In this document: in pieces, positions 1 through 64,000 of the stretch
How the letters are laid out: each line of letters opens with the position of its first letter
How positions within the stretch are numbered: position 1 is the first letter of the stretch
Origin: Kiloniellaceae bacterium
GTDB lineage: Bacteria; Pseudomonadota; Alphaproteobacteria; Kiloniellales; J153
Direction: 5' to 3'
NCBI GenBank assembly: GCA_046758005.1
Contig: JBHHZJ010000001.1
Location: 28,101 to 92,100, forward strand
Length of the DNA: 64,000 nucleotides
Program-made: the position numbers and the translations under genes
Notes under the pieces: generated by a model
Told to the model about the DNA's origin: nothing
The model's database searches: none
The model's input: the letters and a program-made list of their open reading frames with translations, nothing else

Positions 1-57
1 AACATCCGCCGCCTGCTCAAGGGCGAGGAGCCGAAGATCGGGCGAAAGTCTACTTAG
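1..57 (+). CDS. plsY: 3' end of glycerol-3-phosphate acyltransferase PlsY (partial, runs off the window start)
   Basis: Frame 1 reads NIRRLLKGEEPKIGRKST*, with TAG at 55-57. This resembles the conserved PlsY C-terminus (HR.NI.RLL.G.E..I). plsY-dprA-topA-rnr synteny is typical of Alphaproteobacteria. Only 18 aa are visible. Confidence 0.45.
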   Translation, partial: NIRRLLKGEEPKIGRKST

Positions 58-240
58 GCCTTCGGAGATCCTGATCCGGTTGTACAAGACACTCTCATAA
101 CAAATTGATTTTCAGACGAACTTTATCCGCCGAGCTGAACGCGGGGGTGCCCCACGGTACGTGCTTCCGCCGGTCCGGGCCGTCGTCGCGACGCCGCTGC
201 GTGCTTGACGGGCGCAGCGCGCGCCGCCAAAGGTAGCGCG

Positions 241-1389
241 ATGGAGTTCGCCGACCCGCGCACGCTCAGCCGCCCCGAGCGCCTCGACTGGCTGCGGCTG
301 ATCCGCAGCGAGAACGTGGGCCCGATCACGTTCCGCCAGCTCCTCACCCGCTTCGGCACGCCAGCCGCGGCGCTCGAGGCACTGCCCGCGCTGGCGCGGC
401 GCGGCGGCCGCATGCGCCCGGTCGCGGTGTGCTCGCGCGCCGCGGCGGAGCGGGAACTGACCGCCATCGAGGATCTGGGCGCCCGGCTCCTCGCCCTTTG
501 CGAGCCCGATTACCCGCCGGCGCTGGCCGCGCTCGACGACGCGCCGCCGATCCTGACCGCCGCGGGCCATTCCCATTTGCTGGAACGCAACGCGCTCGCC
601 GTGGTCGGCGCGCGCAACGCCTCGGCCAACGGCCGGCGCCTGGCCCGGCAGATCGCCGCCGACCTGGGGCGGGAAGGACTGCTCGTGGTCTCGGGCATGG
701 CGCGCGGCATCGACGCCGCCGCCCACGAGGGCGCGCTCGAGAGCGGCACAGCAGCCGTGGTCGCGGGCGGGATCGACGTGATCTATCCGGAGGAGAACGC
801 CACCCTGTACGAAGCGATCAAGGCGCGAGGGGCCCTGCTGTCCGAAATGCCGCTCGGCACGGTGCCCCAGGCGCGCCATTTCCCGCGCCGCAACCGCCTC
901 ATCTCGGGCGTTGCGCTGGGCGCCCTGGTGGTCGAGGCGGCGCCGAGGTCCGGCTCGCTCATCACCGCCCGCTTCGCCCTGGAACAGGGGCGCGAGGTCT
1001 TCGCCGTCCCGGGCTCGCCCCTGGACCCGCGGGCCCGCGGCTGCAACAACCTGATCCGCCAGGGCGCGGTCCTGGTCGAATCGGCGGCCGACGTGCTGGA
1101 CGCCCTGGCCGGCCCGCTGGCAACGCCGGTCGGCGAGCGCAAGGGCGCGGAATTCCTCGCCACCGCGCCGGCCCGGCTCGACGAGGCCGAGGTCGCGACG
1201 GTCCGCCGACAGGTCGAGGAGCTGCTCGGCCCCACACCGGTCACGGTTGACGAACTGATCCGGCAATGCCAAGTGTCTCCCGCGCTCGTGCACATGGCCC
1301 TGCTCGAGCTGGAGTTGGCTGGCCGGACCGAGCGGCATCCCGGAAACCGCGTGTCCTCGATCGTCGGCCAAGCGGCCGAGGCGTTGTAG
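241..1389 (+). CDS. dprA: DNA-processing protein DprA (Smf)
   Basis: Track ORF 205-1389. The SAM-like N-terminal domain (NVGPITFRQLL) and Rossmann core (VVSGMARGIDAAAHEGAL...GGIDVIYPEEN...SEMPLG...RNRLISG...VVEAA.RSGSLITAR.ALEQGREVFAVPG) match DprA. The first ATG is at 241; the track start at 205 is a TTG. Confidence 0.85.
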   Translation: MEFADPRTLSRPERLDWLRLIRSENVGPITFRQLLTRFGTPAAALEALPALARRGGRMRPVAVCSRAAAERELTAIEDLGARLLALCEPDYPPALAALDDAPPILTAAGHSHLLERNALAVVGARNASANGRRLARQIAADLGREGLLVVSGMARGIDAAAHEGALESGTAAVVAGGIDVIYPEENATLYEAIKARGALLSEMPLGTVPQARHFPRRNRLISGVALGALVVEAAPRSGSLITARFALEQGREVFAVPGSPLDPRARGCNNLIRQGAVLVESAADVLDALAGPLATPVGERKGAEFLATAPARLDEAEVATVRRQVEELLGPTPVTVDELIRQCQVSPALVHMALLELELAGRTERHPGNRVSSIVGQAAEAL

Positions 1390-1442
1390 CGGCTGGCCGC
1401 TTTCCGAAGTCTGAAGGATTTTTCGCTTATGCTGCGTCGCTC

Positions 1443-4070
1443 ATGAAGGTCGTCGTCGTCGAATCGCCTGCCAAGGCCAGAACGATCAACAGGTACCTGG
1501 GCCAGGACTTCCGGGTCCTGGCCAGCTACGGCCACGTGCGCGACCTGCCGGCCAAGGACGGCTCGGTCGACCCCGCGCGCGACTTCTCGATGCTTTGGGC
1601 CGTGGACGCGCGCGGCGAAAAGCACTTGAGGGCGATCGCCAACGCGGTCAAGGGCGCGGATGCGCTGTTCCTCGCCACCGACCCGGACCGCGAGGGCGAG
1701 GCCATCTCCTGGCACATCGCCGAGGAGCTGGCCCGCCGCCGGGCGCTCGCCGGGGTCGACGTGCAGCGCGTGGTCTTCAACGAGGTGACCAAGACCGCCG
1801 TGACCGACGCGTTCCGTCATCCGCGCACGCTAAACAAGGAGCTGATCGAGGCGTATCTGGCGCGCCGGGCGCTCGACTATCTGGTCGGCTTTACGCTGTC
1901 GCCGGTGCTGTGGCGCAAGCTGCCGGGCAGCCGTTCGGCCGGCCGCGTGCAGTCGGTGGCGCTGCGGCTCATCTGCGAGCGTGAGGCGGAGATCGAGGCC
2001 TTCCGCCCGCGCGAGTACTGGACCGTCGACGTACGGCTGGCCACGGCATCCGGCGAGCCCTTCACCGCGCGCCTGACCCACCTCGATGGCCGCAAGCTCG
2101 ACAAGTTCGGCCTACCCGACGAAACGGCCGCGCGCAACGCCGCGCGCGTGCTCGAATCGGCGGAGGTCTTCCGCGTCGCCTCGGTGCAGCGAAAGGAGGT
2201 GCGGCGCAACCCGCAGCCGCCGTTCACGACCTCGACCCTGCAGCAGGAGGCCTCGCGCAAGCTGGGCTTCGGCGCGGCGCGGACCATGCGCGTCGCCCAA
2301 AGGCTCTACGAGGGCGTGGACCTGGGCGGGGAGACCGTGGGCCTGATCACCTACATGCGCACCGACGGCGTCCAGGTCTCGGTCGAGGCCATCGAGGCCG
2401 CGCGGCGCCTCATTGGCGCGCGCTTCGGCCAGGGCTACGTGCCGGACGCGCCGCGCGTCTACAGGACCAAGGCGAAGAACGCCCAGGAGGCGCACGAGGC
2501 GATCCGCCCGACCGACCTGTTCCGCGCGCCGCGGGACGTGGCCGCCTACCTGCATGCCGACGAGCGCAAGCTGTACGAATTGGTCTGGACCCGCATGTTG
2601 GCCAGCCAAATGGAAAGCGCCCGCCTCGAGCAGATCGCGGTCGACATCGCCGCCGCCGGGGAACGCGCGCGCCTGCGGGCGAGCGGCTCGCTCGTCGTGT
2701 TCGACGGGTTCCTCGCGCTCTACCAGGAGGGTCGCGACGAGGCCAAGGGCGAGGACGGCGAAGACGGCGCGGCCGGCGAGCGCCGCCTGCCGAATATGGA
2801 GGAGGGCGAGCGCCCGACCCGCCAGGCGGTCCTGCCCGAGCAGCACTTCACGCAACCGCCGCCGCGCTACACCGAGGCCAGCCTGGTCAAGAGGCTCGAG
2901 GAGCTCGGCATAGGCCGGCCATCGACCTACGCCTCGATTCTGGAGGTCCTGCAGGACCGCAACTACGTCCGCCTGGACAAGCGCCGCTTCGTGCCCGAGG
3001 ACCGCGGCCGGGTGGTCGTCGCCTTCCTGACCAGCTTCTTCAACCGGTACGTCCAATACAATTTCACCGCCGACATGGAGGAGCAGCTCGACGACATCTC
3101 GGGCGGGCGCAAGGACTGGAAGGCGGTTCTGCGCCAGTTCTGGGACGCTTTCAGCAAGGCGGTCGAGGAGACCAAGGACCTGTCGATTGGCGAGGTGATC
3201 GAGGCGCTCGACCGCGACCTGGGGCCGCATTTCTTTCCCCCCGATCCGGCCGATCCGAACAAGGACCCCCGCGCCTGCCCGGCCTGCGGGACCGGGCGGC
3301 TCGGGCTCAAGCTGGGGCGCAGCGGCGGGTTCATCGGTTGCTCGGGCTATCCCGATTGCCGTTACACCCGGCCGCTCGCGGTGGCCGGCAACGGGGAGGG
3401 CGCGGCGGAGGCCGAATGGGCGGGCCCGCGCGTCCTCGGCACCGATCCGGACAGCGGCCAGCCGATCACCCTGCGCAAGGGCCCCTACGGCCTGTACGTG
3501 CAGCTTGGCGAGGGCGCGGGCAAACAGAAGCCGAAGCGCGGCGCCGTGCCGAAGGGGCTGGCGCCCGAGGAGGTGACGCTCGAGAAGGCGCTTGCGCTGC
3601 TCGCCCTACCCCGGACCATCGGCCCGCACCCGGACACCGGCCAGCCGGTGACCGCCGGGCTCGGCCGCTACGGGCCGTACGTGAAGCACGGGGCGACGTA
3701 CCGCTCGATTCCCGAGGACGAAGACGTCACGACCATCGGCCTCAACCGCGCGGTGACCCTTCTCGCCGAGGCGCCGGCGCGCCGCGGCGGCGCAGGCAAG
3801 GAGCTCGGCGCCCACCCGGCCGACGGCAAGCCCATCACCCTACACAGCGGCCGCTACGGACCCTATGTAAGACATGGCCGGACCATCGCCTCGCTGCCCA
3901 AGAGCCTGCCGGCGGACGAGCTGACCATCGAGCAGGCAGTCGAGCTTCTGGCCGCGCAGGCCGATAAGGCCAAATCCAAACGCAACAAGAAGGCCACGCC
4001 CGCCGCCAAGGCGAAGCGCAAATCCGGCAAGACCGCAGCCGATACGACGCGGCGCCGGGCGGCAAGCTGA
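1443..4070 (+). CDS. topA: DNA topoisomerase I
   Basis: MKVVVVESPAKARTINRYLG... is the Toprim N-terminus. The ORF continues with the TopA core and C-terminal zinc-ribbon/repeat region (CPACGTGRLGLKLGRSGGFIGCSGYPDC; repeated GRYGPYV) and a Lys-rich tail. The ATG at 1443 lies inside track ORF 1266-4070. Product is 875 aa. Confidence 0.95.
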   Translation: MKVVVVESPAKARTINRYLGQDFRVLASYGHVRDLPAKDGSVDPARDFSMLWAVDARGEKHLRAIANAVKGADALFLATDPDREGEAISWHIAEELARRRALAGVDVQRVVFNEVTKTAVTDAFRHPRTLNKELIEAYLARRALDYLVGFTLSPVLWRKLPGSRSAGRVQSVALRLICEREAEIEAFRPREYWTVDVRLATASGEPFTARLTHLDGRKLDKFGLPDETAARNAARVLESAEVFRVASVQRKEVRRNPQPPFTTSTLQQEASRKLGFGAARTMRVAQRLYEGVDLGGETVGLITYMRTDGVQVSVEAIEAARRLIGARFGQGYVPDAPRVYRTKAKNAQEAHEAIRPTDLFRAPRDVAAYLHADERKLYELVWTRMLASQMESARLEQIAVDIAAAGERARLRASGSLVVFDGFLALYQEGRDEAKGEDGEDGAAGERRLPNMEEGERPTRQAVLPEQHFTQPPPRYTEASLVKRLEELGIGRPSTYASILEVLQDRNYVRLDKRRFVPEDRGRVVVAFLTSFFNRYVQYNFTADMEEQLDDISGGRKDWKAVLRQFWDAFSKAVEETKDLSIGEVIEALDRDLGPHFFPPDPADPNKDPRACPACGTGRLGLKLGRSGGFIGCSGYPDCRYTRPLAVAGNGEGAAEAEWAGPRVLGTDPDSGQPITLRKGPYGLYVQLGEGAGKQKPKRGAVPKGLAPEEVTLEKALALLALPRTIGPHPDTGQPVTAGLGRYGPYVKHGATYRSIPEDEDVTTIGLNRAVTLLAEAPARRGGAGKELGAHPADGKPITLHSGRYGPYVRHGRTIASLPKSLPADELTIEQAVELLAAQADKAKSKRNKKATPAAKAKRKSGKTAADTTRRRAAS

Positions 4071-4286
4071 CCCATTCATGGACTGGCGGGCCGTCAGGCC
4101 CGGGCGAAGACACTGAAACCGAAGACACCTAAACGCGCCGCCGCCAAACCGGCGCCGGAGGCCCGGCCCTTCCCGACCCGCGAAGAGGTCCTCGCCTTCA
4201 TCCGCGAAAGTCCGCAGCCGGTCGGCAAGCGCGAGATCGCCCGCGCCTTTCAGATCAAGGGCGGCGACCGCATCCCGCTCAAGGCC

Positions 4287-6503
4287 ATGCTCAAGGAGCT
4301 GCGCCACGAGGGCCTGATCGAGCGCCGGGAGGGACGCAGGGCCGGCGTGCGCGGCCGCCTGCCCGCGGTCGCGGTGGTGGAGGTGAGCGGCCTCGACGAG
4401 GACGGCGAGCTGCTCGCCCGCCCGGCGGTCTGGGAGCTGGACGAGGCCCCGCCGGTCATCTACCTGGCGCCCGACAAGCGCAGCCGGGCGGCGCTCGCGC
4501 CCGGCGACCGCGTGCTGGCCAAGCTCACGCGGATCGACGCACGGACCTACGAGGGCCGGCCGATCCGCCGCATCGCCCGGCTGCCGGGGCGCGTGCTCGG
4601 GATCTACGAGGTGGGCGCGCGCGGCGGCCGGCTGCGTCCGACCGACCGGCGCGCCAAGAACGACTTCGTGATCCGCGCCGAAGACGCGCGCGGCGCGCGC
4701 CCGGGAGAGCTTGTCCTCGCCGAGGTCCGCCCCGGCCGCCCGCGCCTCGGCCTGCGCGAGGCGCGCGTCGTCGAGCGGCTCGGCGACTTGGCCGATCCGC
4801 GCAACCTCAGCCTGATCGCCATCCACGAGCACGACCTGCCCGTCGACTTTCCGCCCGAGGCCCTCACGGAGGCGGAGGGAGCCGGGCGGGTTGCGCCGGA
4901 CGGGCGCACGGACCTGCGCGCCGTGCCGCTGGTCACCATCGACGGCCCGGACGCGCGCGACTTCGACGACGCCGTGTGGGCCGAGCCCGACGCCGATCCC
5001 GCCAACCCGGGCGGCTGGCACCTCCTGGTGGCCATCGCCGACGTGGCCTGCTACGTGCGGCCGGGCGGCCCGCTCGACCGCGCCGCCTTCGAGCGCGGCA
5101 ACTCGGTCTACTTCCCGGACCGGGTCGTGCCCATGTTGCCGGAGATGCTGTCCAACGGGTGGTGCTCCCTGCGCCCGGGCGAGGATCGCGCCTGCATGGC
5201 GGTCGAGCTGTGGATCGACGCCGACGGGCGGACGCGGCGGCACCGCTTCACGCGCGGCCTGATGCGATCGACCGCGCGCCTCACCTACGAGCAGGTCCAG
5301 GCGGCGCACGACGGCCGGCCCGACGCCGCCACGGAGCCTCTGCTCGGGACGGTGATCGCGCCCCTGTACGGCGCCTTCCGCGCCCTGCTGGTCGCACGCG
5401 AGCGGCGCGGCACGCTCGACCTCGAGCTGCCGGAGCGGCAGGTGATCCTCGACGAGTCCGGCGCGGTGGCCGCGATCGAGCCGCGCCCGCGCCTGGACAG
5501 CCATCGCCTGATCGAGGAGTTCATGATCGCGGCCAACATCGCCGCCGCCAAGCAGCTGGAGGCCCTGGGCCAGCCCTGCATGTACCGGGTCCACGACCGG
5601 CCGGACCCGGTCAAGATCGAGGCGCTGCGGCAGATCCTCGAGAGCCTCGGCCTGCGCCTGGCGCGCGGCCAAGTGATCCGCCCGCGCGTGCTCACCCGCA
5701 TCCTCGATCGGGTCCGCGGGACGCCGGCCGCACGCATGGTCAACGAGCTGATCCTGCGCGCCCAGAGTCAAGCCATCTACAGCCCACAGAACGTAGGCCA
5801 CTTCGGGCTGGCACTCACTCACTACGCGCATTTCACTTCGCCGATCCGGCGCTACGCCGACCTCCTGGTCCACCGGGCGCTGATCGCCGGCCTCAGGCTC
5901 GGCGAGGGCGGCCTGCCCGCGGAGGCGGCCGAGCGTTTCGCCGCGATCGGCGAGCACATCAGCCTTACCGAGCGCCGCGCCACCGCGGCCGAGCGCGACG
6001 CCATCGACCGCTTCACCGCCTCGTTCCTGCGGGACAAGGTAGGCGCCATCCTGCCCGGCGCGATCAACGGAGTCACCCGCTTCGGGCTGTTCGTGACGCT
6101 CGACGAGACCGGGGCCGACGGCCTGGTCCCCATCAGCCTGCTGCCGGACGACTACTACGACCACGTCGAGGCCGAGCACTGCCTGGTGGGTCGGCGCTGG
6201 GGCCGGACGTACCGCCTGGGCGAGCGCGTCAACGCCCGCCTGCGCGAGGCCGATCCGGTCACCGGCGGCATCGTGCTGGAGCTGATCGAGCCCGAGGAGG
6301 ACGCCTCCCGGGCCGCGCGGCCGGAAGCCCTGCCGCCCGCCCCCGCCGGAGGCGGCCGGCAGCCGCTTGACGGCGAAGCCCCGCCTGGGCGAAAACGGAG
6401 CCCGCGCGGACGCTCGCGCGGCGCGGAGCAAGTCGACGCCGATAAGGCCGGAGCCGCCCGGGGCCGCGGAAAACGCCGCGGCAAGGACAGGCGCACACGT
6501 TGA
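4287..6503 (+). CDS. rnr: Ribonuclease R (RNB family 3'-5' exoribonuclease); the true start is probably upstream of 4287
   Basis: RNB catalytic motifs are present (TIDGPDARDFDDAVWAE, YFPDRVVPMLPE, HFGLAL..YAHFTSPIRRYADLLVHR), followed by an S1 domain and a basic tail. The in-frame sequence at 4140-4286 encodes a conserved N-terminal winged-helix (REEVLAFIRESPQPVGKREIARAFQIKGGDRIPLKAMLKEL) but has no ATG/GTG/TTG. See findings. Confidence 0.9.
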   Translation: MLKELRHEGLIERREGRRAGVRGRLPAVAVVEVSGLDEDGELLARPAVWELDEAPPVIYLAPDKRSRAALAPGDRVLAKLTRIDARTYEGRPIRRIARLPGRVLGIYEVGARGGRLRPTDRRAKNDFVIRAEDARGARPGELVLAEVRPGRPRLGLREARVVERLGDLADPRNLSLIAIHEHDLPVDFPPEALTEAEGAGRVAPDGRTDLRAVPLVTIDGPDARDFDDAVWAEPDADPANPGGWHLLVAIADVACYVRPGGPLDRAAFERGNSVYFPDRVVPMLPEMLSNGWCSLRPGEDRACMAVELWIDADGRTRRHRFTRGLMRSTARLTYEQVQAAHDGRPDAATEPLLGTVIAPLYGAFRALLVARERRGTLDLELPERQVILDESGAVAAIEPRPRLDSHRLIEEFMIAANIAAAKQLEALGQPCMYRVHDRPDPVKIEALRQILESLGLRLARGQVIRPRVLTRILDRVRGTPAARMVNELILRAQSQAIYSPQNVGHFGLALTHYAHFTSPIRRYADLLVHRALIAGLRLGEGGLPAEAAERFAAIGEHISLTERRATAAERDAIDRFTASFLRDKVGAILPGAINGVTRFGLFVTLDETGADGLVPISLLPDDYYDHVEAEHCLVGRRWGRTYRLGERVNARLREADPVTGGIVLELIEPEEDASRAARPEALPPAPAGGGRQPLDGEAPPGRKRSPRGRSRGAEQVDADKAGAARGRGKRRGKDRRTR

Positions 6504-6521
6504 TTCTCTTGGGGCGCCAAG

Positions 6522-6554
6522 GTTAACGCGACTTCACGCTGACAGCGCGTTAAC
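6522..6554. repeat. 9-bp perfect inverted repeat (GTTAACGCG / CGCGTTAAC) with a 15-nt spacer, in the AT-rich rnr-ctp intergenic region
   Basis: Read directly: arms at 6522-6530 and 6546-6554. The spacer contains CTTCACGCT (6532-6540), whose reverse complement AGCGTGAAG recurs at 6615-6623. Confidence 0.6.
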
Positions 6555-6695
6555 TTAACGTCTGCCAATACTGGATTACACGTGGTTCTCAACAATTTTA
6601 TTTGAATTATTAGTAGCGTGAAGGCGGCTCGATCGATTATTATAGTATCTCGCCATTAACGAAAAGCCTGAGACGAAGGCGGAGAACAGAGGGCG

Positions 6696-8312
6696 ATGGG
6701 AGGACAGGGTCAGACCGCAGCCAAGGAGACGGCACCGCGCGCATGGCGCCGCCTGGCGACGCTGTGCGTCGCGTTTTTCATGGTGGCCTGCGCCACCCAG
6801 GACACGCGGGCCCCGGCCAATCAGGATTTGTCGTTGGCCAACCGCCTGTTCAGCGTCGGCTACCGGGATGTCGCCGACATCTACATCGATGACGTGGCCG
6901 TCTCCGACCTAGCGGTCGCCGGGCTCAACGGCCTGTCGAGCATCGACTCGGACCTAGCCGTGTCGCGCAGCGGCGGGCGCATCCTGATGTCGATCGACGG
7001 CCAGCAGGCCGGCGCCTTCGCCGCCCCGGCCGTCGGCGATACCGAGGGTTGGGGCAACCTCACTGCGGCGGCGCTCAACATCGGGCGGGTCCGCTCGGCC
7101 GAACTCGACGCGGCGGAGCCGGAGCGGCTCTACGAGGTCGTCTTCGACGGCATGCTGAGCGAGCTGGACGGCTTCTCACGCTACGCCGGGCGCGAGGAGG
7201 CGCGCGAAAACCGGGCCAGCCGCGACGGCTTCGGCGGCATCGGGGTGCGCATCCGGCTGATCGACCAGGGCGTGCGCATCCTGTCGGTCATGGAGGACAC
7301 GCCGGCCGAGCGCTCTGGGCTGCGCGACAACGACGTGATCACCGAAATCGACGGCGAGCCGACCGTGGGCCTGAGCCAACGCGACGTCGTGCGGCGCTTG
7401 CGCGGTCCCTTGCGTAGCAGGGTCGCGTTGACCGTCAAGCGGGACAGCGCGCCCCGCCCGCTGAACATCCAGGTCGTACGCGCGCACATCGTGCCGCAGA
7501 CCGTGAGGTACAGCCGGATCGGCAAGGTAGCGCACATCCGGGTCAGCGGGTTCAATCAAAGCACGACGCGCACGTTGCGCGACAAGATGAAGCTGGCCAC
7601 GCGGGACCTCGGTCCCGAGCTCGCGGGCTTCGTGCTCGACCTGCGCGGCAACCCGGGCGGCCTGCTCGATCAGGCCGTCGCCGTCAGCGATCTTTTCGTC
7701 ACCGGCGGCCGCATCGTCTCGACCCACGGCCGCCACCCCGACAGCCACCAATACTTCGACGCCGAGCCCGACGACGTGGCCAAGCACAAGCCGGTGGTGG
7801 TGCTGGTCAACGGCAACTCCGCCTCGGCCTCGGAGATCGTCGCCGCGGCGCTTCAGGATGCCGGGCGGGCGGTCGTGGTCGGCACCAGCTCGTTCGGCAA
7901 GGGCACGGTTCAGACGGTGCTGCGCCTGCCTAACGAGGGGGAGCTGACACTCACTTGGGCGCGGTTCCACGCCCCGTCCGGCTACGGGCTCAACGGGCGC
8001 GGGGTCATGCCCGACATCTGCACGGCCGGCGACATGGCCAGCGCCGAAGAAGTGCTGGAGCGGCTGCGCCGGGGCCTGCTGCCGGTCGATCGGGCCACAG
8101 TGCGCAAGGAGCTCGATCCCGTCGACGGCGCGGCTATCGACTCGTTCCGTGCCGCGTGCCCGCCCGGACGGGGAGAGCCGGACGTGGACCTCGAGGTGGC
8201 GCGGCGCCTGCTCGAGAATCCGGCGCTGTTCGCCCGCGCCTTGGGCGCCGAGGAACCCGACACGGCGCGCGCCAGCGCGCGCCAGCCGGTCATCGCGCAC
8301 AGCCCGGAGTGA
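6696..8312 (+). CDS. S41 family C-terminal processing peptidase (PDZ domain), probable lipoprotein or secreted
   Basis: PDZ segment (GIGVRIRLIDQGVRILSVMEDTPAERSGLRDNDVITEIDGEP). S41 catalytic region (VLDLRGNPGGLLDQAV...VVLVNGNSASASEIVAAALQD.GRAVVVGTSSFGKGTVQTV). The N-terminus contains a hydrophobic segment ending FMVAC. Confidence 0.85.
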   Translation: MGGQGQTAAKETAPRAWRRLATLCVAFFMVACATQDTRAPANQDLSLANRLFSVGYRDVADIYIDDVAVSDLAVAGLNGLSSIDSDLAVSRSGGRILMSIDGQQAGAFAAPAVGDTEGWGNLTAAALNIGRVRSAELDAAEPERLYEVVFDGMLSELDGFSRYAGREEARENRASRDGFGGIGVRIRLIDQGVRILSVMEDTPAERSGLRDNDVITEIDGEPTVGLSQRDVVRRLRGPLRSRVALTVKRDSAPRPLNIQVVRAHIVPQTVRYSRIGKVAHIRVSGFNQSTTRTLRDKMKLATRDLGPELAGFVLDLRGNPGGLLDQAVAVSDLFVTGGRIVSTHGRHPDSHQYFDAEPDDVAKHKPVVVLVNGNSASASEIVAAALQDAGRAVVVGTSSFGKGTVQTVLRLPNEGELTLTWARFHAPSGYGLNGRGVMPDICTAGDMASAEEVLERLRRGLLPVDRATVRKELDPVDGAAIDSFRAACPPGRGEPDVDLEVARRLLENPALFARALGAEEPDTARASARQPVIAHSPE

Positions 8313-8351
8313 CCGCCGCGCCGGCGGCCGCGGCCGGCCAGGCGGACGGGG

Positions 8352-8379
8352 TTGACTCGCCCCGCCGGCCCGCTATCCT
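8352..8379 (+). promoter_or_regulatory. Candidate sigma70-type promoter for rpmG (TTGACT-N16-TATCCT)
   Basis: TTGACT at 8352-8357, a 16-nt spacer, then TATCCT at 8374-8379, about 43 nt upstream of the rpmG ATG. Pattern match only. Confidence 0.4.
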
Positions 8380-8421
8380 CGCGCCCCGAGCCGCCCCGCG
8401 CCGCGCGACGAGGACAGCGCC

Positions 8422-8589
8422 ATGGCCAAGCCGACGACCCAACTGATCAAGATGGTGTCCACCGCGGACACGGGTTACTTCTACGTGACCAGGAAGAACG
8501 CCCGGACGATGACCGAGAAGCTGGAACTGCGCAGATACGATCCGCGCGCGCGCAAGCACGTCGTCTTCAAGGAATCGAAGATGAAGTAG
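8422..8589 (+). CDS. rpmG: 50S ribosomal protein L33
   Basis: Absent from the ORF track because it is only 55 aa. Translation is [55 protein letters not shown], the canonical L33 sequence. TAG at 8587-8589. Confidence 0.9.
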
Positions 8590-8620
8590 CCGGGCGCCGC
8601 GGACGCCCCGGCAACGCGAA

Positions 8621-8648
8621 CGGCCGCCCTTTCGGCGGCCGTTTGCGC
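8621..8648 (+). terminator. Intrinsic-terminator-like hairpin between convergent rpmG and pleD
   Basis: CGGCCGCC (8621-8628), loop CTTTC, GGCGGCCG (8634-8641), followed by TTTGCGCG. An 8-bp GC stem with a short T tract, 32 nt after the rpmG stop. Confidence 0.55.
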
Positions 8649-8667
8649 GTCACCCCGGCCGGCGCCC

Positions 8668-10086
8668 TCAACCGCCCGCGGCGGCGCTCTTCGTGCCGTC
8701 CGCCGGGTCGCCGAGGTCCGCCGAGCACACCCGGTTGCGGCCGCTGCGCTTGGCGGCATAAAGCGCCGCGTCGGCGCGCCCGAGCAGGCTTTCCGTCGTC
8801 TCCATGGGGTCGGTCGTCGTCGCCACCCCGATCGATGCGGTGATCTTGAGCGGCCGCTCGCAGCCGCTCGCCGGAAACGGCTCCGCCTCGAGGCGGCCGC
8901 GCAAACGCTCGGCCACCGCGATCGCCACATCGGCCAACGTGTTCGGCATGATGACGATGAATTCCTCCCCGCCGTGCCGGGCCAGGAGATCGAAGTCGCG
9001 AATGCTCGTCCCGACCCGCCGGGCCACGCCCTTGAGGACGTCGTCGCCTGCCGCGTGCCCGTGGGTGTCGTTGACGGCCTTGAAGTGATCGATGTCGAAG
9101 AGCATGACCGAGACCGGCTTGTTGGTGTCGCCGATTTCCATGATCTTGCGGTCAAGATGGGCGTTCATGTAGCGCCGATTGTAGATTCCGGTCAGCGAAT
9201 CCGTGTAGGCCATGGACACGCTTTTCTCGAGCATGTTGCGCAACTGATCGTGATAACGCCGGCGCCGGATCTGGGTCCGCGTGCGCGCGCGCAACTCGTT
9301 GCGGTCGATCGGCCGGATCAGGTAGTCGGTCACGCCGAGATCGAGACCCTTGGCCAGCTCCTGGAGGTCGTCTGCCTCCAGGATCAACAGGATGGGCACG
9401 TGGCGCGTCGCGTCATGAGTCCGGAACTGCGAGCACAGCCGCAGCCCGTCCTCGCCCGATAGCTTCAAGCTGACGATGATGAGATCCGGGACGCGCTCGC
9501 GGCCGCTCTCCAAAGCCTGCACGCCCGAGGCCGCCCGCGCCACCTCGTGGCCCGCCTCGGTCAGGTAGGCGCTCAACGTCTTGGCGGTCACCTCATGGCT
9601 TTCGACCAAGAGGATTTTGCCGTGTTCGTCGTCGTCTTCGTCGCCCCATGCCCCGTCTCCGGAAACGTCGAGCTGCCCGGTCGCGGCATGGCGGACGCGC
9701 AGCTCGTCCATCATCACCTTGAGCCGTGTGAGCGAGCGCACGCGCGCGAACAGGGCGACGTCGTTGACCGGTTTGGAGAGAAAGTCGTCGGCCCCGGCTT
9801 CGAGCCCGCGCACCCGGTCGCTCGTATCGCTGAGCGCCGTGACCATGACGACGGGGATGTGCCGTGTCTTCGGATCGCCTTTGAGGCGCCTGGCGACCTC
9901 GAAACCGTCCATGCCCGGCATCATGACGTCGAGCAGGATAAGGTCGGGCGCCTGAGTGGCTGCGGCCTCCAGGGCGGAGGGCCCGTCGCTTGCGGTCAGA
10001 ACCTCGAAGTACTCGGCCGTCAGCTTGGCCTCGAGCAACTTCACGTTGGCCGGGATGTCGTCAACAACGAGAATCCTGGCAGACAT
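8668..10086 (-). CDS. pleD: PleD-type response regulator diguanylate cyclase (REC-REC-GGDEF)
   Basis: MSARILVVDDIPANVKLLEAKL...DLILLDVMMPGMDGFEV (REC1), a second degenerate REC, and a GGDEF domain with an intact GGEEF site (LARHGGEEFIVIMP) plus an RxxD-type I-site context. It lies directly downstream of divK, as in Caulobacter. Confidence 0.9.
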   Translation of the reverse strand: MSARILVVDDIPANVKLLEAKLTAEYFEVLTASDGPSALEAAATQAPDLILLDVMMPGMDGFEVARRLKGDPKTRHIPVVMVTALSDTSDRVRGLEAGADDFLSKPVNDVALFARVRSLTRLKVMMDELRVRHAATGQLDVSGDGAWGDEDDDEHGKILLVESHEVTAKTLSAYLTEAGHEVARAASGVQALESGRERVPDLIIVSLKLSGEDGLRLCSQFRTHDATRHVPILLILEADDLQELAKGLDLGVTDYLIRPIDRNELRARTRTQIRRRRYHDQLRNMLEKSVSMAYTDSLTGIYNRRYMNAHLDRKIMEIGDTNKPVSVMLFDIDHFKAVNDTHGHAAGDDVLKGVARRVGTSIRDFDLLARHGGEEFIVIMPNTLADVAIAVAERLRGRLEAEPFPASGCERPLKITASIGVATTTDPMETTESLLGRADAALYAAKRSGRNRVCSADLGDPADGTKSAAAGG

Positions 10087-10107
10087 CGATGGACACTTGC
10101 CGTCTGC

Positions 10108-10551
10108 TCAGCTCAAGAATCGCTGAACCGTTTGTAGGAAATGGGTCACCGAGATCGGCTTGGAAATATAGGCCTCGCAACCACCCTCGCGGATTTTCTC
10201 CTCGTCGCCCTTCATGGCAAACGCCGTCACCGCGACCACGGGGATCGACTTCAGGTTGTCGTCTTCCTTGATCCATTTCGTGACCTCCAGGCCGGAGACC
10301 TCCGGCAGCTGGATGTCCATAAGGATCAGGTCCGGACGATGCTCGCGCGCCAGCCGAAGGGCCTCGAGTCCGTCCTTGGTCTGAAGAATGTGGTATCCGT
10401 GCGCTTCGAGCAAGTCGTGAAAAAGCTTCATGTTGAGCTCGTTGTCCTCCACGACCAGGACCGTCTTCTCAGATCCATTCACCGAATCGGACTTCACAGC
10501 GTCGTTCCCCTTCTCGTAAGATCCGCCCAAAAAATAAGCTGGGCCGGCCAT
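10108..10551 (-). CDS. divK: Single-domain response regulator DivK
   Basis: [107 protein letters not shown] is near-colinear with Caulobacter DivK. Start is the ATG at 10551, or alternatively the GTG at 10497, which follows GAGAAGGGG. The track start at 10773 is spurious. Confidence 0.9.
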
Positions 10552-10964
10552 TTTCGGACGCCACGCGGCCGCTACGCGGCGCCCGTTCCCGATCACCGTA
10601 AGCACCCTCCAACATCGTCGAATCGTCTCGTCCCTAGTGCACACTAGGTGAATATTGTTAATGATTGGTAAGGATTTGCCGACCGCGGCCAGCGCGTGGA
10701 GGCACTGAAACGGCGACCCGCGCCGGGCGGTTCGGATACCAACCGGTTTACCATCTAGTCTCTTAATATTCATTTATAATATGTTGGTTTTGAATGAGAT
10801 TTCTCGGTCCATCGAGCCCAGATCCCGGGGGCAAGGGATCGCATCCCGGGCCCGGCGAACGACCGCCGCGCAACCGGCGCGGTTCGGCCTGGGTCCACGA
10901 TCGTGCGCTACTCCGGTTGAATCGGACGGGAACGGGCGATACTGAGATACCGAGCTGCACGCCG

Positions 10965-11954
10965 ATGGAGTCGCGCCGACGACGGCAGGCGGGAACGGTG
11001 TCCGAGGACCGGGCCATCCGAATCGGGATCGATCTGGGCGGCACCAAGATCGAGGCGATCGCCCTGGACGGCACGGGCCGCGCGCTCGTGCGCCGGCGGG
11101 TCGCGACGCCGCGCGACGATTACGCGGGCACGGTCGAAGCGGTCCGCGCACTGGTCGCCGCCGTCGAGGCAGAGCTCGGCCGGCGCGGCAGCATCGGCGT
11201 CGGCATCCCCGGCGCGGTCTCGCTCGCGACGGGAACGGTCAAGAACGCCAATTCCACCTGGCTCATCGGCCGCCCGCTCGACCGCGACCTCGGCGCCGCG
11301 CTGGGCCGGCCGGTGCGCCTTTCCAACGACGCCAATTGCTTCGCCCTGTCCGAGGCGGTGGACGGGGCGGCGACCGGCGCGGCCGTCGTCTTCGGCGTGA
11401 TTCTCGGCACCGGCGTCGGCGCGGGCATCGTGGTGAACGGCCGGCCCCTGGTCGGGCGCAACGCGATCGCGGGCGAGTGGGGACACAATCCCCTGCCCTG
11501 GCCGCGCGACGAGGAGCGGCCCGGACCGCGGTGCTATTGCGGCAAGCGGGGCTGCATCGAGACATTCCTGTCCGGGCCCGGCCTGGGGCGCGACTATGCG
11601 GCGGCGAGCGGCGCCGAGCGGCCCCCCGAGGACGTGGTGGCGGGCGCCTCCGCCGGCGACCCGGCGGCCACGGCCGCGCTGGAGCGCTACGAGGACCGGC
11701 TGGCCCGAAGTCTCGCGGCCGTGATCAACGTGCTCGATCCCGAGGTGATCGTACTGGGCGGCGGCCTGTCCAACATCGCGCGCCTCTATGAAACGGTGCC
11801 CGCGCGCGTGCCCGCCTACGTCTTCTCGGACCGGGTCGACACCACGATCGTCGCCCCGCACCACGGCGACTCCGGCGGCGTGCGCGGCGCGGCGTGGCTG
11901 TGGGGCGCAGACGAGCGGGCCGAGGCGCTCGGCGCAGGGGCGACGCGGCCGTGA
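10965..11954 (+). CDS. ROK family sugar kinase (fructokinase / N-acetylglucosamine kinase-like)
   Basis: IGIDLGGTKIE (ATP site), GVGIPG, NDANCFALSE and the ROK zinc motif GEWGHNPLPW...CYCGKRGCIETFLSGPG. Start is the ATG at 10965 or the GTG at 10998. The upstream part of track ORF 10794 is not protein-like. Confidence 0.8.
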   Translation: MESRRRRQAGTVSEDRAIRIGIDLGGTKIEAIALDGTGRALVRRRVATPRDDYAGTVEAVRALVAAVEAELGRRGSIGVGIPGAVSLATGTVKNANSTWLIGRPLDRDLGAALGRPVRLSNDANCFALSEAVDGAATGAAVVFGVILGTGVGAGIVVNGRPLVGRNAIAGEWGHNPLPWPRDEERPGPRCYCGKRGCIETFLSGPGLGRDYAAASGAERPPEDVVAGASAGDPAATAALERYEDRLARSLAAVINVLDPEVIVLGGGLSNIARLYETVPARVPAYVFSDRVDTTIVAPHHGDSGGVRGAAWLWGADERAEALGAGATRP

Positions 11955-13294
11955 GCGCGCTCTGCCAAAGCTGCCTGACCACCTTCGAGGATGACCCGGG
12001 CGGGCCCGCGAACGCCGGCCGTTGTCCGGCGTGCGGCGCGCCGCGGCTGCTCGCGCACCCGGAGCTGCACGCGCTCACCATCGCCCACATAGACTGCGAC
12101 GCCTTCTACGCCAACGTGGAGAAGCGCGACCGGCCCGAGCTGCGCGACAAGCCGGTCATCGTTGGTGGCGGCCGAAGGGGCGTGGTGTCGGCCGCCTGTT
12201 ACGTGGCCCGCCTCTACGGCATCCACTCGGCCATGCCCATGTTCAAGGCGCTGAAAGCGTGCCCGGACGCCGTGGTCCTGCGGCCCGACATGGCCAAGTA
12301 CCAGCGCATCGGACGCCGCATCCGGGACATGATGCTGGAGGTCACCCCCCTGGTCGAGCCGCTATCCATCGACGAGGCCTTCCTCGACCTCTCCGGCACC
12401 GAGGTCCTGCACGGCGGTTGGCCGGCCCGCACGCTGGCGAGGCTCGCCCAGCGAATCGAGGCGGAGCTGGACCTCACCGTTTCGATCGGGCTCAGTTACA
12501 ACAAATTCCTGGCCAAGATTGCTTCCGACCTGGACAAGCCGCGCGGCTTCGCGGTCGTCGGCCGGGCCGACGCGCCCCGCTTCCTCGAGGATAAGCCGGT
12601 GCGCATCGTCTGGGGCGTGGGCAAGGCGCTGCAACAAGCGTTGGAGCGGGACGGCATCAGGACGATCCGGGACCTGCGCGGGCACGAGGACGCGCGCCTG
12701 ATCGCCCGTTACGGCGCAATGGGCCGGCGCCTCTGCCGCTTCGCCCGCGGCCGGGACGACCGCCGCATCGAGCCGAACGCGCCGGCCAAGAGCGTCTCCG
12801 CGGAGACCACCTTCGACGAGGACATCGCCGACCCGCGGGTCCTGCGCGCCCGGCTCTGGCCGCTGTGCGAAAAGGTGGCGGCCCGGATGAAGCGCGCCGG
12901 CCTGGCGGGCCGCGGTGTCACGCTCAAGCTGAAAAGCCACGATTTCCGGCAGCTCAGCCGGAGCCGTCGGCTCGGCGACCCGACGTGCCTGGCCGAGGTG
13001 CTCTACCGCGCCGCCCTGCCGCTGCTCGAGCGCGAGGCCGACGGGCGGCGCTTCCGCCTCATCGGCATCGGCGCGAGCGACTTGGTGGACGGGGCGCTCG
13101 CCGACCCTCCGGACCCGCTGAACCCCGACCGGGAACGCCAAGTTCGGGTCGAGAAGGCCATCGATGCGGTGCGCGCCAAGCTCGGCGAGGCCGCGATCGG
13201 CAAGGGCCGCGGCCTGGAGCCCAAGGCGCCGGCCAAACGGGCGCAACCGCCCCGGGTGCGGCCGGAGCATGCACGAACGCCCAAGAGCGGCTAA
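11951..13294 (+). CDS. dinB: DNA polymerase IV (Y-family) with an N-terminal Cys4 zinc-ribbon extension
   Basis: IAHIDCDAFYANVEKRDRPELRDKPVIVGG..RGVVSAACYVARLYGIHSAMPMFKA...LSIDEAFLDLSGTE is the DinB core. It is preceded by CQSC...CPACGAPRL. The GTG at 11951 overlaps the ROK stop (GTGA). An alternative ATG is at 11894. Confidence 0.9.
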   Translation: MSALCQSCLTTFEDDPGGPANAGRCPACGAPRLLAHPELHALTIAHIDCDAFYANVEKRDRPELRDKPVIVGGGRRGVVSAACYVARLYGIHSAMPMFKALKACPDAVVLRPDMAKYQRIGRRIRDMMLEVTPLVEPLSIDEAFLDLSGTEVLHGGWPARTLARLAQRIEAELDLTVSIGLSYNKFLAKIASDLDKPRGFAVVGRADAPRFLEDKPVRIVWGVGKALQQALERDGIRTIRDLRGHEDARLIARYGAMGRRLCRFARGRDDRRIEPNAPAKSVSAETTFDEDIADPRVLRARLWPLCEKVAARMKRAGLAGRGVTLKLKSHDFRQLSRSRRLGDPTCLAEVLYRAALPLLEREADGRRFRLIGIGASDLVDGALADPPDPLNPDRERQVRVEKAIDAVRAKLGEAAIGKGRGLEPKAPAKRAQPPRVRPEHARTPKSG

Positions 13295-14130
13295 CACCCC
13301 GGCGGGGGCAGGGCCTCGAGGAACTCCAGGTCGGCGCGCAGCGCGAAGTCGCCGTAATCGAGCACGAGCTCGTCCACCACGCCGTTGGCGAACAGGCGCA
13401 GGGCCTGCTCGTGTTCCGGCTCGGCCACGGTCTCGTCCGTGCCGAAGAACGCCAGGTGCAGGCGCCAGGACCTCTGGCCGCGCAACAGGGGAGAATCGAA
13501 GCGCAACTCGCGGTCGGCCGGCAGCGATTGCGATAGCGCCGCGTTGACGCCGAACAGGCCTTCGTCGCCGGAGCCGTCGAAGACCGAGCGCCACAGCGGC
13601 ATCTCGCCGCGCTCGGCCGCGTCCATCAGGACCAGCGAATGTGCCGTGGGAAACAGCGTGCCCTTGGGCAGGACGACCTCGCGCGGCTCCGGCTCGCTGT
13701 AGGTCGCAAGGCCGCCCGCGCCGGGTCCGCGCAGGCGCGCCTCGCCGCGCAGTTCCTCGCTCGTGGCGCCGGCGTTCAGACGGCGGATGAAGAAGCGGTA
13801 GCGCAACCCGTCCTTGGCCTCGAAGGCGCTCAAGGTCCACCCGAAGTCGATGACCCGGCCTTCGGCGGAGACCATCTGGACCCGCGTGCGCTGACTGACG
13901 GCCCAGCCGGTGCACACGTCCGCCCATTGGAACTCAAGCTTGCCGTGTGCCTGGGTGACCGAGTTGCCGCCGCCGGCCGCCTTGGCCAGGCTCAGCTGAT
14001 AGACCGCGCGGTGCGGTGTGATGACCGGCCCGGCGAGCGCGGCGGGCCCGGCGAACAGGGCCGGCCACGGCCCGAAAAAGGCGAGCACGGCCCACGTCGC
14101 GCGCAGGACAAGGCGGCCAGGATGCGACAT
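13291..14130 (-). CDS. Secreted conserved protein, tentatively DUF1849 / EipB-like cell-envelope protein
   Basis: ATG at 14130 gives a 279-aa product with a signal peptide (MSHPGRLVLRATWAVLAFFGPWPALFAGPAALAGP). Its size and pattern recall the alphaproteobacterial DUF1849 family. The family assignment is from memory and unverified. Its stop overlaps the dinB stop by 4 nt (convergent). Confidence 0.5.
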   Translation of the reverse strand: MSHPGRLVLRATWAVLAFFGPWPALFAGPAALAGPVITPHRAVYQLSLAKAAGGGNSVTQAHGKLEFQWADVCTGWAVSQRTRVQMVSAEGRVIDFGWTLSAFEAKDGLRYRFFIRRLNAGATSEELRGEARLRGPGAGGLATYSEPEPREVVLPKGTLFPTAHSLVLMDAAERGEMPLWRSVFDGSGDEGLFGVNAALSQSLPADRELRFDSPLLRGQRSWRLHLAFFGTDETVAEPEHEQALRLFANGVVDELVLDYGDFALRADLEFLEALPPPGC

Positions 14131-14383
14131 GCGCGGCTCCCCGTCGGGCGCGGACGGCCGGCGGGCCCCGCCGCCGACGCCGGTCCCGGATGTGATCGGC
14201 CGGGACAATAGCACTCGGATACGCGCCGGCAACGCCCAATTCACGACGCGCCGCCGTGCGCCACCGTTCCCGACGCCGATGCTCTCGCCGCGGCCACCGA
14301 ACGTGTTATGACAGCGGGCTTGGCCCCCGCCGGCCAGGGCGGCCAAGGCATCCTTGGAACCAAGCAACGCTCGGGGAGGTCCG

Positions 14384-15349
14384 ATGAGTGCAAAAGCCGC
14401 CGTTCTCGTCACGCGCAAATTGCCGGACGCCGTCATGCAACGACTCGCCCGCGAGTTCGATGCTCGTTTGAACGAAGACGACCGCCTCTATGGCCCCGAC
14501 GAAGTCATTGAGCGCTCTCGCGGCTGCGACGGCATCCTGTGCTGCTCGTCGGAGAAGTTCACCGCCGAATTGATCGGGAATCTGCCGGACGGCGTGCGGG
14601 CATTGGCAACTTTCTCGGTGGGTACGGAGCACATCGACCTCGCGGCCGCCAAGCGGCGCGAACTCATCGTCACCAACACGCCCGAGGTGCTGACCGATTC
14701 GACCGCCGACATCGCCATGCTGCTGATGCTGGGCGCGGCGCGGCGCGCCTACGAGGGCGAGCGGATGGTGCGCGAGGACCGTTGGACCGGCTGGACGCCG
14801 ACCCAGCTGCTCGGCGTGCACGTCACCGGCAAGCGCCTGGGCGTCCTCGGCATGGGGCGCATCGGTCGGGCCGTGGCGCGGCGCGCCCGCGGCTTCGACA
14901 TGGTCGTCCACTACCACAACCGGACGCGCCTGCCGCCCGAGCTGGAGGACGGCGGCGTCTACCACGCCGGGCCGGAGGACCTGCTCCGCGCCTCGGACTT
15001 CCTGTCGATCCACTGCCCGGCCACGCCGCAGACCCACCATTTCCTCGACGCCCGGCGGATCGGCCTGCTGCCCGACGGCGCGATCGTGATCAACACGGCG
15101 CGCGGCGCGATCGTCGACGACGCGGCGCTGATCGCCGCGCTCAAGGCAGGCAAGCTGGCCGCCGCCGGGCTGGACGTTTTCGAGGGCGAGCCGCGAATCC
15201 ACCCCGGCTACCGGAAGCTGGACAACGTCTTCCTCCTGCCGCATCTGGGCAGCGCCACCCTGGAGACCCGCAACGCCATGGGCTTCAAGTGCTGCGACAA
15301 CCTGGACGCGATCTTTGCCGGGCGGGAGCCGCCCGACCGGGTCGTCTGA
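14384..15349 (+). CDS. D-isomer-specific 2-hydroxyacid dehydrogenase (glyoxylate/hydroxypyruvate reductase-like)
   Basis: NAD-binding motif GKRLGVLGMGRIGRAVARRA. Catalytic region LLPDGAIVINTARGAIVDDAALIAALKAGKLAAAGLDVFE.EP...LPHLGSAT. The ATG at 14384 is preceded by GGGGAGG. Confidence 0.85.
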   Translation: MSAKAAVLVTRKLPDAVMQRLAREFDARLNEDDRLYGPDEVIERSRGCDGILCCSSEKFTAELIGNLPDGVRALATFSVGTEHIDLAAAKRRELIVTNTPEVLTDSTADIAMLLMLGAARRAYEGERMVREDRWTGWTPTQLLGVHVTGKRLGVLGMGRIGRAVARRARGFDMVVHYHNRTRLPPELEDGGVYHAGPEDLLRASDFLSIHCPATPQTHHFLDARRIGLLPDGAIVINTARGAIVDDAALIAALKAGKLAAAGLDVFEGEPRIHPGYRKLDNVFLLPHLGSATLETRNAMGFKCCDNLDAIFAGREPPDRVV

Positions 15350-15512
15350 CCGGCGCCGGCGAACCGCCGGCCGGCAGAAGCTGCCGGAGGGCAGGACCTG
15401 CCTCGCGGGGCCCCTGGAAAGGCGCCCTTTCCCTGGGTTCCGGCGGTGGCACGGGGCTTGCGTGTGAAGTGTCTCGTCGAGCGCATCGACGGCGACGAGT
15501 GGAGGCCGCCTC

Positions 15513-16232
15513 ATGAACCTGAGCCACGTCGAGACCGAAATCGGCCCCTTCGGCGGAGACCCCGTGCCGCCCCTGTGCGCGGCCGCCGACCGGCTGCGCC
15601 GCCTGGCGGCCCGGCGGGTCGAGCCGGTCGGCCCGAGCGAGCGCGAACTGATCGACCAGGTGCTCGCGGCCGCGGCCCGGGCCGAGCAGGCCCTGGCCGT
15701 GCAGCGTGCGCGCATCCGCCACCTGGAGAGCCTGTCGATGACCGACGAGCTGACCGGCCTGCTCAATCGCCGGGGCCTGCGCCTGGAGCTCGACCGGGCG
15801 CTCGCCAGGGCGCAGCGGAGCCGGGAGACGGGCCAACTGGTGCTCTGCGACCTGGACCGCTTCAAGGCGATCAACGACTCCTACGGCCACATGGCCGGGG
15901 ACGCGGTGCTCTGCGCCGTGGCCGGGCTGCTGCAGGCCAAGACGCGGCGCAGCGACTACGTGGCGCGGCTGGGCGGCGACGAGTTCGCCGTGCTCCTGAC
16001 CCAAAGCGCCCCGGCGCAGGCCGAGCCCCGGATGACGACGCTGGCCCGGGCGGTCAACGGCCTGATCGTGGAGTGGAACGGGCACCGCATCCCGGTCACG
16101 GCCAGTTTCGGCGCCGAGGGCTACCATTGGGGCAGCCAGCCCGAGACGCTGCTGTTCCTCGCCGACCGGGCGCTCTACCGGCACAAGGGCCCGCGCCTGG
16201 TCAGCACGACCCCGGACCGCGCGGCGTCCTGA
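15513..16232 (+). CDS. GGDEF-domain diguanylate cyclase (short N-terminal coiled-coil region)
   Basis: DELTGLLNRRGL...CDLDRFKAINDSYGHMAGDAVL...RLGGDEFAVLL is an intact GGDEF active site. Confidence 0.8.
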   Translation: MNLSHVETEIGPFGGDPVPPLCAAADRLRRLAARRVEPVGPSERELIDQVLAAAARAEQALAVQRARIRHLESLSMTDELTGLLNRRGLRLELDRALARAQRSRETGQLVLCDLDRFKAINDSYGHMAGDAVLCAVAGLLQAKTRRSDYVARLGGDEFAVLLTQSAPAQAEPRMTTLARAVNGLIVEWNGHRIPVTASFGAEGYHWGSQPETLLFLADRALYRHKGPRLVSTTPDRAAS

Positions 16233-16290
16233 CCGCCGGGCACGCGGACGGCCGTGCGCTAACCCGGTCCCGACCCCTATAATCGTGGCG

Positions 16291-16782
16291 ATGAAGTTCC
16301 CGCGCTGCATCCGGCTGGATACCTCGGACGTCTACGTCTACAGCCGCGCCGCTGAGCCCGGCGAATGGGCCGTACCGGGCGGCTTCGCCTTCGCCGGGCG
16401 CGATCCGGCCGACCTCGAGGCCAAGGACAAGCTGGCCTTCCGGAGCGGCTGGCTTGGCACCGAGAGCTTCGGTTGGAGTTCGCTCGTCGAGGTCGCGGAG
16501 ATCGACGAGGCGGAGTTCTTCCGGGTCGTCGAGCGCCTGGCCCGGCATTTCGTCGAGGCCTGCGGCGCCCCGGATCTGACGGCGGCCCTGCCCGCCGCGC
16601 GCGCGATAGCCGACGACGCCGCCGGCCTGTGCGAGCACAAGGTGCACAGCCTGCTCGCCGTCGAGCGCGAGATGACCGAGGAGGGGGTCGTCGAGCGCTT
16701 CCGCGTGATCGCCCCCGAGCGCGCCCAGGACCACGCCAGAATCTGGGAGATCGCGCCGGGCGGCGAGGGCGGCGAGGACTAA
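16291..16782 (+). CDS. Conserved hypothetical protein (acidic, about 163 aa)
   Basis: Protein-like composition and high GC3. Starts MKFPRCIRLDTSDVYVY (ATG 16291; the track start is a GTG at 16285). I recognised no family. Confidence 0.5.
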   Translation: MKFPRCIRLDTSDVYVYSRAAEPGEWAVPGGFAFAGRDPADLEAKDKLAFRSGWLGTESFGWSSLVEVAEIDEAEFFRVVERLARHFVEACGAPDLTAALPAARAIADDAAGLCEHKVHSLLAVEREMTEEGVVERFRVIAPERAQDHARIWEIAPGGEGGED

Positions 16783-17816
16783 TCGGACGCCGCGGCGGGC
16801 TCCGCGGCCGGCTGCTGCTGGGTGATGCAGTGGATGCCGCCGCCGCCGTGGACGATGTCGAGCACCGGGACCTGGCGCACTTCGCGGTTGGAAAAGCACC
16901 TGGCCACGGCCTCGTAGGCCGGCCGGTCCTTGCCGTCCTCGAAGGCGGGCATCACCACACCGCCGTTGGCGATGTAGAGGTTGACGTAGGACTTGGCGAG
17001 CCGTCGGCCGTTCTCGCCCTCGTCGCGGCCCGGCTGCTGGACCTCGACGACCTCCAGCGCGCGGCCCTTGGCGTCGCGCGCCGCACGCAGACGCGCGAGG
17101 TTGTCCTGCAAGGCCGCGTGGTTGCCGTCCTCGGGGTCGTTGGCGGACAGCGCCAGCACGACGCCGGGGCGCACGAAGCAGGCGAGGTTGTCGATGTGCC
17201 CGTCGGTCTCGTCGTCCTCCAGGCCCTGGCCCAGCCAGATGATGCTGCGCACGCCGAGGTGGGCGCACAGCAGGCGTTCGATCTCCTCGCGGCTTAGGCC
17301 GGGATTGCGGTTCGGGTTGAGCAGGCATTGCTCGGTCGTCAGCAGCGTGCCTTCCCCATCGACGTGGATCGAGCCGCCCTCCAGGACGAGCGGCGCCTCG
17401 TAGCGCGGTACGCCCAGATGGTCGAGGACCGCGCCGGCCAGCGCGGCGTCGCGATCGTAGTCCTGGTATTTGTTGCCCCAAGCGTTGAACCGCCAATCGA
17501 CGCCGGCGAGGCCGCCCTTGCCGTCGATCACGAAGGTGGGCCCGGTGTCGCGCACCCAGGAGTCGTCGAGCGCCATGGGCACGCTGGCAACCCCGGAGCC
17601 GCAGCGCAGCGACACCTCGGCCACGTCCTCCGGCTTGGCGAGCATGGTCACCGGCTCGAAGGCGGCGATCGTCTTGGCGACCTCGGCGTAGGCCGTGCGC
17701 GCCATGTCCAGGCGCTCGCCCCACAGCTCGGCCCGGCACGGCCACGCCATCCAGCAGCGCCCGTGCGGGTGCCACTCGGCCGGCATGAAGAATCCGTCGG
17801 CGGCGGGATAGCGCAT
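16779..17816 (-). CDS. aguA: Agmatine deiminase (peptidyl-arginine deiminase fold)
   Basis: MPAEWHPH..CWMAWP, DDSWVRDTGPTF, WRFNAWG, LEGGSIHVDGEGTLLTTEQCLLN.NRNP, ETDGHIDN and the C-terminal GGGGIHCITQQQP catalytic Cys motif. Confidence 0.85.
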   Translation of the reverse strand: MRYPAADGFFMPAEWHPHGRCWMAWPCRAELWGERLDMARTAYAEVAKTIAAFEPVTMLAKPEDVAEVSLRCGSGVASVPMALDDSWVRDTGPTFVIDGKGGLAGVDWRFNAWGNKYQDYDRDAALAGAVLDHLGVPRYEAPLVLEGGSIHVDGEGTLLTTEQCLLNPNRNPGLSREEIERLLCAHLGVRSIIWLGQGLEDDETDGHIDNLACFVRPGVVLALSANDPEDGNHAALQDNLARLRAARDAKGRALEVVEVQQPGRDEGENGRRLAKSYVNLYIANGGVVMPAFEDGKDRPAYEAVARCFSNREVRQVPVLDIVHGGGGIHCITQQQPAAEPAAASD

Positions 17817-17975
17817 GACGTGGCCTCCCCCTCGATTGCGCCACTGCGCGGCCGAGTCTAGGGTAGCCGGCCCCCGCTTGGCAAACCGGGGCGCAACGCC
17901 CGGCCGGTGCTGGGTCGAACCGAATTCATGCAGGTCTGGTAAGTTGGGTGGCGAGGGGGCGCCGCAGACGCCGAT

Positions 17976-18575
17976 CTAGCCGGGCGCCATGCCGTCGGAC
18001 AGGTACATCGCCTCGATCAGGCCCGGGCGCCCAGCCGCCGGGCGCGCGGGCCGCGCGCCGTCGCTGAGGTAGCCGGCGACGCCGAGCAACTGATCGCGGC
18101 CGGCGGGCCCGGAACCGTTGGCCGGAGCGTCGAGCATCCCCCCGAAGGGCAACGGATCGAACGCGAAGGCCTGGCGCGCGACGCCCGGGTTCGAGGCGCT
18201 CTGCGGCGCGCGGACCAGGGCTCGCCCCGCCAAGCCGTCCAGGTACTCCAGATCGGGCGGCAGTCGCATGGGATCGCCGTCCGCCACCGTGGCGCTGGGG
18301 TCCGCCAGCGGATGCAACGCGGCCAGCGCGCCCGCAGGCGTGTTCTCGTCCGGCTGCTCGCGACAGACCGCGCCGTCGAACACCCGGATCAGCGCACAGT
18401 CCTGTTGCAGGACCACGGAGATGCCGTGATCGGTGACGGTCTTTCCGGTCTCGCCGTAACTGGCGAAGTCGAACGCCAGCGAGGCGACGGTGACGACCGG
18501 CGGCAAGGCGCAGCCGGACACCAGGATCGCCACGGCCGCGACCAGCGACCAGCGCTTGAGGATGGTCCCCCGCAA
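17976..18575 (-). CDS. Hypothetical lipoprotein
   Basis: The TTG at 18575, with GGGGGAG 8 nt upstream, gives MRGTILKRWSLVAAVAILVSGC. This is a classic signal peptide with lipobox LVSGC. The track start (TTG at 18641) is possible but adds 22 non-signal residues. Confidence 0.5.
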   Translation of the reverse strand: MRGTILKRWSLVAAVAILVSGCALPPVVTVASLAFDFASYGETGKTVTDHGISVVLQQDCALIRVFDGAVCREQPDENTPAGALAALHPLADPSATVADGDPMRLPPDLEYLDGLAGRALVRAPQSASNPGVARQAFAFDPLPFGGMLDAPANGSGPAGRDQLLGVAGYLSDGARPARPAAGRPGLIEAMYLSDGMAPG

Positions 18576-18673
18576 TTTCTGAGCTCCCCCGAATCGAGCG
18601 GCGTCATCATGGTCCGGATTCGCGGACCGCGCAAGAAACAAGAAAATGATGAACCGGTTCGCTTAACGGCGCG

Positions 18674-20494
18674 TTAAGCGGGGGGCAGGTCGAGCTTTAT
18701 GTGCAGCTCCTTCAGGCGTTCGGGCGCGACCTCCGCCGGGGCGCGCATCATGAGGTCTTCCGCCTTCTGGTTCATGGGGAAGGCGACGACTTCGCGAATG
18801 TTCGGCTCGTCGGCCAGAAGCATGACGATCCGGTCGATTCCCGGGGCGGAGCCGCCGTGCGGCGGCGCCCCGAACTTGAGCGCGGAAACGAGGCCGCTGA
18901 ACCGCGCGTCGACCTCCTCCTGGGTGTACCCGACGATGGCGAAGGCCTTGTACATGACCTCGGGCAGGTGGTTTCGGATCGCGCCCGAGGACAGCTCCAC
19001 GCCGTTGCACACGATGTCGTACTGGTAGGCCTTGATGCCGAGCGGGTCCTGGGTCTCCAGGGCCTCAAGGCCGCCCTGGGGCATGGAGAAGGGGTTGTGG
19101 CTGAACTCGATGCGGCCGGTCTGCTCGTCGAGCTCGTACATGGGATAGTCGACGATCCAGCAGAAGCGGTAAACGTCCTTTTCTACGAGATCCAAGTCGG
19201 CAGCAACGCGGTTTCTCAACGCGCTCGCCTGTTGATTGAGCTTGTTGCCGTCTGTTCCTGCGACGAAGAAAATTGCGTCGTCTTCCGCCGGCTTACCGAA
19301 TTGCGCCTGCTCGAAAAGCTTCAAGATTAGCTCGGGCTTATTGTCCAGAAACTTCGCTAGCGGTCCTCTCAGAGCTACGACCAACTTGCCGTCGCGAATC
19401 TCCTTCGGCAGGACATACGCAGGAGGAGCCGGCATTTCCAGTTCCTTGATCGCCCACGATCCAAGCCTGTCAAACCAGCTACGCGGCATTTTGCCCGCGC
19501 CCTTGACTGGTATTGCGCGCACTTTGCCTTCTTGCTGGACAATGCGCTTGAATACTGAAAAATCTGTCTCATCAAATATTCCCGAGGCGTCGAACATCTG
19601 TATGGGGTTGCGCAGGTCGGGCTTGTCGGTGCCGTACTTGAGCATGGCCTCGGCGAAGGGGATGCGCGGGAACGGCGGCCGGGTCACGGCGCGGCCCCGC
19701 GCGAACTCCTCGAACACGCCCGCCAGAACGGGTTCGATCGCAGCGAAAACATCCTCTTGGGTGACGAAGCTCATCTCGAAGTCGAGCTGATAGAACTCGC
19801 CCGGCGAGCGGTCGGCGCGGCTGTCCTCGTCGCGGAAACAGGGCGCGATCTGGAAGTACCGGTCGAACCCGGCGATCATGACCAACTGCTTGAACATCTG
19901 CGGCGCCTGCGGCAGGGCGTAGAACTTGCCGGGATGCAGGCGGCTCGGCACCAGGAAGTCGCGCGCGCCCTCGGGGCTGCTCGCGGTCAGGATCGGGGTC
20001 TGGAACTCCGTGAAGCCCTGCTCGATCATGCGCCGGCGGATCGCGGCGATCACCCGGCTGCGCAGCAGAATCTTCTCGTGCATCTTCTCGCGCCGCAGGT
20101 CGAGGTAGCGGTAGCGCAGGCGCACCTCCTCGCCGGCGTCCTCCTCGGAGTTGACCTGCAGCGGCAGCACATCGGCCCGCGAGAGCACCTCCAGCGCCTC
20201 GACGCGCACCTCCACCTCGCCGGTCGGGAGCTGCGGGTTGACGGTCTCCGGGGTGCGTTCGACCACGGGACCGGTGACCGTGATCACGCTCTCCACGCGG
20301 ACCGCCTCGAGCTGCGCGAACAGCGAGCTCGAGGCATCGATCACGCACTGCGTGAGGCCGCGGGTGTCGCGCAGGTCGACGAAGAGAAGTTGGCCGTGGT
20401 CGCGCTTGCGATGCACCCATCCCGACAGGCGCACGACCTGGCCGGCGTGCGCGGGGCGCAGCTCGCCGCAGGTGTGGCTCCGGTAGGGGTGCAT
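18674..20494 (-). CDS. aspS: Aspartyl-tRNA synthetase (bacterial type with GAD insertion domain)
   Basis: [13 protein letters not shown]...[22 protein letters not shown] (OB fold). Class II motifs [42 protein letters not shown]. The ATG at 20494 gives 606 aa. The upstream 335 aa of track ORF 18674-21499 are spurious. Confidence 0.95.
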
Positions 20495-20650
20495 GGGTGC
20501 GGTGCTTGCGGCCTTGTCCTTGGGCACGGGGGCGCAACTTGTCGCTGGAAATTCGCGCGCAAGAGGCACCGAACCGCCGGGTTTGTCAAGGTGGCCCACG
20601 CGATCGAGGCTCGACGCCGGGGCCGGCTTCGCGCATTGTGGGCGTCGCTC

Positions 20651-21481
20651 ATGCAACCGAGGACTCAGCCGGGGCGCGCCAAGGCCTTGCAGCCGCTTTC
20701 GCGATTTCCGCGCGCGGCCCGCGCCGCGGTGCGCGGCCTCCTGTTCGACATCGACGAGACCCTGACCACGTCCGGCAAGCTGACCGCCGAGGCCTACGGC
20801 GCGATGGAGCGCCTGCACGCGGCCGAGCTGCTCGTCGTGCCGATCACGGGCCGGCCCGCCGGCTGGTGCGACCATATCGCACGCATGTGGCCGGTCGATG
20901 CGGTGGTCGGCGAGAACGGCGCCTTCTACTTCCGGTACGACGCGCAGCGGCGCCGGCTGGTCAAGCGCTTCATGGCCACGGAGGCCGAGCGGGTCGAGAA
21001 CCGGCGCCGGCTGGACGCCCTCGCGGAGAAGGTCCTGGCGGCGGTGCCGGGCGCCGGGCTGGCCTCGGACCAGCCGTACCGGGAGGCGGACCTGGCGATC
21101 GACTACTGCGAGGACGTGGCGCCGCTGCCGCCCGAGACGGTCGCGCGGATCGTCGCCCTGTTCGAGGCCGCCGGCGCCACCGCCAAGGTCAGTTCGATCC
21201 ACGTCAACGGCTGGTTCGGAACTTACGACAAGCTGGTCATGACCGAGATCCTGCTGGCCGAGGCCTTCGGCGTGGACCTGGAGGCGGACCGGCACGCCTA
21301 CGTCTTCGTCGGCGACTCGCCCAACGACGCGCCCATGTTCGCCTATTTCCCCCACGCGGTCGGAGTGGCCAACGTGCGCGACTTCGAAGGCCGCCTGTCG
21401 GCCGCGCCCGCCTATGTCACCCGGCGCCGCGCGGGCGCCGGATTCGCCGAGCTGGCCGCAGCGCTCCTGGCGGCGCGTTAG
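20651..21481 (+). CDS. HAD-superfamily (IIB-like) hydrolase
   Basis: [10 protein letters not shown] (DxD nucleophile motif), [23 protein letters not shown] (motif IV). The start at 20651 is chosen as the first ATG before the DxD motif and is uncertain. Confidence 0.7.
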
Positions 21482-21543
21482 GCATCGCGGCCCGGCCACC
21501 CGTTCGCTTTCACGCCCCGCGCTTTGGGTGTATACCGCGCGCC

Positions 21544-22716
21544 ATGACGCTCATTGCCGAGTCGGCCGAGCTCGCAGCCTTCTGCGCCCGCCAGGCGCAG
21601 GCGGACTTCATTGCCGTCGATACCGAGTTCATGCGGGATTCGACCTACTGGCCCAAGCTGTGCCTGGCCCAGGTCGCCGGCCCGCAGGAGGCGGCGGCGA
21701 TCGACACGCTGGCCCCCGGCATCGATCTCGGCCCCCTCTTCACGCTTTTGAAAAACAACAGGATACTGAAGGTTTTTCACTCGGCGCGCCAGGATATGGA
21801 GATCTTCTTCCTGCTCATGGACCGGCTGCCCGAGCCGATTTTCGACACCCAGGTCGCGGCCATGGTGTGCGGGTTCGGCGAATCGGTCGGCTACGACACC
21901 CTGGTGCGCAGGGTGACCGGGGCCCGGATCGACAAGTCGACGCGCTTCGCCGACTGGTCGCGCCGCCCGCTCAAGAGGCGCCAGGTGGACTACGCCTTGT
22001 CCGACGTCGTCCACCTGCGCCCGGTCTACGAGCGGCTCAGGCAGCGGCTGGCGAAGACCGGTCGGACCGCCTGGCTGGACGAGGAGATGGCGGTGCTGAC
22101 CAACCCGGAGACCTACCGGCTCGTGCCCGAGACCGCGTGGCAGCGGCTCAAGACCCGCTCGGGCGACCGGCGCTATCTCGCCATCCTGCGCGCGCTGGCC
22201 GCCTGGCGCGAGGCCGAGGCGCAGCGCCGCGACGTGCCGCGCAACAGGGTCCTGCGCGACGAGCAGATCTTCGACATCGCCGCGCACCGCCCGGCTACGG
22301 TCGAGGAGCTGGCGCGCACGCGCGGCCTGTCGCGCGAGGCCGCGCACGGGCGCATCGGGCAGGCAATTCTCAAGGCGATCGCCGCGGGCTTGGCCGTGCC
22401 CGAGGCGGACTGCCCGGCGCCGCCGCCGCGCGCCGAGCGGCCGGCCGGCCTGGGGCCGGTCATCGACCTGCTCAAGGTCCTGCTCAAGATGCGGTGCGAG
22501 AAGCACGAGGTGGCGCAGAAGCTGGTCGCCAGCGCCGCGGACCTGGAGCTGATCGCGGCCGACGACAAGGCCACCGTGCCTGCGCTCACCGGCTGGCGGC
22601 GCGAGATCTTCGGCAAGGAGGCGCTGGCCCTCAAGCACGGCCGCCTTGCCCTCGGCGTCGAGGGCCGGAAGATCAAGCTGGTGCCGCTGCCCGACAGGCA
22701 GGCCAGGGCCTCGTAA
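21544..22716 (+). CDS. rnd: Ribonuclease D
   Basis: DEDD 3'-5' exonuclease motifs ([23 protein letters not shown]; [13 protein letters not shown]; [14 protein letters not shown]) followed by HRDC region(s). ATG at 21544; 390 aa. Confidence 0.9.
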
Positions 22717-22751
22717 GCGGCCCTTTCCAGACCACCACCCACCCGGCCGCG

Positions 22752-22778
22752 AGGATATCCATGGCAAGGATATCCATG
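22752..22778 (+). repeat. Perfect 12-bp tandem direct repeat AGGATATCCATG x2 (3-nt spacer), each containing the palindrome GGATATCC, an SD-like AGGA and an ATG
   Basis: Read directly: copies at 22752-22763 and 22767-22778. The ATGs at 22761 and 22776 are in frame, at the 5' end of the M23 peptidase gene. Confidence 0.8.
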
Positions 22779-23786
22779 ATGTGGACAGGATTTGCCCTTT
22801 TACCGGGCCTTTGCGCCGCATCCGCGGCGTTGTCGCAGGCGGCCGAACCCGCCCCCCGCTTCGGGGCGCCGGTCGAGTGCGCACTCGGCACGCTGTGCGT
22901 GGTGCAGAATTACGTCGACCAGGAGCCGGGACCCGGCGCCAGGGACCACACCTGCGGTTCGCTCGCCTACGACGGCCACGACGGCATCGACATCCGCGTG
23001 CCCGGCTACCCGGAGATGGCGGCGGGCGTGGCGGTCGTCGCGGCGGCGCCGGGCGTGGTGCGGGCGGCGCGCGACGGCATGCCGGACGTCTCGTTCCGGG
23101 AGGCGGGCGCCAGGTCCGTGCGGGGACGCGAGGCCGGAAACGCCGTCGTGATCGACCACGGCGGCGGCTGGGAGACGCAGTACAGCCACCTGCGCCGGGG
23201 CAGCATCCGCGTCGAACCGGGCCAGCGCGTGGCGGCCGGCGCCGTGCTCGGCCTGATCGGCCTGTCCGGCAAGACCGAGTTCCCGCACGTCCACTTCGCC
23301 GTGCGCCATGACGGCCGCGCCCTCGATCCCTACACCGGCCGGCCGCCGGAAAGCGGGTGCGGCGAAGCCGGCACGCCGCTGTGGAGCGCGGCCGCCGGAG
23401 CCGCGCTGGCCTACCGGGCCGGCGGCATACTCGGCGCGGGCTTCGCCGCCGAGCGCCCGGCGCTGGACCGTGTCCTCGCGGGCGCGTACCGCGCGCCAGC
23501 GTTGCCCGCGGACGCGCCGGCGCTCGTTTTCTGGGCCCTCGCCTGGGGCCTGCGCGCGGGCGACCGGGAAACGATCCGCATCCTCGGCCCCGACGGAGCC
23601 GTGCTCGCCGAGACCCACGCGCGCGTGCCCAAGCACAAGGCGCAATGGCTGCGCTTCACGGGGCGCGCGCGCAAGGCGGCGCCCTGGCCGCCCGGCCGCT
23701 ACCGCGGCGAATACCGGGTCACCCGCGAGGACGGCGGCCGGACGGTCACCGTGGCCGAGGTCGCGCGCGAAATCGAGATCGAATAA
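22761..23786 (+). CDS. M23 family metallopeptidase (secreted)
   Basis: Signal peptide MARISMMWTGFALLPGLCAASAALSQA. M23 motifs YDGHDGIDIRV, VIDHGGGWETQYSHL, GLSGKTEFPHVHFAV. About 150 aa at the C-terminus are unassigned. Confidence 0.8.
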   Translation: MARISMMWTGFALLPGLCAASAALSQAAEPAPRFGAPVECALGTLCVVQNYVDQEPGPGARDHTCGSLAYDGHDGIDIRVPGYPEMAAGVAVVAAAPGVVRAARDGMPDVSFREAGARSVRGREAGNAVVIDHGGGWETQYSHLRRGSIRVEPGQRVAAGAVLGLIGLSGKTEFPHVHFAVRHDGRALDPYTGRPPESGCGEAGTPLWSAAAGAALAYRAGGILGAGFAAERPALDRVLAGAYRAPALPADAPALVFWALAWGLRAGDRETIRILGPDGAVLAETHARVPKHKAQWLRFTGRARKAAPWPPGRYRGEYRVTREDGGRTVTVAEVAREIEIE

Positions 23787-23999
23787 GGGCGCGGCGATCG
23801 CCGATTCAAAGGCACGCCCGCGCGAACGGGAGCCAGACCGAGGGCCTCGCAACGACGCCGAGTCGGGACGCCGGCGGCAAGGCGGCCAGGGCATGGCCGG
23901 CGCCCGGCAGGACTAGGCGAACCTCCCGCGCCCGTGGCGCGACACAGTGCGATCGAGTACTGGGGAAGGCGAACCCTGCAAATGGCTTGCGAGATGGCT

Positions 24000-24575
24000 T
24001 CACTTTCCGGCGAGGCGATCGTGGGTATAAATGTAGTCGTCGCCCGGGGCCATACTGTGGCAGGCAATGCAGCCCTTCTTCGCTCCCTTGGCGACGCGCC
24101 CGGCGAGCTTCATCCCCTTGGGATTGGTCCTGAGCGAGCCGTCGGGCGCGTATTTGACCCAGAACCAGTCGTGATTGTCGGGGTCGTACCCCGCTTCCCG
24201 CCTGAACATCACGGTGATCGACTTGAGATACTTGGCGGGATCAGCTAGCACGTCCTCGTCGTCGATCTTCTTGCCGCGGTAGTTCTTTTTGACCATGACG
24301 ACGCCGGTGTGGCCGTCGACCGTCGCGCGCCCCTGAATGAACTCGAGAACGTCGCCGTGCGGCGGCGTGCCCTCGTACGGATAGGTCACGATCGTATTCG
24401 GGCCGACGAATTTCGCGTCCGTGAGCGCTTGCCAGAGCCGCGCCGCATAGCTGGTGTCGTCCGGTCCGCCGAACGGCGGCTTGGCAGCGACCTGCTTGCT
24501 GCTCGCGGCGTAGTTTGCACAGGCAACGAGGATCACCGCCGTTGCAGCCATTGCGAAGCTTCGGAGCTGTTTCAT
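24000..24575 (-). CDS. Cytochrome P460 / c'-beta family haem protein, probable lipoprotein
   Basis: ATG at 24575 preceded by GGAGGAAAG. Signal plus lipobox: MKQLRSFAMAATAVILVAC. A single C-terminal haem-c motif sits in the context DWFWVKYAPDG...KKGCIACHSMAPGDDYIYTH, which parallels N. europaea P460 (NWAFYIF...ECAACHKENAKTDMVFTQ). Confidence 0.6.
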   Translation of the reverse strand: MKQLRSFAMAATAVILVACANYAASSKQVAAKPPFGGPDDTSYAARLWQALTDAKFVGPNTIVTYPYEGTPPHGDVLEFIQGRATVDGHTGVVMVKKNYRGKKIDDEDVLADPAKYLKSITVMFRREAGYDPDNHDWFWVKYAPDGSLRTNPKGMKLAGRVAKGAKKGCIACHSMAPGDDYIYTHDRLAGK

Positions 24576-25004
24576 CGCTTTCCTCCGTAATTGCGTGAAT
24601 GCCATCAACCCGCGATTCGGCCGGCCTTGGGGGGCGGGCGGAAACGAATCCGCGGCTGTCCGGATCGGCCGAATTTCAGGTAGTCGCCGAAATTATCACG
24701 GCAAACCCAGGGCCTCGAACGGTTCGTGCCGATAAGCGGGCCGGTCTCACGACATTGTGACTCGTCGTGTCCCGGTGCGCCGCGACGGCGCGGGCACCGT
24801 CTCGGAGAGGATCACGACCGTCGGGATGACGAGCATGTCGGAAATCACCCAATCCAAGATCATCGTGGACCTCGAAGCGTTCGACCGGGGAGCCGCCGAG
24901 CGGCCGTGTCAATGGAGCGCTCCGGCCCCACCCGACAACGGGAGGGTCGAACTCTTCCTCGGAAGGCCCGCCGCGGCGGGCCAAAATTGTTGTATGAATC
25001 TCTC

Positions 25005-25904
25005 ATGTCCGATCGTCCGCACGACGATGCCGGCGTCGGCACCGCCATCCCAGCCCGCCTGCGGCGCGCGGTGCGCTTGCAGCAGGCGGGCGACCTGGCG
25101 CGCGCGGAGGCGCTGTATCGGGAGGTTCTGGCGGCCGAGCCGGACAACCCGGACGCGCTCCACCTCATGGGCGTGCTGTGCCACCAGAAGGGCGCGGGGG
25201 CGCTGGGCGTCGGCTACATCGAGCGCGCGCTCATGCTGCGCCCGGACTCGTCCTTGTTCCACCGCAACCTGGCCGGCATCCTCCAGGCGCTGCGCCGGCC
25301 GGACAAGGCGGCCGAACACTACCGCAGGGTCATCGAGATCGGGCCGGAGAGCGCCGCGGGGCACGCCGACCTCGCCAGGGCCCTGGCCGAGGCGGACCGC
25401 GCGAACGAGGCGCTGGCGCACTACCGGCGGGCGCTGGAGCTCGGGCCCGATGAGCCGCGCACGCACGCCGACCTCGCCGACCTGCTCGCCCAGGAAGGGC
25501 GGCTGGAGGAGGCCGAACGGCACTACCGCGCCGCGATCGAGCTCGAGCCCGCGCACGCACCGGCGCTCTCCGGCCTGGGCAACGTGCTGCGCGAGCGCGG
25601 CCGGCTCGAGGAGGCGCTGGCGCACTGCCGGCGCGCGCTCGAGCTGGCGCCCGAGTACGCCATCGGTCACAGCGACCTGGGGCGCGTGCTCCAGGAGCTG
25701 CGCCGCTTCGACGAGGCGCTGGCGGCCTACCGGCGCGCCGTGGCGCTCGAGCCCCGGCTCGCCCGTTCGATCATGAAGAAGATCACCAAGGCCTCGGCCG
25801 GGCGGCTGTGGCTCCACCCGTCGGCCCTGCGCCGGGTGCTCGATCAGGGATCGGGTATCAGGGATCAGGGATCAGGAGAAGGGTCCCTCGAGCCTGACTC
25901 CTGA
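25005..25904 (+). CDS. TPR-repeat protein (about 6-7 TPRs), no other domain
   Basis: Repeated 34-aa units (AEALYREVLAAEPDNPDALHLMGVL; AEHYRRVIEIGPESAAGHADLARAL; ALAHYRRALELGPDEPRTHADLADLL; AERHYRAAIELEPAHAPALSGLGNVL; and so on). The ATG at 25005 has no clear SD. The tail DQGSGIRDQGSGEGS is encoded by a heptamer DNA repeat. Confidence 0.8.
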   Translation: MSDRPHDDAGVGTAIPARLRRAVRLQQAGDLARAEALYREVLAAEPDNPDALHLMGVLCHQKGAGALGVGYIERALMLRPDSSLFHRNLAGILQALRRPDKAAEHYRRVIEIGPESAAGHADLARALAEADRANEALAHYRRALELGPDEPRTHADLADLLAQEGRLEEAERHYRAAIELEPAHAPALSGLGNVLRERGRLEEALAHCRRALELAPEYAIGHSDLGRVLQELRRFDEALAAYRRAVALEPRLARSIMKKITKASAGRLWLHPSALRRVLDQGSGIRDQGSGEGSLEPDS

Positions 25905-25922
25905 TGCCTGGCCCCTGATCCC
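25861..25922. terminator. Long imperfect hairpin built from TCAGGGA heptamer repeats, at the convergent TPR / 25929-26633 gene junction (candidate bidirectional terminator)
   Basis: GGGATCAGGG (25861-25870) pairs perfectly with CCCTGATCCC (25913-25922). ATCAGGAG (25871-25878) pairs with CTCCTGAT (25898-25905). The TPR stop (25902-25904) lies inside the right arm. No U tract. Confidence 0.45.
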
Positions 25923-25928
25923 CGGACG

Positions 25929-26633
25929 TCAGACCCTCTTCGCCCGGTAGCGGCGCTTGTAGGCGCCCTCGGGGGTGACGACCTGCTTCTGGGCCTCGGC
26001 GAGGCGCGCCTGGGCTTGCGCGTCGAGCGGCGCGAACGCCACCTCCAGCGCCCCGCGCGGCACCGGGATGCACTGCGCCACGGGCGTGCCCTTGGGCACC
26101 ACGCCAGCGAAGCCGCGCTCGACCCAGAGCGCGGGAAAGTGGACGTAGTTGTCCGTGTAGCGATCGGTGTCGACGAGACCCGTGAGCGCACGGAACGGCA
26201 GATCGGGCCGGTTGATCGGGTGGGTGACGAGGAGAGCGACGCCCGGCTCGGTCTCGATCGTCCACAGGTTGTTGAACTTGATGGCGAACGCGTCGGCCTC
26301 GTAGAGCGGCGTCTCGATCAACTGGGCGTTGACGTGGAAACTCAAGGGCGAACGCGGGGTGTGGCGTGGCAGCGCGGGGGGAAGCTCGCGCCAGTCCCAC
26401 TCGAAGCACCCCTCGGCGTAGTGCAGGTCGCAGGGCAGCGGCATGAGGAACCCGGCCGACATCGCGTCGACGAACGGCGAGCAGCGCTTGACGGTCTTGA
26501 CCGTGCCCTCGAATTCGCCGGCCGGCGCGCTCATCGGCATGCGCTTGAGCCACTCGGGCAGGCCGCGCCGGGCCGGGATCGGCTTGGGCAGGATCGGCTC
26601 CAGCTCCGGGAGGCAGCGAAAAGTGACCTGCAT
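25929..26633 (-). CDS. Conserved hypothetical protein (234 aa)
   Basis: Protein-like composition and strong GC3. Sequence includes MQVTFRCLPELEPILPKPIPARRGLPEWLKRMP...KRCSPFVDAMSAGFLMPLPCDL...LLVTHPINRPDLPFRALTGLVDTDRY. I cannot place the family with confidence. Confidence 0.55.
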   Translation of the reverse strand: MQVTFRCLPELEPILPKPIPARRGLPEWLKRMPMSAPAGEFEGTVKTVKRCSPFVDAMSAGFLMPLPCDLHYAEGCFEWDWRELPPALPRHTPRSPLSFHVNAQLIETPLYEADAFAIKFNNLWTIETEPGVALLVTHPINRPDLPFRALTGLVDTDRYTDNYVHFPALWVERGFAGVVPKGTPVAQCIPVPRGALEVAFAPLDAQAQARLAEAQKQVVTPEGAYKRRYRAKRV

Positions 26634-26766
26634 GATGCCGCTCGACTCGTGCAGACGCCTCGATGCGGCAGACTAGCCGCGTTTGCGGGCCGAGGCCAGC
26701 GCGCACCCGATTGTGCTAAAGCTAGGGTTCGGCAAGCCGCCGAAAACCAGGCACGGGAGGCTGCGC

Positions 26767-27690
26767 GTGAGCACGGAAGGATTGGACCGCAAGCCGGGCC
26801 CGCCGGGTGCGCTCAAGGGCGAGGCGCTCAGGACCGCGGCCGAGGCCCTCGCCGCTGAAGTGCAGGCCAAGGTCCGCGAGCGCCAGGGCGGCGTGCGCAC
26901 CTTCTTTGACAACTTCCTCCTGCGCTCCCTCGAGGAGCTGCGCCGTCTCGGCCCGGGCGTGGCCTGGGAGGACAGCGCCGCGCGCCTGCCCGGCCCCCGG
27001 GGCGAGCGGGTGCGCGCGCGCCTGGAGCGCCTGCGCCGCTTCCTCGATCGGCGCAGCAAAGGGCGCTTCGTGGACTACCACGACCGCCTGCCGGTGCTGC
27101 CCGAGGCCGATCCCTGGCCGAGCGACATCGACCGGCCGACGCTGGCCATGAGCCAGGGCACGGCCGAATGTCTGCGTTGGCGCGGCCTGCCGCTGTTCAA
27201 GACCGCCTTCGATTTCGCCGTCTATCCGATGCTGCTCTGGGACCTGCGACCGCGCACGGTGGTCGAGCTCGGCTCCGGCTCGGGCGCCAGCGCCGTGTGG
27301 CTGGCCGAGCTCATGGCGCTGTTCGGCGGCGGCCACGTCTATTCGCTCGACCTGAAACGGCCCGACGTGCGCCACGACGCCGTCACGTTCCTCGAGGGCG
27401 ACTGCGGCGAGATCGAGACCGCGCTCGACGCGGAGTTCCTGCGCGCCCTGCCCCACCCCTGGCTGGCAATCGAGGACGCGCACGTCAACGTCCACGGCGT
27501 GCTCGCGCACCTGCACGCCCACCTCGCGCCGGGCGACTACCTCATCGTCGAGGACAGCCTCGAGAAGCGCGCCGACATCGGGCGCTTTCTGAGCGAGCGC
27601 CCCGGCGCCTACAAGGTGGACACGCGCTACACGGACTTTTTCGGGCGCAACGCGACCTGCGCCTTCGATTCGATCTTCGTCAGAAACTAG
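26767..27690 (+). CDS. CmcI / cephalosporin-hydroxylase family class I methyltransferase-like protein
   Basis: WRGLPLFKTAFDFAVYPMLLWDLRPRTVVELGSGSGASAVWLA...IEDAHVNV...YLIVED matches my recollection of the PF04989 (CmcI) fold pattern. The GTG at 26767 is preceded by GGGAGG at 6 nt. The track start at 26683 would leave only 49 nt to the divergent gene. Confidence 0.7.
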   Translation: MSTEGLDRKPGPPGALKGEALRTAAEALAAEVQAKVRERQGGVRTFFDNFLLRSLEELRRLGPGVAWEDSAARLPGPRGERVRARLERLRRFLDRRSKGRFVDYHDRLPVLPEADPWPSDIDRPTLAMSQGTAECLRWRGLPLFKTAFDFAVYPMLLWDLRPRTVVELGSGSGASAVWLAELMALFGGGHVYSLDLKRPDVRHDAVTFLEGDCGEIETALDAEFLRALPHPWLAIEDAHVNVHGVLAHLHAHLAPGDYLIVEDSLEKRADIGRFLSERPGAYKVDTRYTDFFGRNATCAFDSIFVRN

Positions 27691-27711
27691 GCCGGGGCGA
27701 GAACGGCGGCC

Positions 27712-29238
27712 TCACCCTTCGATGACGCGGCACCTGGCGCCCAGGGCCTCGGCCAGGGCGCGGAGGTCGCGGTCCACCGCCTCCCCGCCCGGCGCCGAGC
27801 CGTCGCCCGGCAGCACCAGGCGCAGCGCGCCGGCGGCGTCGTAGTCGAGCGCGCAGCGCGCCAGCACCGCGCCGGTCGCGCCGGAGACCCGGTAGGCCAG
27901 GCGCTGGGCCAGGCCGAGCACACGCGCCCGCCGTTCGACCTCGGGCGACAACAGGCGCACGTAACGCGCCGCATCGGCCGCGCCGGCCGCGCCGCCGTAG
28001 CGCACGAAGGCGGCGTAGGCGAGGAACACCCGCTCCGCATGGCCGAGCCCGATGAAAGGAAAATGCAGGATCCGGAACAACGCCTGGACGGCGCGGTAGT
28101 CGGGATGCTCGCGCCAGGCGATATCGGAGAGCAGACAAGAGGCTTGGCGCAGGCGCCGCGCCGGCGGCGTCTCGTCGGGGAACAGCGCCGCGCTCCACGC
28201 CGCGAGCGGTTCGCCCAGATGCTCGAAGCGCGCCTCGCGCCGGGCCAGGTCCGCGCACACGGCAAGCAGCGGGTCTTTCGCCTGCTCCGCGGGCGAGAGC
28301 TGGTCGAAGGCGTGCCCTTCGCGCAGGCCGAAGGCGGAAAACACGACCTGCCCGCAGCCAAGCGCCCGCACCACGCGGCTCAGCACGAGGGCGGCGGCCG
28401 GGAGCGTCTCCAGGCGCTGCTTGGTCACGCCCCTGATGCACGCCAGCGAGCGCCGGCTCAGCCGGCCGATGACCCGCGCGAGGTCGTTCACCTCGCCGCG
28501 CCGCATGGTGTATCCGTGGACGACGTGCAGCGGATGATCGGTCTGCTCGATCCGGATCCGCGCCAGGTTGCGCCAGGCCCCGCCAACCGCGTACAACGCG
28601 CCGGCCTCCGGTTCGCGCGCCGCCTCGCTCAGCCAATCCGCGCCCGTGAGCCGACGGTCGATCTCGCGCTCCATCGCGTCGGGTCCCCGGCCCGACAAGT
28701 CCATGAGTTGGAACGGCCCCAACGACAGGGTCGCCGAGCGCCCGATCCGTCCGTGCCGCAATTCGACGAGTTCCAGACTGCCGCCGCCGAGGTCGCCCAT
28801 GACGCCGTGGGCGCCCGGGAACCCGGCGACCACGCCGAGCGCCGACAGGCGCCCCTCCTCCGCCCCGCTCAGCACGGTGACGGGCAGGCCGCACAGGCGC
28901 TCGACCTCGGCGGCGAAGGCGGGCCCGTCGGCGGCCTCGCGCACCGCGGCGGTGGCGAGCATGTCGATGCGCCGCGCGCCCATGGCGCGGGCCAGGCGCG
29001 TGAAGCGCACCAGGTTTTTGCGCGCCAACGCCACGCCCTCCGGGTTGAGCCGGCCGCCGCGCGTCAAGCCGCGGCCCAGGCCGCACAAGACCTTCTCGTT
29101 GAACAGCGTGACGGCGCCGCGCTCCGGCCCCCGGTAAACCACCAGCCGAACTGAGTTGGACCCGATGTCGATCACGGCCAGCGGCCCGTCCCGCGCCGGC
29201 GCGATCACGGCCGCTGCGCCCTTCGCCGCGCCCGCCAT
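27712..29238 (-). CDS. ppx: Exopolyphosphatase (Ppx/GppA family)
   Basis: AVIDIGSNSVRLVVY (ASKHA phosphate-1 motif), MGDLGGGSLELV, and the HD-like C-terminal region. It lies 7 nt downstream of ppk on the same strand. Confidence 0.9.
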   Translation of the reverse strand: MAGAAKGAAAVIAPARDGPLAVIDIGSNSVRLVVYRGPERGAVTLFNEKVLCGLGRGLTRGGRLNPEGVALARKNLVRFTRLARAMGARRIDMLATAAVREAADGPAFAAEVERLCGLPVTVLSGAEEGRLSALGVVAGFPGAHGVMGDLGGGSLELVELRHGRIGRSATLSLGPFQLMDLSGRGPDAMEREIDRRLTGADWLSEAAREPEAGALYAVGGAWRNLARIRIEQTDHPLHVVHGYTMRRGEVNDLARVIGRLSRRSLACIRGVTKQRLETLPAAALVLSRVVRALGCGQVVFSAFGLREGHAFDQLSPAEQAKDPLLAVCADLARREARFEHLGEPLAAWSAALFPDETPPARRLRQASCLLSDIAWREHPDYRAVQALFRILHFPFIGLGHAERVFLAYAAFVRYGGAAGAADAARYVRLLSPEVERRARVLGLAQRLAYRVSGATGAVLARCALDYDAAGALRLVLPGDGSAPGGEAVDRDLRALAEALGARCRVIEG

Positions 29239-29245
29239 GCCCCGC

Positions 29246-31435
29246 TCAGGCTTTCCTCAGCACCAGGCGCGGCGCCTTTTTCGACTTCTCGAGCGCGCTG
29301 CCGCGCCCCGACAGGCTGGGATTGGTCATGAAAAACGTGTGGGCGCTGAAGGCGTCCTCGCCCGCCGCGACCCGGCGGTATTCAGCGTCGCGTTCGAGCA
29401 CCCAGCTTTGCGCCTCGTCGTTCAGGTTGGCGATCATGATCTGATCGAGGATCTGCCGGTGCACGGTCGGGTTCTCGATGGGCAGCAGCACCTCGACCCG
29501 CCAGTCCAGGTTGCGCGGCATCCAGTCCGCCGAAGAGATGTAGACCTTGGCCTCGGGCGAAGGCAGGACGTGGCCGGCGCCGAAGCAGACGATCCGGCTG
29601 TGTTCCAGGAACCGGCCGACGATGCTCTTGACCCGAATGTTCTCCGACAGGCCGGGCACGCCCGGGCGCAGGCAGCACATGCCCCGGATCACCAAGTCGA
29701 TGGACACATTCGCCTGGGAGGCCCGGTACAGCGCGTCGATGATCTGCGGATCGACGAGCGCGTTGAGCTTGGCCCAGATCGCCGCCGGGCGCCCGGCCCT
29801 GGCGTGATCGATCTCGCCGTCGATGAGGCCGAGCAGCGTCGTGCGCAGGCTCAGCGGCGCGACCGCGATCTTCTCCATCGGCTTGGGCTTGGCGTAGCCG
29901 GTCATGTAGTTGAACAGCCGGACCGCGTCGCGGCACAGCGCCGGGTCGCAGGTGAAGAACGACAGGTCCGTGTAGACCTTGGCGTTGACCGGGTGGTAGT
30001 TGCCCGTTCCGTAGTGCACGTAAGAGCGCAGGTGCGAGCCCTCGCGCCGGACCACGAGCGAGACCTTGGCGTGGGTCTTGAGGTTGATGAAACCGTAGAC
30101 CACGTGGACGCCGGCGCGCTCCATGTTGCGCGCCCAGCGGATGTTGCGCTCCTCGTCGAAGCGGGCCTTGAGCTCGATCAACGCGGTAACCGACTTGCCC
30201 GCCTCGGCGGCCTCGGTGAGCGCCTTGACGATCGGCGAGTCCTCGCTGGTCCGGTACAGCGTCTGCTTGATGGCCACGACCGCGGGATCGGCGGCGGCCT
30301 GGCGGATGAATTGCGCCACAACGTCGAAGCTCTCGTAGGGGTGGTGCACGACGATGTCCTTGGCGCGCACCGCGGCGAAGCAGTCGCCGTCGAAGTCGCG
30401 CACGCGCTCCGGGAAGCGCGCGTTGTAGGGCGGGAACCCGAGGTCCGGCCGGTCGCCGACGATCAGCTGCTCGGTGTCGGACAGGCCGAGCAGGCCATCG
30501 AGCGTGACCACGTCGTCCGGCGCCACGTCGAGCTCGGCCTCGACGAAGCCGCGCAACCCATCGGGCATGTCCCGGTCGACGGTCAACCGAATCACGGAGC
30601 CGCGTCGGCGCCGCTTGAGCGCGGACTCGAACACCCGTACCAGGTCCTCGGCCTCCTCCTCGATCTCGATGTCGCTGTCGCGCAAGACGCGGAAGAACCC
30701 GATTCCCATGACCTCCACGCCGGGAAACAGCGTGTCGAGGTAGAGCCGGACCACCTGCTCCATGCGGATGAAGCGGATCGTCGCGCCCGGCAGGCGGATG
30801 AACCGCTCGAGCTGCGCGGGAAGCGGGATCAGGCCCGTGAGGCGCTCGCCGTCCTCCGGGTTGACCAGATCCAGGACCATGGAGAACCCGCCGTTGGTGA
30901 TGAAGGGAAACGGATGCGCCGCAGACACCGCAATCGGGGTCAGGACCGGGAAGATCTGGGCGGAGAAGTAGCCGTCCAGCCACGCCCGCTCCTCGTCGGT
31001 CAGCTCCTCGGACTTGAGCACGCCGACGCCCGCCGCGCGCAACTCAGCGCGCAGGCGCCGCCAGATGGTCTGCTGGCGTTGCAGGAGGCGCGTGGCGTCG
31101 CGGTTGATTTCGGCCAGTTGCCGCTCGGGGTTGAGGCCGTCGGGGCTCGGCGTCTTCACCCCGGCGCGCACCTGACCTTTCAGGCCGGCAATGCGCACCA
31201 TGTAGAACTCGTCGAGGTTGCGGAACGAGATCGACAGGAAGCGCACGCGCTCGAGCAGCGGATGCCGGGGGTTGACCGCTTCCTCCAGCACCCGCTCGTT
31301 GAACTTGAGCCACGACAGCTCGCGGTTGATGAAACGCCGCGGCGACGATGCGTCGATGGCGTCCTCGGCGGGGCCGGGTTCGCCTTTGTCGCCGCTGTCC
31401 GCTTCGGTTACCGTTAGCGCGATCCTGTCGTTCAC
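29246..31435 (-). CDS. ppk: Polyphosphate kinase 1
   Basis: [25 protein letters not shown]...NLDEFYMVR, and two PLD-like HKD regions ([11 protein letters not shown]...; GRFLEHSRI). GTG start at 31435; 729 aa. Confidence 0.95.
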
Positions 31436-31603
31436 TTCGACCGGTCCTTCGGGCCGCCGCGCGGCGCCTGCCAGCCAATGCTATAGCACGGGGCAATGAA
31501 TTTTCGATGACGGATTTCCGATGGCGGCGCGCCTCGCGGTGACGCCGCCGGGTACCGCTCATGTCGGACGGCGCGGCCGGCAAGGCAAGCGCGCGGGCGG
31601 TGC

Positions 31604-32143
31604 ATGAAGACGCTCTATCTGGCCCGCCACGGTCTGGCGTAGCGCGGCGACGGCGTCTCGCCCGATGCGGACCGGCCGCTTGCGGCGGAGGGGCGCGCCG
31701 CCGCGGCGTGGCTGGCCGAGACCATGCGCGAGCGCGGCTTGATGCCCGCCTTCGTCGTGTGCTCCGACGCGCGCCGGGCGATCGAGACCTGGGAGGCCAT
31801 GAAAGCGACACTGGCTCCCCTCGGTGCGGCCGAAATCGCGATGGAGGCTCACCCGGGCCTCTATCTCGCCCCGGCTCGCCAGGCGCTCGCGATCGTGCGG
31901 GCGCTGCCCGACGCGCGATCCTCGGTCCTGCTGATCGGCCACAACCCGGGCCTGCAGAACCTGGCGGGAGCGCTCGCCGGCCCGGCCTCCGATCCGGTCG
32001 CGCTGCGGCGCCTGCGCCTGGGCTTCCCGACCGCGGGGCTCGCGGTCTTCGCCTTCGACATGGCGCACTGGTGCGACATCGGGCGCGGCAAGGGACGCCT
32101 GAGCCTTTTCCTGCCCCCCGTCGACGGCGCGGACGCGACGTGA
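31604..32143 (+). pseudogene. sixA: SixA-type histidine phosphatase gene interrupted by an in-frame TAG at 31640-31642 (codon 13)
   Basis: The ATG at 31604 gives MKTLYLARHGLA-TAG-RGDGVSPDADRPLAAEGRAAAAWLAETMRERGLMPAFVVCSDARRAIETWEAM...LLIGHNPG in a single frame. The track ORF (31724-32143) is only the distal part and lacks the catalytic RHG. Confidence 0.6.
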
Positions 32144-32159
32144 GCGCGAGCGCCCGCCG

Positions 32160-33131
32160 TCACGTCTGGACCCGTCCGCTCCCGGCCAAATCCGGCAGGT
32201 TGAAGACGCTGCGCTTGAGGCCGAAGCCCTCGCGCAGGGCCTTGGCCGCCGCCAACCCTGCTTCGTCGAGGGCGATGCGCCCCACCCGTTCGACCAGCAT
32301 CTCCAAGTGGGCCCTGAGCGCCCGCTCGCCCTCCGGCGTGTCGGCGAGCGGCAGGTCGGCGCGGAAGCGCGGGTCGTGCACGGCGCGTTCCCAGAACCGG
32401 GTCAGCCAGTCGAGCCCGGTCGGCTCGCTGCACCCGAAGGTCAGGTGGATCGATGCCTCGCTGCTGGCCAGCGCGTCGTGGAACTGGCCGCGCGGCAGGT
32501 AGAGCAGGTCGCCCGGCCGCATCACGACCTCCTCGGCGACGCGGCCTTTCAGGCGGTCGCATTCGGCCTGCGGCACGTTGTAGAAGGCGGCGTGCTCGAC
32601 GGGGTTGTCCATGCGTCCCTCGTAGAGGCGCCAGCGCTTCTCGCCGACGACGTGCAGCGCGTAGACGTCGTGCCGGTCGTAGTGCGAGTCGAAGGCCTGG
32701 CGCTCCTGCCACGAGCAATAGAGGTTCGCGGACACCTTGGCCCCCAGTCTTCCCGCGATGGTCTCGGCGACCGCGAGCGCGCCGGGGTGCAGGGTCTCGA
32801 TGTTGTTGAGCACGAGCGAGGCGCCGCGGCGCAGGAGCTCCATGACCTTGTCGGACTCGGGCTGCAGGACCTGGCGCTGGTTGCGGTTGAGCGTGTTGCG
32901 CGAATAGGCGGCCGGCGGGACCCGCTGCCGATCGAGGACGAGCTGGAGCGTGTTGCCGTCCCACACGTCCATGCCGAGCATCTCGTTGAGCGCGTCCCAG
33001 GACATGGCGAAGGCGAACTTGTCCGGCCCGCCGCGCACGTGCAGCGGCCGGCGGTGATAGTGCTCGGCGAGGAACGCCGACTCGCCCACCGGCGCCAGAA
33101 GCTGTTCGAAGGTCGTGATGAGATCGCTCAT
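32160..33131 (-). CDS. JmjC / cupin-4 family oxygenase (RoxA/YcfD-like)
   Basis: The ATG at 33131 gives 323 aa. Fe(II) facial-triad context: FDSHYDRHDVYALHVVGEKRWRLY...GDLLYLPRGQFH...SIHLTFG. Confidence 0.75.
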   Translation of the reverse strand: MSDLITTFEQLLAPVGESAFLAEHYHRRPLHVRGGPDKFAFAMSWDALNEMLGMDVWDGNTLQLVLDRQRVPPAAYSRNTLNRNQRQVLQPESDKVMELLRRGASLVLNNIETLHPGALAVAETIAGRLGAKVSANLYCSWQERQAFDSHYDRHDVYALHVVGEKRWRLYEGRMDNPVEHAAFYNVPQAECDRLKGRVAEEVVMRPGDLLYLPRGQFHDALASSEASIHLTFGCSEPTGLDWLTRFWERAVHDPRFRADLPLADTPEGERALRAHLEMLVERVGRIALDEAGLAAAKALREGFGLKRSVFNLPDLAGSGRVQT

Positions 33132-33148
33132 CGCCCGGCCTTCGGCTC

Positions 33149-33928
33149 TCACAGCGTGCCCGGGAAGGCGCCGCCGTCGAGCAGCAGGTTCTGGCCGGTG
33201 ATGAATCCGGCGTGTCGGCTGCACAGGAAGGCGCAGGCCGCGCCGAACTCCTCCGGGTCGCCGAAGCGGCCGGCGGGGTTCGCGGCCATGCGCTCGTTCC
33301 ACGCCTCCTCGAAGGGCCGGCCGCCTTTCTCGGCGACGCTCCGCACGGTCTGCCTGAGGCGATCGGTGGCGAACGGCCCGGGCAGCAGGTTGTTGACGGT
33401 GACGTTGTGGCGCACGGTCTTGCGCGCCACGCCGGCGACGAAGCCGGTCAGGCCCGCGCGCGCGCCGTTCGACAGGCCCAGGATGTCGATCGGGGCCTTC
33501 ACCGCCGAGGACGTGATGTTGACGATGCGCCCGAAGCGGCGCGCGATCATGCCATCGACCGTGGCCCTGATCAGCTCGATGGCGGTCAGCATGTTGGCGT
33601 CCAGGGCCTTGATCCAGTCGTCGCGCGACCAGTCCCGGAAGTCGCCGGGCGGCGGGCCGCCGGCATTGTTGACCAGGATGTCCGGCCCGGGGCAGGCCTC
33701 GAGCGCTGCCTTGCGCCCGGCCTCGGTCGTGATGTCGGCGGCCACGGGCGCGACCTTGACGCCGGTCTCGCGGCGGATCTCTTCCGCGCTCGCCTGCAGG
33801 GGCCCGGGCGTGCGCGCCACGATGGTCACGTCCACGCCCTCGCGCGCGAGCGCCATGGCGCAGGCCCGGCCCAGCCCCTTGCTGGCCGCGCACACGAGCG
33901 CCGTCTTGCCGTTCAGTCCGAGATCCAT
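33149..33928 (-). CDS. SDR family oxidoreductase (FabG-like)
   Basis: KTALVCAASKGLGRACA (a variant of TGxxxGxG), NNAG, and the catalytic-region pattern typical of classical SDRs. It lies 17 nt upstream of the JmjC gene on the same strand. Confidence 0.85.
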   Translation of the reverse strand: MDLGLNGKTALVCAASKGLGRACAMALAREGVDVTIVARTPGPLQASAEEIRRETGVKVAPVAADITTEAGRKAALEACPGPDILVNNAGGPPPGDFRDWSRDDWIKALDANMLTAIELIRATVDGMIARRFGRIVNITSSAVKAPIDILGLSNGARAGLTGFVAGVARKTVRHNVTVNNLLPGPFATDRLRQTVRSVAEKGGRPFEEAWNERMAANPAGRFGDPEEFGAACAFLCSRHAGFITGQNLLLDGGAFPGTL

Positions 33929-33938
33929 GGTCGCCTCC

Positions 33939-34649
33939 CTACTCTACGATGTCGGCCCGTCCCGCCTGCTCCTTCGCCAGCACCGCGCGGACCAGGGGCA
34001 CGGTGATGTCGCGGCGCTGCGCGAGCGAGGCGCGGTCCACCGCCGCCACGATGTCGCGGGCCGCCGCGAAGGACCGCTCCATGCGCGGCAGCAGGAAGCG
34101 GACCACCTCCGCACCGACCCGAAGCTGGCGGTCGGCGAACAGCTTGATCAGCACCGCCTCGATGAGTGCGTCGTCCGGCGCGCCCAGGGCCACGGCGCTG
34201 GCCGCCGAAAGGCGCGAGCGCAAATCCGGCAGCGAACAGGACCAGCGCGCCGGCGGCGCGCGCCCGGCGAGCAGCAGATGGCCGCCGCGCTCGGCCAGCA
34301 TGTTGTAAAGATGCAGCAACCGGCGCTGGCGCAGCGGGTCGCCGGCGAGCGCCGCCTCGACCCCGTCGAGCGCGCACGCGCGGGCCGGGCCGAGCAGTTC
34401 CGGCGGCTCGGCCGCGTCCAGCGCCGCCGCGTCGATCGCCGCGGCGCCGCTCGCGGCGCGCCAGACCCGGCACAGGTGGGTCTTGCCGCAGCCGGGCGGA
34501 CCGTAGAGCGCCAGGGCCGGCCCGGGCCAGCGGGGCCAACGGTCGATCCAGGCGACCGCGAGTTCGTTGCTCGGCGCGACGAGAAAATCCTCGCGCCCGA
34601 GCGCCGGCCGGTGCTCCAGGTCGAAGGGTAGTTGCGCCGCGCGGCTCAT
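33939..34649 (-). CDS. hdaA: DnaA regulatory inactivator HdaA
   Basis: The ATG at 34649 gives 236 aa. QLPFDL, Walker A (LYGPPGCGKTHL), the DnaA-domain-III-like remainder and LL...SL.DLRSRL match Hda/HdaA. Its start overlaps the perM stop (ATGA). Confidence 0.8.
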   Translation of the reverse strand: MSRAAQLPFDLEHRPALGREDFLVAPSNELAVAWIDRWPRWPGPALALYGPPGCGKTHLCRVWRAASGAAAIDAAALDAAEPPELLGPARACALDGVEAALAGDPLRQRRLLHLYNMLAERGGHLLLAGRAPPARWSCSLPDLRSRLSAASAVALGAPDDALIEAVLIKLFADRQLRVGAEVVRFLLPRMERSFAAARDIVAAVDRASLAQRRDITVPLVRAVLAKEQAGRADIVE

Positions 34650-35719
34650 TGGCCCGGCTCGCGCCCGCCGCCGCCGTAATAGCTGCTGGCCATGTATCGC
34701 TCGATCCCGAAACGCGCGCCGACGCCGACCACGGCGGCGGCGGGCACCGCGAGAAGCACGCCGACGAAACCGAACAGCGCGCCGCCGGCCAGCAGGGCGA
34801 AGATGACCCAGACCGGGTGCAGGCCGACCCGCCCCCCGACCAGCTTGGGTGTCAGGACGTTGCCTTCGGCCGCCTGGCCGACGAAGAAGATCGCGGCGAC
34901 GATGGCGATTCGCGCCCAGTCGTCGAACTGCGCGAACGCGAGGCCCACCGAGAGCACCAGCCCCACCGTCGCCCCGACGAAGGGAATGAACGACAGCAGC
35001 CCCGCGACCAGGCCCACGATCAGCCCGAAGTCCAGGCCGGCCAGCGACAGGCCGAGGGCATAGAACACGCCCAGAATCAAGCAGACGGTCCCCTGGCCGC
35101 GCACGAAGCCGGCGAGCCTTCGGTCCACCTCGCGCACCAGGGCGCGTATCGTTTCGGCGTGGGCGCGCGGCAGCCACTCGTCGACGCGCGCCACGATTCG
35201 GTCCCAGTCGCGCAAGAGGTAGAACGCCACCACCGGCGTGATGACGAGCAGGGACAAAAGGTTCGCCAGCGCCACCCCGCCGCTCACCAGACCGCCCACG
35301 AAGTCCGTGGCCCACGCCATCAGACGTTCGGCCGAGCCGCCGAGCGCCGTTTCGATCCGCATCAGCATGGCCGGGTCGGCCTGGGCCTCGACCAGGGCGA
35401 CCAGTTGCGCGAACTGGGCGCGCAGGGCGTCGACGAAGTCCGGCACGCTCCTCAACAGGCTGACCAGTTGGCCGGCGACGACCGGGACCAGCAGCAGGAC
35501 CCCGGCGACCGCGAGAACGAGGAACGTCAGGGTCAATAGCGTGGTCGCCAGCGTCCGCGACAGTCCCCAGCGCTCGAGCCGGTCGCAGACCGGATCGAGC
35601 ATATAGGCGACCGCCATCCCGGCCACGAAGGGCAGCAGGATGCCGCGCAGCAGATAGAGCGCGATCACGAAGACCGCCAGGCCGATCAGCCAGAAGCGCA
35701 CCTGCCGTTCGACCGTCAC
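34646..35719 (-). CDS. AI-2E family transporter (PerM/YdiK-like permease)
   Basis: 357 aa with about 8 TM segments. Family-typical segments: LLPFVAGMAVAYMLDP and IPFVGATVG...P.L.G..VGLHPV.V..ALL.GG.LFG..G.LLAVP. Confidence 0.85.
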   Translation of the reverse strand: MTVERQVRFWLIGLAVFVIALYLLRGILLPFVAGMAVAYMLDPVCDRLERWGLSRTLATTLLTLTFLVLAVAGVLLLVPVVAGQLVSLLRSVPDFVDALRAQFAQLVALVEAQADPAMLMRIETALGGSAERLMAWATDFVGGLVSGGVALANLLSLLVITPVVAFYLLRDWDRIVARVDEWLPRAHAETIRALVREVDRRLAGFVRGQGTVCLILGVFYALGLSLAGLDFGLIVGLVAGLLSFIPFVGATVGLVLSVGLAFAQFDDWARIAIVAAIFFVGQAAEGNVLTPKLVGGRVGLHPVWVIFALLAGGALFGFVGVLLAVPAAAVVGVGARFGIERYMASSYYGGGGREPGQ

Positions 35720-35762
35720 GCCTCGAGTCCCCCGGCGCCGGTGCCTGCGCTGCGCGGCGCGC

Positions 35763-36329
35763 TCACCGGGTCCGCTCCATGGTCACCGCCAGCCAGCCCC
35801 ACTTGACGACGTACGCGGCCCCGGAAAGGAAGGTGGTCAGCGCCACAATATAGACGAGCGCGCTGGAAATGAACGGCAGCGCGAGGCCGAGGCCCAGCTC
35901 GGCGAGGATGACGCCCGCCAGGGTGATTTGCGCCGCCGTGTTCACTTTGCTGATGAACAGGGGGTTCATCTTGAGCGACTGGGTCAGGGCGAAGAACACG
36001 ATCGCGCCGCCGATAATCAAGAGATCGCGGAACACGATCAGGAACACCAGCCACATGGCCACGTGGTCCATGTAGCCGAGCGCCACGTAGACGCTGACCA
36101 GCAGCGCCTTGTCGGCGAGCGGATCGAGGTACGCGCCGACCTCGCTCACGACGCCCAGGCGCTTGGCGAGTAAGCCGTCCACGGCGTCCGACGCGCCGGC
36201 CGCGACGAACAGCCAGAACGCGGCGCCGTACTCGCCCTGCAACACGAGGTACACCGTAACCGGCACGGCGAGCAGGCGCGCCAGGGTGATGAAGTTCGGC
36301 AGGAGGGATAGAGGGCCGAGAAAGCTCAC
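35763..36329 (-). CDS. CDP-alcohol phosphatidyltransferase (PgsA-like)
   Basis: Signature DAVDGLLAKRLGVVSEVGAYLDPLADK (D-G-x2-A-R/K-x8-G-x3-D-x3-D) in a 188-aa polytopic protein. The GTG at 36329 overlaps the upstream stop (GTGA). Confidence 0.8.
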   Translation of the reverse strand: MSFLGPLSLLPNFITLARLLAVPVTVYLVLQGEYGAAFWLFVAAGASDAVDGLLAKRLGVVSEVGAYLDPLADKALLVSVYVALGYMDHVAMWLVFLIVFRDLLIIGGAIVFFALTQSLKMNPLFISKVNTAAQITLAGVILAELGLGLALPFISSALVYIVALTTFLSGAAYVVKWGWLAVTMERTR

Positions 36330-37501
36330 TCGCTCGCCGGTGCGCGTTGCGCGGGGGCCGCGGCGCCGGCCGCCGGCGCGAGCTGCTGCTCGACGCCGCT
36401 GATCTGGAGCCGCCAACCAGCCGTCTGGTCGAAGGACAGGTCCAAGTCGCTCTGTGCCATGGCCAGCATGAGCTGCTGCTCGTCGCCGACGAACGTGATG
36501 TCCATCTCGGTCTCAGCGCGCGAGAGCAAGGTCACCTCGGCGCGCTGGACCCCGGCCACGCCGGCCAGCCGCTTCTTGATCTCGAGCCAATCGGCGAGGC
36601 CGCGCAGCGGCACGGTCACGGTGATCCTGCGCTGCGCCCCGGGGCGCAGCAGGTTCCGCTGCTTCCAGCTTTCCTGCGCCTCGGCCGCCACCGCGTCGGC
36701 GGCGCGCGCCAACAGGTCGGACAGGGTCTCGCCCGGCTCCTGGGCGTAATTCTCGATGATCGTGCTGTGTTGTCGCCGCCCCAGGCGGCTGGTGCCGACC
36801 TGGAGGCTGGCCAGGCCTATCTCGGGTTCGCCCAGCAGCACCGCCTGGGTGATCAGCACGTCCTCGGCACCGTAGCGCCGCGCAAGCTTGGACAGGCGCT
36901 CGAGGTCGCCGGCCAGGGCGTGCTCGGGGGTCACCGTGGCGATGTCCCCGAGGTCGCCGAGCGGCACGATCAAGGGCACCAGCCAGTCCCCCGGCGGGCG
37001 CGTCGCCCAGGTCCTCCACCACGGGTTGGAGTCCTCCCACAGCCTGGCTACCTCCGCCGGCCCATAGACGGGCAGGACCACGACGGGCTTGCTGTGCGTC
37101 TCGGCGTGCGCCAGTCCAGCGGCGCGCAGGAACTGGCGCACCGCCTTGGGCTTGAAGCGGAACGTCAGCTTGGCGAGGTAGCGCACGTCCGAGGTGCGTT
37201 CGTCGGCGACCTCGAAGTCCTTGACCAGCTCGGCCACCTCGCCCGCCTCCAGCGGCGCAAGCTGCGCCAGTTCCGCCTTCGGCAGGAGGCGCGTGAGCAG
37301 CCGTTGCATCGCGATGACGTGGCCCTCGGCGTGCGCCGCTTCACGCGCGGCCGCCGCGGTCTCGGCGGTCACGTCCACGGCCACGTCGCGCACCGTGAAC
37401 ACGTCGGCCACACCCTGCGCGGCGGCCGGCCGCGCCACCGCGCCGAGACCGGCCAGCAGAAGCCCGGCCAACAACGTGCCAAGGGCGCGGCGAATGCCCA
37501 T
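36326..37501 (-). CDS. Secreted conserved protein, tentatively DUF2066
   Basis: The ATG at 37501 gives 391 aa with a signal peptide (MGIRRALGTLLAGLLLAGLGAVARPAAAQG). Its position divergent from purM and upstream of pgsA is as I recall for DUF2066 in Alphaproteobacteria. Unverified. Confidence 0.55.
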   Translation of the reverse strand: MGIRRALGTLLAGLLLAGLGAVARPAAAQGVADVFTVRDVAVDVTAETAAAAREAAHAEGHVIAMQRLLTRLLPKAELAQLAPLEAGEVAELVKDFEVADERTSDVRYLAKLTFRFKPKAVRQFLRAAGLAHAETHSKPVVVLPVYGPAEVARLWEDSNPWWRTWATRPPGDWLVPLIVPLGDLGDIATVTPEHALAGDLERLSKLARRYGAEDVLITQAVLLGEPEIGLASLQVGTSRLGRRQHSTIIENYAQEPGETLSDLLARAADAVAAEAQESWKQRNLLRPGAQRRITVTVPLRGLADWLEIKKRLAGVAGVQRAEVTLLSRAETEMDITFVGDEQQLMLAMAQSDLDLSFDQTAGWRLQISGVEQQLAPAAGAAAPAQRAPASE

Positions 37502-37585
37502 TGCAAAGCGTCCCGGATCAAGTATCGTCGCGCGCGCGGCGGCAGCCGCGGCCTGCGTGCCGCGAAACCGTGGCCTTAATACTCC

Positions 37586-38677
37586 ATGTCGCCGGAGGAC
37601 GCCATAACAAGCGGCAGCCAGCGGACCTACCGGGACGCCGGGGTCGACATCGACGCCGGCCACGCGCTGGTCGAGGCGATCAAGCCGCTGGCCAGGGCCA
37701 CGGCGCGGCCCGGCGCCGAGGCGGCGCTCGGCGGCTTCGGCGCCTGTTTCGACCTCAAGGCCGCCGGCTACCGCGACCCGATCCTGGTGGCCGCGACCGA
37801 CGGCGTCGGCACCAAGGTGAAGCTCGCCATAGCCGCGGGCAAGCACGACACCGTCGGCGTCGACCTCGTCGCCATGTGCGCCAATGACCTCGTGGTGCAG
37901 GGCGCGGAGCCGCTGTTCTTCCTGGATTATTTCGCCACCGCCAAGTTGGACGTCGCGACCGCGCGCGCGGTCGTTGCCGGCATCGCGGCGGGCTGCCGCG
38001 AAGCCGGCTGTGCGCTCGTCGGCGGTGAGACGGCGGAGATGCCCGGCCTGTACGCGGCCGGCGACTACGACCTCGCGGGCTTCGCCGTGGGCGCGGTGGA
38101 GCGCGGCCGGGCGCTGCCCGGCGCGACCGTCGCCGAGGGCGACGTGGTCCTCGGCCTGGCCTCGAGCGGCCTGCACGCCAACGGCTTCTCGCTGGTGCGC
38201 CGGGTGGTGGCGGACCTGCGGCTCGACACCGCGGCGCCCGCGCCGTTCGCTCCGGCGCGCACGCTCGGTGAGGCGCTGCTCGCGCCGACGCGCATTTACG
38301 TCAAGAGTTGCCTGGCCGCCGTCCGGGCCAGCCGGATCAAGGCGCTCGCGCACATCACCGGCGGGGGCCTGGTGGAGAACCTGCCGCGCGTGCTGGCCCC
38401 CGAGGTGGCGGCCGAGCTGGACGCCGCCGCCTGGCCCGCGCCCGCGGTCTTCAAGTGGCTGTCCCAAGCCGGCGGCGTGCCGGCGCGCGAGATGGTCCGC
38501 ACCTTCAACTGCGGCGTCGGCATGGCCGCGGTGGTGGCGCCGGAGCACGCGGCGGCGGCGAGCGAATTGTTCCGCCGGCATGGCGAGACGGTGTTCCGCA
38601 TCGGGCGGACCGTGCGGCGGACGGCGGGCGCGCCGGGGGTGCGGCTCGAAAACGTGGAGGCCGTGGCCGGGCCATGA
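37586..38677 (+). CDS. purM: Phosphoribosylformylglycinamidine cyclo-ligase (AIR synthetase)
   Basis: [11 protein letters not shown]...GGFGA.F...DP.LV..TDGVGTK...DLVAMC.NDL...GA.PLFFLDY...GGETAEMPG... is canonical PurM. Confidence 0.95.
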
Positions 38678-39336
38678 CGGATGCGCGCCGCAAGCGCGTG
38701 GGCGTGATGATCTCCGGCCGTGGCAGCAACCTGCAGGCCCTGCTGGACGCCTGCGCCGATCCCGCCTACCCGGCGAAGATCGTGATTGTCATCTCGAACG
38801 AGCCGGAGGCCTACGGCCTCGCCCGGGCGGAAAAGGCGGGGGTGCCGACCCGCACGCTCCGGCACCGCGACTATGCGACGCGCGAGGCCTTCGACGCGGC
38901 CGTGACCGCCGTGCTGGAGGAGGCCGGGGTGGACCTGGTGTGCATGGCCGGGTTCATGCGCCTGGTCACCGAAGGCTTCGTCGCGCGCTGGACGGACCGC
39001 CTGATCAACATCCATCCGTCGCTCCTGCCGTCCTTCCGCGGGCTGGACACCCACGCGCGGGCGCTCGCCGCCGGGGCCAAGCTGCACGGCTGCACGGTCC
39101 ATTTCGTCCGCTTCGAGGTCGACCACGGGCCGATCATCGGTCAGGCGGCGGTGCCGGTCCTGCCCGGCGACACCGAGGCCAGCCTGGCCGCGCGCGTGCT
39201 CGAGGCCGAGCACCGACTCTATCCGCACTGCCTGCGGCTCGTCGCGGAGGGGCGCGTCCGCGTGGCCGGCGAGGTCGCGGAGATTACCGATCCGAACGCC
39301 AATCCCGGGGCGCGCCTGATCAACCCGGCGCCTTGA
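38674..39336 (+). CDS. purN: Phosphoribosylglycinamide formyltransferase
   Basis: [28 protein letters not shown]..., [21 protein letters not shown]...D.GPII. The ATG at 38674 overlaps the purM stop (ATGA). 220 aa. Confidence 0.95.
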
Positions 39337-39626
39337 CGCATCCATGCAGCGCCTTGAAATGACAATACAAAACGTGGCCATGCGCCGCACGCGCGACGGT
39401 GGCACCGGGCCCGGACCGCGCGGTGCGGGCCGCGGACTCCTCGATCACGGCAGGCCAAGGGGGGGATACGTGCCTGTCCAAGGGGAAAGCCGGCGGTTTC
39501 CGGCTTGTGGAAGGGAAATGGATGGTCTTCATGGTCCGGAGGGTCACACCGGCTCGCGGTTGTTGTAATTCGGATGGCGAATCCGCAAGATCGCGCTTGC
39601 ACACCGAGTCAAATGGGACATGTCCG

Positions 39627-40397
39627 ATGCAGAATGTTCACGTCGTCGGTAAGGGCGCGGCCTCCGGCGAGGCCGCCCAAACCGACCAAATCTTCGCCGA
39701 AACGGCCGAGCAAGGCGATTTTCGCTTCGGCAAGGAGACGGCCAAGGTCTTTGACGACATGGTCGGCCGCTCGGTGCCGTTCTACGACGAAATCCAACGG
39801 ATGACGTCGGAATTGGCCGGGACATTTGCGGTGAGCGGCTCCTATCTCTACGACCTCGGTTGCGCCACGGGGACAACGCTCGCGCTGCTCGACGGAACCG
39901 TCAACGACGGCGTGCACTTCGTCGGCGTGGACAACTCCGAGGAGATGCTGGCCCAGGCGCGCAAGAAGCTGGAGGCGCTGGGCGGCAAGAGGACCGTGGA
40001 TCTGGTGTTGGCCGACGTCAACGAGATGCCGGCCATGCAGCCGACATCGGTCGTGGTGATGAACCTGACCTTGCAGTTTGTGCGGCCACTGTATCGTGAG
40101 CGCGTGTTGGGCCAGATATTCGATGCGCTGTTGGAAAACGGCTGCCTGATCCTCGTCGAGAAACTGACGGTGAAGGATTCGCGCCTGAACCGCCTGTTCA
40201 TCGAGTATTACTACGACCTGAAACGGCGTAACGGCTATTCCGAAATCGAGATCGCGCGGAAGCGGGAGGCGCTCGAGAACGTCCTGATCCCGTACCGGCT
40301 GGAGGAGAACCTGCAACTCCTGGAGACCGCGGGCTTCAAGACGACCGAGATGTTTTTCCGCTGGTACAATTTCTGCGGTCTCCTGGCGGTGAAATAG
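39627..40397 (+). CDS. cmoA: Carboxy-S-adenosyl-L-methionine synthase CmoA-family protein
   Basis: 256 aa, colinear with E. coli CmoA: DFRFGKETAKVFDDMVGRSVPFYDEI (Ec [26 protein letters not shown]), YDLGCATG, VGVDNSEEM, VVMNLTLQFV, YYYDLKRRNGYSEIEIARKREALENVL (Ec [26 protein letters not shown]), and the C-terminal WYNFCGLLAVK (Ec CFNFGSLVALK). Confidence 0.85.
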   Translation: MQNVHVVGKGAASGEAAQTDQIFAETAEQGDFRFGKETAKVFDDMVGRSVPFYDEIQRMTSELAGTFAVSGSYLYDLGCATGTTLALLDGTVNDGVHFVGVDNSEEMLAQARKKLEALGGKRTVDLVLADVNEMPAMQPTSVVVMNLTLQFVRPLYRERVLGQIFDALLENGCLILVEKLTVKDSRLNRLFIEYYYDLKRRNGYSEIEIARKREALENVLIPYRLEENLQLLETAGFKTTEMFFRWYNFCGLLAVK

Positions 40398-40401
40398 ACG
40401 C

Positions 40402-41160
40402 ATGGCTGCCGAAACCCGCCCCGGGCCGCGCAAGCCCTTCACCATTCGCTGCGGCGACTGGCTGTTCAAATACCGCAACCTGGCGTTCACGGCGTTTCTG
40501 GCGGCGCTCTTCATCGGCTTCCGGCCGAGGCCGTTTCTGGGCGACCCGGGCGCGGACCATTGGCTCGACCTCGCGGGCATTCTGGTGGCGCTCGCCGGGT
40601 CGGCGTTCCGCTTCTGGGTCATCGGCCTCGCCTACATCAAGCGCGGTGGCGTCAATAAGAAAATCCATGCCGACAGGCTGGTCGTCTCGGGGATGTTCGG
40701 TGTCTGCCGTAATCCCCTCTACGTCGGGAACGCGCTGGTTCTCCTCGGCCTGTTCCTGATCCACAACAATCCCTGGGTCTACGCGATCGGCCTGTGCGTC
40801 TTTGGATTTTCCTATTGGAGCATGGTTGTCGCGGAGGAATGGTTCCTCGCGCAGAAGTTCGGCGACGAGTACGCGCGCTACTGCGCGGACGTGACCCGCT
40901 TTTGGCCCGACTTCTCGCGCTACTCACAGGCGGCGCGGGGTATGGTCTTCAATTGGCGTCGGTCGATTATCAAGGATTATTCCAGCATCGTTGCCTGGGT
41001 CGCGACGGTCGTCGCCTTGCTCACGTACGAGCGGGTTCTGTGGACCGGTGACACGGCCGAGGGATTTAGCATGGTTGTCCCCGGCGGCTTGCTTCTGCTT
41101 GCCGCAATTTTCCTCGTCACCGTAAGAGGTTTGAAAAAATCAGGCCTGCTCAAAGAGTAG
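40402..41160 (+). CDS. Integral-membrane methyltransferase of the ICMT / phospholipid-methyltransferase (PEMT) superfamily
   Basis: Starts 4 nt after the cmoA stop. 252 aa with at least 6 hydrophobic helices. Family motifs: LVVSGMFGVCRNPLYVGNALVLLG (canonical RHPxYxG with His replaced by Asn) and EEWFLAQKFGDEYARYCADVTRFWP (EE..L...FG..Y..Y...V.R..P). Confidence 0.75.
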   Translation: MAAETRPGPRKPFTIRCGDWLFKYRNLAFTAFLAALFIGFRPRPFLGDPGADHWLDLAGILVALAGSAFRFWVIGLAYIKRGGVNKKIHADRLVVSGMFGVCRNPLYVGNALVLLGLFLIHNNPWVYAIGLCVFGFSYWSMVVAEEWFLAQKFGDEYARYCADVTRFWPDFSRYSQAARGMVFNWRRSIIKDYSSIVAWVATVVALLTYERVLWTGDTAEGFSMVVPGGLLLLAAIFLVTVRGLKKSGLLKE

Positions 41161-41451
41161 CAAGACGTACGTCGCCGGAGACTCTGCGGCATTCGGCGCT
41201 CGTTCAAGCCGCGGCCGAAACGGACGACCCGGGCGCTCTTGGCCGACCGTCGTGACGCGGGTGTCCCTCGTGGGCGCAGGTCTTGCGCGGGTCCGCTTGC
41301 CTGCGACCATGACGACCGGCAAATCGGGACGGGCAGGCGCTGGGCGTCTGTCCCGTGCAGGGTGCGCCGCTCGCCCGGTTCGGCATGTCGCCGGGCGGAG
41401 CGAGACGCGGCCTCGCGTTCGCGCGAACCCGGCCGGGGGACCTAATCGGTC

Positions 41452-42153
41452 ATGTCGAGCGGCAGCTCCCGATCATCACAGCGCCGGTCGATCGTCGTCG
41501 GGGTCGTTGTCCTGGCCGGGATCGCGCTGGGGACCGCGCTGGCCCTGGTGGCGGTGTCGCTCGGCTGGGATTACGGCTTGGCGATGCAAGACGTCGAACG
41601 GACGATCCGGTCCTGGGGCGCCTTGGGGGTCGCCGCCGCCATCGGCTTGATGGTGGTCCATTCGTTCGTGCCCTTCCCGGCAGAGTTCCTCGCCATCGCC
41701 AACGGGATGCTGTACGGGCCGGTCTGGGGCACGGTCATCACCTGGACCGGCGCCATGCTCGGCGCGTTTCTCGCCTTCGGCCTGGCGCGCTGGCTCGGCC
41801 GACCGTTCGCGGAAATCGTGATCGCCAGGCGCAACTGGCACGCGATCGACGATTGGACTGCCGAGCGCGGCGCCTACGTGGTCCTGGTCAGCCGCCTCAT
41901 CCCGTTGATCGCGTTCAACCTGATCAACTACGCCGCAGGCCTAAGCCGCATATCCTGGTGGACCTTCGCCTGGACCACGGGGGTGGGCATCCTGCCGCTG
42001 ACCGTCCTCATGGTGGTCATGGGCCACAGCGTCCACACCCTGGGGTGGGAGTCGTGGGCGGCGCTGGTCGCCGGCGCGCTGGTGCTTTGGCTGGCGCTGC
42101 GCCGCCGGCTAAGGCCGCCGGGCGCCCGCAAGCCGGACAGCCTCCACCGATAA
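41452..42153 (+). CDS. TVP38/TMEM64 (DedA-related, SNARE-associated) family membrane protein
   Basis: VPFPAEFLAIANGMLYGPVWGTVITWTGAMLGAFLAFGLARWLGRPF...VLVSRLIPLIAFNLINYAAGLS is the family signature. Confidence 0.8.
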   Translation: MSSGSSRSSQRRSIVVGVVVLAGIALGTALALVAVSLGWDYGLAMQDVERTIRSWGALGVAAAIGLMVVHSFVPFPAEFLAIANGMLYGPVWGTVITWTGAMLGAFLAFGLARWLGRPFAEIVIARRNWHAIDDWTAERGAYVVLVSRLIPLIAFNLINYAAGLSRISWWTFAWTTGVGILPLTVLMVVMGHSVHTLGWESWAALVAGALVLWLALRRRLRPPGARKPDSLHR

Positions 42154-42290
42154 TTCGCATTGCGCGCGAGCCGCATGGACCCGCCCGCGCGGGCCGCAGC
42201 GCGGGCTTGCCCAAGCGCGACGGGATCGGGTAAGACATCGCCCGGACGTGGCCCCGCATGAGCGCCGGGGCACCTGCGGAGAGGGACGGG

Positions 42291-42413
42291 ATGGCCGAGA
42301 ACGAAATGCTCGAGGAACACCAGCGGACCTGGCACGGCTTCGTCAAGCTGTTGGTCTACTCGGTGGCGGCCGTCGTGCTCACCCTGATCCTGATGGCGGC
42401 GTTCCTGCTCTAG
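42291..42413 (+). CDS. Small (40 aa) single-pass membrane protein, aa3-type cytochrome oxidase subunit IV-like (PF07835-like)
   Basis: Not in the track. GGAGAGGGA, then 4 nt, then ATG at 42291. Product is MAENEMLEEHQRTWHGFVKLLVYSVAAVVLTLILMAAFLL*, with high GC3. It resembles the small alphaproteobacterial CoxIV-type peptides. The assignment is tentative. Confidence 0.45.
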   Translation: MAENEMLEEHQRTWHGFVKLLVYSVAAVVLTLILMAAFLL

Positions 42414-42489
42414 GAACGCGGCCCGCCAAGGCGAGTTTGCCGGCAGACGCGGCACTGCGTGTGAGCGCGGCCGAGCGCCAGTGGCCGGC

Positions 42490-42912
42490 TCAGCCGACGA
42501 TGTCCACCTCGGAGAAGAAGAAGGCGATCTCCCTGACCGCGGTCTCGGGGGAATCGGAGCCGTGGACCGAGTTGGCCTCGAGCGACTCGCCGTAGAGCGC
42601 CCGGATGGTGCCGGGTGCGGCCTTGGCCGGGTCGGTGGCACCCATGACCTCGCGATTGGTCTCGATCGCGCTCTCGCCTTCCAGCACCTGGACGACCACC
42701 GGACCCGAGCTCATGAACTCGCACAGGCTGGCGAAGAACGGTCGCTCCTTATGCACGGCGTAGAAGGCCTCGGCCTGGGCACGGGTCAGACGCGTGCGCC
42801 GCTGCGCCACGACGCGCAGGCCGGCATCCTCGAGGCAGGTAAGGACCTTGCCCGTGATGTTGCGCCGTGTCGCGTCCGGCTTGATGATCGACAGCGTCCT
42901 CTCGATGGCCAT
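42490..42912 (-). CDS. ndk: Nucleoside diphosphate kinase
   Basis: [14 protein letters not shown]...[13 protein letters not shown]...R..MGATDP..A.PGTIR......NSVHGSDS...A..EI.FFF includes the catalytic NxxHGSD. The ATG at 42912 gives 140 aa. Confidence 0.95.
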
Positions 42913-43036
42913 GGGCTCGGGTTCCCCTTGTGGATCCGCAGGTTTCGGCCTTATAGCGGGCGCGCCGGCCACGGGCAACCGGCGGGCGCGGCGTGTCTTT
43001 CGGCCCGCGCGCGTGCGTGCTATCACGCCGCCCGCG

Positions 43037-44938
43037 ATGCTGCAGATCAAGGACATCGTCTACCGCGCCGGGGGCCGGACCCTGTTCGACGGCGCCACCG
43101 TGAGCGTGGCCAGAGGCGAGCGCGTCGGCGTGGTCGGGCGCAACGGCAGCGGCAAGACCACGCTGCTTGGCCTGATCTCCGGGGCGCTGGCGCTCGACGG
43201 CGGGACGATCCGATTACCGCGCGGCGTGCGCATCGGAAAAGTGGCCCAGGATGCGCCCTCGGGGCCCGAAAACGTGATCGACACGGTGCTGGCTGCGGAC
43301 CGGGAGCGCACGGCCCTGCTCGCCGAGGCGGCGCAGGGTCCCGACTCCGCGCGCCTTGCCGAGATCCACGAGCGCCTGGCCGCCATCGGCGCCGACAGCG
43401 CTCCGGCCCGGGCGGCACGCATCCTGGCCGGGCTCGGCTTCGACGAGGCGGCGCAGCAACGCCCGTGCGCGGAGCTTTCGGGCGGCCGGCGCATGCGCGT
43501 CTCGCTGGCCGCGCTGCTGTTTTCCGAGCCCGAACTCTTGCTGCTCGACGAGCCGACCAACCACCTGGACCTCGAAGCCACGCTGTGGCTCGAGGGCTAC
43601 CTCAAGGGCTATCCCGGCACGTTGCTCCTGGTCTCGCACGACCGGGACCTGCTCAACCGCGTCGCGCGCAAGATCGTCCATCTCGAGGCCAGCAAGCTGG
43701 TCCTCTACACCGGCAACTACGACCGCTTCGCGCGCACGCGGCGCGAACGGCTCGAGCGCAGGGCGGCCATGCGCACCCGGCAATTGGCCGAGCGCCGCCG
43801 CATTCAGGCCTTCATCGACCGCTTCCGGGCCAAGGCGACCAAGGCGCGCCAAGCGCAGTCGCGCCTCAAGGCCCTGGGCCGAATGGGTGCGCTCGCCGCG
43901 GCGGTCGAGGAGCGCGCGGTCCGGTTCGAATTCCCGGCGCCGGCCCCGCTCGCCCCGCCGCTGCTCGCGCTGGAGGGGGCGAGCGCCGGCTACGCGCTCG
44001 GCGTCCCGGTGCTGCGCGGCCTCGACCTGCGCCTCGACATGGACGACCGTGTCGCGCTGCTGGGCGCCAACGGCAACGGCAAGTCCACGTTCGTGAAGCT
44101 CCTGGCCGGCCGGCTGGAGCCGCGCGGCGGCCGGATGGTCAAGTCGGCCAAGCTCAAGGTCGGCTACTTCGCCCAGGACCAGGCCGAGGAGCTCGACCTC
44201 CAGGCGAACCCGCTCCAGCTCATGGAGCGCGCCCTGCCGGCGGAGCCGGAGCCCCGCCTGCGCGCCCATCTCGCCCGCTTCGGTTTCGGCGAGGCGCACG
44301 TTAGGCTGCGCGTGGGCGACCTGTCTGGCGGCGAGAAGGCGCGTCTGCTGTTCGCCCTGATGACCCGCGGGGCACCGCAGCTCCTGCTCCTCGACGAGCC
44401 GACCAACCACCTCGACGTGGACGCGCGCGAGGCGCTTATCCAGGCGCTCAACGCCTTCGAGGGCGCCGTCGTCCTGGTCACGCACGACCCGCACGTGATC
44501 GCGCTCACCGCGGAGCGCCTGTGGCTGGTCGCCGACGGTACCGTGCGCCCGTTCGACGGCGACCTCGAGGATTACCGCCGACTCGTGCAGGAGCGGGGCC
44601 GGAGCGAGCGGCGCAAGGCCTCCGCCGCCCCGATCGGGGCTGCGCGTCCCAATAAACGGGACCGCCGCCGGGCCGAGGCCGCGGCCCGCGCCGCCGTGGC
44701 GCACTTGCGCGAGGCTGCCCGCCGGGCGGAAGCGAGGATCGAGGCGCTGGCCCGGGAAAAGGCGTCGCTGGAGGCGCGTCTGGCCGACCCCCAGGTCTAC
44801 GGCGGCCCGAGCGCCGAGCTGCAGGCCCTTCAGGTGCGCTTCGCCGAGGTCCAGCGGGCCCTGGCCGAAGCCGAGCAGGCTTGGCTGGAGGCGCAGGCGG
44901 CGGCGGAGGAGGAAACGGCGGCCGCGAACCAAGGGTAG
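43037..44938 (+). CDS. ABC-F family ATPase (tandem ABC domains, C-terminal coiled coil)
   Basis: Two Walker A motifs ([10 protein letters not shown]; GANGNGKST), two LSGG signatures (LSGGRRMR; LSGGEKAR), two Walker B motifs ([12 protein letters not shown] twice), no TMD, and an Arg/Ala-rich C-terminal helix. Confidence 0.9.
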
Positions 44939-45049
44939 GGTCCGCTCGGGCGTCCACGCACGGCCGCGGCCGGGGCGGGAGCGATGCGGTCCGCGCCATG
45001 CTGCCCGGCGGAATTCGCGCATCCCGGCCCGGCCCGGCCGGCCTAGATT

Positions 45050-46039
45050 GTGCGTGGCCGACCGAGGGGAAGCCCCGTGAACACGCCTGCAAGCGACGCG
45101 CCGGTGGCGGCCCTGCCCGCGGCCGAGGCGATCCGATCGGACCGCGCCGCGGAGACGGGGCGCGGGATCGCGCTCATGGTGCTCGCCGTGGGCCTGTTCG
45201 CCATCATGGACGCGCTGGTCAAGTGGCTCGGCCCAACCTACCCGACCCTGCAGCTCGTCTTCTTCCGCAACCTGTTCGCGTTCGTTCCGCTGGCGGTTTA
45301 CATGCTGCGCGCGGGGTCGCTCACCGGGCTCAGGACCCGGCGGCCGTTCGCCCACGCCGTGCGCGCGCTGGTCGGCCTCGCGTCTCTCAGCTGCCTGTTC
45401 TATGCCTTCGCGCACATGCCGCTTGCCGACGTGGTGGCGATCAGCTTCGCCGCACCGCTGTTCGTGACCGCGCTCGCGGTGCCGCTTCTCGGCGAGGTGG
45501 TCGGCAGGCGGCGCTGGACCGCGGTGCTGGTCGGCTTCCTCGGCGTCCTGATCATGATCCGGCCCGACGCCGGCGTGCTCGAACCGGTCGCGATCGTCGC
45601 GCTGGCGGGCACCGTGGGTTACGCGCTGGTGATGATCTTCGTGCGCAAGCTGAGCCGCACCGAATCGAGCGCGGCGATCGTGTTCTACTACTCCTTGTCC
45701 TCGACCTTGATCGCGGGCGCCTTCATGCCGTTCCAGTGGGTGACCCCGAACGCGGAGGACCTCGTGCTCCTGATCGCGGTCGGCCTTGTCGGCGGGCTGG
45801 CGCAGATCACCGTGACCAACGCCTTCCGCCTGGCCGACGTCTCGGTCGTCGCGCCGTTCGACTACACGGCGATGATCTGGGCGGCGCTCCTGGGATTCTT
45901 CGTCTGGGGCGACATGCCCGAACTGAACATCTGGATCGGCGTGGCCGTCGTCGTGGCCAGCGGGGTCTACATCGCCCGCCGGGAGACGCGCCTCGGCCTG
46001 CCCCGCGGCATCGCCCGCCGCCTCCACGCGCGGCGGTGA
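45050..46039 (+). CDS. DMT superfamily (EamA) transporter
   Basis: Ten predicted TM segments with two EamA halves (LFAIMDALVKWL...; ...GDMPELNIWIGVAVVVASGVY). The start is either the GTG at 45050 or the GTG at 45077; the latter follows GAGGGGAAG. Confidence 0.8.
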   Translation: MRGRPRGSPVNTPASDAPVAALPAAEAIRSDRAAETGRGIALMVLAVGLFAIMDALVKWLGPTYPTLQLVFFRNLFAFVPLAVYMLRAGSLTGLRTRRPFAHAVRALVGLASLSCLFYAFAHMPLADVVAISFAAPLFVTALAVPLLGEVVGRRRWTAVLVGFLGVLIMIRPDAGVLEPVAIVALAGTVGYALVMIFVRKLSRTESSAAIVFYYSLSSTLIAGAFMPFQWVTPNAEDLVLLIAVGLVGGLAQITVTNAFRLADVSVVAPFDYTAMIWAALLGFFVWGDMPELNIWIGVAVVVASGVYIARRETRLGLPRGIARRLHARR

Positions 46040-46068
46040 GCGGCCCGACCGGCTTCCGGGAGGCCGCC

Positions 46069-46518
46069 TCAGCCGTTCTGCGCCCAGCGACCGGCTTCGT
46101 CCTGCTGCCAGTAGCTGACCTCGTGGCCGGCTTCCTTGAAGGCGCTCCATTGCGCGCGCGCGGCGGCCACCGCGTCCGGGTCGTTGCCGTCGAACAGCAC
46201 CGCGCAGCGCACGTAGTCGCCGATGCGCGCGGACGCGGCGGCGTCGGTCAGGAACAGCACCTCGGCGCCGTTCGGCCGCTCGTCCCGGTCGGTCAGCCAG
46301 ATGGGCTGATGCTCGCCGTGGCCGTCCTCGGCCGAGCCGTGCGGCAGGAACGAGCGGTCGTTGTATGTCCACAGCAAGGCGTTGAGCGCCTCGACGCGCT
46401 CCTTCGACCCGGCCAGCACCACCGCGCGCTGGCCGCGCTCCAGCGTCTTCTCCAGCATCTGCGGCAGCGCGCGCTCCAGCGTGGTGCGGGTCAGGTGATA
46501 GAAGCGCACTTCGGTCAT
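46069..46518 (-). CDS. holC: DNA polymerase III subunit chi
   Basis: MTEVRFYHLTRTTLERALPQMLEKTLERGQRAVVL...LWTY...FLPHG is the HolC pattern. It sits downstream of pepA, the conserved pepA-holC pairing. Confidence 0.85.
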   Translation of the reverse strand: MTEVRFYHLTRTTLERALPQMLEKTLERGQRAVVLAGSKERVEALNALLWTYNDRSFLPHGSAEDGHGEHQPIWLTDRDERPNGAEVLFLTDAAASARIGDYVRCAVLFDGNDPDAVAAARAQWSAFKEAGHEVSYWQQDEAGRWAQNG

Positions 46519-46569
46519 GTTCGGTTGACGGACGTCAGATGACGGTTGTCGGCTTACAGATGTGAGGTA

Positions 46570-48081
46570 TCAGCCCTCGTAGTTGTCCGCGACCCAGCGG
46601 TCGAGCAGGCGCACGCCGAAGCCGGTGCCGCCTTTCGCCGCGACCGGCTTGTCCTTGGACCCCCAGGTCACGCCCGCGATGTCCAGGTGCGCCCACGGCG
46701 TGCCCTTCTTGATGAAGCGCTGCAGGAACTGCGCCGCGGTGATCGACCCGGCGGAGCGGTTGCCCACGTTCTTCATGTCCGCGGCGTCGCTGTCGACGGC
46801 CTTGTCGTAGGCCTCGCCGAGCGGCATGCGCCACAGCGGCTCGCCGACGCTCTTACCCGCGGCCACAAGCTGCTCGGCCAGCTTGTCGTCGTTGCTGAAC
46901 AAGCCGGCGTGCTCGTGGCCGAGCGCGACGATGATGGCCCCGGTCAGGGTGGCCAGGTCGATGACCGCCCGCGGCTTGAACTTCTCCTGCGCGTACCACA
47001 GCGCATCCGCCAGGACCAGCCGGCCCTCGGCGTCGGTGTTGATCACCTCGATGGTCTGGCCGGACATGGAGGTCACGATGTCGCCGGGGCGCTGCGCAGT
47101 GGCCGAGGGCATGTTTTCGACCAAGCCGCACACGCCGAGCGCATCGACCTTGGCCTTGCGGCCCGCGAGCGCGCGCATCAGCCCGATCACCACACCGGCG
47201 CCCCCCATGTCCCACTTCATGTCCTCCATCTTTGCCGCCGGCTTGATCGAGATGCCGCCGGTGTCGAACGTGACGCCCTTGCCGACGAAGGCGACCGGCC
47301 CGGCGCCCTTCTTGCGGCGGGCACCGTTCCAGCGCATGACCAGCAGTTGCGGCTCCCGGGCCGAGCCCTGTCCGACGCCCAGCAGCGCCCCCATGCCCAA
47401 CCGGCGCATCTCCCGCTCGCCCAGGACCTCGACCGCGACGCCGAGTTTCTGCAACTTCTTGGCTTCCGCGGCCAAGCTTCTGGGATATATGACGTTGGCT
47501 GGCTCCGACACGAGGTCGCGCGTGAAGAACACACCGGCGGCGACCTTCTGCAAGTCGGCGAACGCCCGTTTCGCCGCGGCCGGATTTTCGACCATGATCG
47601 TCACCGCCTTGAGGCTGGGCTTGTCCTCCGGCTTTTCCTTGGTCTTGTACTTGTCAAACCGGTAGGAGCGGAGCAGCGCGCCGAGCCCGTAGCGGGCCGC
47701 CCGGTCGGGCGGGCTCTGCGCGAACTCCTTGATCCCATCCACCATGATGGCGACTTCCTGCTCGCCGGTGCCGCTCAGGTGGGCGACCACCGCGCCGCCG
47801 AGGTGCTCGAGATCGACGTCCTTGAGTTCGCCGGGCTTGCCGAGGCCGACCAGCAGCACGCGGCTGTTGCCGAGCCCAGCCGGCGCCAGGATGTCGAGCA
47901 CCTGTCCCTTCTTGCCCTTGAAGCGGCTCTGCTTCATGGCGCGGGCGAGCGCGCCGCCGGTGGCCTTGTCGAGCCGGGCGGCGGTGGGCGAGAACTTGCC
48001 GCCCTCCATCGCGCCGGTGGCGATTGCGCCCACCTTGGGCAGGCTGGGGGCGGCGAAGTCGATCTTGATCTTCATGGACAT
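46570..48081 (-). CDS. pepA: Leucyl aminopeptidase (M17)
   Basis: VGKGVTFDTGGISIKP, M..DMGGAG, and the NTDAEGRLVLADAL signature. Confidence 0.95.
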   Translation of the reverse strand: MSMKIKIDFAAPSLPKVGAIATGAMEGGKFSPTAARLDKATGGALARAMKQSRFKGKKGQVLDILAPAGLGNSRVLLVGLGKPGELKDVDLEHLGGAVVAHLSGTGEQEVAIMVDGIKEFAQSPPDRAARYGLGALLRSYRFDKYKTKEKPEDKPSLKAVTIMVENPAAAKRAFADLQKVAAGVFFTRDLVSEPANVIYPRSLAAEAKKLQKLGVAVEVLGEREMRRLGMGALLGVGQGSAREPQLLVMRWNGARRKKGAGPVAFVGKGVTFDTGGISIKPAAKMEDMKWDMGGAGVVIGLMRALAGRKAKVDALGVCGLVENMPSATAQRPGDIVTSMSGQTIEVINTDAEGRLVLADALWYAQEKFKPRAVIDLATLTGAIIVALGHEHAGLFSNDDKLAEQLVAAGKSVGEPLWRMPLGEAYDKAVDSDAADMKNVGNRSAGSITAAQFLQRFIKKGTPWAHLDIAGVTWGSKDKPVAAKGGTGFGVRLLDRWVADNYEG

Positions 48082-48302
48082 CCCCTCGGCACTGTCTCAC
48101 AAACCGGGAAACGCGCGCCGTGGCTGACGCCCGCGGCGGCGGCGAAACGCGATCGTGCGCGTACTGCGATATCTGCACGCCCACGGGGCTGTCAACTTCT
48201 TGTCGCACGAAGGAACGCACCGCCGCCGCGCACGGACCCCCGCGCGCGGACGCCGCGATGTGGCTTCCCCTTTGCCCGCCGCGCGTCTATCGTTAGGGCC
48301 GA

Positions 48303-49427
48303 ATGCAGGGGATTAATCGTTACATATTCAACCAGCTTCTCGCCGCCACGGTCGCGATCACCGTGGGCCTGACGTTCGCCGTTTGGCTCACCCAATCGCT
48401 GCGGCTGTTCGATTTCATCGTGAACCGCGGACTTCCCGCCTCGACGTTCTTCTCCTTCGTCGCCCTGCTTCTGCCCTCGTTCGTAGGCATCGTGTTGCCG
48501 ATCGCAACCTTCTGCGCCGTGCTGTTCGTGTATCACAAGCTGATCATGGACAGCGAGCTCGTGGTGCTGCGCGCAGCGGGGCTGTCGCAGCTCCAGCTCG
48601 GCCGCCCGGCCTTTCGGCTGGCCCTGGTCGCCACCCTCGTTGTGTACAGCATTTCGCTATACTTTCTTCCGGCCTCCTACCGGGCGTTCAAGGACCTGCA
48701 GTACCGCCTGCGCGACGACTTCTCCACCGTCCTGCTGCAGGAAGGCGCATTCAATACCGTGACCGACGGGATCACGGTGTACGTGCGCGACCGCACGCCA
48801 AAGGGCGAGCTGCTCGGGATCCTGGTGCACGATACCCGGGACCCGGAGAAGCCCGTGACGATGATGGCCGAACGCGGCGCCCTCGTGCAAAGCGAGACGG
48901 GGCCGCGGGTGGTGATGGTCAACGGCAACCGGCAGCAGCGCGAGGACGACAGCGGACGGGTCTCGCTGCTCTACTTCGACCGGTATACGGTGGAGCTGGC
49001 GCGCCTGCAGGAGACCGTGCACACGCGCTGGCGGGAACCCAAGGAACGCTACTTGGGCGAGCTGTTCAATCCGACCCAACATCCGAGCGACCAGTACTAC
49101 CGCAAGGAGCTCGTGGCCGAAGGTCATCAGCGCCTGATCATGCCCTTGTATACGGTGGCATTCGTCCTGATCGGCCTGGCGGCGCTCCTGTCCGGCGAAT
49201 TCAACCGGCGCGGCCAAACGCGCCGTGTGCTGCTGGCCATCTTCATCGTGGCGTTGCTCGAGGCGCAGTCGCTCACTCTGCACGACTTGGCCGTCGGCTC
49301 GACAGAGGCGATACCGGCTATGTACGCGGGCGTGGGCCTGCCGATCCTGGGCGGCTTGGCCGTGCTGCTGCGAAGGCCGCGGCGGCGCGCCGCCCGGGGC
49401 GACACCGCACAGGCTGCGGTCCAATGA
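48303..49427 (+). CDS. lptF: LPS export ABC transporter permease LptF
   Basis: INRYIFNQLLAATVAITVGLTFAVWLTQSLRLFDFIV is the YjgP/YjgQ family N-terminus. It has 6 TM segments with a periplasmic insert and is divergent from pepA. Confidence 0.85.
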   Translation: MQGINRYIFNQLLAATVAITVGLTFAVWLTQSLRLFDFIVNRGLPASTFFSFVALLLPSFVGIVLPIATFCAVLFVYHKLIMDSELVVLRAAGLSQLQLGRPAFRLALVATLVVYSISLYFLPASYRAFKDLQYRLRDDFSTVLLQEGAFNTVTDGITVYVRDRTPKGELLGILVHDTRDPEKPVTMMAERGALVQSETGPRVVMVNGNRQQREDDSGRVSLLYFDRYTVELARLQETVHTRWREPKERYLGELFNPTQHPSDQYYRKELVAEGHQRLIMPLYTVAFVLIGLAALLSGEFNRRGQTRRVLLAIFIVALLEAQSLTLHDLAVGSTEAIPAMYAGVGLPILGGLAVLLRRPRRRAARGDTAQAAVQ

Positions 49428-50551
49428 CGCGCGTCCTCGACGCCCCCGGCATGCGGCGCTTGCGCCTGTCGGCGACCCTGTCGGGCTACACCGCGCGCCA
49501 GTACGCCTTCTGGTTCGTGAGCTTCCTCCTCGCCCTGACCGGAGTGATCCTCCTGGTCAGCACGGTCGATCTGCTTGACCGCCTGGCCACGAAGAACGCG
49601 TCGCTCGCCGTCGTAATTCACATGGTCCTGCTCAAGCTCCCGTACCTCAGCCAGGAGGTCATGCCGTTCACCATCCTGCTCGCCGGGTTGACGTGCTTCT
49701 GGCGGCTGACGCGCTCGCACGAGCTGGTGATCACGCGCGCGGCGGGCATCTCGATCTGGCAGCTCCTGCTGCCGCCCCTGGCGGTGGCGCTGCTGGTCGG
49801 GGCGCTCACCGTGGGCGCGTTCAATCCGGTGGCCTCGGTCCTGCTCGGCCGGTTCGAGCAGCTCGAGGCCAAGTACATCCGCAATCAGACGAGCACTCTG
49901 GCGATCTCGAGCAGCGGGCTGTGGCTGCGGCAGGCCGACCCGGACGGCCAGTCGGTCATCCATGCCCAGCGGGTGACCAACGATCCGATGGTGCTGCATT
50001 CCGTCATCGTGTTCCGGTTCGCCGACCAGGACCGATTCCTGGAGCGCGTCGATGCCAAGCGCGCCGAGCTGGCGGCCGACCGCTGGCTGCTCTACGAGGC
50101 CTGGCAATCCAAGCCCGGCGCGCCGCCCCGTTATCATCCGGAAATGGAAATCCCGACCGGGCTGACCCGCGAGAAGATCCTGAACAGCTTCGCGCCGCCC
50201 GAGACCATTTCGTTCTGGAGCCTGCCCGGTTTCATCAACCTGCTGGAGAAGGCCGGGTTTTCGGCGGTGCGCCACAGGCTCCAGCTGCACCGCCTGCTGG
50301 CGACGCCGATCCTGTTCGCCGCCATGGTGCTTCTGGCGGCCACGTTTTCCCTGCGGCCGCAGCGACGCGGCCGGGTCGGCCTGATCATCCTCGGGGGCGT
50401 GCTGACCGGGTTCCTGGTCTATTTCCTGTCCAATTTCGTGTTCGCCTTAGGCCTGTCGACCAAAATTCCGGTCGTTCTCGCCGCCTGGACGCCGGCTGGC
50501 GTCAGCCTCATGCTCGGCATCGCCACGCTGCTCCATCTCGAAGATGGTTAG
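49424..50551 (+). CDS. lptG: LPS export ABC transporter permease LptG
   Basis: The ATG at 49424 overlaps the lptF stop (ATGA). LSGYTARQYAFWFVSFLLALTGVILLVSTVDLLDR is the YjgP/YjgQ family. 375 aa. Confidence 0.85.
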   Translation: MTRVLDAPGMRRLRLSATLSGYTARQYAFWFVSFLLALTGVILLVSTVDLLDRLATKNASLAVVIHMVLLKLPYLSQEVMPFTILLAGLTCFWRLTRSHELVITRAAGISIWQLLLPPLAVALLVGALTVGAFNPVASVLLGRFEQLEAKYIRNQTSTLAISSSGLWLRQADPDGQSVIHAQRVTNDPMVLHSVIVFRFADQDRFLERVDAKRAELAADRWLLYEAWQSKPGAPPRYHPEMEIPTGLTREKILNSFAPPETISFWSLPGFINLLEKAGFSAVRHRLQLHRLLATPILFAAMVLLAATFSLRPQRRGRVGLIILGGVLTGFLVYFLSNFVFALGLSTKIPVVLAAWTPAGVSLMLGIATLLHLEDG

Positions 50552-50559
50552 ACGCGGCC

Positions 50560-52764
50560 ATGCTGGGGGGAATCAAGACGGCCGTCGGGGCCCTCGCTGG
50601 AGCGCTGCTGCTCCTGGGGGCGCTCGCTTGGCCGGTCGCCGCCCAGGGCTTGATCAGCGACGTTCCGGCGCTGATTAGCGCCGATCGGATCACCTACGAC
50701 GAGAACCTGGGCGTGGTGACCGCCTCGGGCAACGTCGAGATTTCGCAGGACGGCCGGGTGCTGCTCGCCGACACCGTCTCGTACAACGTGCGCAACGACG
50801 TGGTCAGCGCGTCCGGCAACGTCTCGCTCTTGGAGCCGACCGGCGAGGTGATCTTCGCCGACTTCGTCGAACTGACGCAGAGCCTGCGCGAGGGCTTCAT
50901 TCGCGACATTCGGATTCTGCTCACTGACCGAAGCCGGCTGGCCGCCGCCAGCGCGCTGCGCACCGGCGGCAACAGGACGGTCTTCCGCAAGGCCGTGTTC
51001 AGCCCGTGCGAGCTGTGCCGGGAGGATCCCACGCGGGCGCCGCTTTGGCAGCTCAAGGCGATCGAAGTCGAGCACGACCAGGAGGACAAGGTCATCCGTT
51101 ACCGGGACGCCTGGATGGAGATCTTCGGGGTACCCGTGTTCTACACCCCGTATTTCGAACACCCGGACCCGACGGTCGAGCGCAAGACCGGTTTCCTCGC
51201 CCCGACCATCGGCAGTTCGGAGGTGCTCGGCGCCACCTACCAGCAACCGTTCTACTGGGCGATCGGCCCCAACCGGGACGCCACGATCGCGCCCATCATC
51301 ACGACCAAGCAGAGCATCGCCGTGGCCGGCGAATACCGTGAACTTTACCCCTACGGCACGGTCACCTTGCGCGGCAGCGGCACCGTCGCCGACCGCGAGG
51401 AGACGGACGGCACAATCGAGGAAGACCGCTTTCGCGGACACATCGACGGCACCGGCCGCTTCGAGATCAACCAGACCTGGCGCTCGGGCGTCGACGTCCA
51501 GCGCGCGACCGATGATACCTACCTGCGAATCTACAACTTTTCCACGGCCCGGACGTTGACCAGCCGGGCTTTCGTGGAGGGGTTCAACGGGCGCAACTAC
51601 CTGGCCGCCAACGGGTATCTGTTCCAGGGACTGCGCGCCACCGACCGCCAGTCGGAATCGCCCATCGTCCTGCCGCTGGTCGACTACAACTACGTCGGCG
51701 AGCCGGGCGTGGCCGGCGGCCACAACACCCTGGACGCGAACCTGATGGCGCTGACGCGCCGCGACGGGCGCGACAGCCGCCGGCTGTCGGCCTCCGTGGG
51801 CTGGGAGTTGCCCTATACGGGGCCGGCGGGGGACGTCTACACCGTCACGGCCCGCGTGCAGGGCGACGGCTACTGGGTGAACGACGTCGATCCGGAGAGC
51901 GACGAGGTCAATCCGACGGGTCCGAGAGTCGACGACCTCACCGGGCGAATCCTTCCCCAACTCGCGGTCAAATGGCGCTATCCCTGGGTGCGCCACGACG
52001 GCAGCATCAATCAGGTCGTCGAGCCCATGGCTCAGGCGGTGGCCGCCCCCGGCGGCGCCAACCCGGACGAGATCCCGAACGAGGACAGTCTCGACTTCGA
52101 GTTCGACGACACGAACCTCTTCAGCCTGAACCGCTTCCCCGGTTTGGACCGCGTCGATTCCGGATCGCGTTTCGATTATGGCATCCAGTGGACGCTCACG
52201 GGCGAGGGCGTGGGATACACGAGCGCATTCATCGGCCAGAGCTTCCGGGTGCGGGAGGCGGACGTGTTCCCGGACAACTCGGGCGTGGAGGACAACTTTT
52301 CCGACATCGTCGGCCGCGTGCAGGTCAAGCCGACCCACGAACTCGATCTGCTATACCGGTTCCGCTTTGACAAGGACGACCTCGAGGCGCGGCGCAGCGA
52401 GGTCGACGTCCGCGTCGGTCCCCCGGCGCTTAACCTGGATCTGGGCTACATCTTCATCGATTCCGAACTCGGCCAGGACGAGTTCGGCGAGCGTGAGGAG
52501 CTAAACTGGACCTTGAGCTCGAAACTGAGCCGGTACTGGTCCGCCTTCGGGGGGCAGCGCATCGACCTCACCAAGAGCGAGACCCGGCAGGCCCGCGTCG
52601 GATTGACCTACCAGGACGAATGCTTCCTGATCCAGGCCGTGGCGGAACGAAATTTCTTCTCGGACCGGGAGATCGAACCCGAGAATTCCTTCTTCGTCAG
52701 CATCGTGTTCAAGCACTTGGGCGGCGTCTCTACCGCCGATACTCCAAATTTGTTCCAGCAGTAG
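50560..52764 (+). CDS. lptD: LPS-assembly outer-membrane protein LptD
   Basis: Signal peptide, then an OstA-like N-terminal domain (ADRITYDENLGVVTASGNVEISQDGRVLLADTVSYN...VSASGNV) and a large beta-barrel (FGVPVFYTPYF..PDP...RKTGFL.P). 734 aa. Confidence 0.9.
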   Translation: MLGGIKTAVGALAGALLLLGALAWPVAAQGLISDVPALISADRITYDENLGVVTASGNVEISQDGRVLLADTVSYNVRNDVVSASGNVSLLEPTGEVIFADFVELTQSLREGFIRDIRILLTDRSRLAAASALRTGGNRTVFRKAVFSPCELCREDPTRAPLWQLKAIEVEHDQEDKVIRYRDAWMEIFGVPVFYTPYFEHPDPTVERKTGFLAPTIGSSEVLGATYQQPFYWAIGPNRDATIAPIITTKQSIAVAGEYRELYPYGTVTLRGSGTVADREETDGTIEEDRFRGHIDGTGRFEINQTWRSGVDVQRATDDTYLRIYNFSTARTLTSRAFVEGFNGRNYLAANGYLFQGLRATDRQSESPIVLPLVDYNYVGEPGVAGGHNTLDANLMALTRRDGRDSRRLSASVGWELPYTGPAGDVYTVTARVQGDGYWVNDVDPESDEVNPTGPRVDDLTGRILPQLAVKWRYPWVRHDGSINQVVEPMAQAVAAPGGANPDEIPNEDSLDFEFDDTNLFSLNRFPGLDRVDSGSRFDYGIQWTLTGEGVGYTSAFIGQSFRVREADVFPDNSGVEDNFSDIVGRVQVKPTHELDLLYRFRFDKDDLEARRSEVDVRVGPPALNLDLGYIFIDSELGQDEFGEREELNWTLSSKLSRYWSAFGGQRIDLTKSETRQARVGLTYQDECFLIQAVAERNFFSDREIEPENSFFVSIVFKHLGGVSTADTPNLFQQ

Positions 52765-52859
52765 GGCCGCCATCCGGGGGGCCGGCCCGCGTTGCACGGC
52801 ATCGAGGCCAGGGTCGAATGCGGCGCCAACACGACGACGGCACGGCGCGAGCGCATCTT

Positions 52860-52881
52860 TTCGGCCGCCCTCGCGGCCGAA
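52860..52881 (+). terminator. Hairpin downstream of lptD (weak terminator candidate)
   Basis: TTCGGCCGC (52860-52868), loop CCTC, GCGGCCGAA (52873-52881). The trailing sequence CGCTTGCCGTTTGCC is only weakly T-rich. Confidence 0.35.
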
Positions 52882-52952
52882 CGCTTGCCGTTTGCCCGCT
52901 TTCATGTAGCCTAGCGGGAACGGTCGGGGCCTGTTTTCGGGGGGAAGTCGCC

Positions 52953-53477
52953 GTGCGGCGCGCCGTATCGTTCTCGGTGCTGTCGATCCTGTTGCTGGGA
53001 GCGAGCCCGCCCGCGGCTGCCGAGGGGGCGGCCTACGCCCGTGCCCCGGCCGTCAAGGCCGACAAGATCGTCGTCCTCAAGGGCGCGCGCCGGCTACTCC
53101 TGCTGCGCCAAGGCGCGGTCGTGCGCGCCTACCGCGTCGCCCTCGGACGCAATCCGAACGGGGCGAAGGTCCGCGAGGGCGACGGCCGGACCCCGGAGGG
53201 GCGCTACGTGCTGGATTGGCGCAACCCGCGCAGCCGGTTCTACCGCTCGATCCACATCTCCTATCCGAACCCGGCGGACCGCGCGCGGGCGCGCCGGCTC
53301 GGCGTGGCGCCCGGCGGCGACATCATGATCCACGGCTTTCCACGGCGCCTGGAAGCGCCGGGGGCGCAGCACGGCCGATGGGACTGGACAAATGGCTGCA
53401 TCGCCGTCACGAATGCGGAAATGGATGAAATCTGGCATGCCGTGGCCGATGGGACGCCGATCGAGATCCTGCCTTAG
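52953..53477 (+). CDS. YafK/LdtF(DpaA)-like YkuD-fold protein (secreted)
   Basis: The GTG at 52953 follows GGGGAAG. A signal-like N-terminus is followed by GDGRTPEGRYVLDWRNPRSRFYRSIHISYPNPADRARA...GGDIMIHG...TNGCIAVTNAEMDEIW. This parallels E. coli YafK (GDFKSPEGFY...DSRYYKAINIGFPNAYDRAHG...YLMIHG...SIGCYAMTNQGIDEIF). Confidence 0.75.
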   Translation: MRRAVSFSVLSILLLGASPPAAAEGAAYARAPAVKADKIVVLKGARRLLLLRQGAVVRAYRVALGRNPNGAKVREGDGRTPEGRYVLDWRNPRSRFYRSIHISYPNPADRARARRLGVAPGGDIMIHGFPRRLEAPGAQHGRWDWTNGCIAVTNAEMDEIWHAVADGTPIEILP

Positions 53478-53630
53478 GCCCCGGTCGCGCGGATTCGGTT
53501 TGATCGAGATCAACGCGATGCGCCGGAGCGACCCCTAGTGTTGCCCCTTTCGTATCGCGCAGCACGCATCGAGCGTGCAACGTCTGCTCGTAGACGTACG
53601 ACCTTGGAGGGACTCTATCGGGAGGATGAC

Positions 53631-53918
53631 ATGCGTTCTTTGGCGAGGTTCACCGCGGCGGTCGCACTCGTGTCCCCGGTCCTTCTCGCGGCAGGGTGCG
53701 CTAAACAGGGCGACCTCGACGCCCTGCGCAGCGACGTCAGCGCGATCCGCAGCGACCTGGACTCGCTGCGCAGCGAGATGGCGCAAAGCCAAAGCGTGGC
53801 CCGCAAGGCCGCGGACGATGCGGCCGCCGCCGCCGCCGAGGCGCGCCGCGCGTCAAGCGAGGCGAAAGCGGCCAGCGACAAGGCCGACCGGATCTACCGA
53901 CAGTCGCTGCGCAAGTAG
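53631..53918 (+). CDS. lpp: Braun-lipoprotein (Lpp)-like alanine-zipper lipoprotein with C-terminal Lys
   Basis: GGAGGA lies 4 nt before the ATG at 53631. Signal plus lipobox: MRSLARFTAAVALVSPVLLAAGC. Heptads LDALRSDVSAIRSDLDSLRSEM...AADDAAAAAAEARRA compare with E. coli Lpp [39 protein letters not shown]. The product ends ...SLRK (E. coli ...KYRK). Confidence 0.65.
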   Translation: MRSLARFTAAVALVSPVLLAAGCAKQGDLDALRSDVSAIRSDLDSLRSEMAQSQSVARKAADDAAAAAAEARRASSEAKAASDKADRIYRQSLRK

Positions 53919-53942
53919 CGGCGGTTCGGCACGGGGCGGCGG

Positions 53943-54848
53943 TTAGCGCGTGATCCGGACCGGCACACCCCGGCGTTCGGCCGCCGCCCGCTGGATTGCC
54001 GGCCAGTCGAGCCGAACCGCCTGATCAGCCGCAGCGCGCACGACTCGCCACGCCAGGTCGGATACGGCCGCCGGCGTGAAGCGGCCCTGCGCCTCGATCT
54101 CGTCGGCCTGCGCCTGCGTCGGGTGGACCTCCAGATACAGTTCGCCGCCCGAGCGGCCGAGCTTGACCGGCTGGTCGATGACGGTGACGCGCGTGCCGAC
54201 CGTCACCCGCTCGAACAGACGCGCGATGTCCTCCGGGTAGAGGCGTATGCAGCCGTGGCTGACCCGGCGGCCGATCCCGTCGGGCTTGTTCGTGCCGTGG
54301 ATGACGAAGCCGCGCCAGCCGAGGTCGAGCGCGTAGGCGCCGAGAGGGTTGTTCGGGCCGGGCGGCACCGCGGCCGGCAGGTCGGGTTGTTCGGCGCGGA
54401 TCGACGGCGGCGGAATCCAGGTCGGGTTCGTGCGTTTGCCGACGACTTCGGTGCGGCCGAGCGGCGTCTCCCAACCCTGCCTTCCGATCCCGATCGGAAA
54501 GCTCATGACCGGCTCGCCCGGGCCGGAAAAGTAATAGAGCCGCTGCTCGGCCAGGTTGATCACGATCCCGTCCCGCGGCCCCTCGGGCAGCACGTGCGCC
54601 GCAGGCAGCAGCAGGCGGGCGCCGGCCCCCGGCAGCCACGGATCCACACCGGGGTTGGCGGCGCGCAGCTCGACGAAGCCGAGGTCGTAGCGCCGCGCGA
54701 TCCCGATCAGGGTCTCGGTCTCGCCGACCTTGTGCGTCGCGATGCTGCCGACCAGGTCGCCGGTCCGCGGGGCCGCGCCAGCGGCGCCGTTTGCCCCACT
54801 CAAGAGGGCGGCGAGCACGCCCAGAACGGCCACGATTCTCTCGCGCAT
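53943..54848 (-). CDS. L,D-transpeptidase of the ErfK/YbiS/YcfS type (LysM + YkuD + C-terminal domain)
   Basis: Colinear with E. coli ErfK: HKVGETETLIGIARRYDLGFVELRAANPGVD.WLP, GIVINLAEQRLYYF, PIGIGRQGWETP, NPTWIPP, VPPGPNNPLGAYAL, HGTN...GIGRRVSHGCIRLYPEDI, VIDQPVK, and the C-terminal GVPVRITR. Confidence 0.85.
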   Translation of the reverse strand: MRERIVAVLGVLAALLSGANGAAGAAPRTGDLVGSIATHKVGETETLIGIARRYDLGFVELRAANPGVDPWLPGAGARLLLPAAHVLPEGPRDGIVINLAEQRLYYFSGPGEPVMSFPIGIGRQGWETPLGRTEVVGKRTNPTWIPPPSIRAEQPDLPAAVPPGPNNPLGAYALDLGWRGFVIHGTNKPDGIGRRVSHGCIRLYPEDIARLFERVTVGTRVTVIDQPVKLGRSGGELYLEVHPTQAQADEIEAQGRFTPAAVSDLAWRVVRAAADQAVRLDWPAIQRAAAERRGVPVRITR

Positions 54849-54873
54849 GAATCCGCTCCGATCGCTTGGCGGC

Positions 54874-55878
54874 TCAAATCCAGCGGGCGAGGCGCCCGAC
54901 GGCCGCGCGGTGATCCAGGCGCCCGAGGCCGTAACGGCGGGCCAATTGGAGCGCGTCGCGATATTCCGCGGAGGTGATGGGACGGTTGATTTCCGGGGCC
55001 TCCGCCGCCTTGAAGCACGGCCGGTACTGGTCCATCAGGTTCAGGTAGGTGTCGGGCGAGATTTCCTCGGCCAGGAACCTGATGACATCCTCGCTCCCCG
55101 CGATCCCGCCCGGCAGGACCAGGTGACGGACCAGCAGGCCGCGCCGCGCGAGGCCGTCCTCGTCGAGCACCAGGTCGCCGACCTGGCGGTGCATTTCGCG
55201 CAGCGCCGCCCGGTTGTGCCGAACGTAGTCCTTGATGTGCGAGTACCGCCGGGCGAGCCCCGACTCCCCGTACTTCATGTCGGGCATGTAGACGTCGATC
55301 ACGCCGTCGAGCAGGGCGAGCGCCTCCGGGCTGTCGCAGCCCCCGGTGTTGTAGACCAGCGGCAGGCGCAGTCCCCGCGCCGCCGCGATGGCCACCGCGG
55401 CCAGGATTTGCGCTACCACGTGGCTCGGACTGACCAGGTTGACGTTGTGGCAACCCATCTCCTGGAGGCGCAGCATCATCGCCGCAAGCTGCTCGGCCGT
55501 GACCTCGTGGCCCTCGCCCTTCCAGCTGACCTCCCAGTTCTGACAGTAGACGCAGCGCAGGTTGCACCAGGAAAAGAAGATCGTGCCGGACCCGCGCCAG
55601 CCGCGCAGGCAGTCCTCCTCGCCGTGATGCGGCCCATAGGACGAGACGATCGCGCGCGCCCCCGTGCGGCAGACCGCGCCTCGCACGCTCTCCTTGCGGT
55701 TCACGCGGCAATACCGGGCGCAAAGATCGCAGTCCTCCAGGCGCCGGTCGGCCAGCCGGGCGCGCTCGGCCAGTTCGCCGGAGCGCACGAGGCCGAGGTA
55801 GGCCGGATCGAGGTCGCGCCGTGCGCTTCCCGGCCGCGTTGCACCCATGCCGGCGACCGCGGTCTGTGAAACGCTCAT
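54874..55878 (-). CDS. Radical SAM protein, PflX-like (homologue of pyruvate formate-lyase activase; COG1313-type)
   Basis: CX3CX2C motif CNLRCVYCQN, preceded by an extra Cys cluster (CDLCARYCRVNR...CRTG). The rest resembles my recollection of PflX-type proteins (VNLVSPSHVVAQIL...VYNTGGCDS...VDVYMPDMKY). The ATG at 55878 gives 334 aa. It is 25 nt upstream of the LDT gene on the same strand. Confidence 0.8.
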   Translation of the reverse strand: MSVSQTAVAGMGATRPGSARRDLDPAYLGLVRSGELAERARLADRRLEDCDLCARYCRVNRKESVRGAVCRTGARAIVSSYGPHHGEEDCLRGWRGSGTIFFSWCNLRCVYCQNWEVSWKGEGHEVTAEQLAAMMLRLQEMGCHNVNLVSPSHVVAQILAAVAIAAARGLRLPLVYNTGGCDSPEALALLDGVIDVYMPDMKYGESGLARRYSHIKDYVRHNRAALREMHRQVGDLVLDEDGLARRGLLVRHLVLPGGIAGSEDVIRFLAEEISPDTYLNLMDQYRPCFKAAEAPEINRPITSAEYRDALQLARRYGLGRLDHRAAVGRLARWI

Positions 55879-55908
55879 GACCTTTTCCTTCCGCCGGCCA
55901 GGCCGGCG

Positions 55909-55929
55909 CTTGCACAACGTCTGTGCAAG
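55909..55929. promoter_or_regulatory. 21-bp perfect palindrome CTTGCACA-ACGTC-TGTGCAAG in the divergent radical-SAM intergenic region (candidate operator)
   Basis: Read directly: 8-bp arms at 55909-55916 and 55922-55929. The site lies 31 nt from the PflX-like ATG (55878) and 18 nt from the earliest possible amrS start (55947). Confidence 0.4.
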
Positions 55930-55946
55930 CTTAACATAAGCATAAG

Positions 55947-57179
55947 GTGCGGGCCCGCGAGGTCATTGATTCGGGTCGACATCGGGTGGCTCCGAACGTG
56001 ACAGGTGCGAGCCGGCGGACCGGCCCGGGAATCCGGCGAATCCATGGACGCCCCGTGCAAGACGCCTCGACCCTCGTAGGAACGAAGTACTGGCACCGGC
56101 TCGACGACGGGCGGGTCCAGTGCGACCTCTGCCCGCGCCTGTGCAAGCTGCGCGAGGGCCAGCGAGGGCTGTGTTTCATCCGCGCCTGCCAGGACGGCCG
56201 GATCGTGTTGACCTCCTACGGGCGATCCAGCGGCTTCTGCGTCGATCCCATCGAGAAGAAACCCCTGTTCCACTTCCTGCCGGGCACTCCGGTTTTGTCG
56301 TTCGGCACGGCCGGCTGCAACCTCGCGTGCCGCTTCTGCCAGAACTGGGACATCAGCAAGTCGCGCGAGATCGACACCCTGGCCGACGAGGCCGCGCCGC
56401 AGGTCGTGGCCCGCGCGGCCAGGGACCTGAATTGCCGCAGCGTCGCGTTCACTTACAACGATCCGGTGATCTTTCACGAGTACGCCATCGACGTGGCCCA
56501 GGCCTGCCGCGAGGCGGGCGTCAAGACGGTGGCGGTGACCGCAGGCTACGTCTGCGCCGCGCCGCGTGCGGAGTTCTACCGCTATATGGACGCGGCCAAC
56601 GTGGACCTCAAGGCGTTCACGGAGCGCTTCTACCACCGGGTCTGCAGCGGCGCCCTGGCCCCCGTCCTCGAAACTCTCGTCTATCTCAAGCGGGAAACCG
56701 AGGTCTGGTTCGAGCTGACCACCCTGCTGATCCCCGGAGAGAACGACTCCGAGGCCGAGCTCGAGGAGATGACGGCGTGGGTCGTGGACAATCTCGGCCC
56801 CGACGTGCCCATGCACTTCACCGCCTTCCACCCCGACTGGAAGATGCTCGACAAGCCGCCGACCCCGCCGGAGACGCTCAAGCGCGCGCGTCGGATCGCG
56901 CTGAAAAACGGGGTCCGGTACGCCTACACCGGCAACATCCGCGACGTCGAAGGGGGCACCACGTGCTGTCACGGCTGCGGGCGGCCCCTGATCGGGCGGG
57001 ACTGGTACGCGCTCACCGCCTGGAGCCTCACCGCGGCCGGCGCCTGCCCGGCGTGCGGCGCGCCCTGCGCCGGGGTGTTCGAGGGGCGTCCGGGGCGCTG
57101 GGGCCAGCGGCGCCTGCCCGTCCACCTCGCCGACTGGGCGATCGAGCGGCCGGCCCGAACCGGGGCGCATCCGGCCTGA
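55947..57179 (+). CDS. AmmeMemoRadiSam-system-type radical SAM enzyme (AmrS-like)
   Basis: VQCDLCPRLCKLREGQRGLCFIR, GFCVDPIEKKPLFHFLPG..VLSFGTAGCNLACRFCQNWDIS, AFTYNDPVIF.EYAIDVA, VAVTAGY, DAANVDLKAF, LLIPGENDS, PMHFTAFHPDWKM, and the C-terminal CHGCG...CPACG. The start is uncertain: GTG at 55947 or GTG at 56055. Confidence 0.8.
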   Translation: MRAREVIDSGRHRVAPNVTGASRRTGPGIRRIHGRPVQDASTLVGTKYWHRLDDGRVQCDLCPRLCKLREGQRGLCFIRACQDGRIVLTSYGRSSGFCVDPIEKKPLFHFLPGTPVLSFGTAGCNLACRFCQNWDISKSREIDTLADEAAPQVVARAARDLNCRSVAFTYNDPVIFHEYAIDVAQACREAGVKTVAVTAGYVCAAPRAEFYRYMDAANVDLKAFTERFYHRVCSGALAPVLETLVYLKRETEVWFELTTLLIPGENDSEAELEEMTAWVVDNLGPDVPMHFTAFHPDWKMLDKPPTPPETLKRARRIALKNGVRYAYTGNIRDVEGGTTCCHGCGRPLIGRDWYALTAWSLTAAGACPACGAPCAGVFEGRPGRWGQRRLPVHLADWAIERPARTGAHPA

Positions 57180-57283
57180 ACCGGGCCCTCGCCGGTTCGC
57201 CGGAGGCGCAAGCTCGCCCGGCCCGGACCGATCCGCGGCGCCAGACGAGACGAGTCACTCGGTTCGATACCTGCGGATGGCCA

Positions 57284-58243
57284 ATGATCGACGCCTCCAA
57301 GACCGGGCCGGTCGGATCGCTCGCCGTGGACGCGGAAGCACTGCGCGGCCACGTGGAGCGGCTCGCCGGCGACATCGGGGAACGCAACGTGTTCCGGCCG
57401 CGCGCGCTGGCCGAGGCCGCCGACTACATCGAGGCGACGTGGCGATCGCAGGGCTACGACGTCACGCGCCAAGGATACGAGGCCCGCGGCGTGCGCTGCG
57501 CCAACCTGGAGGCGACCCGGCGCGGCGAGGGCCGGCCGGACGAAATCCTCCTGCTGGGCGCGCATTACGACACGGTCATGGGGTGCCCCGGCGCGAACGA
57601 CAACGGCAGCGGCGTGGCAGCCCTCCTGGAGCTGTCCCGGCTGCTTGCCGCCGCCGCGCCCGCCGTGACGGTCCGCTTCGTCGCCTTCGTCAACGAGGAG
57701 CCGCCCTTCTTCATGACCGGCGAGCAGGGCAGCACGGTCTACGCCAGGGCCGCCCGCGAGCGCGGCGACGACATCCGGCTCATGGTCTCGCTGGAGACCA
57801 TCGGTTACTACTCCGAGATACCGGGTAGCCAGCGTTATCCGCCCCTGTTCGGGCTGTTCTACCCGGACCGGGGAAACTTCCTCGGCTTCGTCTCCGACTT
57901 CCGCTCGCGCAAAGTCATGCGCCGGGCGGCGGGGATCTTCCGGGCGCGGTCGGACTTCCCGCTCGAGCACGTGGCGACGTTCGGCTTCGTTCCCGGCGTG
58001 ACCTGGAGCGACCATCGGTCGTTCTGGCGGCAGGGCTACCGTGCCTTCATGGTCACGGACACCGCGCCCTACCGGTATCCGTACTATCATAGCCCCGGCG
58101 ATACGCCCGACAGGCTGTCGTATCCCGAATTGACGCGCGTCACCGAAGGGCTGTACCGGACCTTCGACCACATGACGCGGCACGGGCAGCACGGCGCACG
58201 GGGGCCCGTCTCGGAGGACGAAGCAGCGCCGGTCCCGGACTAG
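57284..58243 (+). CDS. M28 family metallopeptidase (no evident signal peptide)
   Basis: [10 protein letters not shown]...[18 protein letters not shown]...[10 protein letters not shown] is the M28 Zn-ligand pattern, followed by [24 protein letters not shown]...D. 319 aa. Confidence 0.8.
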
Positions 58244-59145
58244 GATGTTCCTCCGGCGCGCCGTTCCAGCTCGTCGAGGCTCTTCGGCCAATCCTTCTTG
58301 AGCAGGCGCGACAGGGCCCGGTCGGCGAGCAGCCTGCCGCCGGTCTGGCAGCGCGCGCAGTAGTTGGTCTCGTTGGTCGCGTAGCGGATGCGCTGCACCG
58401 GGGCGCCGCAGTGCGGGCACGGCTGGCCGTAGCGCCCGTGGACCGCCATGCCGTCGCGGAAGGCGGTCACCTTCTCCGGAAACCCCTCACCGGTCTCGGC
58501 GCGCAGCCGTTCGATCCAGTCCGCGAGCGTTTCGCGCGTCGCCCGGTACAGGCGTTCGACCGCCTCGTGCGAAAGGGTCTGCGTCATGGCCACCGGCGAC
58601 AGCCGCGCCCGGTGCAGGATCTCGTCGGAATAGGCGTTGCCGACGCCGCTGAACAGACGCGGATCGGTGAGCGCCCGCTTGAGCGTGTGGTTGGCACCCG
58701 CGAGCGCGGCGGCGAAGGCTCCAAGGTCCACCTCGAGAATCTCGATCCCGCCCGGATCATGGGCGCCGAGCGCCGCCTCGCCCTCGACGACGTGGAGCGA
58801 GGCGCGCTTCTTCGATCCGGCCTCGGTGAGCACGAGCGTTCCGTTCGCAAAGTCGAACGCGGCGAGCGCGTGCCTGCCCGCCAGCTCGGCCCCGGGCGCG
58901 CGCCAGTGCAGGCGGCCCGCGATCATGAGGTGCAGGACCAGCCACAGCTCGTCCTCCAGGCCGATCGCGATGCGCTTGCCGAGACGGCGCAACTCCCTCA
59001 CACGCTTGCCCTTCACGGCGGAGACGGGCGGCCTCGCCGTGCGCAGCAGGAACGGGCTGCGCACGCGCACGTCCGCCACCGGCCGGTCGAGGATACGCGC
59101 CTCAAGGGCCTCGATGTAGACCGTGATGTCGGGCAACTCGGGCAT
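58240..59145 (-). CDS. Fpg/Nei family DNA glycosylase / AP lyase
   Basis: The MPELPD N-terminus carries the catalytic Pro2 and Glu3. H2TH region ([26 protein letters not shown]). C-terminal zinc finger CPHCG....CARCQ. Its stop overlaps the M28 stop (convergent). Confidence 0.85.
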
Positions 59146-59274
59146 GTGGCCGAGGAGCTTCGCACGGCGCCGGCGGAGCCTCAATATGCTTGACCGAGCC
59201 TGCCTGCGCCCGGATCATGCGCGGCCGGCAGGACAATCGGGCCGCAGAAGCCCGCAGCAAGGCAGGGGAGCAGC

Positions 59275-59808
59275 GTGCCTTCGGGGACATCGTCCTTCGC
59301 GCAATCGGCGGCGTGGGCGGGCAGAACGAGCGCCCGGCTGAATTGGGTCGTGGAGCGCATCTGCGCCCTCCTCGCGGCGGTGCTGGTATTGGACGTCTGG
59401 CTCGGCGTCCTGGTCCGTTACGTCATTCCGGTCCAGCTCACCTTCACGGAGGAAGCCGCGCGCTACCTGATGATCTGGACCGCGTTGCTGGCCGTATCCT
59501 GCGGCATCGCGCGGCGCGAGCACATCGGCGTGCTGCTCGTCTTCGAGGCCCTGCCGGTCGGGCCCCGCCGGGTGCTGCTCGCAGCCCTCGACCTGCTGGC
59601 GCTCGGCTTCTTCGCCTATCTGCTTTACTACGGCATCGGTTTCACGGTGAGCGGCGCCAGCCGCTTCTCCATGATCTACGGCATGAGCAAGGCGCTGCCG
59701 TTTGCCGCCGTGCCTGCGGCGGCGGCGCTGGCTTGCATCCAGATCGCCTTGGCGGGGATCCGCGACCAGTCGAGCCTCGCCATAACCGGCGCGGAGGCGC
59801 GTTCGTGA
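59275..59808 (+). CDS. TRAP transporter small permease (DctQ family)
   Basis: GTG at 59275, 4 nt after AGGGGAG. Four TM segments. WVVERICALLAAVLVLDVWLGVLVRYV...EEAARYLMIWTALL is typical of DctQ. Confidence 0.8.
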   Translation: MPSGTSSFAQSAAWAGRTSARLNWVVERICALLAAVLVLDVWLGVLVRYVIPVQLTFTEEAARYLMIWTALLAVSCGIARREHIGVLLVFEALPVGPRRVLLAALDLLALGFFAYLLYYGIGFTVSGASRFSMIYGMSKALPFAAVPAAAALACIQIALAGIRDQSSLAITGAEARS

Positions 59809-61085
59809 GCGCGGTCGCGATCACGTTCTTCGCGCTGCTGCTCATCGGCATGCCGGTCGGCTATGTCCTCGGCATCGCCGGCGTCATCGGGATCGCGCAG
59901 ATCGGCGGGGAGAAGTTCCTGGCCATGGCGCCGGCGCGCTTCTTCGCCGGGCTCGACCTCTTTCCCTTCCTCGCCATGCCGTTCTTCATCCTGGCGGGCG
60001 AGATCATGAACCGCTCGGGGATCACCGAGCGGTTGGTCGGCCTGGCTGACGCCCTGGTCGGCTGGCTGCGCGGCGGCATGGCGCACTCGAACATGGTCGC
60101 CTCGGTGTTCTTCGCCGGCATCACCGGGGCGGCGACCGCCGACGCCGCGGCCTTCGGCAACACGCTGGTGCCGGCGATGGTCCGGCAAGGATATTCGCGG
60201 CCGTTCGCCTGCGCGGTGACGGCGGCCGGGTCGATCATCGGACCGACCATCCCGCCCTCGACGCTGATGGTGATCTACGGCTCGATCATGGGCGTCTCGA
60301 TCGCCGGCCTGTTCGCCGCCGGCGTCCTGCCGGGCCTTTTGATCTGCGGCCTGTGCATGCTCGTCATCGCCGCGCTCAGCAAGCCCCTCAACCTGCCCAA
60401 GTCGGACAAGCGGCCGAGCCTGGGCTACCTCGTGCGCGCCTTCCGCCAAAGCGCGGTCGCGCTCGTTTTGCCGGTGATCGTGCTGGGCGGCATCCTTGGC
60501 GGGATCACAACGCCGACCGAGGCGGCCTCGATCGCGGTGTTCTACGCCCTTGTGGTCGGCGGGCTGGTTTACCGGGCGCTCACCTGGCAGGATCTCCTCG
60601 AGATGCTGATCCGCACCGCGCGGATCACCGGCATCATCTTCCTGATCATCGCCTCGGCCTCGATCCTCGGGTGGTGGATGACCTTCGAGCAGATCCCGCA
60701 GGCGATCGCGGCGGCCTTCCTTGCCATATCGAACGACCCGAACGTGATCATCGGACTGATCCTGCTGTTGCTGCTCGTCATCGGGCTGTTCATGGACATC
60801 AACGCGACCTTGATCATCCTGGCGCCGGTCCTGGCGCCGCTGACGCTGTCGATCGGCATGGAGCCCGTGCACGCGGGGATCATCATCATCCTGGCGCTCA
60901 ACATCTCGCTCATGACGCCGCCGGTCGGCGCCTGCCTGTTCGTGCTCGCCTCAGTCACGGGCGAGCGCCTGGAGGCCATCGCCCGCGCGCTGTGGCCGTT
61001 TCTCGTGGCCGAGGTCGGCGTGCTTCTGATCATCGCCTACTGGCCGGATCTCACGCTTTTCGTGCCCCGGCTTTTGGGGTTCTAA
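59805..61085 (+). CDS. TRAP transporter large permease (DctM family)
   Basis: The GTG at 59805 overlaps the dctQ stop (GTGA). 426 aa. Sequence includes FFALLLIGMPVGYVLGIAG...FPFLAMPFFILAGEIMNRSGITERL...FFAGITGAATADAAAFG. Confidence 0.9.
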   Translation: MSAVAITFFALLLIGMPVGYVLGIAGVIGIAQIGGEKFLAMAPARFFAGLDLFPFLAMPFFILAGEIMNRSGITERLVGLADALVGWLRGGMAHSNMVASVFFAGITGAATADAAAFGNTLVPAMVRQGYSRPFACAVTAAGSIIGPTIPPSTLMVIYGSIMGVSIAGLFAAGVLPGLLICGLCMLVIAALSKPLNLPKSDKRPSLGYLVRAFRQSAVALVLPVIVLGGILGGITTPTEAASIAVFYALVVGGLVYRALTWQDLLEMLIRTARITGIIFLIIASASILGWWMTFEQIPQAIAAAFLAISNDPNVIIGLILLLLLVIGLFMDINATLIILAPVLAPLTLSIGMEPVHAGIIIILALNISLMTPPVGACLFVLASVTGERLEAIARALWPFLVAEVGVLLIIAYWPDLTLFVPRLLGF

Positions 61086-61122
61086 TGGCACATGTCATTA
61101 ATTTAACTGGGGAGACTTGGAC

Positions 61123-62169
61123 ATGAGTTTAATGCACAGGACGTTCCTCGCAGCGACCACCGTAGCCGGGGCCCTCGGCTTGGCCCTTTCGCCCGCGGCC
61201 GCGCAAAAGATCATCAAGATCTCTCACCTCAACCCGGCCGACCCCTTGCAGAGCCATTCGGGGACGATGACGACCGTGTTCAAGTCGCTCGTCGAGGCCG
61301 GCACCAACGGGGCGATCAAGGTCCAGCTTTTCCCCGACGGCCAGCTCGGCAAGGACAACGAGGTGATCCAGCAGGTGCGCGACGGCGTGATCCAGTCGTG
61401 CATCTCCTCGGCCGGCGGCGTGGCCCAGCATTACCCGCTGGTCGGCGTGTTCGACGTCCCCTTCGCGTTTCCCAACATCGCCGTCGCGCACGAAGTCATC
61501 GATCTGGGCAATCCGTTCGGGCAGAAGTTCGCCGCGGACATCGAGGCCAAGACCGGCCTCAAGGTCATCGGCCTGCTGGACAGCGGCGGTTTCTTCGCCC
61601 TGACCAACTCGAAGCGCCCGATCACGAGCGTCGAGGACATGAAGGACCTGCGGATCCGCACCATGACCCTGCCGACGCACGAGGCCATCATCGCCTCGCT
61701 CGGCGGCAAGCCCACGCCCCTGCCGTGGCCGGAGGTTTACACTGCGCTGCAAACCGGCGTCGCCGACGGCCAGATGAACCCGGTCCCGATCATCGCCTTC
61801 GCCAAGTTCGACGAAGTGCAGGAATACTTGAGCCTGACGAACCACATCATCACGCCCTACGTGTGGTTCATGAACAAGGAATTCTACGACGACCTGACGC
61901 CGGACGAACGCTACGTGGTCGACTACGCGGCCCGCGCGGCGGTCGACGCCGGACGCGGCATCTCGCGCCTGATCGAGGCCTCCGACCGCGGCCTGCCGCA
62001 CCTGGCCAAGAAGATGAAGATCAACGCCGTGTCCTCGGCCGAACTGAAGAAGTTCGCCGACGCCGCCCAGCCGGCGGTCAAGCAGCTGATCGCGGACAAG
62101 TTCGGGCAGCAAGGCGTCGACATGCTGAACGCCATGATGGCGGAGATCAAGAAGGCGTCCGCCAAGTAA
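61123..62169 (+). CDS. TRAP transporter substrate-binding protein (DctP family)
   Basis: Signal peptide ...LSPAAAQ, followed by KISHLNPADP..SH...F...VE..TNG.I.VQLFP.GQLG..NE..QQVR.G. GGGGAG lies 8 nt before the ATG at 61123. The gene order is Q-M-P. Confidence 0.9.
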   Translation: MSLMHRTFLAATTVAGALGLALSPAAAQKIIKISHLNPADPLQSHSGTMTTVFKSLVEAGTNGAIKVQLFPDGQLGKDNEVIQQVRDGVIQSCISSAGGVAQHYPLVGVFDVPFAFPNIAVAHEVIDLGNPFGQKFAADIEAKTGLKVIGLLDSGGFFALTNSKRPITSVEDMKDLRIRTMTLPTHEAIIASLGGKPTPLPWPEVYTALQTGVADGQMNPVPIIAFAKFDEVQEYLSLTNHIITPYVWFMNKEFYDDLTPDERYVVDYAARAAVDAGRGISRLIEASDRGLPHLAKKMKINAVSSAELKKFADAAQPAVKQLIADKFGQQGVDMLNAMMAEIKKASAK

Positions 62170-62328
62170 ACGTCGGCGCCCGCGCGCCTGCCCGGCGCCG
62201 CGCCAGGTTCCGGTCAGGGACTCAAGGGACCTCGGGCGGACGCATGGGCCCTTCGGGGGTCGCGCACGGCGGCGGTCCGGATTACCGGTCCCGGGCTTGG
62301 ACCGCCCGGCCCCGGCCAAGCCGTTCGT

Positions 62329-62829
62329 TCACTGGCCCTGGGTCTGGATGTGCTGGGCCAATTCGACGCTCGGCCGGCCGTCGGTCAGGAGCGCGTGTTC
62401 GTTCTGGTACTTGCGGATGGCGCTCGCCGTCTTCGGCCCCATGAGGCCGTCGACCGGGCCGGGGTCGTAGCCCGCCTCGATCAGGCCGGTCTGAATCCGG
62501 GCGATGAGATCCCGGTCCGGCGCGACGCTGTACGATGCCGGGGTGGCGGTGAGCTTCTGCGGGGCCTGCGCGCGGCTCTCGCTCCCGGTGCGGCGCCAGA
62601 ACGGGTCGCCAAGGTTGAGCTTGTTCTCGTCAGTGAGCACGCCGGTCAAGGCGCCGGCCACCGCGCCGAGGGCCGCGCCCTCCACGACGGTCAGCCCGGT
62701 GATCGCGCCCAGAACCGCACCGCCGGCCGCGCCGATACCGGCGCCGCTGACCGTGCGGTCTTCCGGCGTCGTGCCGCAGGCGGCGAGGACGAGCGCCGAA
62801 GCGAATGCGACAGAGCCGAAGCGAACCAT
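62329..62829 (-). CDS. Lipoprotein with an N-terminal glycine-zipper and a C-terminal peptidoglycan-binding (PG_binding_1-like) domain
   Basis: The ATG at 62829 is preceded by GAGGAGGA. Signal plus lipobox: MVRFGSVAFASALVLAAC. Gly-zipper: GAGIGAAGGAVLGAITGL..GAALGAVAGALTG. C-terminal IQTGLIEAGYDPGPVDGLMGPKTASAIRKYQ. Confidence 0.7.
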   Translation of the reverse strand: MVRFGSVAFASALVLAACGTTPEDRTVSGAGIGAAGGAVLGAITGLTVVEGAALGAVAGALTGVLTDENKLNLGDPFWRRTGSESRAQAPQKLTATPASYSVAPDRDLIARIQTGLIEAGYDPGPVDGLMGPKTASAIRKYQNEHALLTDGRPSVELAQHIQTQGQ

Positions 62830-63045
62830 TTGATCCTCCTCGTGTTCCCGGCCGAGCGACGTGGGACGGCTGCGCCATGCCGTGGCGCGCCTCGAATCCC
62901 TCGGCGTGCGTCCCGCCCGCGGCGATCTCGCCGTCCCGTCGAGGCGACCCGCGCAAAACGCCCAATAATATAAAATCTTACGCGCAATCGACCAACCCGT
63001 CCACCAGGGGCATTTTTGTGGCACGGGCCGCGAGCGCGATTCGTC

Positions 63046-64000
63046 CTATGTTTGCGCGCCGGCGAAGACCTTGCCGGTGATCGCCGCGCACAGCCGCTCC
63101 GCCTCGGGGCCGAGCGGGCGCCGCGCGCTGACCGGCGCAAAGACGCCGCGCACGAGCTCGACCAGCGGCTGCAGGCGCGGCGGCGCGGTGCGCCCGGTTA
63201 CGTAGAACGCCTGGCTCGCGGTCGCGGCGAGGATCGCCAGGTTCGCGTCCAGGCAGCGGCCGGCCTCGGCCTCCTTGCGCCAACTGAGGAACGTCGGCAC
63301 CGCCACATCGTTCTGGCCGAAGGCCCCGCCCTCGCTGCCCGGCAGGAAGCTGCGCTGCGCCGCGTGGCGCGCCTGTTCGGCGTAGCCCGCCGCGGTGAAG
63401 CCGAGGCACCCGAGGTAGCCGTCGTTCTCCATCAACTGATGCGGCAGATGCGAGATCTTGCCGTCCAGCATCTTGGTCACGTGCCGGTCGCACAGCAGCG
63501 CCAGGTCGGCCCAGCACGCGGCGAGGTCATCGAGCGCCGGATAGGCCTTGGCGTTGTGATAGCCGCCGTTGGACAGCACGCGGCCGCGCGGATGTTCCGG
63601 GTCCGGCGGGAGAAAGACCGGGTTGTCGGACACCGCGCGCAGGCTGGTCTCGGCCACCTCCTCGGCCGCGCAGAGCGTGCGCCGGGCCTGGCCCAGAACG
63701 CGCGGCAGGATGCGCCAACTCACCGGCGCCTGGTAGGCGCGCCGCTCGGCCCCCGCGCCGGCGAGCCAGGCGCGCAACTCGCGCAGCACGGCCGCCTCGT
63801 GCGGGTCCTCCCAGATCCCGTCCAGCGCCGCGTCGTAGGCCTCGAGCGGCGCCTTGAAGGCCTCAATCGACAGGGCGAAAACCTCGACCGCGAGGCTCAA
63901 GCGGGCGCGGGCGGCCAGCGCCGCGTCGGCCGTCAGCGCCGCCGCGCAGGGGCTGCCATTGACCAGTGCCAGGCTGTCCTTCTCAGCCAGCTGGAAGCGC
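63046..64000 (-). CDS. Aromatic amino acid ammonia-lyase family protein (HAL/PAL-like), C-terminal part; the gene continues past the window end
   Basis: QAPVSWRILPRVLGQAR, LRAVSDNPVF, SNGGYHNA, GF....YAEQARHAA.RSFLPGSEG...QNDV resemble the HAL/PAL C-terminal helical core. The frame stays open to 64000 (...LALVNGSP...). The MIO motif would lie outside the window. Confidence 0.75.
   Translation of the reverse strand, partial: RFQLAEKDSLALVNGSPCAAALTADAALAARARLSLAVEVFALSIEAFKAPLEAYDAALDGIWEDPHEAAVLRELRAWLAGAGAERRAYQAPVSWRILPRVLGQARRTLCAAEEVAETSLRAVSDNPVFLPPDPEHPRGRVLSNGGYHNAKAYPALDDLAACWADLALLCDRHVTKMLDGKISHLPHQLMENDGYLGCLGFTAAGYAEQARHAAQRSFLPGSEGGAFGQNDVAVPTFLSWRKEAEAGRCLDANLAILAATASQAFYVTGRTAPPRLQPLVELVRGVFAPVSARRPLGPEAERLCAAITGKVFAGAQT

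Follow-up and report, generated by a model that had tools for sequence, protein, structure and literature searches.

A carboxy-SAM synthase paired with an ICMT-fold membrane protein forms a candidate membrane carboxymethylation system

Analysis of a 64-kb stretch of DNA (the window) showed a two-gene cassette in which CmoA, the enzyme that makes carboxy-SAM (Cx-SAM) from SAM and prephenate, is encoded next to an integral membrane protein of the ICMT/PEMT fold. This pair is a widespread, uncharacterised variant of the CmoA-plus-transferase theme, and the pairing points to an undescribed carboxymethylation reaction at the membrane. An earlier note on this DNA had proposed that CmoA is coupled here to the membrane protein instead of CmoB, an idea now strongly backed by conserved adjacency, co-evolution, and chorismate mutase fusions and operons. 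Together these sequence data support CmoA plus the membrane protein as a candidate membrane carboxymethylation system, built from the following features.

38701..39336, + strand: purN, left flank, host-like DNA outside the system (PF00551, 198 bits)
39337..41451: inserted islet of ~2.1 kb, from purN to the VTT/DedA gene, holding only the two-gene cassette and spacers
39337..39626, + strand: 290-nt spacer upstream of cmoA, GC 63.4%
39627..40397, + strand: cmoA, predicted Cx-SAM synthase of 256 aa, assigned by TIGR00740 and cofactor-contact residues
40263..40265, + strand: codon for Arg213, aligned with Arg199 of E. coli CmoA
40402..41160, + strand: ICMT/PEMT-fold integral membrane transferase of 252 aa with 6 predicted TM helices (PF04191 and structure matches), the proposed Cx-SAM-dependent carboxymethyltransferase
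40633..40668, + strand: basic Gly-rich loop Y78-IKRGGVNKKIH-89, family-specific and predicted to be cytoplasmic (alignments, AlphaFold2)
40708..40731, + strand: RNPLYVGN motif (residues 103-110), variant of the ICMT/PEMT cofactor motif RHPxYxG
40834..40908, + strand: EEWFLAQKFGDEYARYCADVTRFWP (residues 145-169), C-terminal half of the 'RHPxY-hyd-EE' cofactor-binding signature
40948..41157, + strand: C-terminal extension with an amphipathic FNWRRxxxKDY segment, two extra TM helices and a cytoplasmic LKKSG tail (AlphaFold2, alignments)
41452..42153, + strand: VTT/DedA-family membrane protein gene, right flank, syntenic host gene outside the system (PF09335, 100 bits)

Judged by its sequence, ORF 39627-40397 is a bona fide CmoA. 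It is colinear with E. coli CmoA over its full length, as first noticed by eye, aligning end to end at 37-38% identity, and its product scored 229.3 bits against the whole-protein model TIGR00740 (curated equivalog cutoff 193.3), with the match spanning residues 20-256 and profile positions 2-239 of 239. Against the enterobacterial CmoA model NF011995 it scored 168 bits, below the cutoff of 285. The earlier note had asked for a check of the prephenate- and SAM-binding residues; using the cofactor contacts of E. coli CmoA (PMC3663124, E. coli numbering), we found that Y39, D62, G64, D89, N90, D117, N132, F137, E164 and R199 are all retained, and that S66 aligns with an alanine. Arg199, which forms the salt bridge to the Cx-SAM carboxylate in E. 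coli CmoA (PMC3663124), has an aligned equivalent in 79 of 82 module-linked CmoAs. Three loci (L046, L083, L084) carry a divergent adjacent CmoA-like gene without an aligned Arg199, and the L046 protein scored 143 bits on TIGR00740, under the cutoff.

The second ORF starts at an ATG at 40402, only 4 nt (acgc) past the cmoA stop codon (TAG, 40395-40397), so both the spacing and the positions of the two + strand ORFs agree with the original reading. Its product matched PF04191 (PEMT) at 44.1 bits (gathering cutoff 25) and gave no significant match to PF04140. A profile search of PDB sequences returned the ICMT entries 5VG9 (E = 1.5e-9), 5V7P (3.5e-9) and 4A2N (5.3e-8), and Foldseek placed the same three entries on top with probabilities of 1.00, 1.00 and 0.91 and modest TM-scores of 0.29-0.38. 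The AlphaFold2 (AF2) model used for structural comparison had a pLDDT of 87.5. Both hallmark motifs quoted previously, RNPLYVGN and EEWFLAQKFGDEYARYCADVTRFWP, occur in the protein letter for letter, and the latter segment aligns with the EE...FG..Y segment of 5VG9 and 4A2N. The signature R..P.Y.G.N, EE..L...FG..Y is invariant across the membrane family, as are residues E145, E146, L149, F153, G154, C161 and R166.

Within the RHPxYxG...EE motif, the R, P, Y, G and EE positions are invariant in the family and the canonical His is Asn in this clade, a replacement that had been recognised correctly. RNP was found at 83 of 84 loci and in 119 of 120 homologues, the sole RHP locus being L011, which has no adjacent cmoA. 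A search seeded with L011 uncovered a large sister clade with canonical RHPLYVGN, including members (L086, L089) with a true CmoA directly upstream of the membrane gene. The earlier suggestion that Asn accommodates the extra carboxylate of the donor was therefore rejected: because the RHP sister clade is likewise preceded by CmoA, the His-to-Asn change cannot be the Cx-SAM adaptation.

Loop 78-89, in which R81, G82 and G83 are invariant (including in an 82-sequence alignment), is missing from the aligned ICMT structures; its pLDDT below 50 in the AF2 model suggests flexibility, and it is a candidate lid or anion-binding element. Past the point where the aligned ICMT structures stop (about residues 168-181), AF2 placed helices at 185-215 and 225-247, in line with the two extra C-terminal helices noted before, and F183, W185, R187, K191 and K245 are invariant in this extension. 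Five invariant basic residues of the family, R70, R81, R166, R187 and K191, are candidates from sequence conservation for binding the donor carboxylate; R70 aligns with Arg173 of Tribolium ICMT.

A search of genome contigs found relatives of the membrane protein in at least 581 species genomes, and the best 80 genomes were assessed for gene context. At 50% identity the family counts at least 375 clusters. A CmoA homologue lay immediately upstream on the same strand in 76 of these 80 by tblastn, or 76 of the 79 assessable genomes, as one had no room upstream of the membrane gene; three lacked cmoA at this position. The membrane gene stands without an adjacent cmoA at L011, L041 and L071. Among the 76 upstream CmoA-family genes, 73 were of the full-scoring type and three were divergent. 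Non-conservation of the adjacency had been named as an outcome that would refute the idea, and the adjacency proved to be conserved across at least 14 diderm phyla. The pairing was also present in all metagenome contigs that were looked up. The gap between the two genes ranged from -22 to +231 nt by tblastn, and start-stop overlaps between cmoA and the membrane gene occur.

Pairwise identities of CmoA and the membrane protein were correlated (Mantel r = 0.575, reached by 0 of 999 permutations), showing that the two proteins co-evolve. All-against-all clustering of flank ORFs found no conserved third gene, and the possibility of a third module component was rejected: the flanks are unrelated, the largest cluster, found at 12 loci, is made up of generic two-component regulators, and the remainder reflects synteny among close relatives. 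Cultured carriers of the family include Ensifer, Rhizobium, Pedobacter, Dyadobacter, Haloferula and Gemmatirosa. Overall, the module is an accessory trait, patchy in its distribution and borne on plasmids, that occurs in soil, rhizosphere and aquatic bacteria; on a conjugative Rhizobium plasmid the pair stands alone among IS elements and group II introns.

In the window, the islet is a horizontally acquired two-gene cassette. Its GC content is ~60-63% compared to ~72% in the flanks, with 60.4% in cmoA, 61.4% in the membrane gene and 300-nt windows down to 58%, versus 72.2% in purN and 75.1% in purM; GC3 is 81-84% in the pair versus 90-94% in neighbouring genes. The low-GC islet described in the earlier note was thus real, although its hand count of ~56-58% was slightly too low. 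In two relatives (L099, L100), whose purN genes are 77-78% identical to that of the window, the order is CDP-OH transferase - DUF2066 - purM - purN - VTT/DedA - ndk - ABC-F, with purN followed directly by the VTT/DedA gene and no cmoA/membrane pair between them. Homology by blastn to both relatives ends at window position 39336 and picks up again at 41544. Composition and synteny together bear out the proposal of a foreign islet inserted after purN. Mobile-element hallmarks were looked for around the islet and dropped, as there were only short chance repeats and no tRNA, IS or integrase. The 290-nt spacer is presumed to carry the cassette's own promoter; it contained no sigma-70-like site, and sites resembling promoters or terminators did not exceed the expected number. 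The idea that this spacer holds a riboswitch or structured leader was also dropped, since it had no Rfam match and no stable fold (z = +1.38 versus shuffles).

CmoB was sought in the 64-kb window and in ~90 flanks, and none was found in either. With E. coli CmoB as the tblastn query, the sole match in the window was a weak Rossmann-fold hit inside cmoA itself (E = 8e-4), consistent with the earlier statement that the window holds no CmoB-like protein.

The strongest new evidence came from gene fusions and operons, which by sequence link the module to prephenate, the co-substrate of CmoA. Five representatives of the membrane family carry a C-terminal chorismate mutase II domain (PF01817, 56-66 bits, cutoff 27), and gene neighbours were looked up for two of these five fusions. 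At L094 the gene after the fusion encodes a CmoA above the TIGR00740 cutoff (220 bits), and at L095/L096 it encodes a class I methyltransferase of 255 aa whose Pfam profile resembles that of CmoA, a putative CmoA. Prephenate supply also appears in operons, all assigned above curated cutoffs: L065 has an overlapping four-gene operon of DAHP synthase, chorismate mutase, cmoA and the membrane gene, L044 has a bifunctional DAHPS/CM gene followed by cmoA and the membrane gene, and at L071 the gene right before the membrane gene encodes DAHPS/CM. Where the module has its own chorismate mutase, alone or together with DAHP synthase, this suggests a sizeable flux and not a trace modification.

We consider it probable that the cassette is a self-contained, horizontally mobile operon in which CmoA makes Cx-SAM and the membrane enzyme transfers the carboxymethyl group to a membrane or hydrophobic acceptor. 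A soluble, cytoplasmic CmoA, as assigned by family and residues, would convert SAM and prephenate to Cx-SAM, with prephenate in some lineages probably fed by the fused or co-operonic chorismate mutase, alone or joined by DAHP synthase. Downstream, the translationally coupled gene would produce a six-helix ICMT-fold inner-membrane enzyme taking the place of CmoB, TglF, MccB or CmoX in known systems. From the AF2 helices and the positive-inside charge distribution, we infer a cytoplasmic location for the N- and C-termini, for the basic loop at residues 78-89 and for the RNPxY...EE cofactor pocket; a cytoplasmic C-terminus fits because the chorismate mutase domain comes after the C-terminal tail in the fusions. 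The enzyme would bind Cx-SAM and attach its carboxymethyl group (+58 Da) to a nucleophilic O, N or S atom of an acceptor that is presumably membrane-embedded or hydrophobic and reaches the site from the inner leaflet. Among candidate acceptors, we rank a common membrane lipid or lipid-linked head group first, lipid A or a different phosphorylated glycolipid second, on the model of LmtA as the nearest characterised relative, and a small hydrophobic nucleophile third. The more specific proposal, that this is the first integral-membrane ICMT-fold carboxymethyltransferase and that Cx-SAM carboxymethylates a bulk membrane lipid or lipid A-type glycolipid, is made tentatively and is less likely than not.

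An improbable alternative is that CmoA feeds a CmoB encoded elsewhere for tRNA cmo5U34, and that the membrane protein is an ordinary SAM methyltransferase sharing the operon and acting on a lipid, a lipid A phosphate or a thiol. This would match the RefSeq annotation of the gene on the Rhizobium plasmid (cmoA, GO term tRNA modification), as well as the use of SAM by all characterised ICMT, PEMT and LmtA enzymes. The cofactor pocket is also not visibly remodelled, given that the CmoA-linked sister clade keeps the canonical RHP, and the cmoB search covered the window and flanks, so that cmoB may sit elsewhere in the genome. However, an adjacency due merely to chance or regulation would not last in 76 of 79 genomes that span at least 14 phyla and differ in their flanking genes, and the start-stop overlaps and co-evolution of the pair argue against it as well. 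Moreover, the fusion partner of the chorismate mutase domain is the membrane protein and not CmoA, the DAHPS/CM gene of L071 directly precedes the membrane gene, and the pair moves as a two-gene unit without cmoB, which never appears in the flanks even though canonical cmoA and cmoB are adjacent (PMC4482062). Since the partner has a membrane ICMT fold and CmoB is absent from the window and flanks, tRNA itself is very unlikely to be the acceptor.

If coupling through Cx-SAM is real, the acceptor could still be a small membrane-permeant nucleophile (a thiol, phenol, amine or metalloid species) in place of a membrane lipid, much as MddA methylates methanethiol; the carboxymethyl product would then be soluble and serve in detoxification, in signalling or as an osmolyte. 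ICMT-fold enzymes that act on small molecules do exist (NCBIfam has a separate model for the MddA family, NF045656), and the accessory, patchy and plasmid-borne distribution, the high flux suggested by dedicated DAHPS/CM, and the lack of any consistently linked lipid-biosynthesis gene in the flank ORF clustering all fit this explanation. We nevertheless regard it as rather unlikely, as the window protein did not match MddA at E <= 0.01 and has the lipid A enzyme LmtA as its best characterised relative. With two extra conserved TM helices and the amphipathic FNWRR segment, it seems to offer an extended binding surface within the membrane, and occasional neighbours are related to lipids or the envelope (KAS, a FabA/ApeI-like dehydratase, ArnT-like glycosyltransferases). 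It is very doubtful that the membrane protein is no transferase at all and serves as an anchor, scaffold or sensor, or as part of a transporter, bringing CmoA and also chorismate mutase to the membrane, or that the product of the CmoA paralogue is some other SAM derivative dependent on prephenate. A scaffold role would likewise fit the chorismate mutase fusions, and this CmoA clade falls under the NF011995 cutoff, but the catalytic and cofactor signature of the ICMT fold does not vary within the family, as one would expect if the enzyme is active, and CmoA keeps Arg199 and the Cx-SAM contacts apart from S66.

Cx-SAM is one of very few natural SAM analogues, with known uses in the tRNA modification cmo5U, in two natural products derived from peptides and, as known since 2025, in phage DNA. 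Transfer to a membrane acceptor, if true, would extend Cx-SAM chemistry to the membrane with a consumer in hundreds of bacterial species, and would be its first use outside nucleic-acid and peptide chemistry. It would imply that bacteria make acidic or zwitterionic lipids of a class not recognised until now, or more broadly a new +58 Da modification of lipids or hydrophobic metabolites that current lipidomics does not annotate. Our literature searches found nothing linking CmoA to ICMT, PEMT or Ste14, and nothing relevant on natural carboxymethylated bacterial membrane lipids. Thousands of database entries named 'tRNA modification CmoA' or 'isoprenylcysteine carboxylmethyltransferase family protein' would be reassigned, and a natural ICMT-fold scaffold that takes an enlarged donor would be of use in bio-alkylation engineering. 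With just two genes in the cassette, and carriers that can be cultured and manipulated genetically, the hypothesis lends itself to direct testing.

Among characterised membrane enzymes, ICMT/Ste14 and PEMT (PF04140/PF04191) share the fold and the 'RHPxY-hyd-EE' cofactor signature with the window protein, and they use plain SAM. The window clade differs from them by the His-to-Asn change, the invariant basic loop YIKRGGxNKK and the two additional C-terminal TM helices, and the family is distinguished by its linkage to CmoA and, at some loci, to prephenate supply. The best-scoring characterised family was LmtA, the Leptospira lipid A 1-phosphate O-methyltransferase (TIGR04571, 74.8 bits, E = 8e-21), a membrane ICMT-like protein of similar length (252) that acts on an inner-membrane glycolipid and aligns over window residues 18-210. 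Because the score is far under the TIGR04571 cutoff of 325, the window protein is not an LmtA orthologue; LmtA uses SAM, and no CmoA partner has been reported for it. MddA, a bacterial membrane methanethiol S-methyltransferase of the ICMT superfamily, shows that the fold can act on small molecules, and an accessory second paralogue at some loci gave a marginal match of 19 bits to its model.

The closest parallel in gene organisation is the CmoA-CmoB system for tRNA cmo5U34 in E. coli, where cmoB overlaps cmoA. Both systems have a first gene of the same family (TIGR00740) in a two-cistron, start-stop-coupled operon, with the gene after cmoA as the presumed Cx-SAM consumer, whereas CmoB is a soluble Rossmann-fold protein with a CmoB N-domain and the window partner is an integral-membrane ICMT-fold protein. 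CmoB binds the donor carboxylate by Lys91 and Arg315, and CmoX by a key Arg. CmoA homologues are also found beside non-CmoB transferases in TglE/TglF (3-thiaglutamate, peptide thiol) and MccS/MccB, where the MccB C-terminal domain acts in a microcin C-like pathway on a peptidyl-cytidylate (PMC10491745), and phage CmoA/CmoX makes 5-carboxymethylcytosine with DNA cytosine as acceptor (PMC12783734). As in the window, these transferases are encoded next to the Cx-SAM synthase; in contrast, TglF, the MccB C-terminal domain and CmoX are soluble class I (Rossmann) enzymes of specialised clusters or phages. Compared to TglE-TglF, MccS-MccB and CmoA-CmoX, the module with the polytopic ICMT-fold transferase consists of just two genes and occurs across at least 14 phyla.

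The earlier proposal that CmoA is coupled to a membrane ICMT/PEMT-type protein was supported by several independent comparative lines of evidence, namely conserved adjacency, correlated identities, and chorismate mutase fusions and operons, which make the gene pair a candidate carboxymethylation system. The pair lies on an islet that is missing from two relatives (L099 and L100) with otherwise matching gene order, and the features are as follows:

39337-41451: inserted islet of ~2.1 kb, from synteny with L099 and L100
39627-40397, + strand: cmoA, ATG at 39627, stop TAG at 40395-40397, 256 aa
40402-41160, + strand: membrane protein gene, ATG 4 nt past the cmoA stop, 252 aa

The first ORF, described in the earlier note as colinear with E. 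coli CmoA, indeed aligned to it over its full length at 37-38% identity and scored 229.3 bits against TIGR00740, the curated equivalog model for the carboxy-SAM (Cx-SAM) synthase CmoA (cutoff 193.3 bits). Checking the residues against the structure by alignment showed that the cofactor contacts of E. coli CmoA are kept, including Arg199, whose counterpart is R213. In the E. coli crystal structure the guanidinium of Arg199 forms a salt bridge with the Cx-SAM carboxylate, and this residue has been named a hallmark of the CmoA family (PMC3663124). In Pseudoxanthomonas spadix, Massilia and Ramlibacter, divergent CmoA-like genes precede the membrane gene (L046:5227-5944, L083:5227-5971 and L084:5215-5989). 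Their products are ~30% identical to window CmoA and carry an arginine one position after that aligned to Arg199, with none at the aligned position itself; the L046 copy scored 143 bits against TIGR00740, below the cutoff. GC content of the L046 and L083 modules is 12-16 points below that of their flanks, which suggests recent transfer.

The ORF coordinates confirmed that the second gene starts 4 nt after cmoA, and its product matched the Pfam PEMT family (PF04191, 44.1 bits; cutoff 25 bits). By sequence profile its best solved relatives were the ICMT structures 5VG9, 5V7P and 4A2N (E = 1.5e-9 to 5e-8), which were also the top three Foldseek matches (probability 0.91-1.00). Both motifs quoted previously as ICMT/PEMT hallmarks, RNPLYVGN and EEWFLAQKFGDEYARYCADVTRFWP, are present. 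An AlphaFold2 model built from 18 homologues (pLDDT 87.5, pTM 0.84) contained six long helices, among them the two additional C-terminal helices noticed from the sequence, at residues 185-215 and 225-247. Among characterised families the protein comes closest to LmtA, the lipid A 1-phosphate methyltransferase, yet the score of 74.8 bits is far below the cutoff of 325, and it gave no match to the MddA family model at E <= 0.01. One representative of the family, P0243 (507 aa), has two ICMT-like domains in tandem, with RNPMYVGN in the first and RHPLYVGN in the second.

The suspicion that the pair sits on a foreign islet after purN held on both composition and synteny. The GC content of cmoA is 60.4% and that of the membrane gene 61.4%, versus 72-75% in purN and purM, and GC3 is 81-84% in the pair versus 90-94% in its neighbours. 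Across 69 other loci the module averages only 2.6 GC points below its flanks, and the ~10-point deficit in the window is therefore unusual instead of intrinsic to these genes. L099 and L100, whose purN genes are 77-78% identical to that of the window, share with it the order CDP-alcohol phosphatidyltransferase, DUF2066, purM, purN, VTT/DedA, ndk and ABC-F. Because the VTT gene directly follows purN in both relatives, and DNA homology to them ends at window position 39336 (the purN stop) and restarts at 41544, the pair represents an insertion of ~2.1 kb. No flanking repeats, integrase or tRNA were found around the islet, and the spacer upstream of cmoA neither matched Rfam nor gave a stable fold. 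NCBI lists an identical copy of the membrane protein in a MAG classified in Kiloniellaceae (Alphaproteobacteria), the likely host. In L099 and L100 a 40-aa gene is called between VTT/DedA and ndk (Pfam COX4_pro_2; L099:7483-7605 and L100:7611-7733), for which the corresponding window interval is 42154-42489.

Neighborhood analysis across genomes showed that this pairing is widespread. When one genome per GTDB species was scanned, relatives of the membrane protein turned up in at least 581 genomes, and the best 80 of these, all from diderm lineages, span Alpha-, Beta- and Gammaproteobacteria, Myxococcota, Verrucomicrobiota, Planctomycetota, Nitrospirota, Gemmatimonadota, Acidobacteriota, Bacteroidota, Rhodothermota, Binatota, Hydrogenedentota, Krumholzibacteriota, Omnitrophota and Methylomirabilota. 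In 76 of these best 80 loci the membrane gene is immediately preceded, on the same strand, by a CmoA homologue (tblastn gaps between -22 and +231 nt); one of the other four had no room upstream and three had no CmoA homologue at that position. The same arrangement occurred in every metagenome contig examined. The flanks differ from lineage to lineage and are unrelated, and no third gene emerged as conserved when the flanking ORFs were clustered. The two proteins correlate in their pairwise identities (Mantel r = 0.575, a value reached by 0 of 999 permutations), the pattern that joint inheritance and transfer of the genes would be expected to leave. The membrane family is large, with 375 clusters at 50% identity and E <= 1e-30 among 1.84 billion representative proteins searched by profile. 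In RefSeq the two genes are named 'CmoA (tRNA modification)' and 'isoprenylcysteine carboxylmethyltransferase family protein'. Three genomes have the membrane gene without an adjacent cmoA (L011:2232-3017, L041 and L071).

Cultured Rhizobium, Ensifer adhaerens (pCasidaAA of strain Casida A), Sinorhizobium chiapasense and Gemmatirosa carry the pair on megaplasmids or chromids, and further carriers include Arcticibacter sp. MXS-1 (NZ_CP169244), Rhizobium grahamii and Pedobacter polaris. On the 911-kb conjugative plasmid of Rhizobium sp. T1470 (L097; NZ_CP148093.1, 333693-346436), the two genes stand alone amid three group II intron maturases, an IS630 transposase, a reverse transcriptase and an IS21 element, showing that the cassette is mobile and self-sufficient.

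The strongest new evidence came from a link to prephenate, which is made by chorismate mutase. CmoA requires prephenate as its carboxyl donor (PMC10491745; PMC12783734). Among the best 150 representatives of the membrane family, five (P0303, P0325, P0329, P0331 and P0333) end in a chorismate mutase type II domain (PF01817, 56-66 bits; cutoff 27). Two of the fusion genes were examined in context: the gene after the fusion passes TIGR00740 in L094 (220 bits), and in L095/L096 it encodes a 255-aa class I methyltransferase whose Pfam profile is CmoA-like. Operons repeat the association, with all assignments above curated cutoffs: a Gemmatimonadetes genome (L065) has overlapping genes for four proteins, in the order DAHP synthase, chorismate mutase, CmoA and membrane protein; in a Krumholzibacteriia genome (L044), cmoA and the membrane gene follow a gene for a bifunctional DAHP synthase/chorismate mutase; and such a bifunctional gene lies directly upstream of the membrane gene in L071. 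Fusion of chorismate mutase to the membrane protein itself would be difficult to account for if that protein had no part in the Cx-SAM pathway, and the dedicated DAHP synthase suggests substantial flux.

One part of the earlier note did not survive, namely that replacement of His by Asn in the RHPxYxG motif accommodates the Cx-SAM carboxylate. The RNP form occurs in 83 of 84 loci and 119 of 120 homologues in the window's clade, and the lone RHP locus, L011 from Myxococcales, is without an adjacent cmoA, which initially seemed to favour the idea. With the L011 protein as query, however, a sister clade came to light where the canonical RHPLYVGN is present in 66 of 120 members, and two of its RHP loci, L086 and L089, have CmoA directly upstream (226 and 237 bits against TIGR00740). 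Because these RHP proteins also follow CmoA, the substitution is a clade marker and is ruled out as a determinant of CmoA coupling.

Features present in all CmoA-linked members are the candidates for recognizing the donor carboxylate or an anionic acceptor. These are R70, aligned to Tribolium ICMT Arg173, the residue that binds the substrate carboxylate in that enzyme; a basic Gly-rich loop Y-I-x-R-G-G-x-[ND]-K at residues 78-86, predicted to be flexible (pLDDT < 50); N110, E145-E146, C161 and R166; and an F-[ND]-W-[RK]-R segment and K245. The charge distribution over the AlphaFold2 helices predicts a cytoplasmic location for the N-terminus, loop 77-104 (net charge +5), the segment containing EE and the LKKSG tail. 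A cytoplasmic C-terminus fits the C-terminal chorismate mutase fusions, as well as the need for an extra hydrophobic segment ahead of the OmpA-like periplasmic domain in P0351. In that 442-aa protein the extra segment is followed by a long Ala/Lys/Pro-rich linker and the C-terminal OmpA-like (peptidoglycan-binding) domain, an architecture that hints at an envelope-related role. In the proposed mechanism, cytoplasmic CmoA would generate Cx-SAM, which would be bound by a cytoplasm-facing pocket of the membrane enzyme for carboxymethyl transfer to a nucleophile of a membrane-embedded acceptor.

Five loci have a second, shorter ICMT-like paralogue of ~211-267 aa directly beside the pair (L017:1577-2213, L019:6771-7416, L036:6685-7345, L039:1914-2550 and L023:3819-4623), with RNPLY-type motifs (RNPLYVGS, RNPLYFFS or RNPLYLGN) and weak NCBIfam matches to LmtA, ICMT and MddA. 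By analogy to CmoM, which methyl-esterifies the carboxylate of cmo5U, this paralogue could perform a second alkylation such as methyl-esterifying the new carboxylate. Lipid- or envelope-related neighbours include a FabA/ApeI-like dehydratase after cmoA (L095:3118-3867), a FabF-like ketoacyl synthase after the membrane gene on two Binatia contigs (L086:5849-7099 and L089:5856-7106), and ArnT/PMT_2-type glycosyltransferases within 1.5 kb in different phyla (L018, L038, L051 and L090); they are too few for a pattern and may hint at the acceptor. In L004:7388-9636 the module adjoins EgtD-like (Methyltransf_33) and EgtB-like (DinB_2/FGE-sulfatase) ergothioneine biosynthesis genes, probably by coincidence.

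The absence of CmoB from the 64-kb window was borne out and extends to the ~90 comparison flanks. While cmoA and cmoB have been described as co-conserved neighbours (PMC4482062), and in E. coli cmoB overlaps cmoA, here the membrane gene holds the slot directly after cmoA. Among openly accessible papers, covered from 2019 for Cx-SAM and from 2021 for CmoA, we found none tying CmoA or Cx-SAM to an ICMT-like, PEMT, Ste14 or membrane enzyme. CmoB, TglF, the MccB C-terminal domain (PMC10491745) and phage CmoX (PMC12783734) are established cases of a dedicated transferase paired with a CmoA homologue, but these are soluble Rossmann-fold enzymes that act on nucleic acids or peptides, whereas the protein described here has a membrane ICMT-like fold. 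The theme of a Cx-SAM synthase with its transferase would thereby gain a new fold and cellular location, and presumably also an acceptor of a new class.

Follow-up and report, generated by a model that had tools for sequence, protein, structure and literature searches.

A candidate gene module for covalent, reversible outer membrane tethering by an Lpp/OprI-family lipoprotein in an uncultured alphaproteobacterium

Three genes, here termed A, B, and C, lie side by side in the window (the whole stretch of DNA that was analyzed, 64,000 nucleotides long), and their open reading frames (ORFs) were found exactly where a preliminary description had placed them. Gene A (52953..53477, + strand) encodes a short, secreted, 174-aa YkuD-fold protein of the hydrolase type that resembles DpaA/YafK. 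Gene B (53631..53918, + strand) encodes a predicted outer-membrane lipoprotein of 95 aa that belongs to the Lpp/OprI alanine-zipper family, and gene C (53943..54848, − strand), which is convergent with B, encodes a secreted, 301-aa L,D-transpeptidase (LDT) of the ErfK/YbiS/YcfS/YnhG type. The spacers are also as first described, with 24 nt between the stop codons of B and C and 25 nt between a radical-SAM gene (54874-55917, − strand; generic Radical_SAM matches only) and the start of C. None of the other loci examined has a radical-SAM gene upstream of its LDT gene, and the 25-nt spacing is therefore treated as incidental. A promoter and terminator scan, an Rfam search, and an inverted-repeat search over 52.0-56.5 kb returned nothing meaningful, and the convergent B-C spacer contains no hairpin. 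The host is an uncultured alphaproteobacterium represented by metagenome assemblies only. It is assigned to the Alphaproteobacteria from the taxonomic labels carried by the nearest relatives of A and B; elsewhere in the window, a pepA / lptF-lptG-lptD layout and an EipB-like gene are alphaproteobacterial in character.

Gene B starts at an ATG with GGGAGG six nt upstream. The lipobox of its product, LLAAGC (...VLLAAG-C23-AKQ), predicts a mature form of 73 aa that begins at Cys23 and has Ala at position +2, and the protein terminates in SLRK, i.e., in Arg-Lys. The lipobox, the heptads, and the terminal LRK had all been noted beforehand, and each is present: the a/d register is clean, with 81% of the a/d positions being hydrophobic or Ala in the best register. 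The AF2 model is a single helix that spans residues 26-94 (69 residues) with pLDDT values of 94-98.

B passes two curated models, NCBIfam NF040598 for Lpp/OprI alanine-zipper lipoproteins (56.5 bits, cut-off 43) and Pfam PF11839 (30.6 bits, gathering score 23.1), the latter of which is also matched by 55 of 57 B relatives. Membership in the Pfam LPP family (PF04728), which the preliminary description had put forward, did not hold up, as B has no match to this model at E <= 0.1 and matches OprI-type Alanine_zipper models instead. Only six of the 57 relatives match PF04728 at E <= 0.01, and B scores 19.7 bits against PRK15396, far under the cut-off of 108. By these profile matches, B is assigned outside the Braun lipoprotein sensu stricto (PF04728/PRK15396) and inside the Lpp/OprI alanine-zipper family. 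Lpp chains are the best PDB matches of the B family profile, the hhalign probability being 95.8% to Lpp and 71% to OprI, and BLASTP aligns B with E. coli Lpp at 33.8% identity over 65 aa.

The B family comprises 166 proteins in a profile protein search, and in an alignment of 57 sequences no columns other than Cys23 and Lys95 are invariant. Terminal Lys is found in all 120 homologs listed by word-index searches, 100 of which end in Arg-Lys; a further 131 cluster representatives of the family have it in 124 cases. At position +2, 195 of 240 relatives have Ala and one has Asp; the Ala of B is compatible with predicted sorting to the outer membrane. Mature lengths within the family peak at 52, 59, 66, 73, and 80 residues, and these whole-heptad steps fit a rigid spacer whose two ends are fixed by function. 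The same traits bear on another reading, in which B would be a coiled-coil, alanine-rich lipoprotein free of any covalent bond to peptidoglycan and would share only an envelope regulon with its YkuD-fold neighbors. A precedent is LirL of A. baumannii, an abundant, alanine-rich lipoprotein of the inner membrane that has no link to peptidoglycan (PMC9499571). However, LirL ends in His, whereas the B family ends in Lys and usually in Arg-Lys; together with the whole-heptad length variation, the prevalence of Ala over Asp at +2, and the matches to curated Lpp/OprI models, this makes a free lipoprotein highly unlikely.

Fifteen other loci that encode B-family proteins, mostly in alphaproteobacterial MAGs, were compared. 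A scan of a genome collection with the B alignment (back-translated, a low-complexity pattern) returned at least six loci, and the survey was widened by nine look-ups of genomic context for hits of the profile protein search. A C-type LDT gene adjoins the B-family gene in 12 of the 15 loci and lies 2.35 kb away in a thirteenth; the encoded C homologs score 275-398 bits against C and have Arg at Cys+2. In five of the 15, an A-type gene with Ala at Cys+2 sits directly upstream of the B-type gene on the same strand, and sometimes the B-type and LDT genes are co-directional, with their stop and start codons overlapping (L014). Because B and C are associated in 13 of the 15 loci and all three genes in five, amid flanking genes that vary over about 10 distinct contexts, the grouping is not a product of chance. 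The lipoprotein-LDT pair occurs in Rhodospirillales, Geminicoccaceae, Kiloniellales, and Hyphomicrobiales MAGs. It had been allowed at the outset that the arrangement might turn out to be common and already described; it does recur in many alphaproteobacterial MAGs, but no paper describing it was found.

The product of gene C matches PF03734 YkuD with 105.8 bits and carries the motif SHGCIR(L), in which the Arg at Cys+2 is of the transpeptidase type. The preliminary description of C as a LysM-YkuD enzyme colinear with ErfK/YbiS/YcfS is borne out for the YkuD domain and the colinearity, whereas LysM reaches only 16.6 bits, short of the 20.9 required for gathering. Matches to the LdtE, PRK10190, and PRK10260 models extend along the whole of C (E 2e-61 to 4e-57), from an N-terminal LysM-like region through the YkuD domain to a C-terminal domain, with residues 23-300 falling on positions 26-303 of the 322-position LdtE model, and C is under all three equivalog cut-offs (208, 198, and 194 bits vs 480, 517, and 583). 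The best solved relatives are 9tyw_A (2.8e-75) and 4lzh_A (1.9e-54). E. coli LdtA, LdtB, LdtC, and LdtE are each 40-41% identical to C over 280-310 aligned columns. In an NJ tree, these four paralogs form a clade apart from C and its relatives, and C is thus regarded as co-orthologous to all of them.

The phylogeny of LDTs does not reveal their function (PMC10434034), and C could be mainly a 3-3 cross-linking enzyme similar to LdtE/YnhG, with the attachment of B, if any, being carried out by an LDT encoded elsewhere in the genome. The LdtE model is the top NCBIfam match of C, although by a small margin (207.9 bits vs 197.6 and 193.5), C is equidistant from the Lpp-anchoring LdtA-C and the cross-linking LdtE, and the gene convergent with lpp in E. 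coli K-12 is ldtE, which is described as encoding a cross-linking enzyme. Against a principal role in cross-linking stand the co-orthology of C to the entire E. coli clade and the case of P. aeruginosa, in which the sole member of the lineage, LdtPae2, anchors OprI. Moreover, B and C stay tightly linked, sometimes with overlap, in about 10 contexts, for which an enzyme-substrate pair is the simplest explanation. We consider the cross-linking alternative unlikely and, from the adjacency of C-type genes to B-family genes in 13 of the 15 loci, infer that C anchors B.

Gene A starts at a GTG preceded by GGGGGGAAG, and its product has the signal peptide MRRAVSFSVLSILLLGASPPAAA followed by EG. The length of 174 aa equals the median of its 120 closest relatives; a gene-caller alternative begins at an ATG at 52818 and yields 219 aa. 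The protein matches PF03734 YkuD with 78 bits and NF040599 (LdtF_DpaA_YafK) with 44 bits, far under the equivalog cut-off of 365, and covers only positions 67-158 of the 242 in the latter profile. Its best E. coli match is DpaA (173 aligned columns, 28.9% identical), and no other E. coli YkuD protein does better than E 1e-3. Among solved sequences, DpaA 8ikr is the best match (1.1e-7), followed by Pgp2 (4.6e-4).

At the active site, the Cys+2 residue of the motif TNGCIA is Ala, which is shared by 119 of the 120 closest relatives, and the replacement of Arg by Ala or Asn at this position is the criterion for the DpaA type (PMC8263019). DpaA Lys83 binds DAP, and Met133 of DpaA occupies the position of the LD-carboxypeptidase-specific Trp of the D-Ala pocket (PMC10653827). 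The equivalent of Lys83 is invariant in the A family (K71, alignment A2), and that of Met133 is M124, which is at least 90% conserved within the motif D-I-M-I-H-G. Other DpaA features are not retained: Tyr109 is replaced by Phe in A, Lys130 and Tyr131 are unconserved, a 15-residue insertion precedes the catalytic Cys, and DpaA's C-terminal tail (~60 residues) is missing. A Foldseek search with the AF2 model of A (pLDDT 80) returned Bd1075 at E 7e-8 (TMq 0.52) and DpaA 8ikr at E 6e-7 (TMq 0.57). Foldseek could not separate DpaA from the LD-carboxypeptidases for this protein, and the residue criteria drawn from the DpaA structure are more informative. The A family numbers >7,500 proteins vs 166 for the B family, from which it follows that most A-type proteins act without a B-type lipoprotein.

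The assignment of A as the enzyme that detaches B is the weakest step. With B as the substrate and C as the attaching enzyme, A could instead be an LD-carboxypeptidase similar to Csd6, Pgp2, and Bd1075, or a general peptidoglycan-trimming hydrolase, that converts tetra- to tripeptides and so tunes the donor stems available to C. Bd1075 is ahead of DpaA as the best fold match, Pgp2 aligns across the catalytic loop with short gaps where DpaA requires one of 15 residues, and the very large A family occurs mostly without a B-type gene. Winkle et al. (PMC8263019) likewise considered that DpaA-like proteins in Lpp-free species may be LD-carboxypeptidases. On the other hand, Csd6 Trp158 is replaced by Met in A and in at least 90% of its relatives, as it is in DpaA (Met133), the sequence of A is closer to DpaA than to Pgp2, and A is located immediately upstream of B on the same strand both in the window and in five of the 15 other loci. 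Stem trimming by A is rather doubtful on these grounds, though it merits serious attention, and release of B is the function preferred here.

The module had initially been called possibly acquired, and in one form of this proposal it is a recent horizontal cassette that displaced surA-pdxA-rsmA downstream of lptD. The latter three genes are absent among 20 other window ORFs scanned (part of the window's ORFs), and the flanking context differs in almost every genome examined. However, the composition of A, B, and C is within the range of 12 other window genes, with a GC content of 0.71-0.72 (vs 0.696 +/- 0.034) and a GC3 of 0.86-0.89 (vs 0.904 +/- 0.024). The window contains no tRNA, the ~30 ORFs scanned, which are the smaller part of the window's ORFs, contain no integrase or transposase domain, there are no notable flanking repeats, and tblastn of B against 72,556 plasmids gave zero matches. 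Nothing suggests recent acquisition, which leaves the earlier proposal unsupported and displacement by a horizontal cassette distinctly improbable.

The curated-model matches, the catalytic motifs, and the conserved synteny agree with the core of the preliminary description, i.e., a substrate lipoprotein, an attaching LDT, and a DpaA-like detaching enzyme in one module. A-B-C probably serves to tie the outer membrane covalently and reversibly to peptidoglycan in the manner of Braun lipoprotein and OprI. After export and lipidation at Cys23, B would reach the outer membrane, from where its coiled coil, about 10 nm long and presumably trimeric, would offer the C-terminal Lys to the sacculus. C would act as a periplasmic Cys/His L,D-transpeptidase that forms an acyl-enzyme with the meso-DAP carbonyl of a tetrapeptide stem, releases D-Ala, and passes the carbonyl on to the epsilon-amine of Lys95, thereby creating the covalent link. 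A, as a YkuD-fold hydrolase of the DpaA/LD-carboxypeptidase subgroup, would most likely cut the DAP-Lys amide and set the ratio of bound to free B; its substrate is the most conjectural element of the scheme. The same chemistry is experimentally established for E. coli Lpp with LdtA-C and DpaA (PMC8263019) and for P. aeruginosa OprI with LdtPae2 (PMC10434034).

Recent surveys and papers confine Lpp to four gammaproteobacterial orders, one survey having screened with PF04728 only, and Alphaproteobacteria are stated to have no known Lpp homologs (PMC10470522). A Tri-Lys-Arg muropeptide is nevertheless reported from the alphaproteobacterium R. sphaeroides, its donor protein being unexplained (PMC10470522). 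The present analysis finds OprI/Lpp-type Lys-terminated lipoproteins genetically tied to an ErfK-type LDT in several alphaproteobacterial lineages, and B-family proteins are a candidate kind of donor for the R. sphaeroides muropeptide. A compact and sometimes operonic set of attaching enzyme, substrate, and putative detaching enzyme also suits heterologous reconstitution. The finding widens a known mechanism and does not establish a new one.

A more general proposal can be offered tentatively. The convergent lipoprotein-LDT pair may be an old unit, mobile or repeatedly retained, across Proteobacteria (lpp-ldtE, oprI-PA2854, and the MAGs described here), which some lineages extend to an operon by adding a short DpaA-like hydrolase, with tether length tuned in whole heptads from 52 to 80 residues. 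If so, Braun-type tethering through a C-terminal Lys would be no late innovation of some gammaproteobacterial orders, Alphaproteobacteria would not lack it, and the large alphaproteobacterial family of "YafK-like" proteins would gain its first concrete substrate. Periplasm width has been studied with Lpp engineered to different lengths, and the heptad-tuned tether would be the counterpart of these experiments in nature.

Among known systems, that of E. coli Lpp shares with the module a lipobox-bearing coiled-coil lipoprotein with a C-terminal Arg-Lys, an LDT lineage (LdtA/B/C/E) to which C is 40-41% identical, and a best match to A in DpaA. The layout of B and C is that of lpp and ldtE, which are convergent neighbors 63 nt apart in E. 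coli K-12. The E. coli genes had been described as dispersed, which is correct for ldtA, ldtB, ldtC, and dpaA, all scattered on the chromosome, but not for the lpp/ldtE pair. The two systems differ in that mature B exceeds the 58 aa of mature Lpp by 15 residues and does not reach PF04728, that E. coli has four paralogous LDTs of the C type, scattered save for ldtE, with dpaA elsewhere, and that A, far under the DpaA equivalog cut-off, is without the ~60-residue tail.

The P. aeruginosa oprI gene carries the locus tag PA2853, and the tag after it, PA2854, belongs to a putative LDT gene; given these consecutive tags, the two are probably neighbors. PA2854 may be LdtPae2 (PA14_27180), as may the solved sequence 9tyw_A, and mature OprI is ~64 aa long, compared with 73 aa for mature B. 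OprI is of the same alanine-zipper type as B (PF11839/NF040598) and has the same terminal Arg-Lys. It is anchored by LdtPae2, the only LDT of the ErfK/YbiS/YcfS/YnhG lineage there, and the YafK-like paralog LdtPae3 has Ala at Cys+2 as A does (PMC10434034). Unlike P. aeruginosa, which is gammaproteobacterial, the present host is alphaproteobacterial and has the YafK-like gene within the cluster in a short, 174-aa form; the profile match between OprI and B is weak.

The β-barrel outer-membrane protein tethers of the alphaproteobacteria Brucella and Agrobacterium and LimB of Coxiella are also joined to meso-DAP by LDTs, and DpaA-like proteins have been proposed as their detaching enzymes. The β-barrels, however, are linked through an N-terminal Gly or Ala and LimB through an internal Lys, in contrast to coiled-coil lipoproteins with a C-terminal Lys. 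LirL of A. baumannii resembles B as a small, alanine-rich lipoprotein with a predicted coiled coil, and it is abundant in a species said to lack Lpp, but its last residue is His, it resides in the inner membrane with no link to peptidoglycan, and it fails to complement lpp (PMC9499571). B-family proteins, on the contrary, have a terminal Lys and are genetically tied to LDT genes. Judged by its predicted proteins, the module adds a new member, from the Alphaproteobacteria, to the Lpp/OprI-LDT-DpaA system, which is already known.

The module comprises gene A (window 52953-53477, + strand; GTG start, 174 aa), gene B (53631-53918, +; ATG start, 95 aa), and gene C (53943-54848, -; 301 aa with a signal peptide). 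All three open reading frames lie where the preliminary description placed them, and the spacers it gave, 24 nt between the stops of B and C and 25 nt between C and the adjoining radical-SAM gene, are both confirmed. The GTG of gene A is directly preceded by GGGGGGAAG, the N-terminus read from it (MRRAVSFSVLSILLLGASPPAAA followed by EG) has the appearance of a signal peptide, and 174 aa matches the median among the 120 relatives nearest to it; on identical Logan contigs, the gene caller takes an upstream ATG that yields 219 aa. Gene B has GGGAGG 6 nt ahead of its ATG. The same sequence turns up in just two metagenome assemblies, SRR29324609 and SRR29324611.

Upstream (46570-52764), pepA (leucyl aminopeptidase, -) is divergent from lptF-lptG-lptD (48303-52764, +), and 189 nt separate the lptD stop from the module. 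The genes surA, pdxA, and rsmA, which the module had been thought to replace after lptD, are absent from the 20 other window ORFs scanned. On the other side lie two divergent radical-SAM genes (54874-57179): an uncharacterized one, earlier labelled PflX-like (54874-55917, -), and an AmmeMemoRadiSam-system enzyme (55947-57179, +; TIGR04337, 654 bits) with no adjoining AMMECR1 or MEMO partner. Only ~29 nt separate their annotated starts, and the assigned start codons are probably wrong. The gene that follows (about 57.2-58.2 kb) resembles, by eye, an M28 peptidase. Elsewhere in the window, 13291-14436 (-) encodes an EipB-like periplasmic envelope-integrity protein (PF08904, 207 bits), a family characteristic of Alphaproteobacteria, which supports the alphaproteobacterial assignment. 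Two GGDEF diguanylate cyclase genes (8668-10086, -; 15513-16232, +), one with tandem receiver domains, are also present, and a GAF-PAS-GGDEF-EAL gene lies just upstream of the triad at L012, one of the other loci with a B-family gene; these occurrences are probably coincidental.

Gene B belongs to the Lpp/OprI group of lipoproteins. Its scores lie above the curated cut-offs both for NCBIfam NF040598 (“Lpp/OprI family alanine-zipper lipoprotein”; 56.5 vs 43 bits) and for Pfam PF11839 (Alanine_zipper; 30.6 vs 23.1). PF04728 (LPP), the model first proposed for it, does not match; the lipoprotein is of the OprI type, not the PF04728 type. Among 57 relatives, 55 match PF11839 and six match PF04728 as well. 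The lipobox reads LLAAG-C23, and the last four residues are SLRK. A PDB search with a profile of B and nine relatives returns Lpp chains at the top, aligned from the lipid-modified Cys, and in hhalign E. coli Lpp reaches a probability of 95.8% and OprI one of 71%, with the OprI alignment taking in the C-terminus. By BLASTP, identity to K-12 Lpp is 33.8% over 65 aa. AlphaFold2 predicts one uninterrupted helix for residues 26-94 (pLDDT 94-98), with an estimated length of roughly 10 nm vs roughly 8 nm for Lpp. With the heptad register that fits best, a/d positions (LVLMAAAAAS / KLILSAAAAIK) are 81% hydrophobic or Ala, and an Ala zipper comes after a Leu/Ile zipper.

A single-sequence search with B finds only nine relatives, all ending in (S/N)LRK, and a profile search finds 166. 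Among 1.84 billion cluster representatives searched exhaustively by HMM, 891 reach E <= 1e-3 and 104 reach E <= 1e-10. Lys is C-terminal in 120/120 of the word-index matches listed (Arg-Lys in 100/120) and in 124 of 131 further cluster representatives, and the lipobox Cys and terminal Lys are the only invariant columns of a 57-sequence alignment. A free lipoprotein such as LirL would be an alternative identity for B, but LirL has a C-terminal His and no peptidoglycan linkage. Mature lengths, from lipobox Cys to terminal Lys, peak at 52, 59, 66, 73, and 80 residues, spaced by exactly one heptad; the main peak, 66, holds 76 of 240 proteins (from the B-family set P0001-P0251), and B itself has 73. 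These lengths give the impression of a natural tether-length series. All relatives come from MAGs, with source labels that include Rhodospirillales, Geminicoccaceae, Kiloniellales, Hyphomicrobiales, “Alphaproteobacteria bacterium”, and “Pseudomonadota bacterium”, and the names “alanine-zipper protein” or “Lpp/OprI family alanine-zipper lipoprotein” are already attached to some of them.

Gene C encodes a YkuD domain (105.8 bits) with a sub-threshold LysM match, and its catalytic motif, SHGCIR, carries the transpeptidase-type Arg. The LdtE, PRK10190, and PRK10260 models match it along the full length (E 2e-61 to 4e-57), at scores below every equivalog cut-off, and it shares 40-41% identity with LdtA, LdtB, LdtC, and LdtE of E. 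coli alike. These four paralogues form their own clade in a neighbour-joining tree, which makes gene C co-orthologous to the whole group. The phylogeny of L,D-transpeptidases (LDTs) does not predict function (PMC10434034), and a cross-linking enzyme like LdtE is the rival reading of C; its tight linkage to gene B argues for lipoprotein attachment.

Gene A encodes a short YkuD protein (78 bits) that matches the DpaA/YafK equivalog partially and weakly (44 vs 365 bits). Its best match among solved sequences is DpaA (8ikr, 1.1e-7), followed by the LD-carboxypeptidase Pgp2, and within the YkuD set of E. coli, DpaA is by far its best match (identity 28.9% across 173 aligned columns; E 7e-17 vs 1e-3 for the next, in this small database). 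The motif TNGCIA places Ala at Cys+2, as in 119 of 120 relatives, a signature of the hydrolase subgroup of YkuD proteins (PMC8263019). For the rival assignment, an LD-carboxypeptidase, the AlphaFold2 model (pLDDT 80) is not decisive: Foldseek ranks the LD-carboxypeptidase Bd1075 first and DpaA second. Under the residue discriminators of the DpaA structure paper (PMC10653827), DpaA Lys83 is invariant across the A family, and where Csd6 carries its carboxypeptidase-specific Trp158, A has Met, in line with Met133 of DpaA; Phe takes the place of DpaA Tyr109, conservation in the family does not extend to Lys130 or Tyr131, DpaA's tail at the C-terminus is missing, and 15 residues are inserted ahead of the catalytic Cys. 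The A family, at more than 7,500 hits, far outnumbers the B family, so A-type proteins usually occur without B.

The gene neighbourhood was surveyed at 15 loci besides the window (L003-L017). A C-type LDT (275-398 bits to C) lies directly beside the lipoprotein gene at 12 of them and 2.35 kb away at one (L008); these LDTs have Arg at Cys+2 except in L009 (His). An A-type gene (TxGCIA) is directly upstream of the lipoprotein gene in five of the 15 (L004, L007, L008, L012, and L014). L014 (Geminicoccaceae), L007, and L009 have co-directional genes, and in L014 the LDT start overlaps the lipoprotein stop codon. Flanking genes are common to L003, L011, L015, and L017 and differ elsewhere, giving ~10 independent contexts. 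The arrangement is conserved and is not confined to the window, recurring in many MAGs. Neither lptD nor a radical-SAM gene adjoins the module at any of the 15 loci; the radical-SAM neighbour is taken as incidental. At L016 (ENA ERZ26167854 contig_5, 2970-6345), genes for a PAS sensor protein and a response regulator stand upstream of an extended same-strand module, which consists of YkuD (307 aa), Lpp-like lipoprotein (95 aa), PG_binding_1+YkuD (428 aa), and Peptidase_M15 (170 aa). The L009 pair of Lpp-like and LDT genes lies on a 3.5-kb contig labelled as a Patescibacteria MAG (DATGZW010000324.1). An outer membrane is not expected in Patescibacteria, and the contig is therefore probably mis-binned.

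Recent acquisition of the module as a cassette, raised in the preliminary description, finds no sign in the window. GC (0.71-0.72 vs 0.696 +/- 0.034 for 12 other window genes) and GC3 (0.86-0.89 vs 0.904 +/- 0.024) are ordinary, a tRNA search of the window finds none, no integrase or transposase domain occurs in the ~30 ORFs scanned, and B has no match among 72,556 plasmids.

The best-supported reading of these sequences is a three-step tether. B would be the outer-membrane lipoprotein tether, C would take the DAP carbonyl from a donor stem, a tetrapeptide, and join it to the epsilon-amine of B Lys95, and A would hydrolyse the resulting DAP-Lys95 bond. The B and C steps draw on family membership, the invariant terminal Lys, heptad-quantised length, and tight B-C linkage. 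The detaching step, suggested by the motif, key residues, and the five synteny cases, is less certain. The tethering interpretation first proposed was largely right, subject to corrections on the family model for B, acquisition, the radical-SAM neighbour, recurrence of the module, and the E. coli gene order.

The module and its relatives are at odds with published statements on the distribution of Lpp-type tethers. A survey of tethering systems that used PF04728 as its sole screen confined Lpp to four gammaproteobacterial orders and does not mention OprI, and a 2023 paper reports no known Lpp homologues in Alphaproteobacteria, yet describes from R. sphaeroides a Tri-Lys-Arg muropeptide whose parent protein is not known (PMC10470522). 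Our literature searches found nothing relevant on PF11839 or alanine-zipper proteins and no published description of an alphaproteobacterial lipoprotein-LDT cluster that also contains a DpaA-like gene. Lipoprotein anchoring chemistry is established in two systems, E. coli Lpp with LdtA-C and DpaA (PMC8263019) and P. aeruginosa OprI, which has an Arg-Lys end, as does B, and LdtPae2 as its only anchoring enzyme; LdtPae3 is YafK-like (PMC10434034). Both studies worked in E. coli deleted for lpp and the six ldt genes, and the calculated monoisotopic mass given for Tri-Lys-Arg is 1,154.567 (PMC10434034). The E. coli genes, earlier described as dispersed, are so only in part: ldtA, ldtB, ldtC, and dpaA are scattered, while in K-12 (L018, NC_000913.3) lpp (1757421-1757657, +) and ldtE/ynhG (1757721-1758725, -) face each other across 63 nt as a convergent pair, arranged as B and C are. 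In P. aeruginosa, oprI is PA2853 and a putative LDT carries the tag PA2854, so that the two are probably adjacent. The lipoprotein-LDT gene pair is therefore not new and may be ancient, and the module appears to be a new alphaproteobacterial representative of this known tether system.
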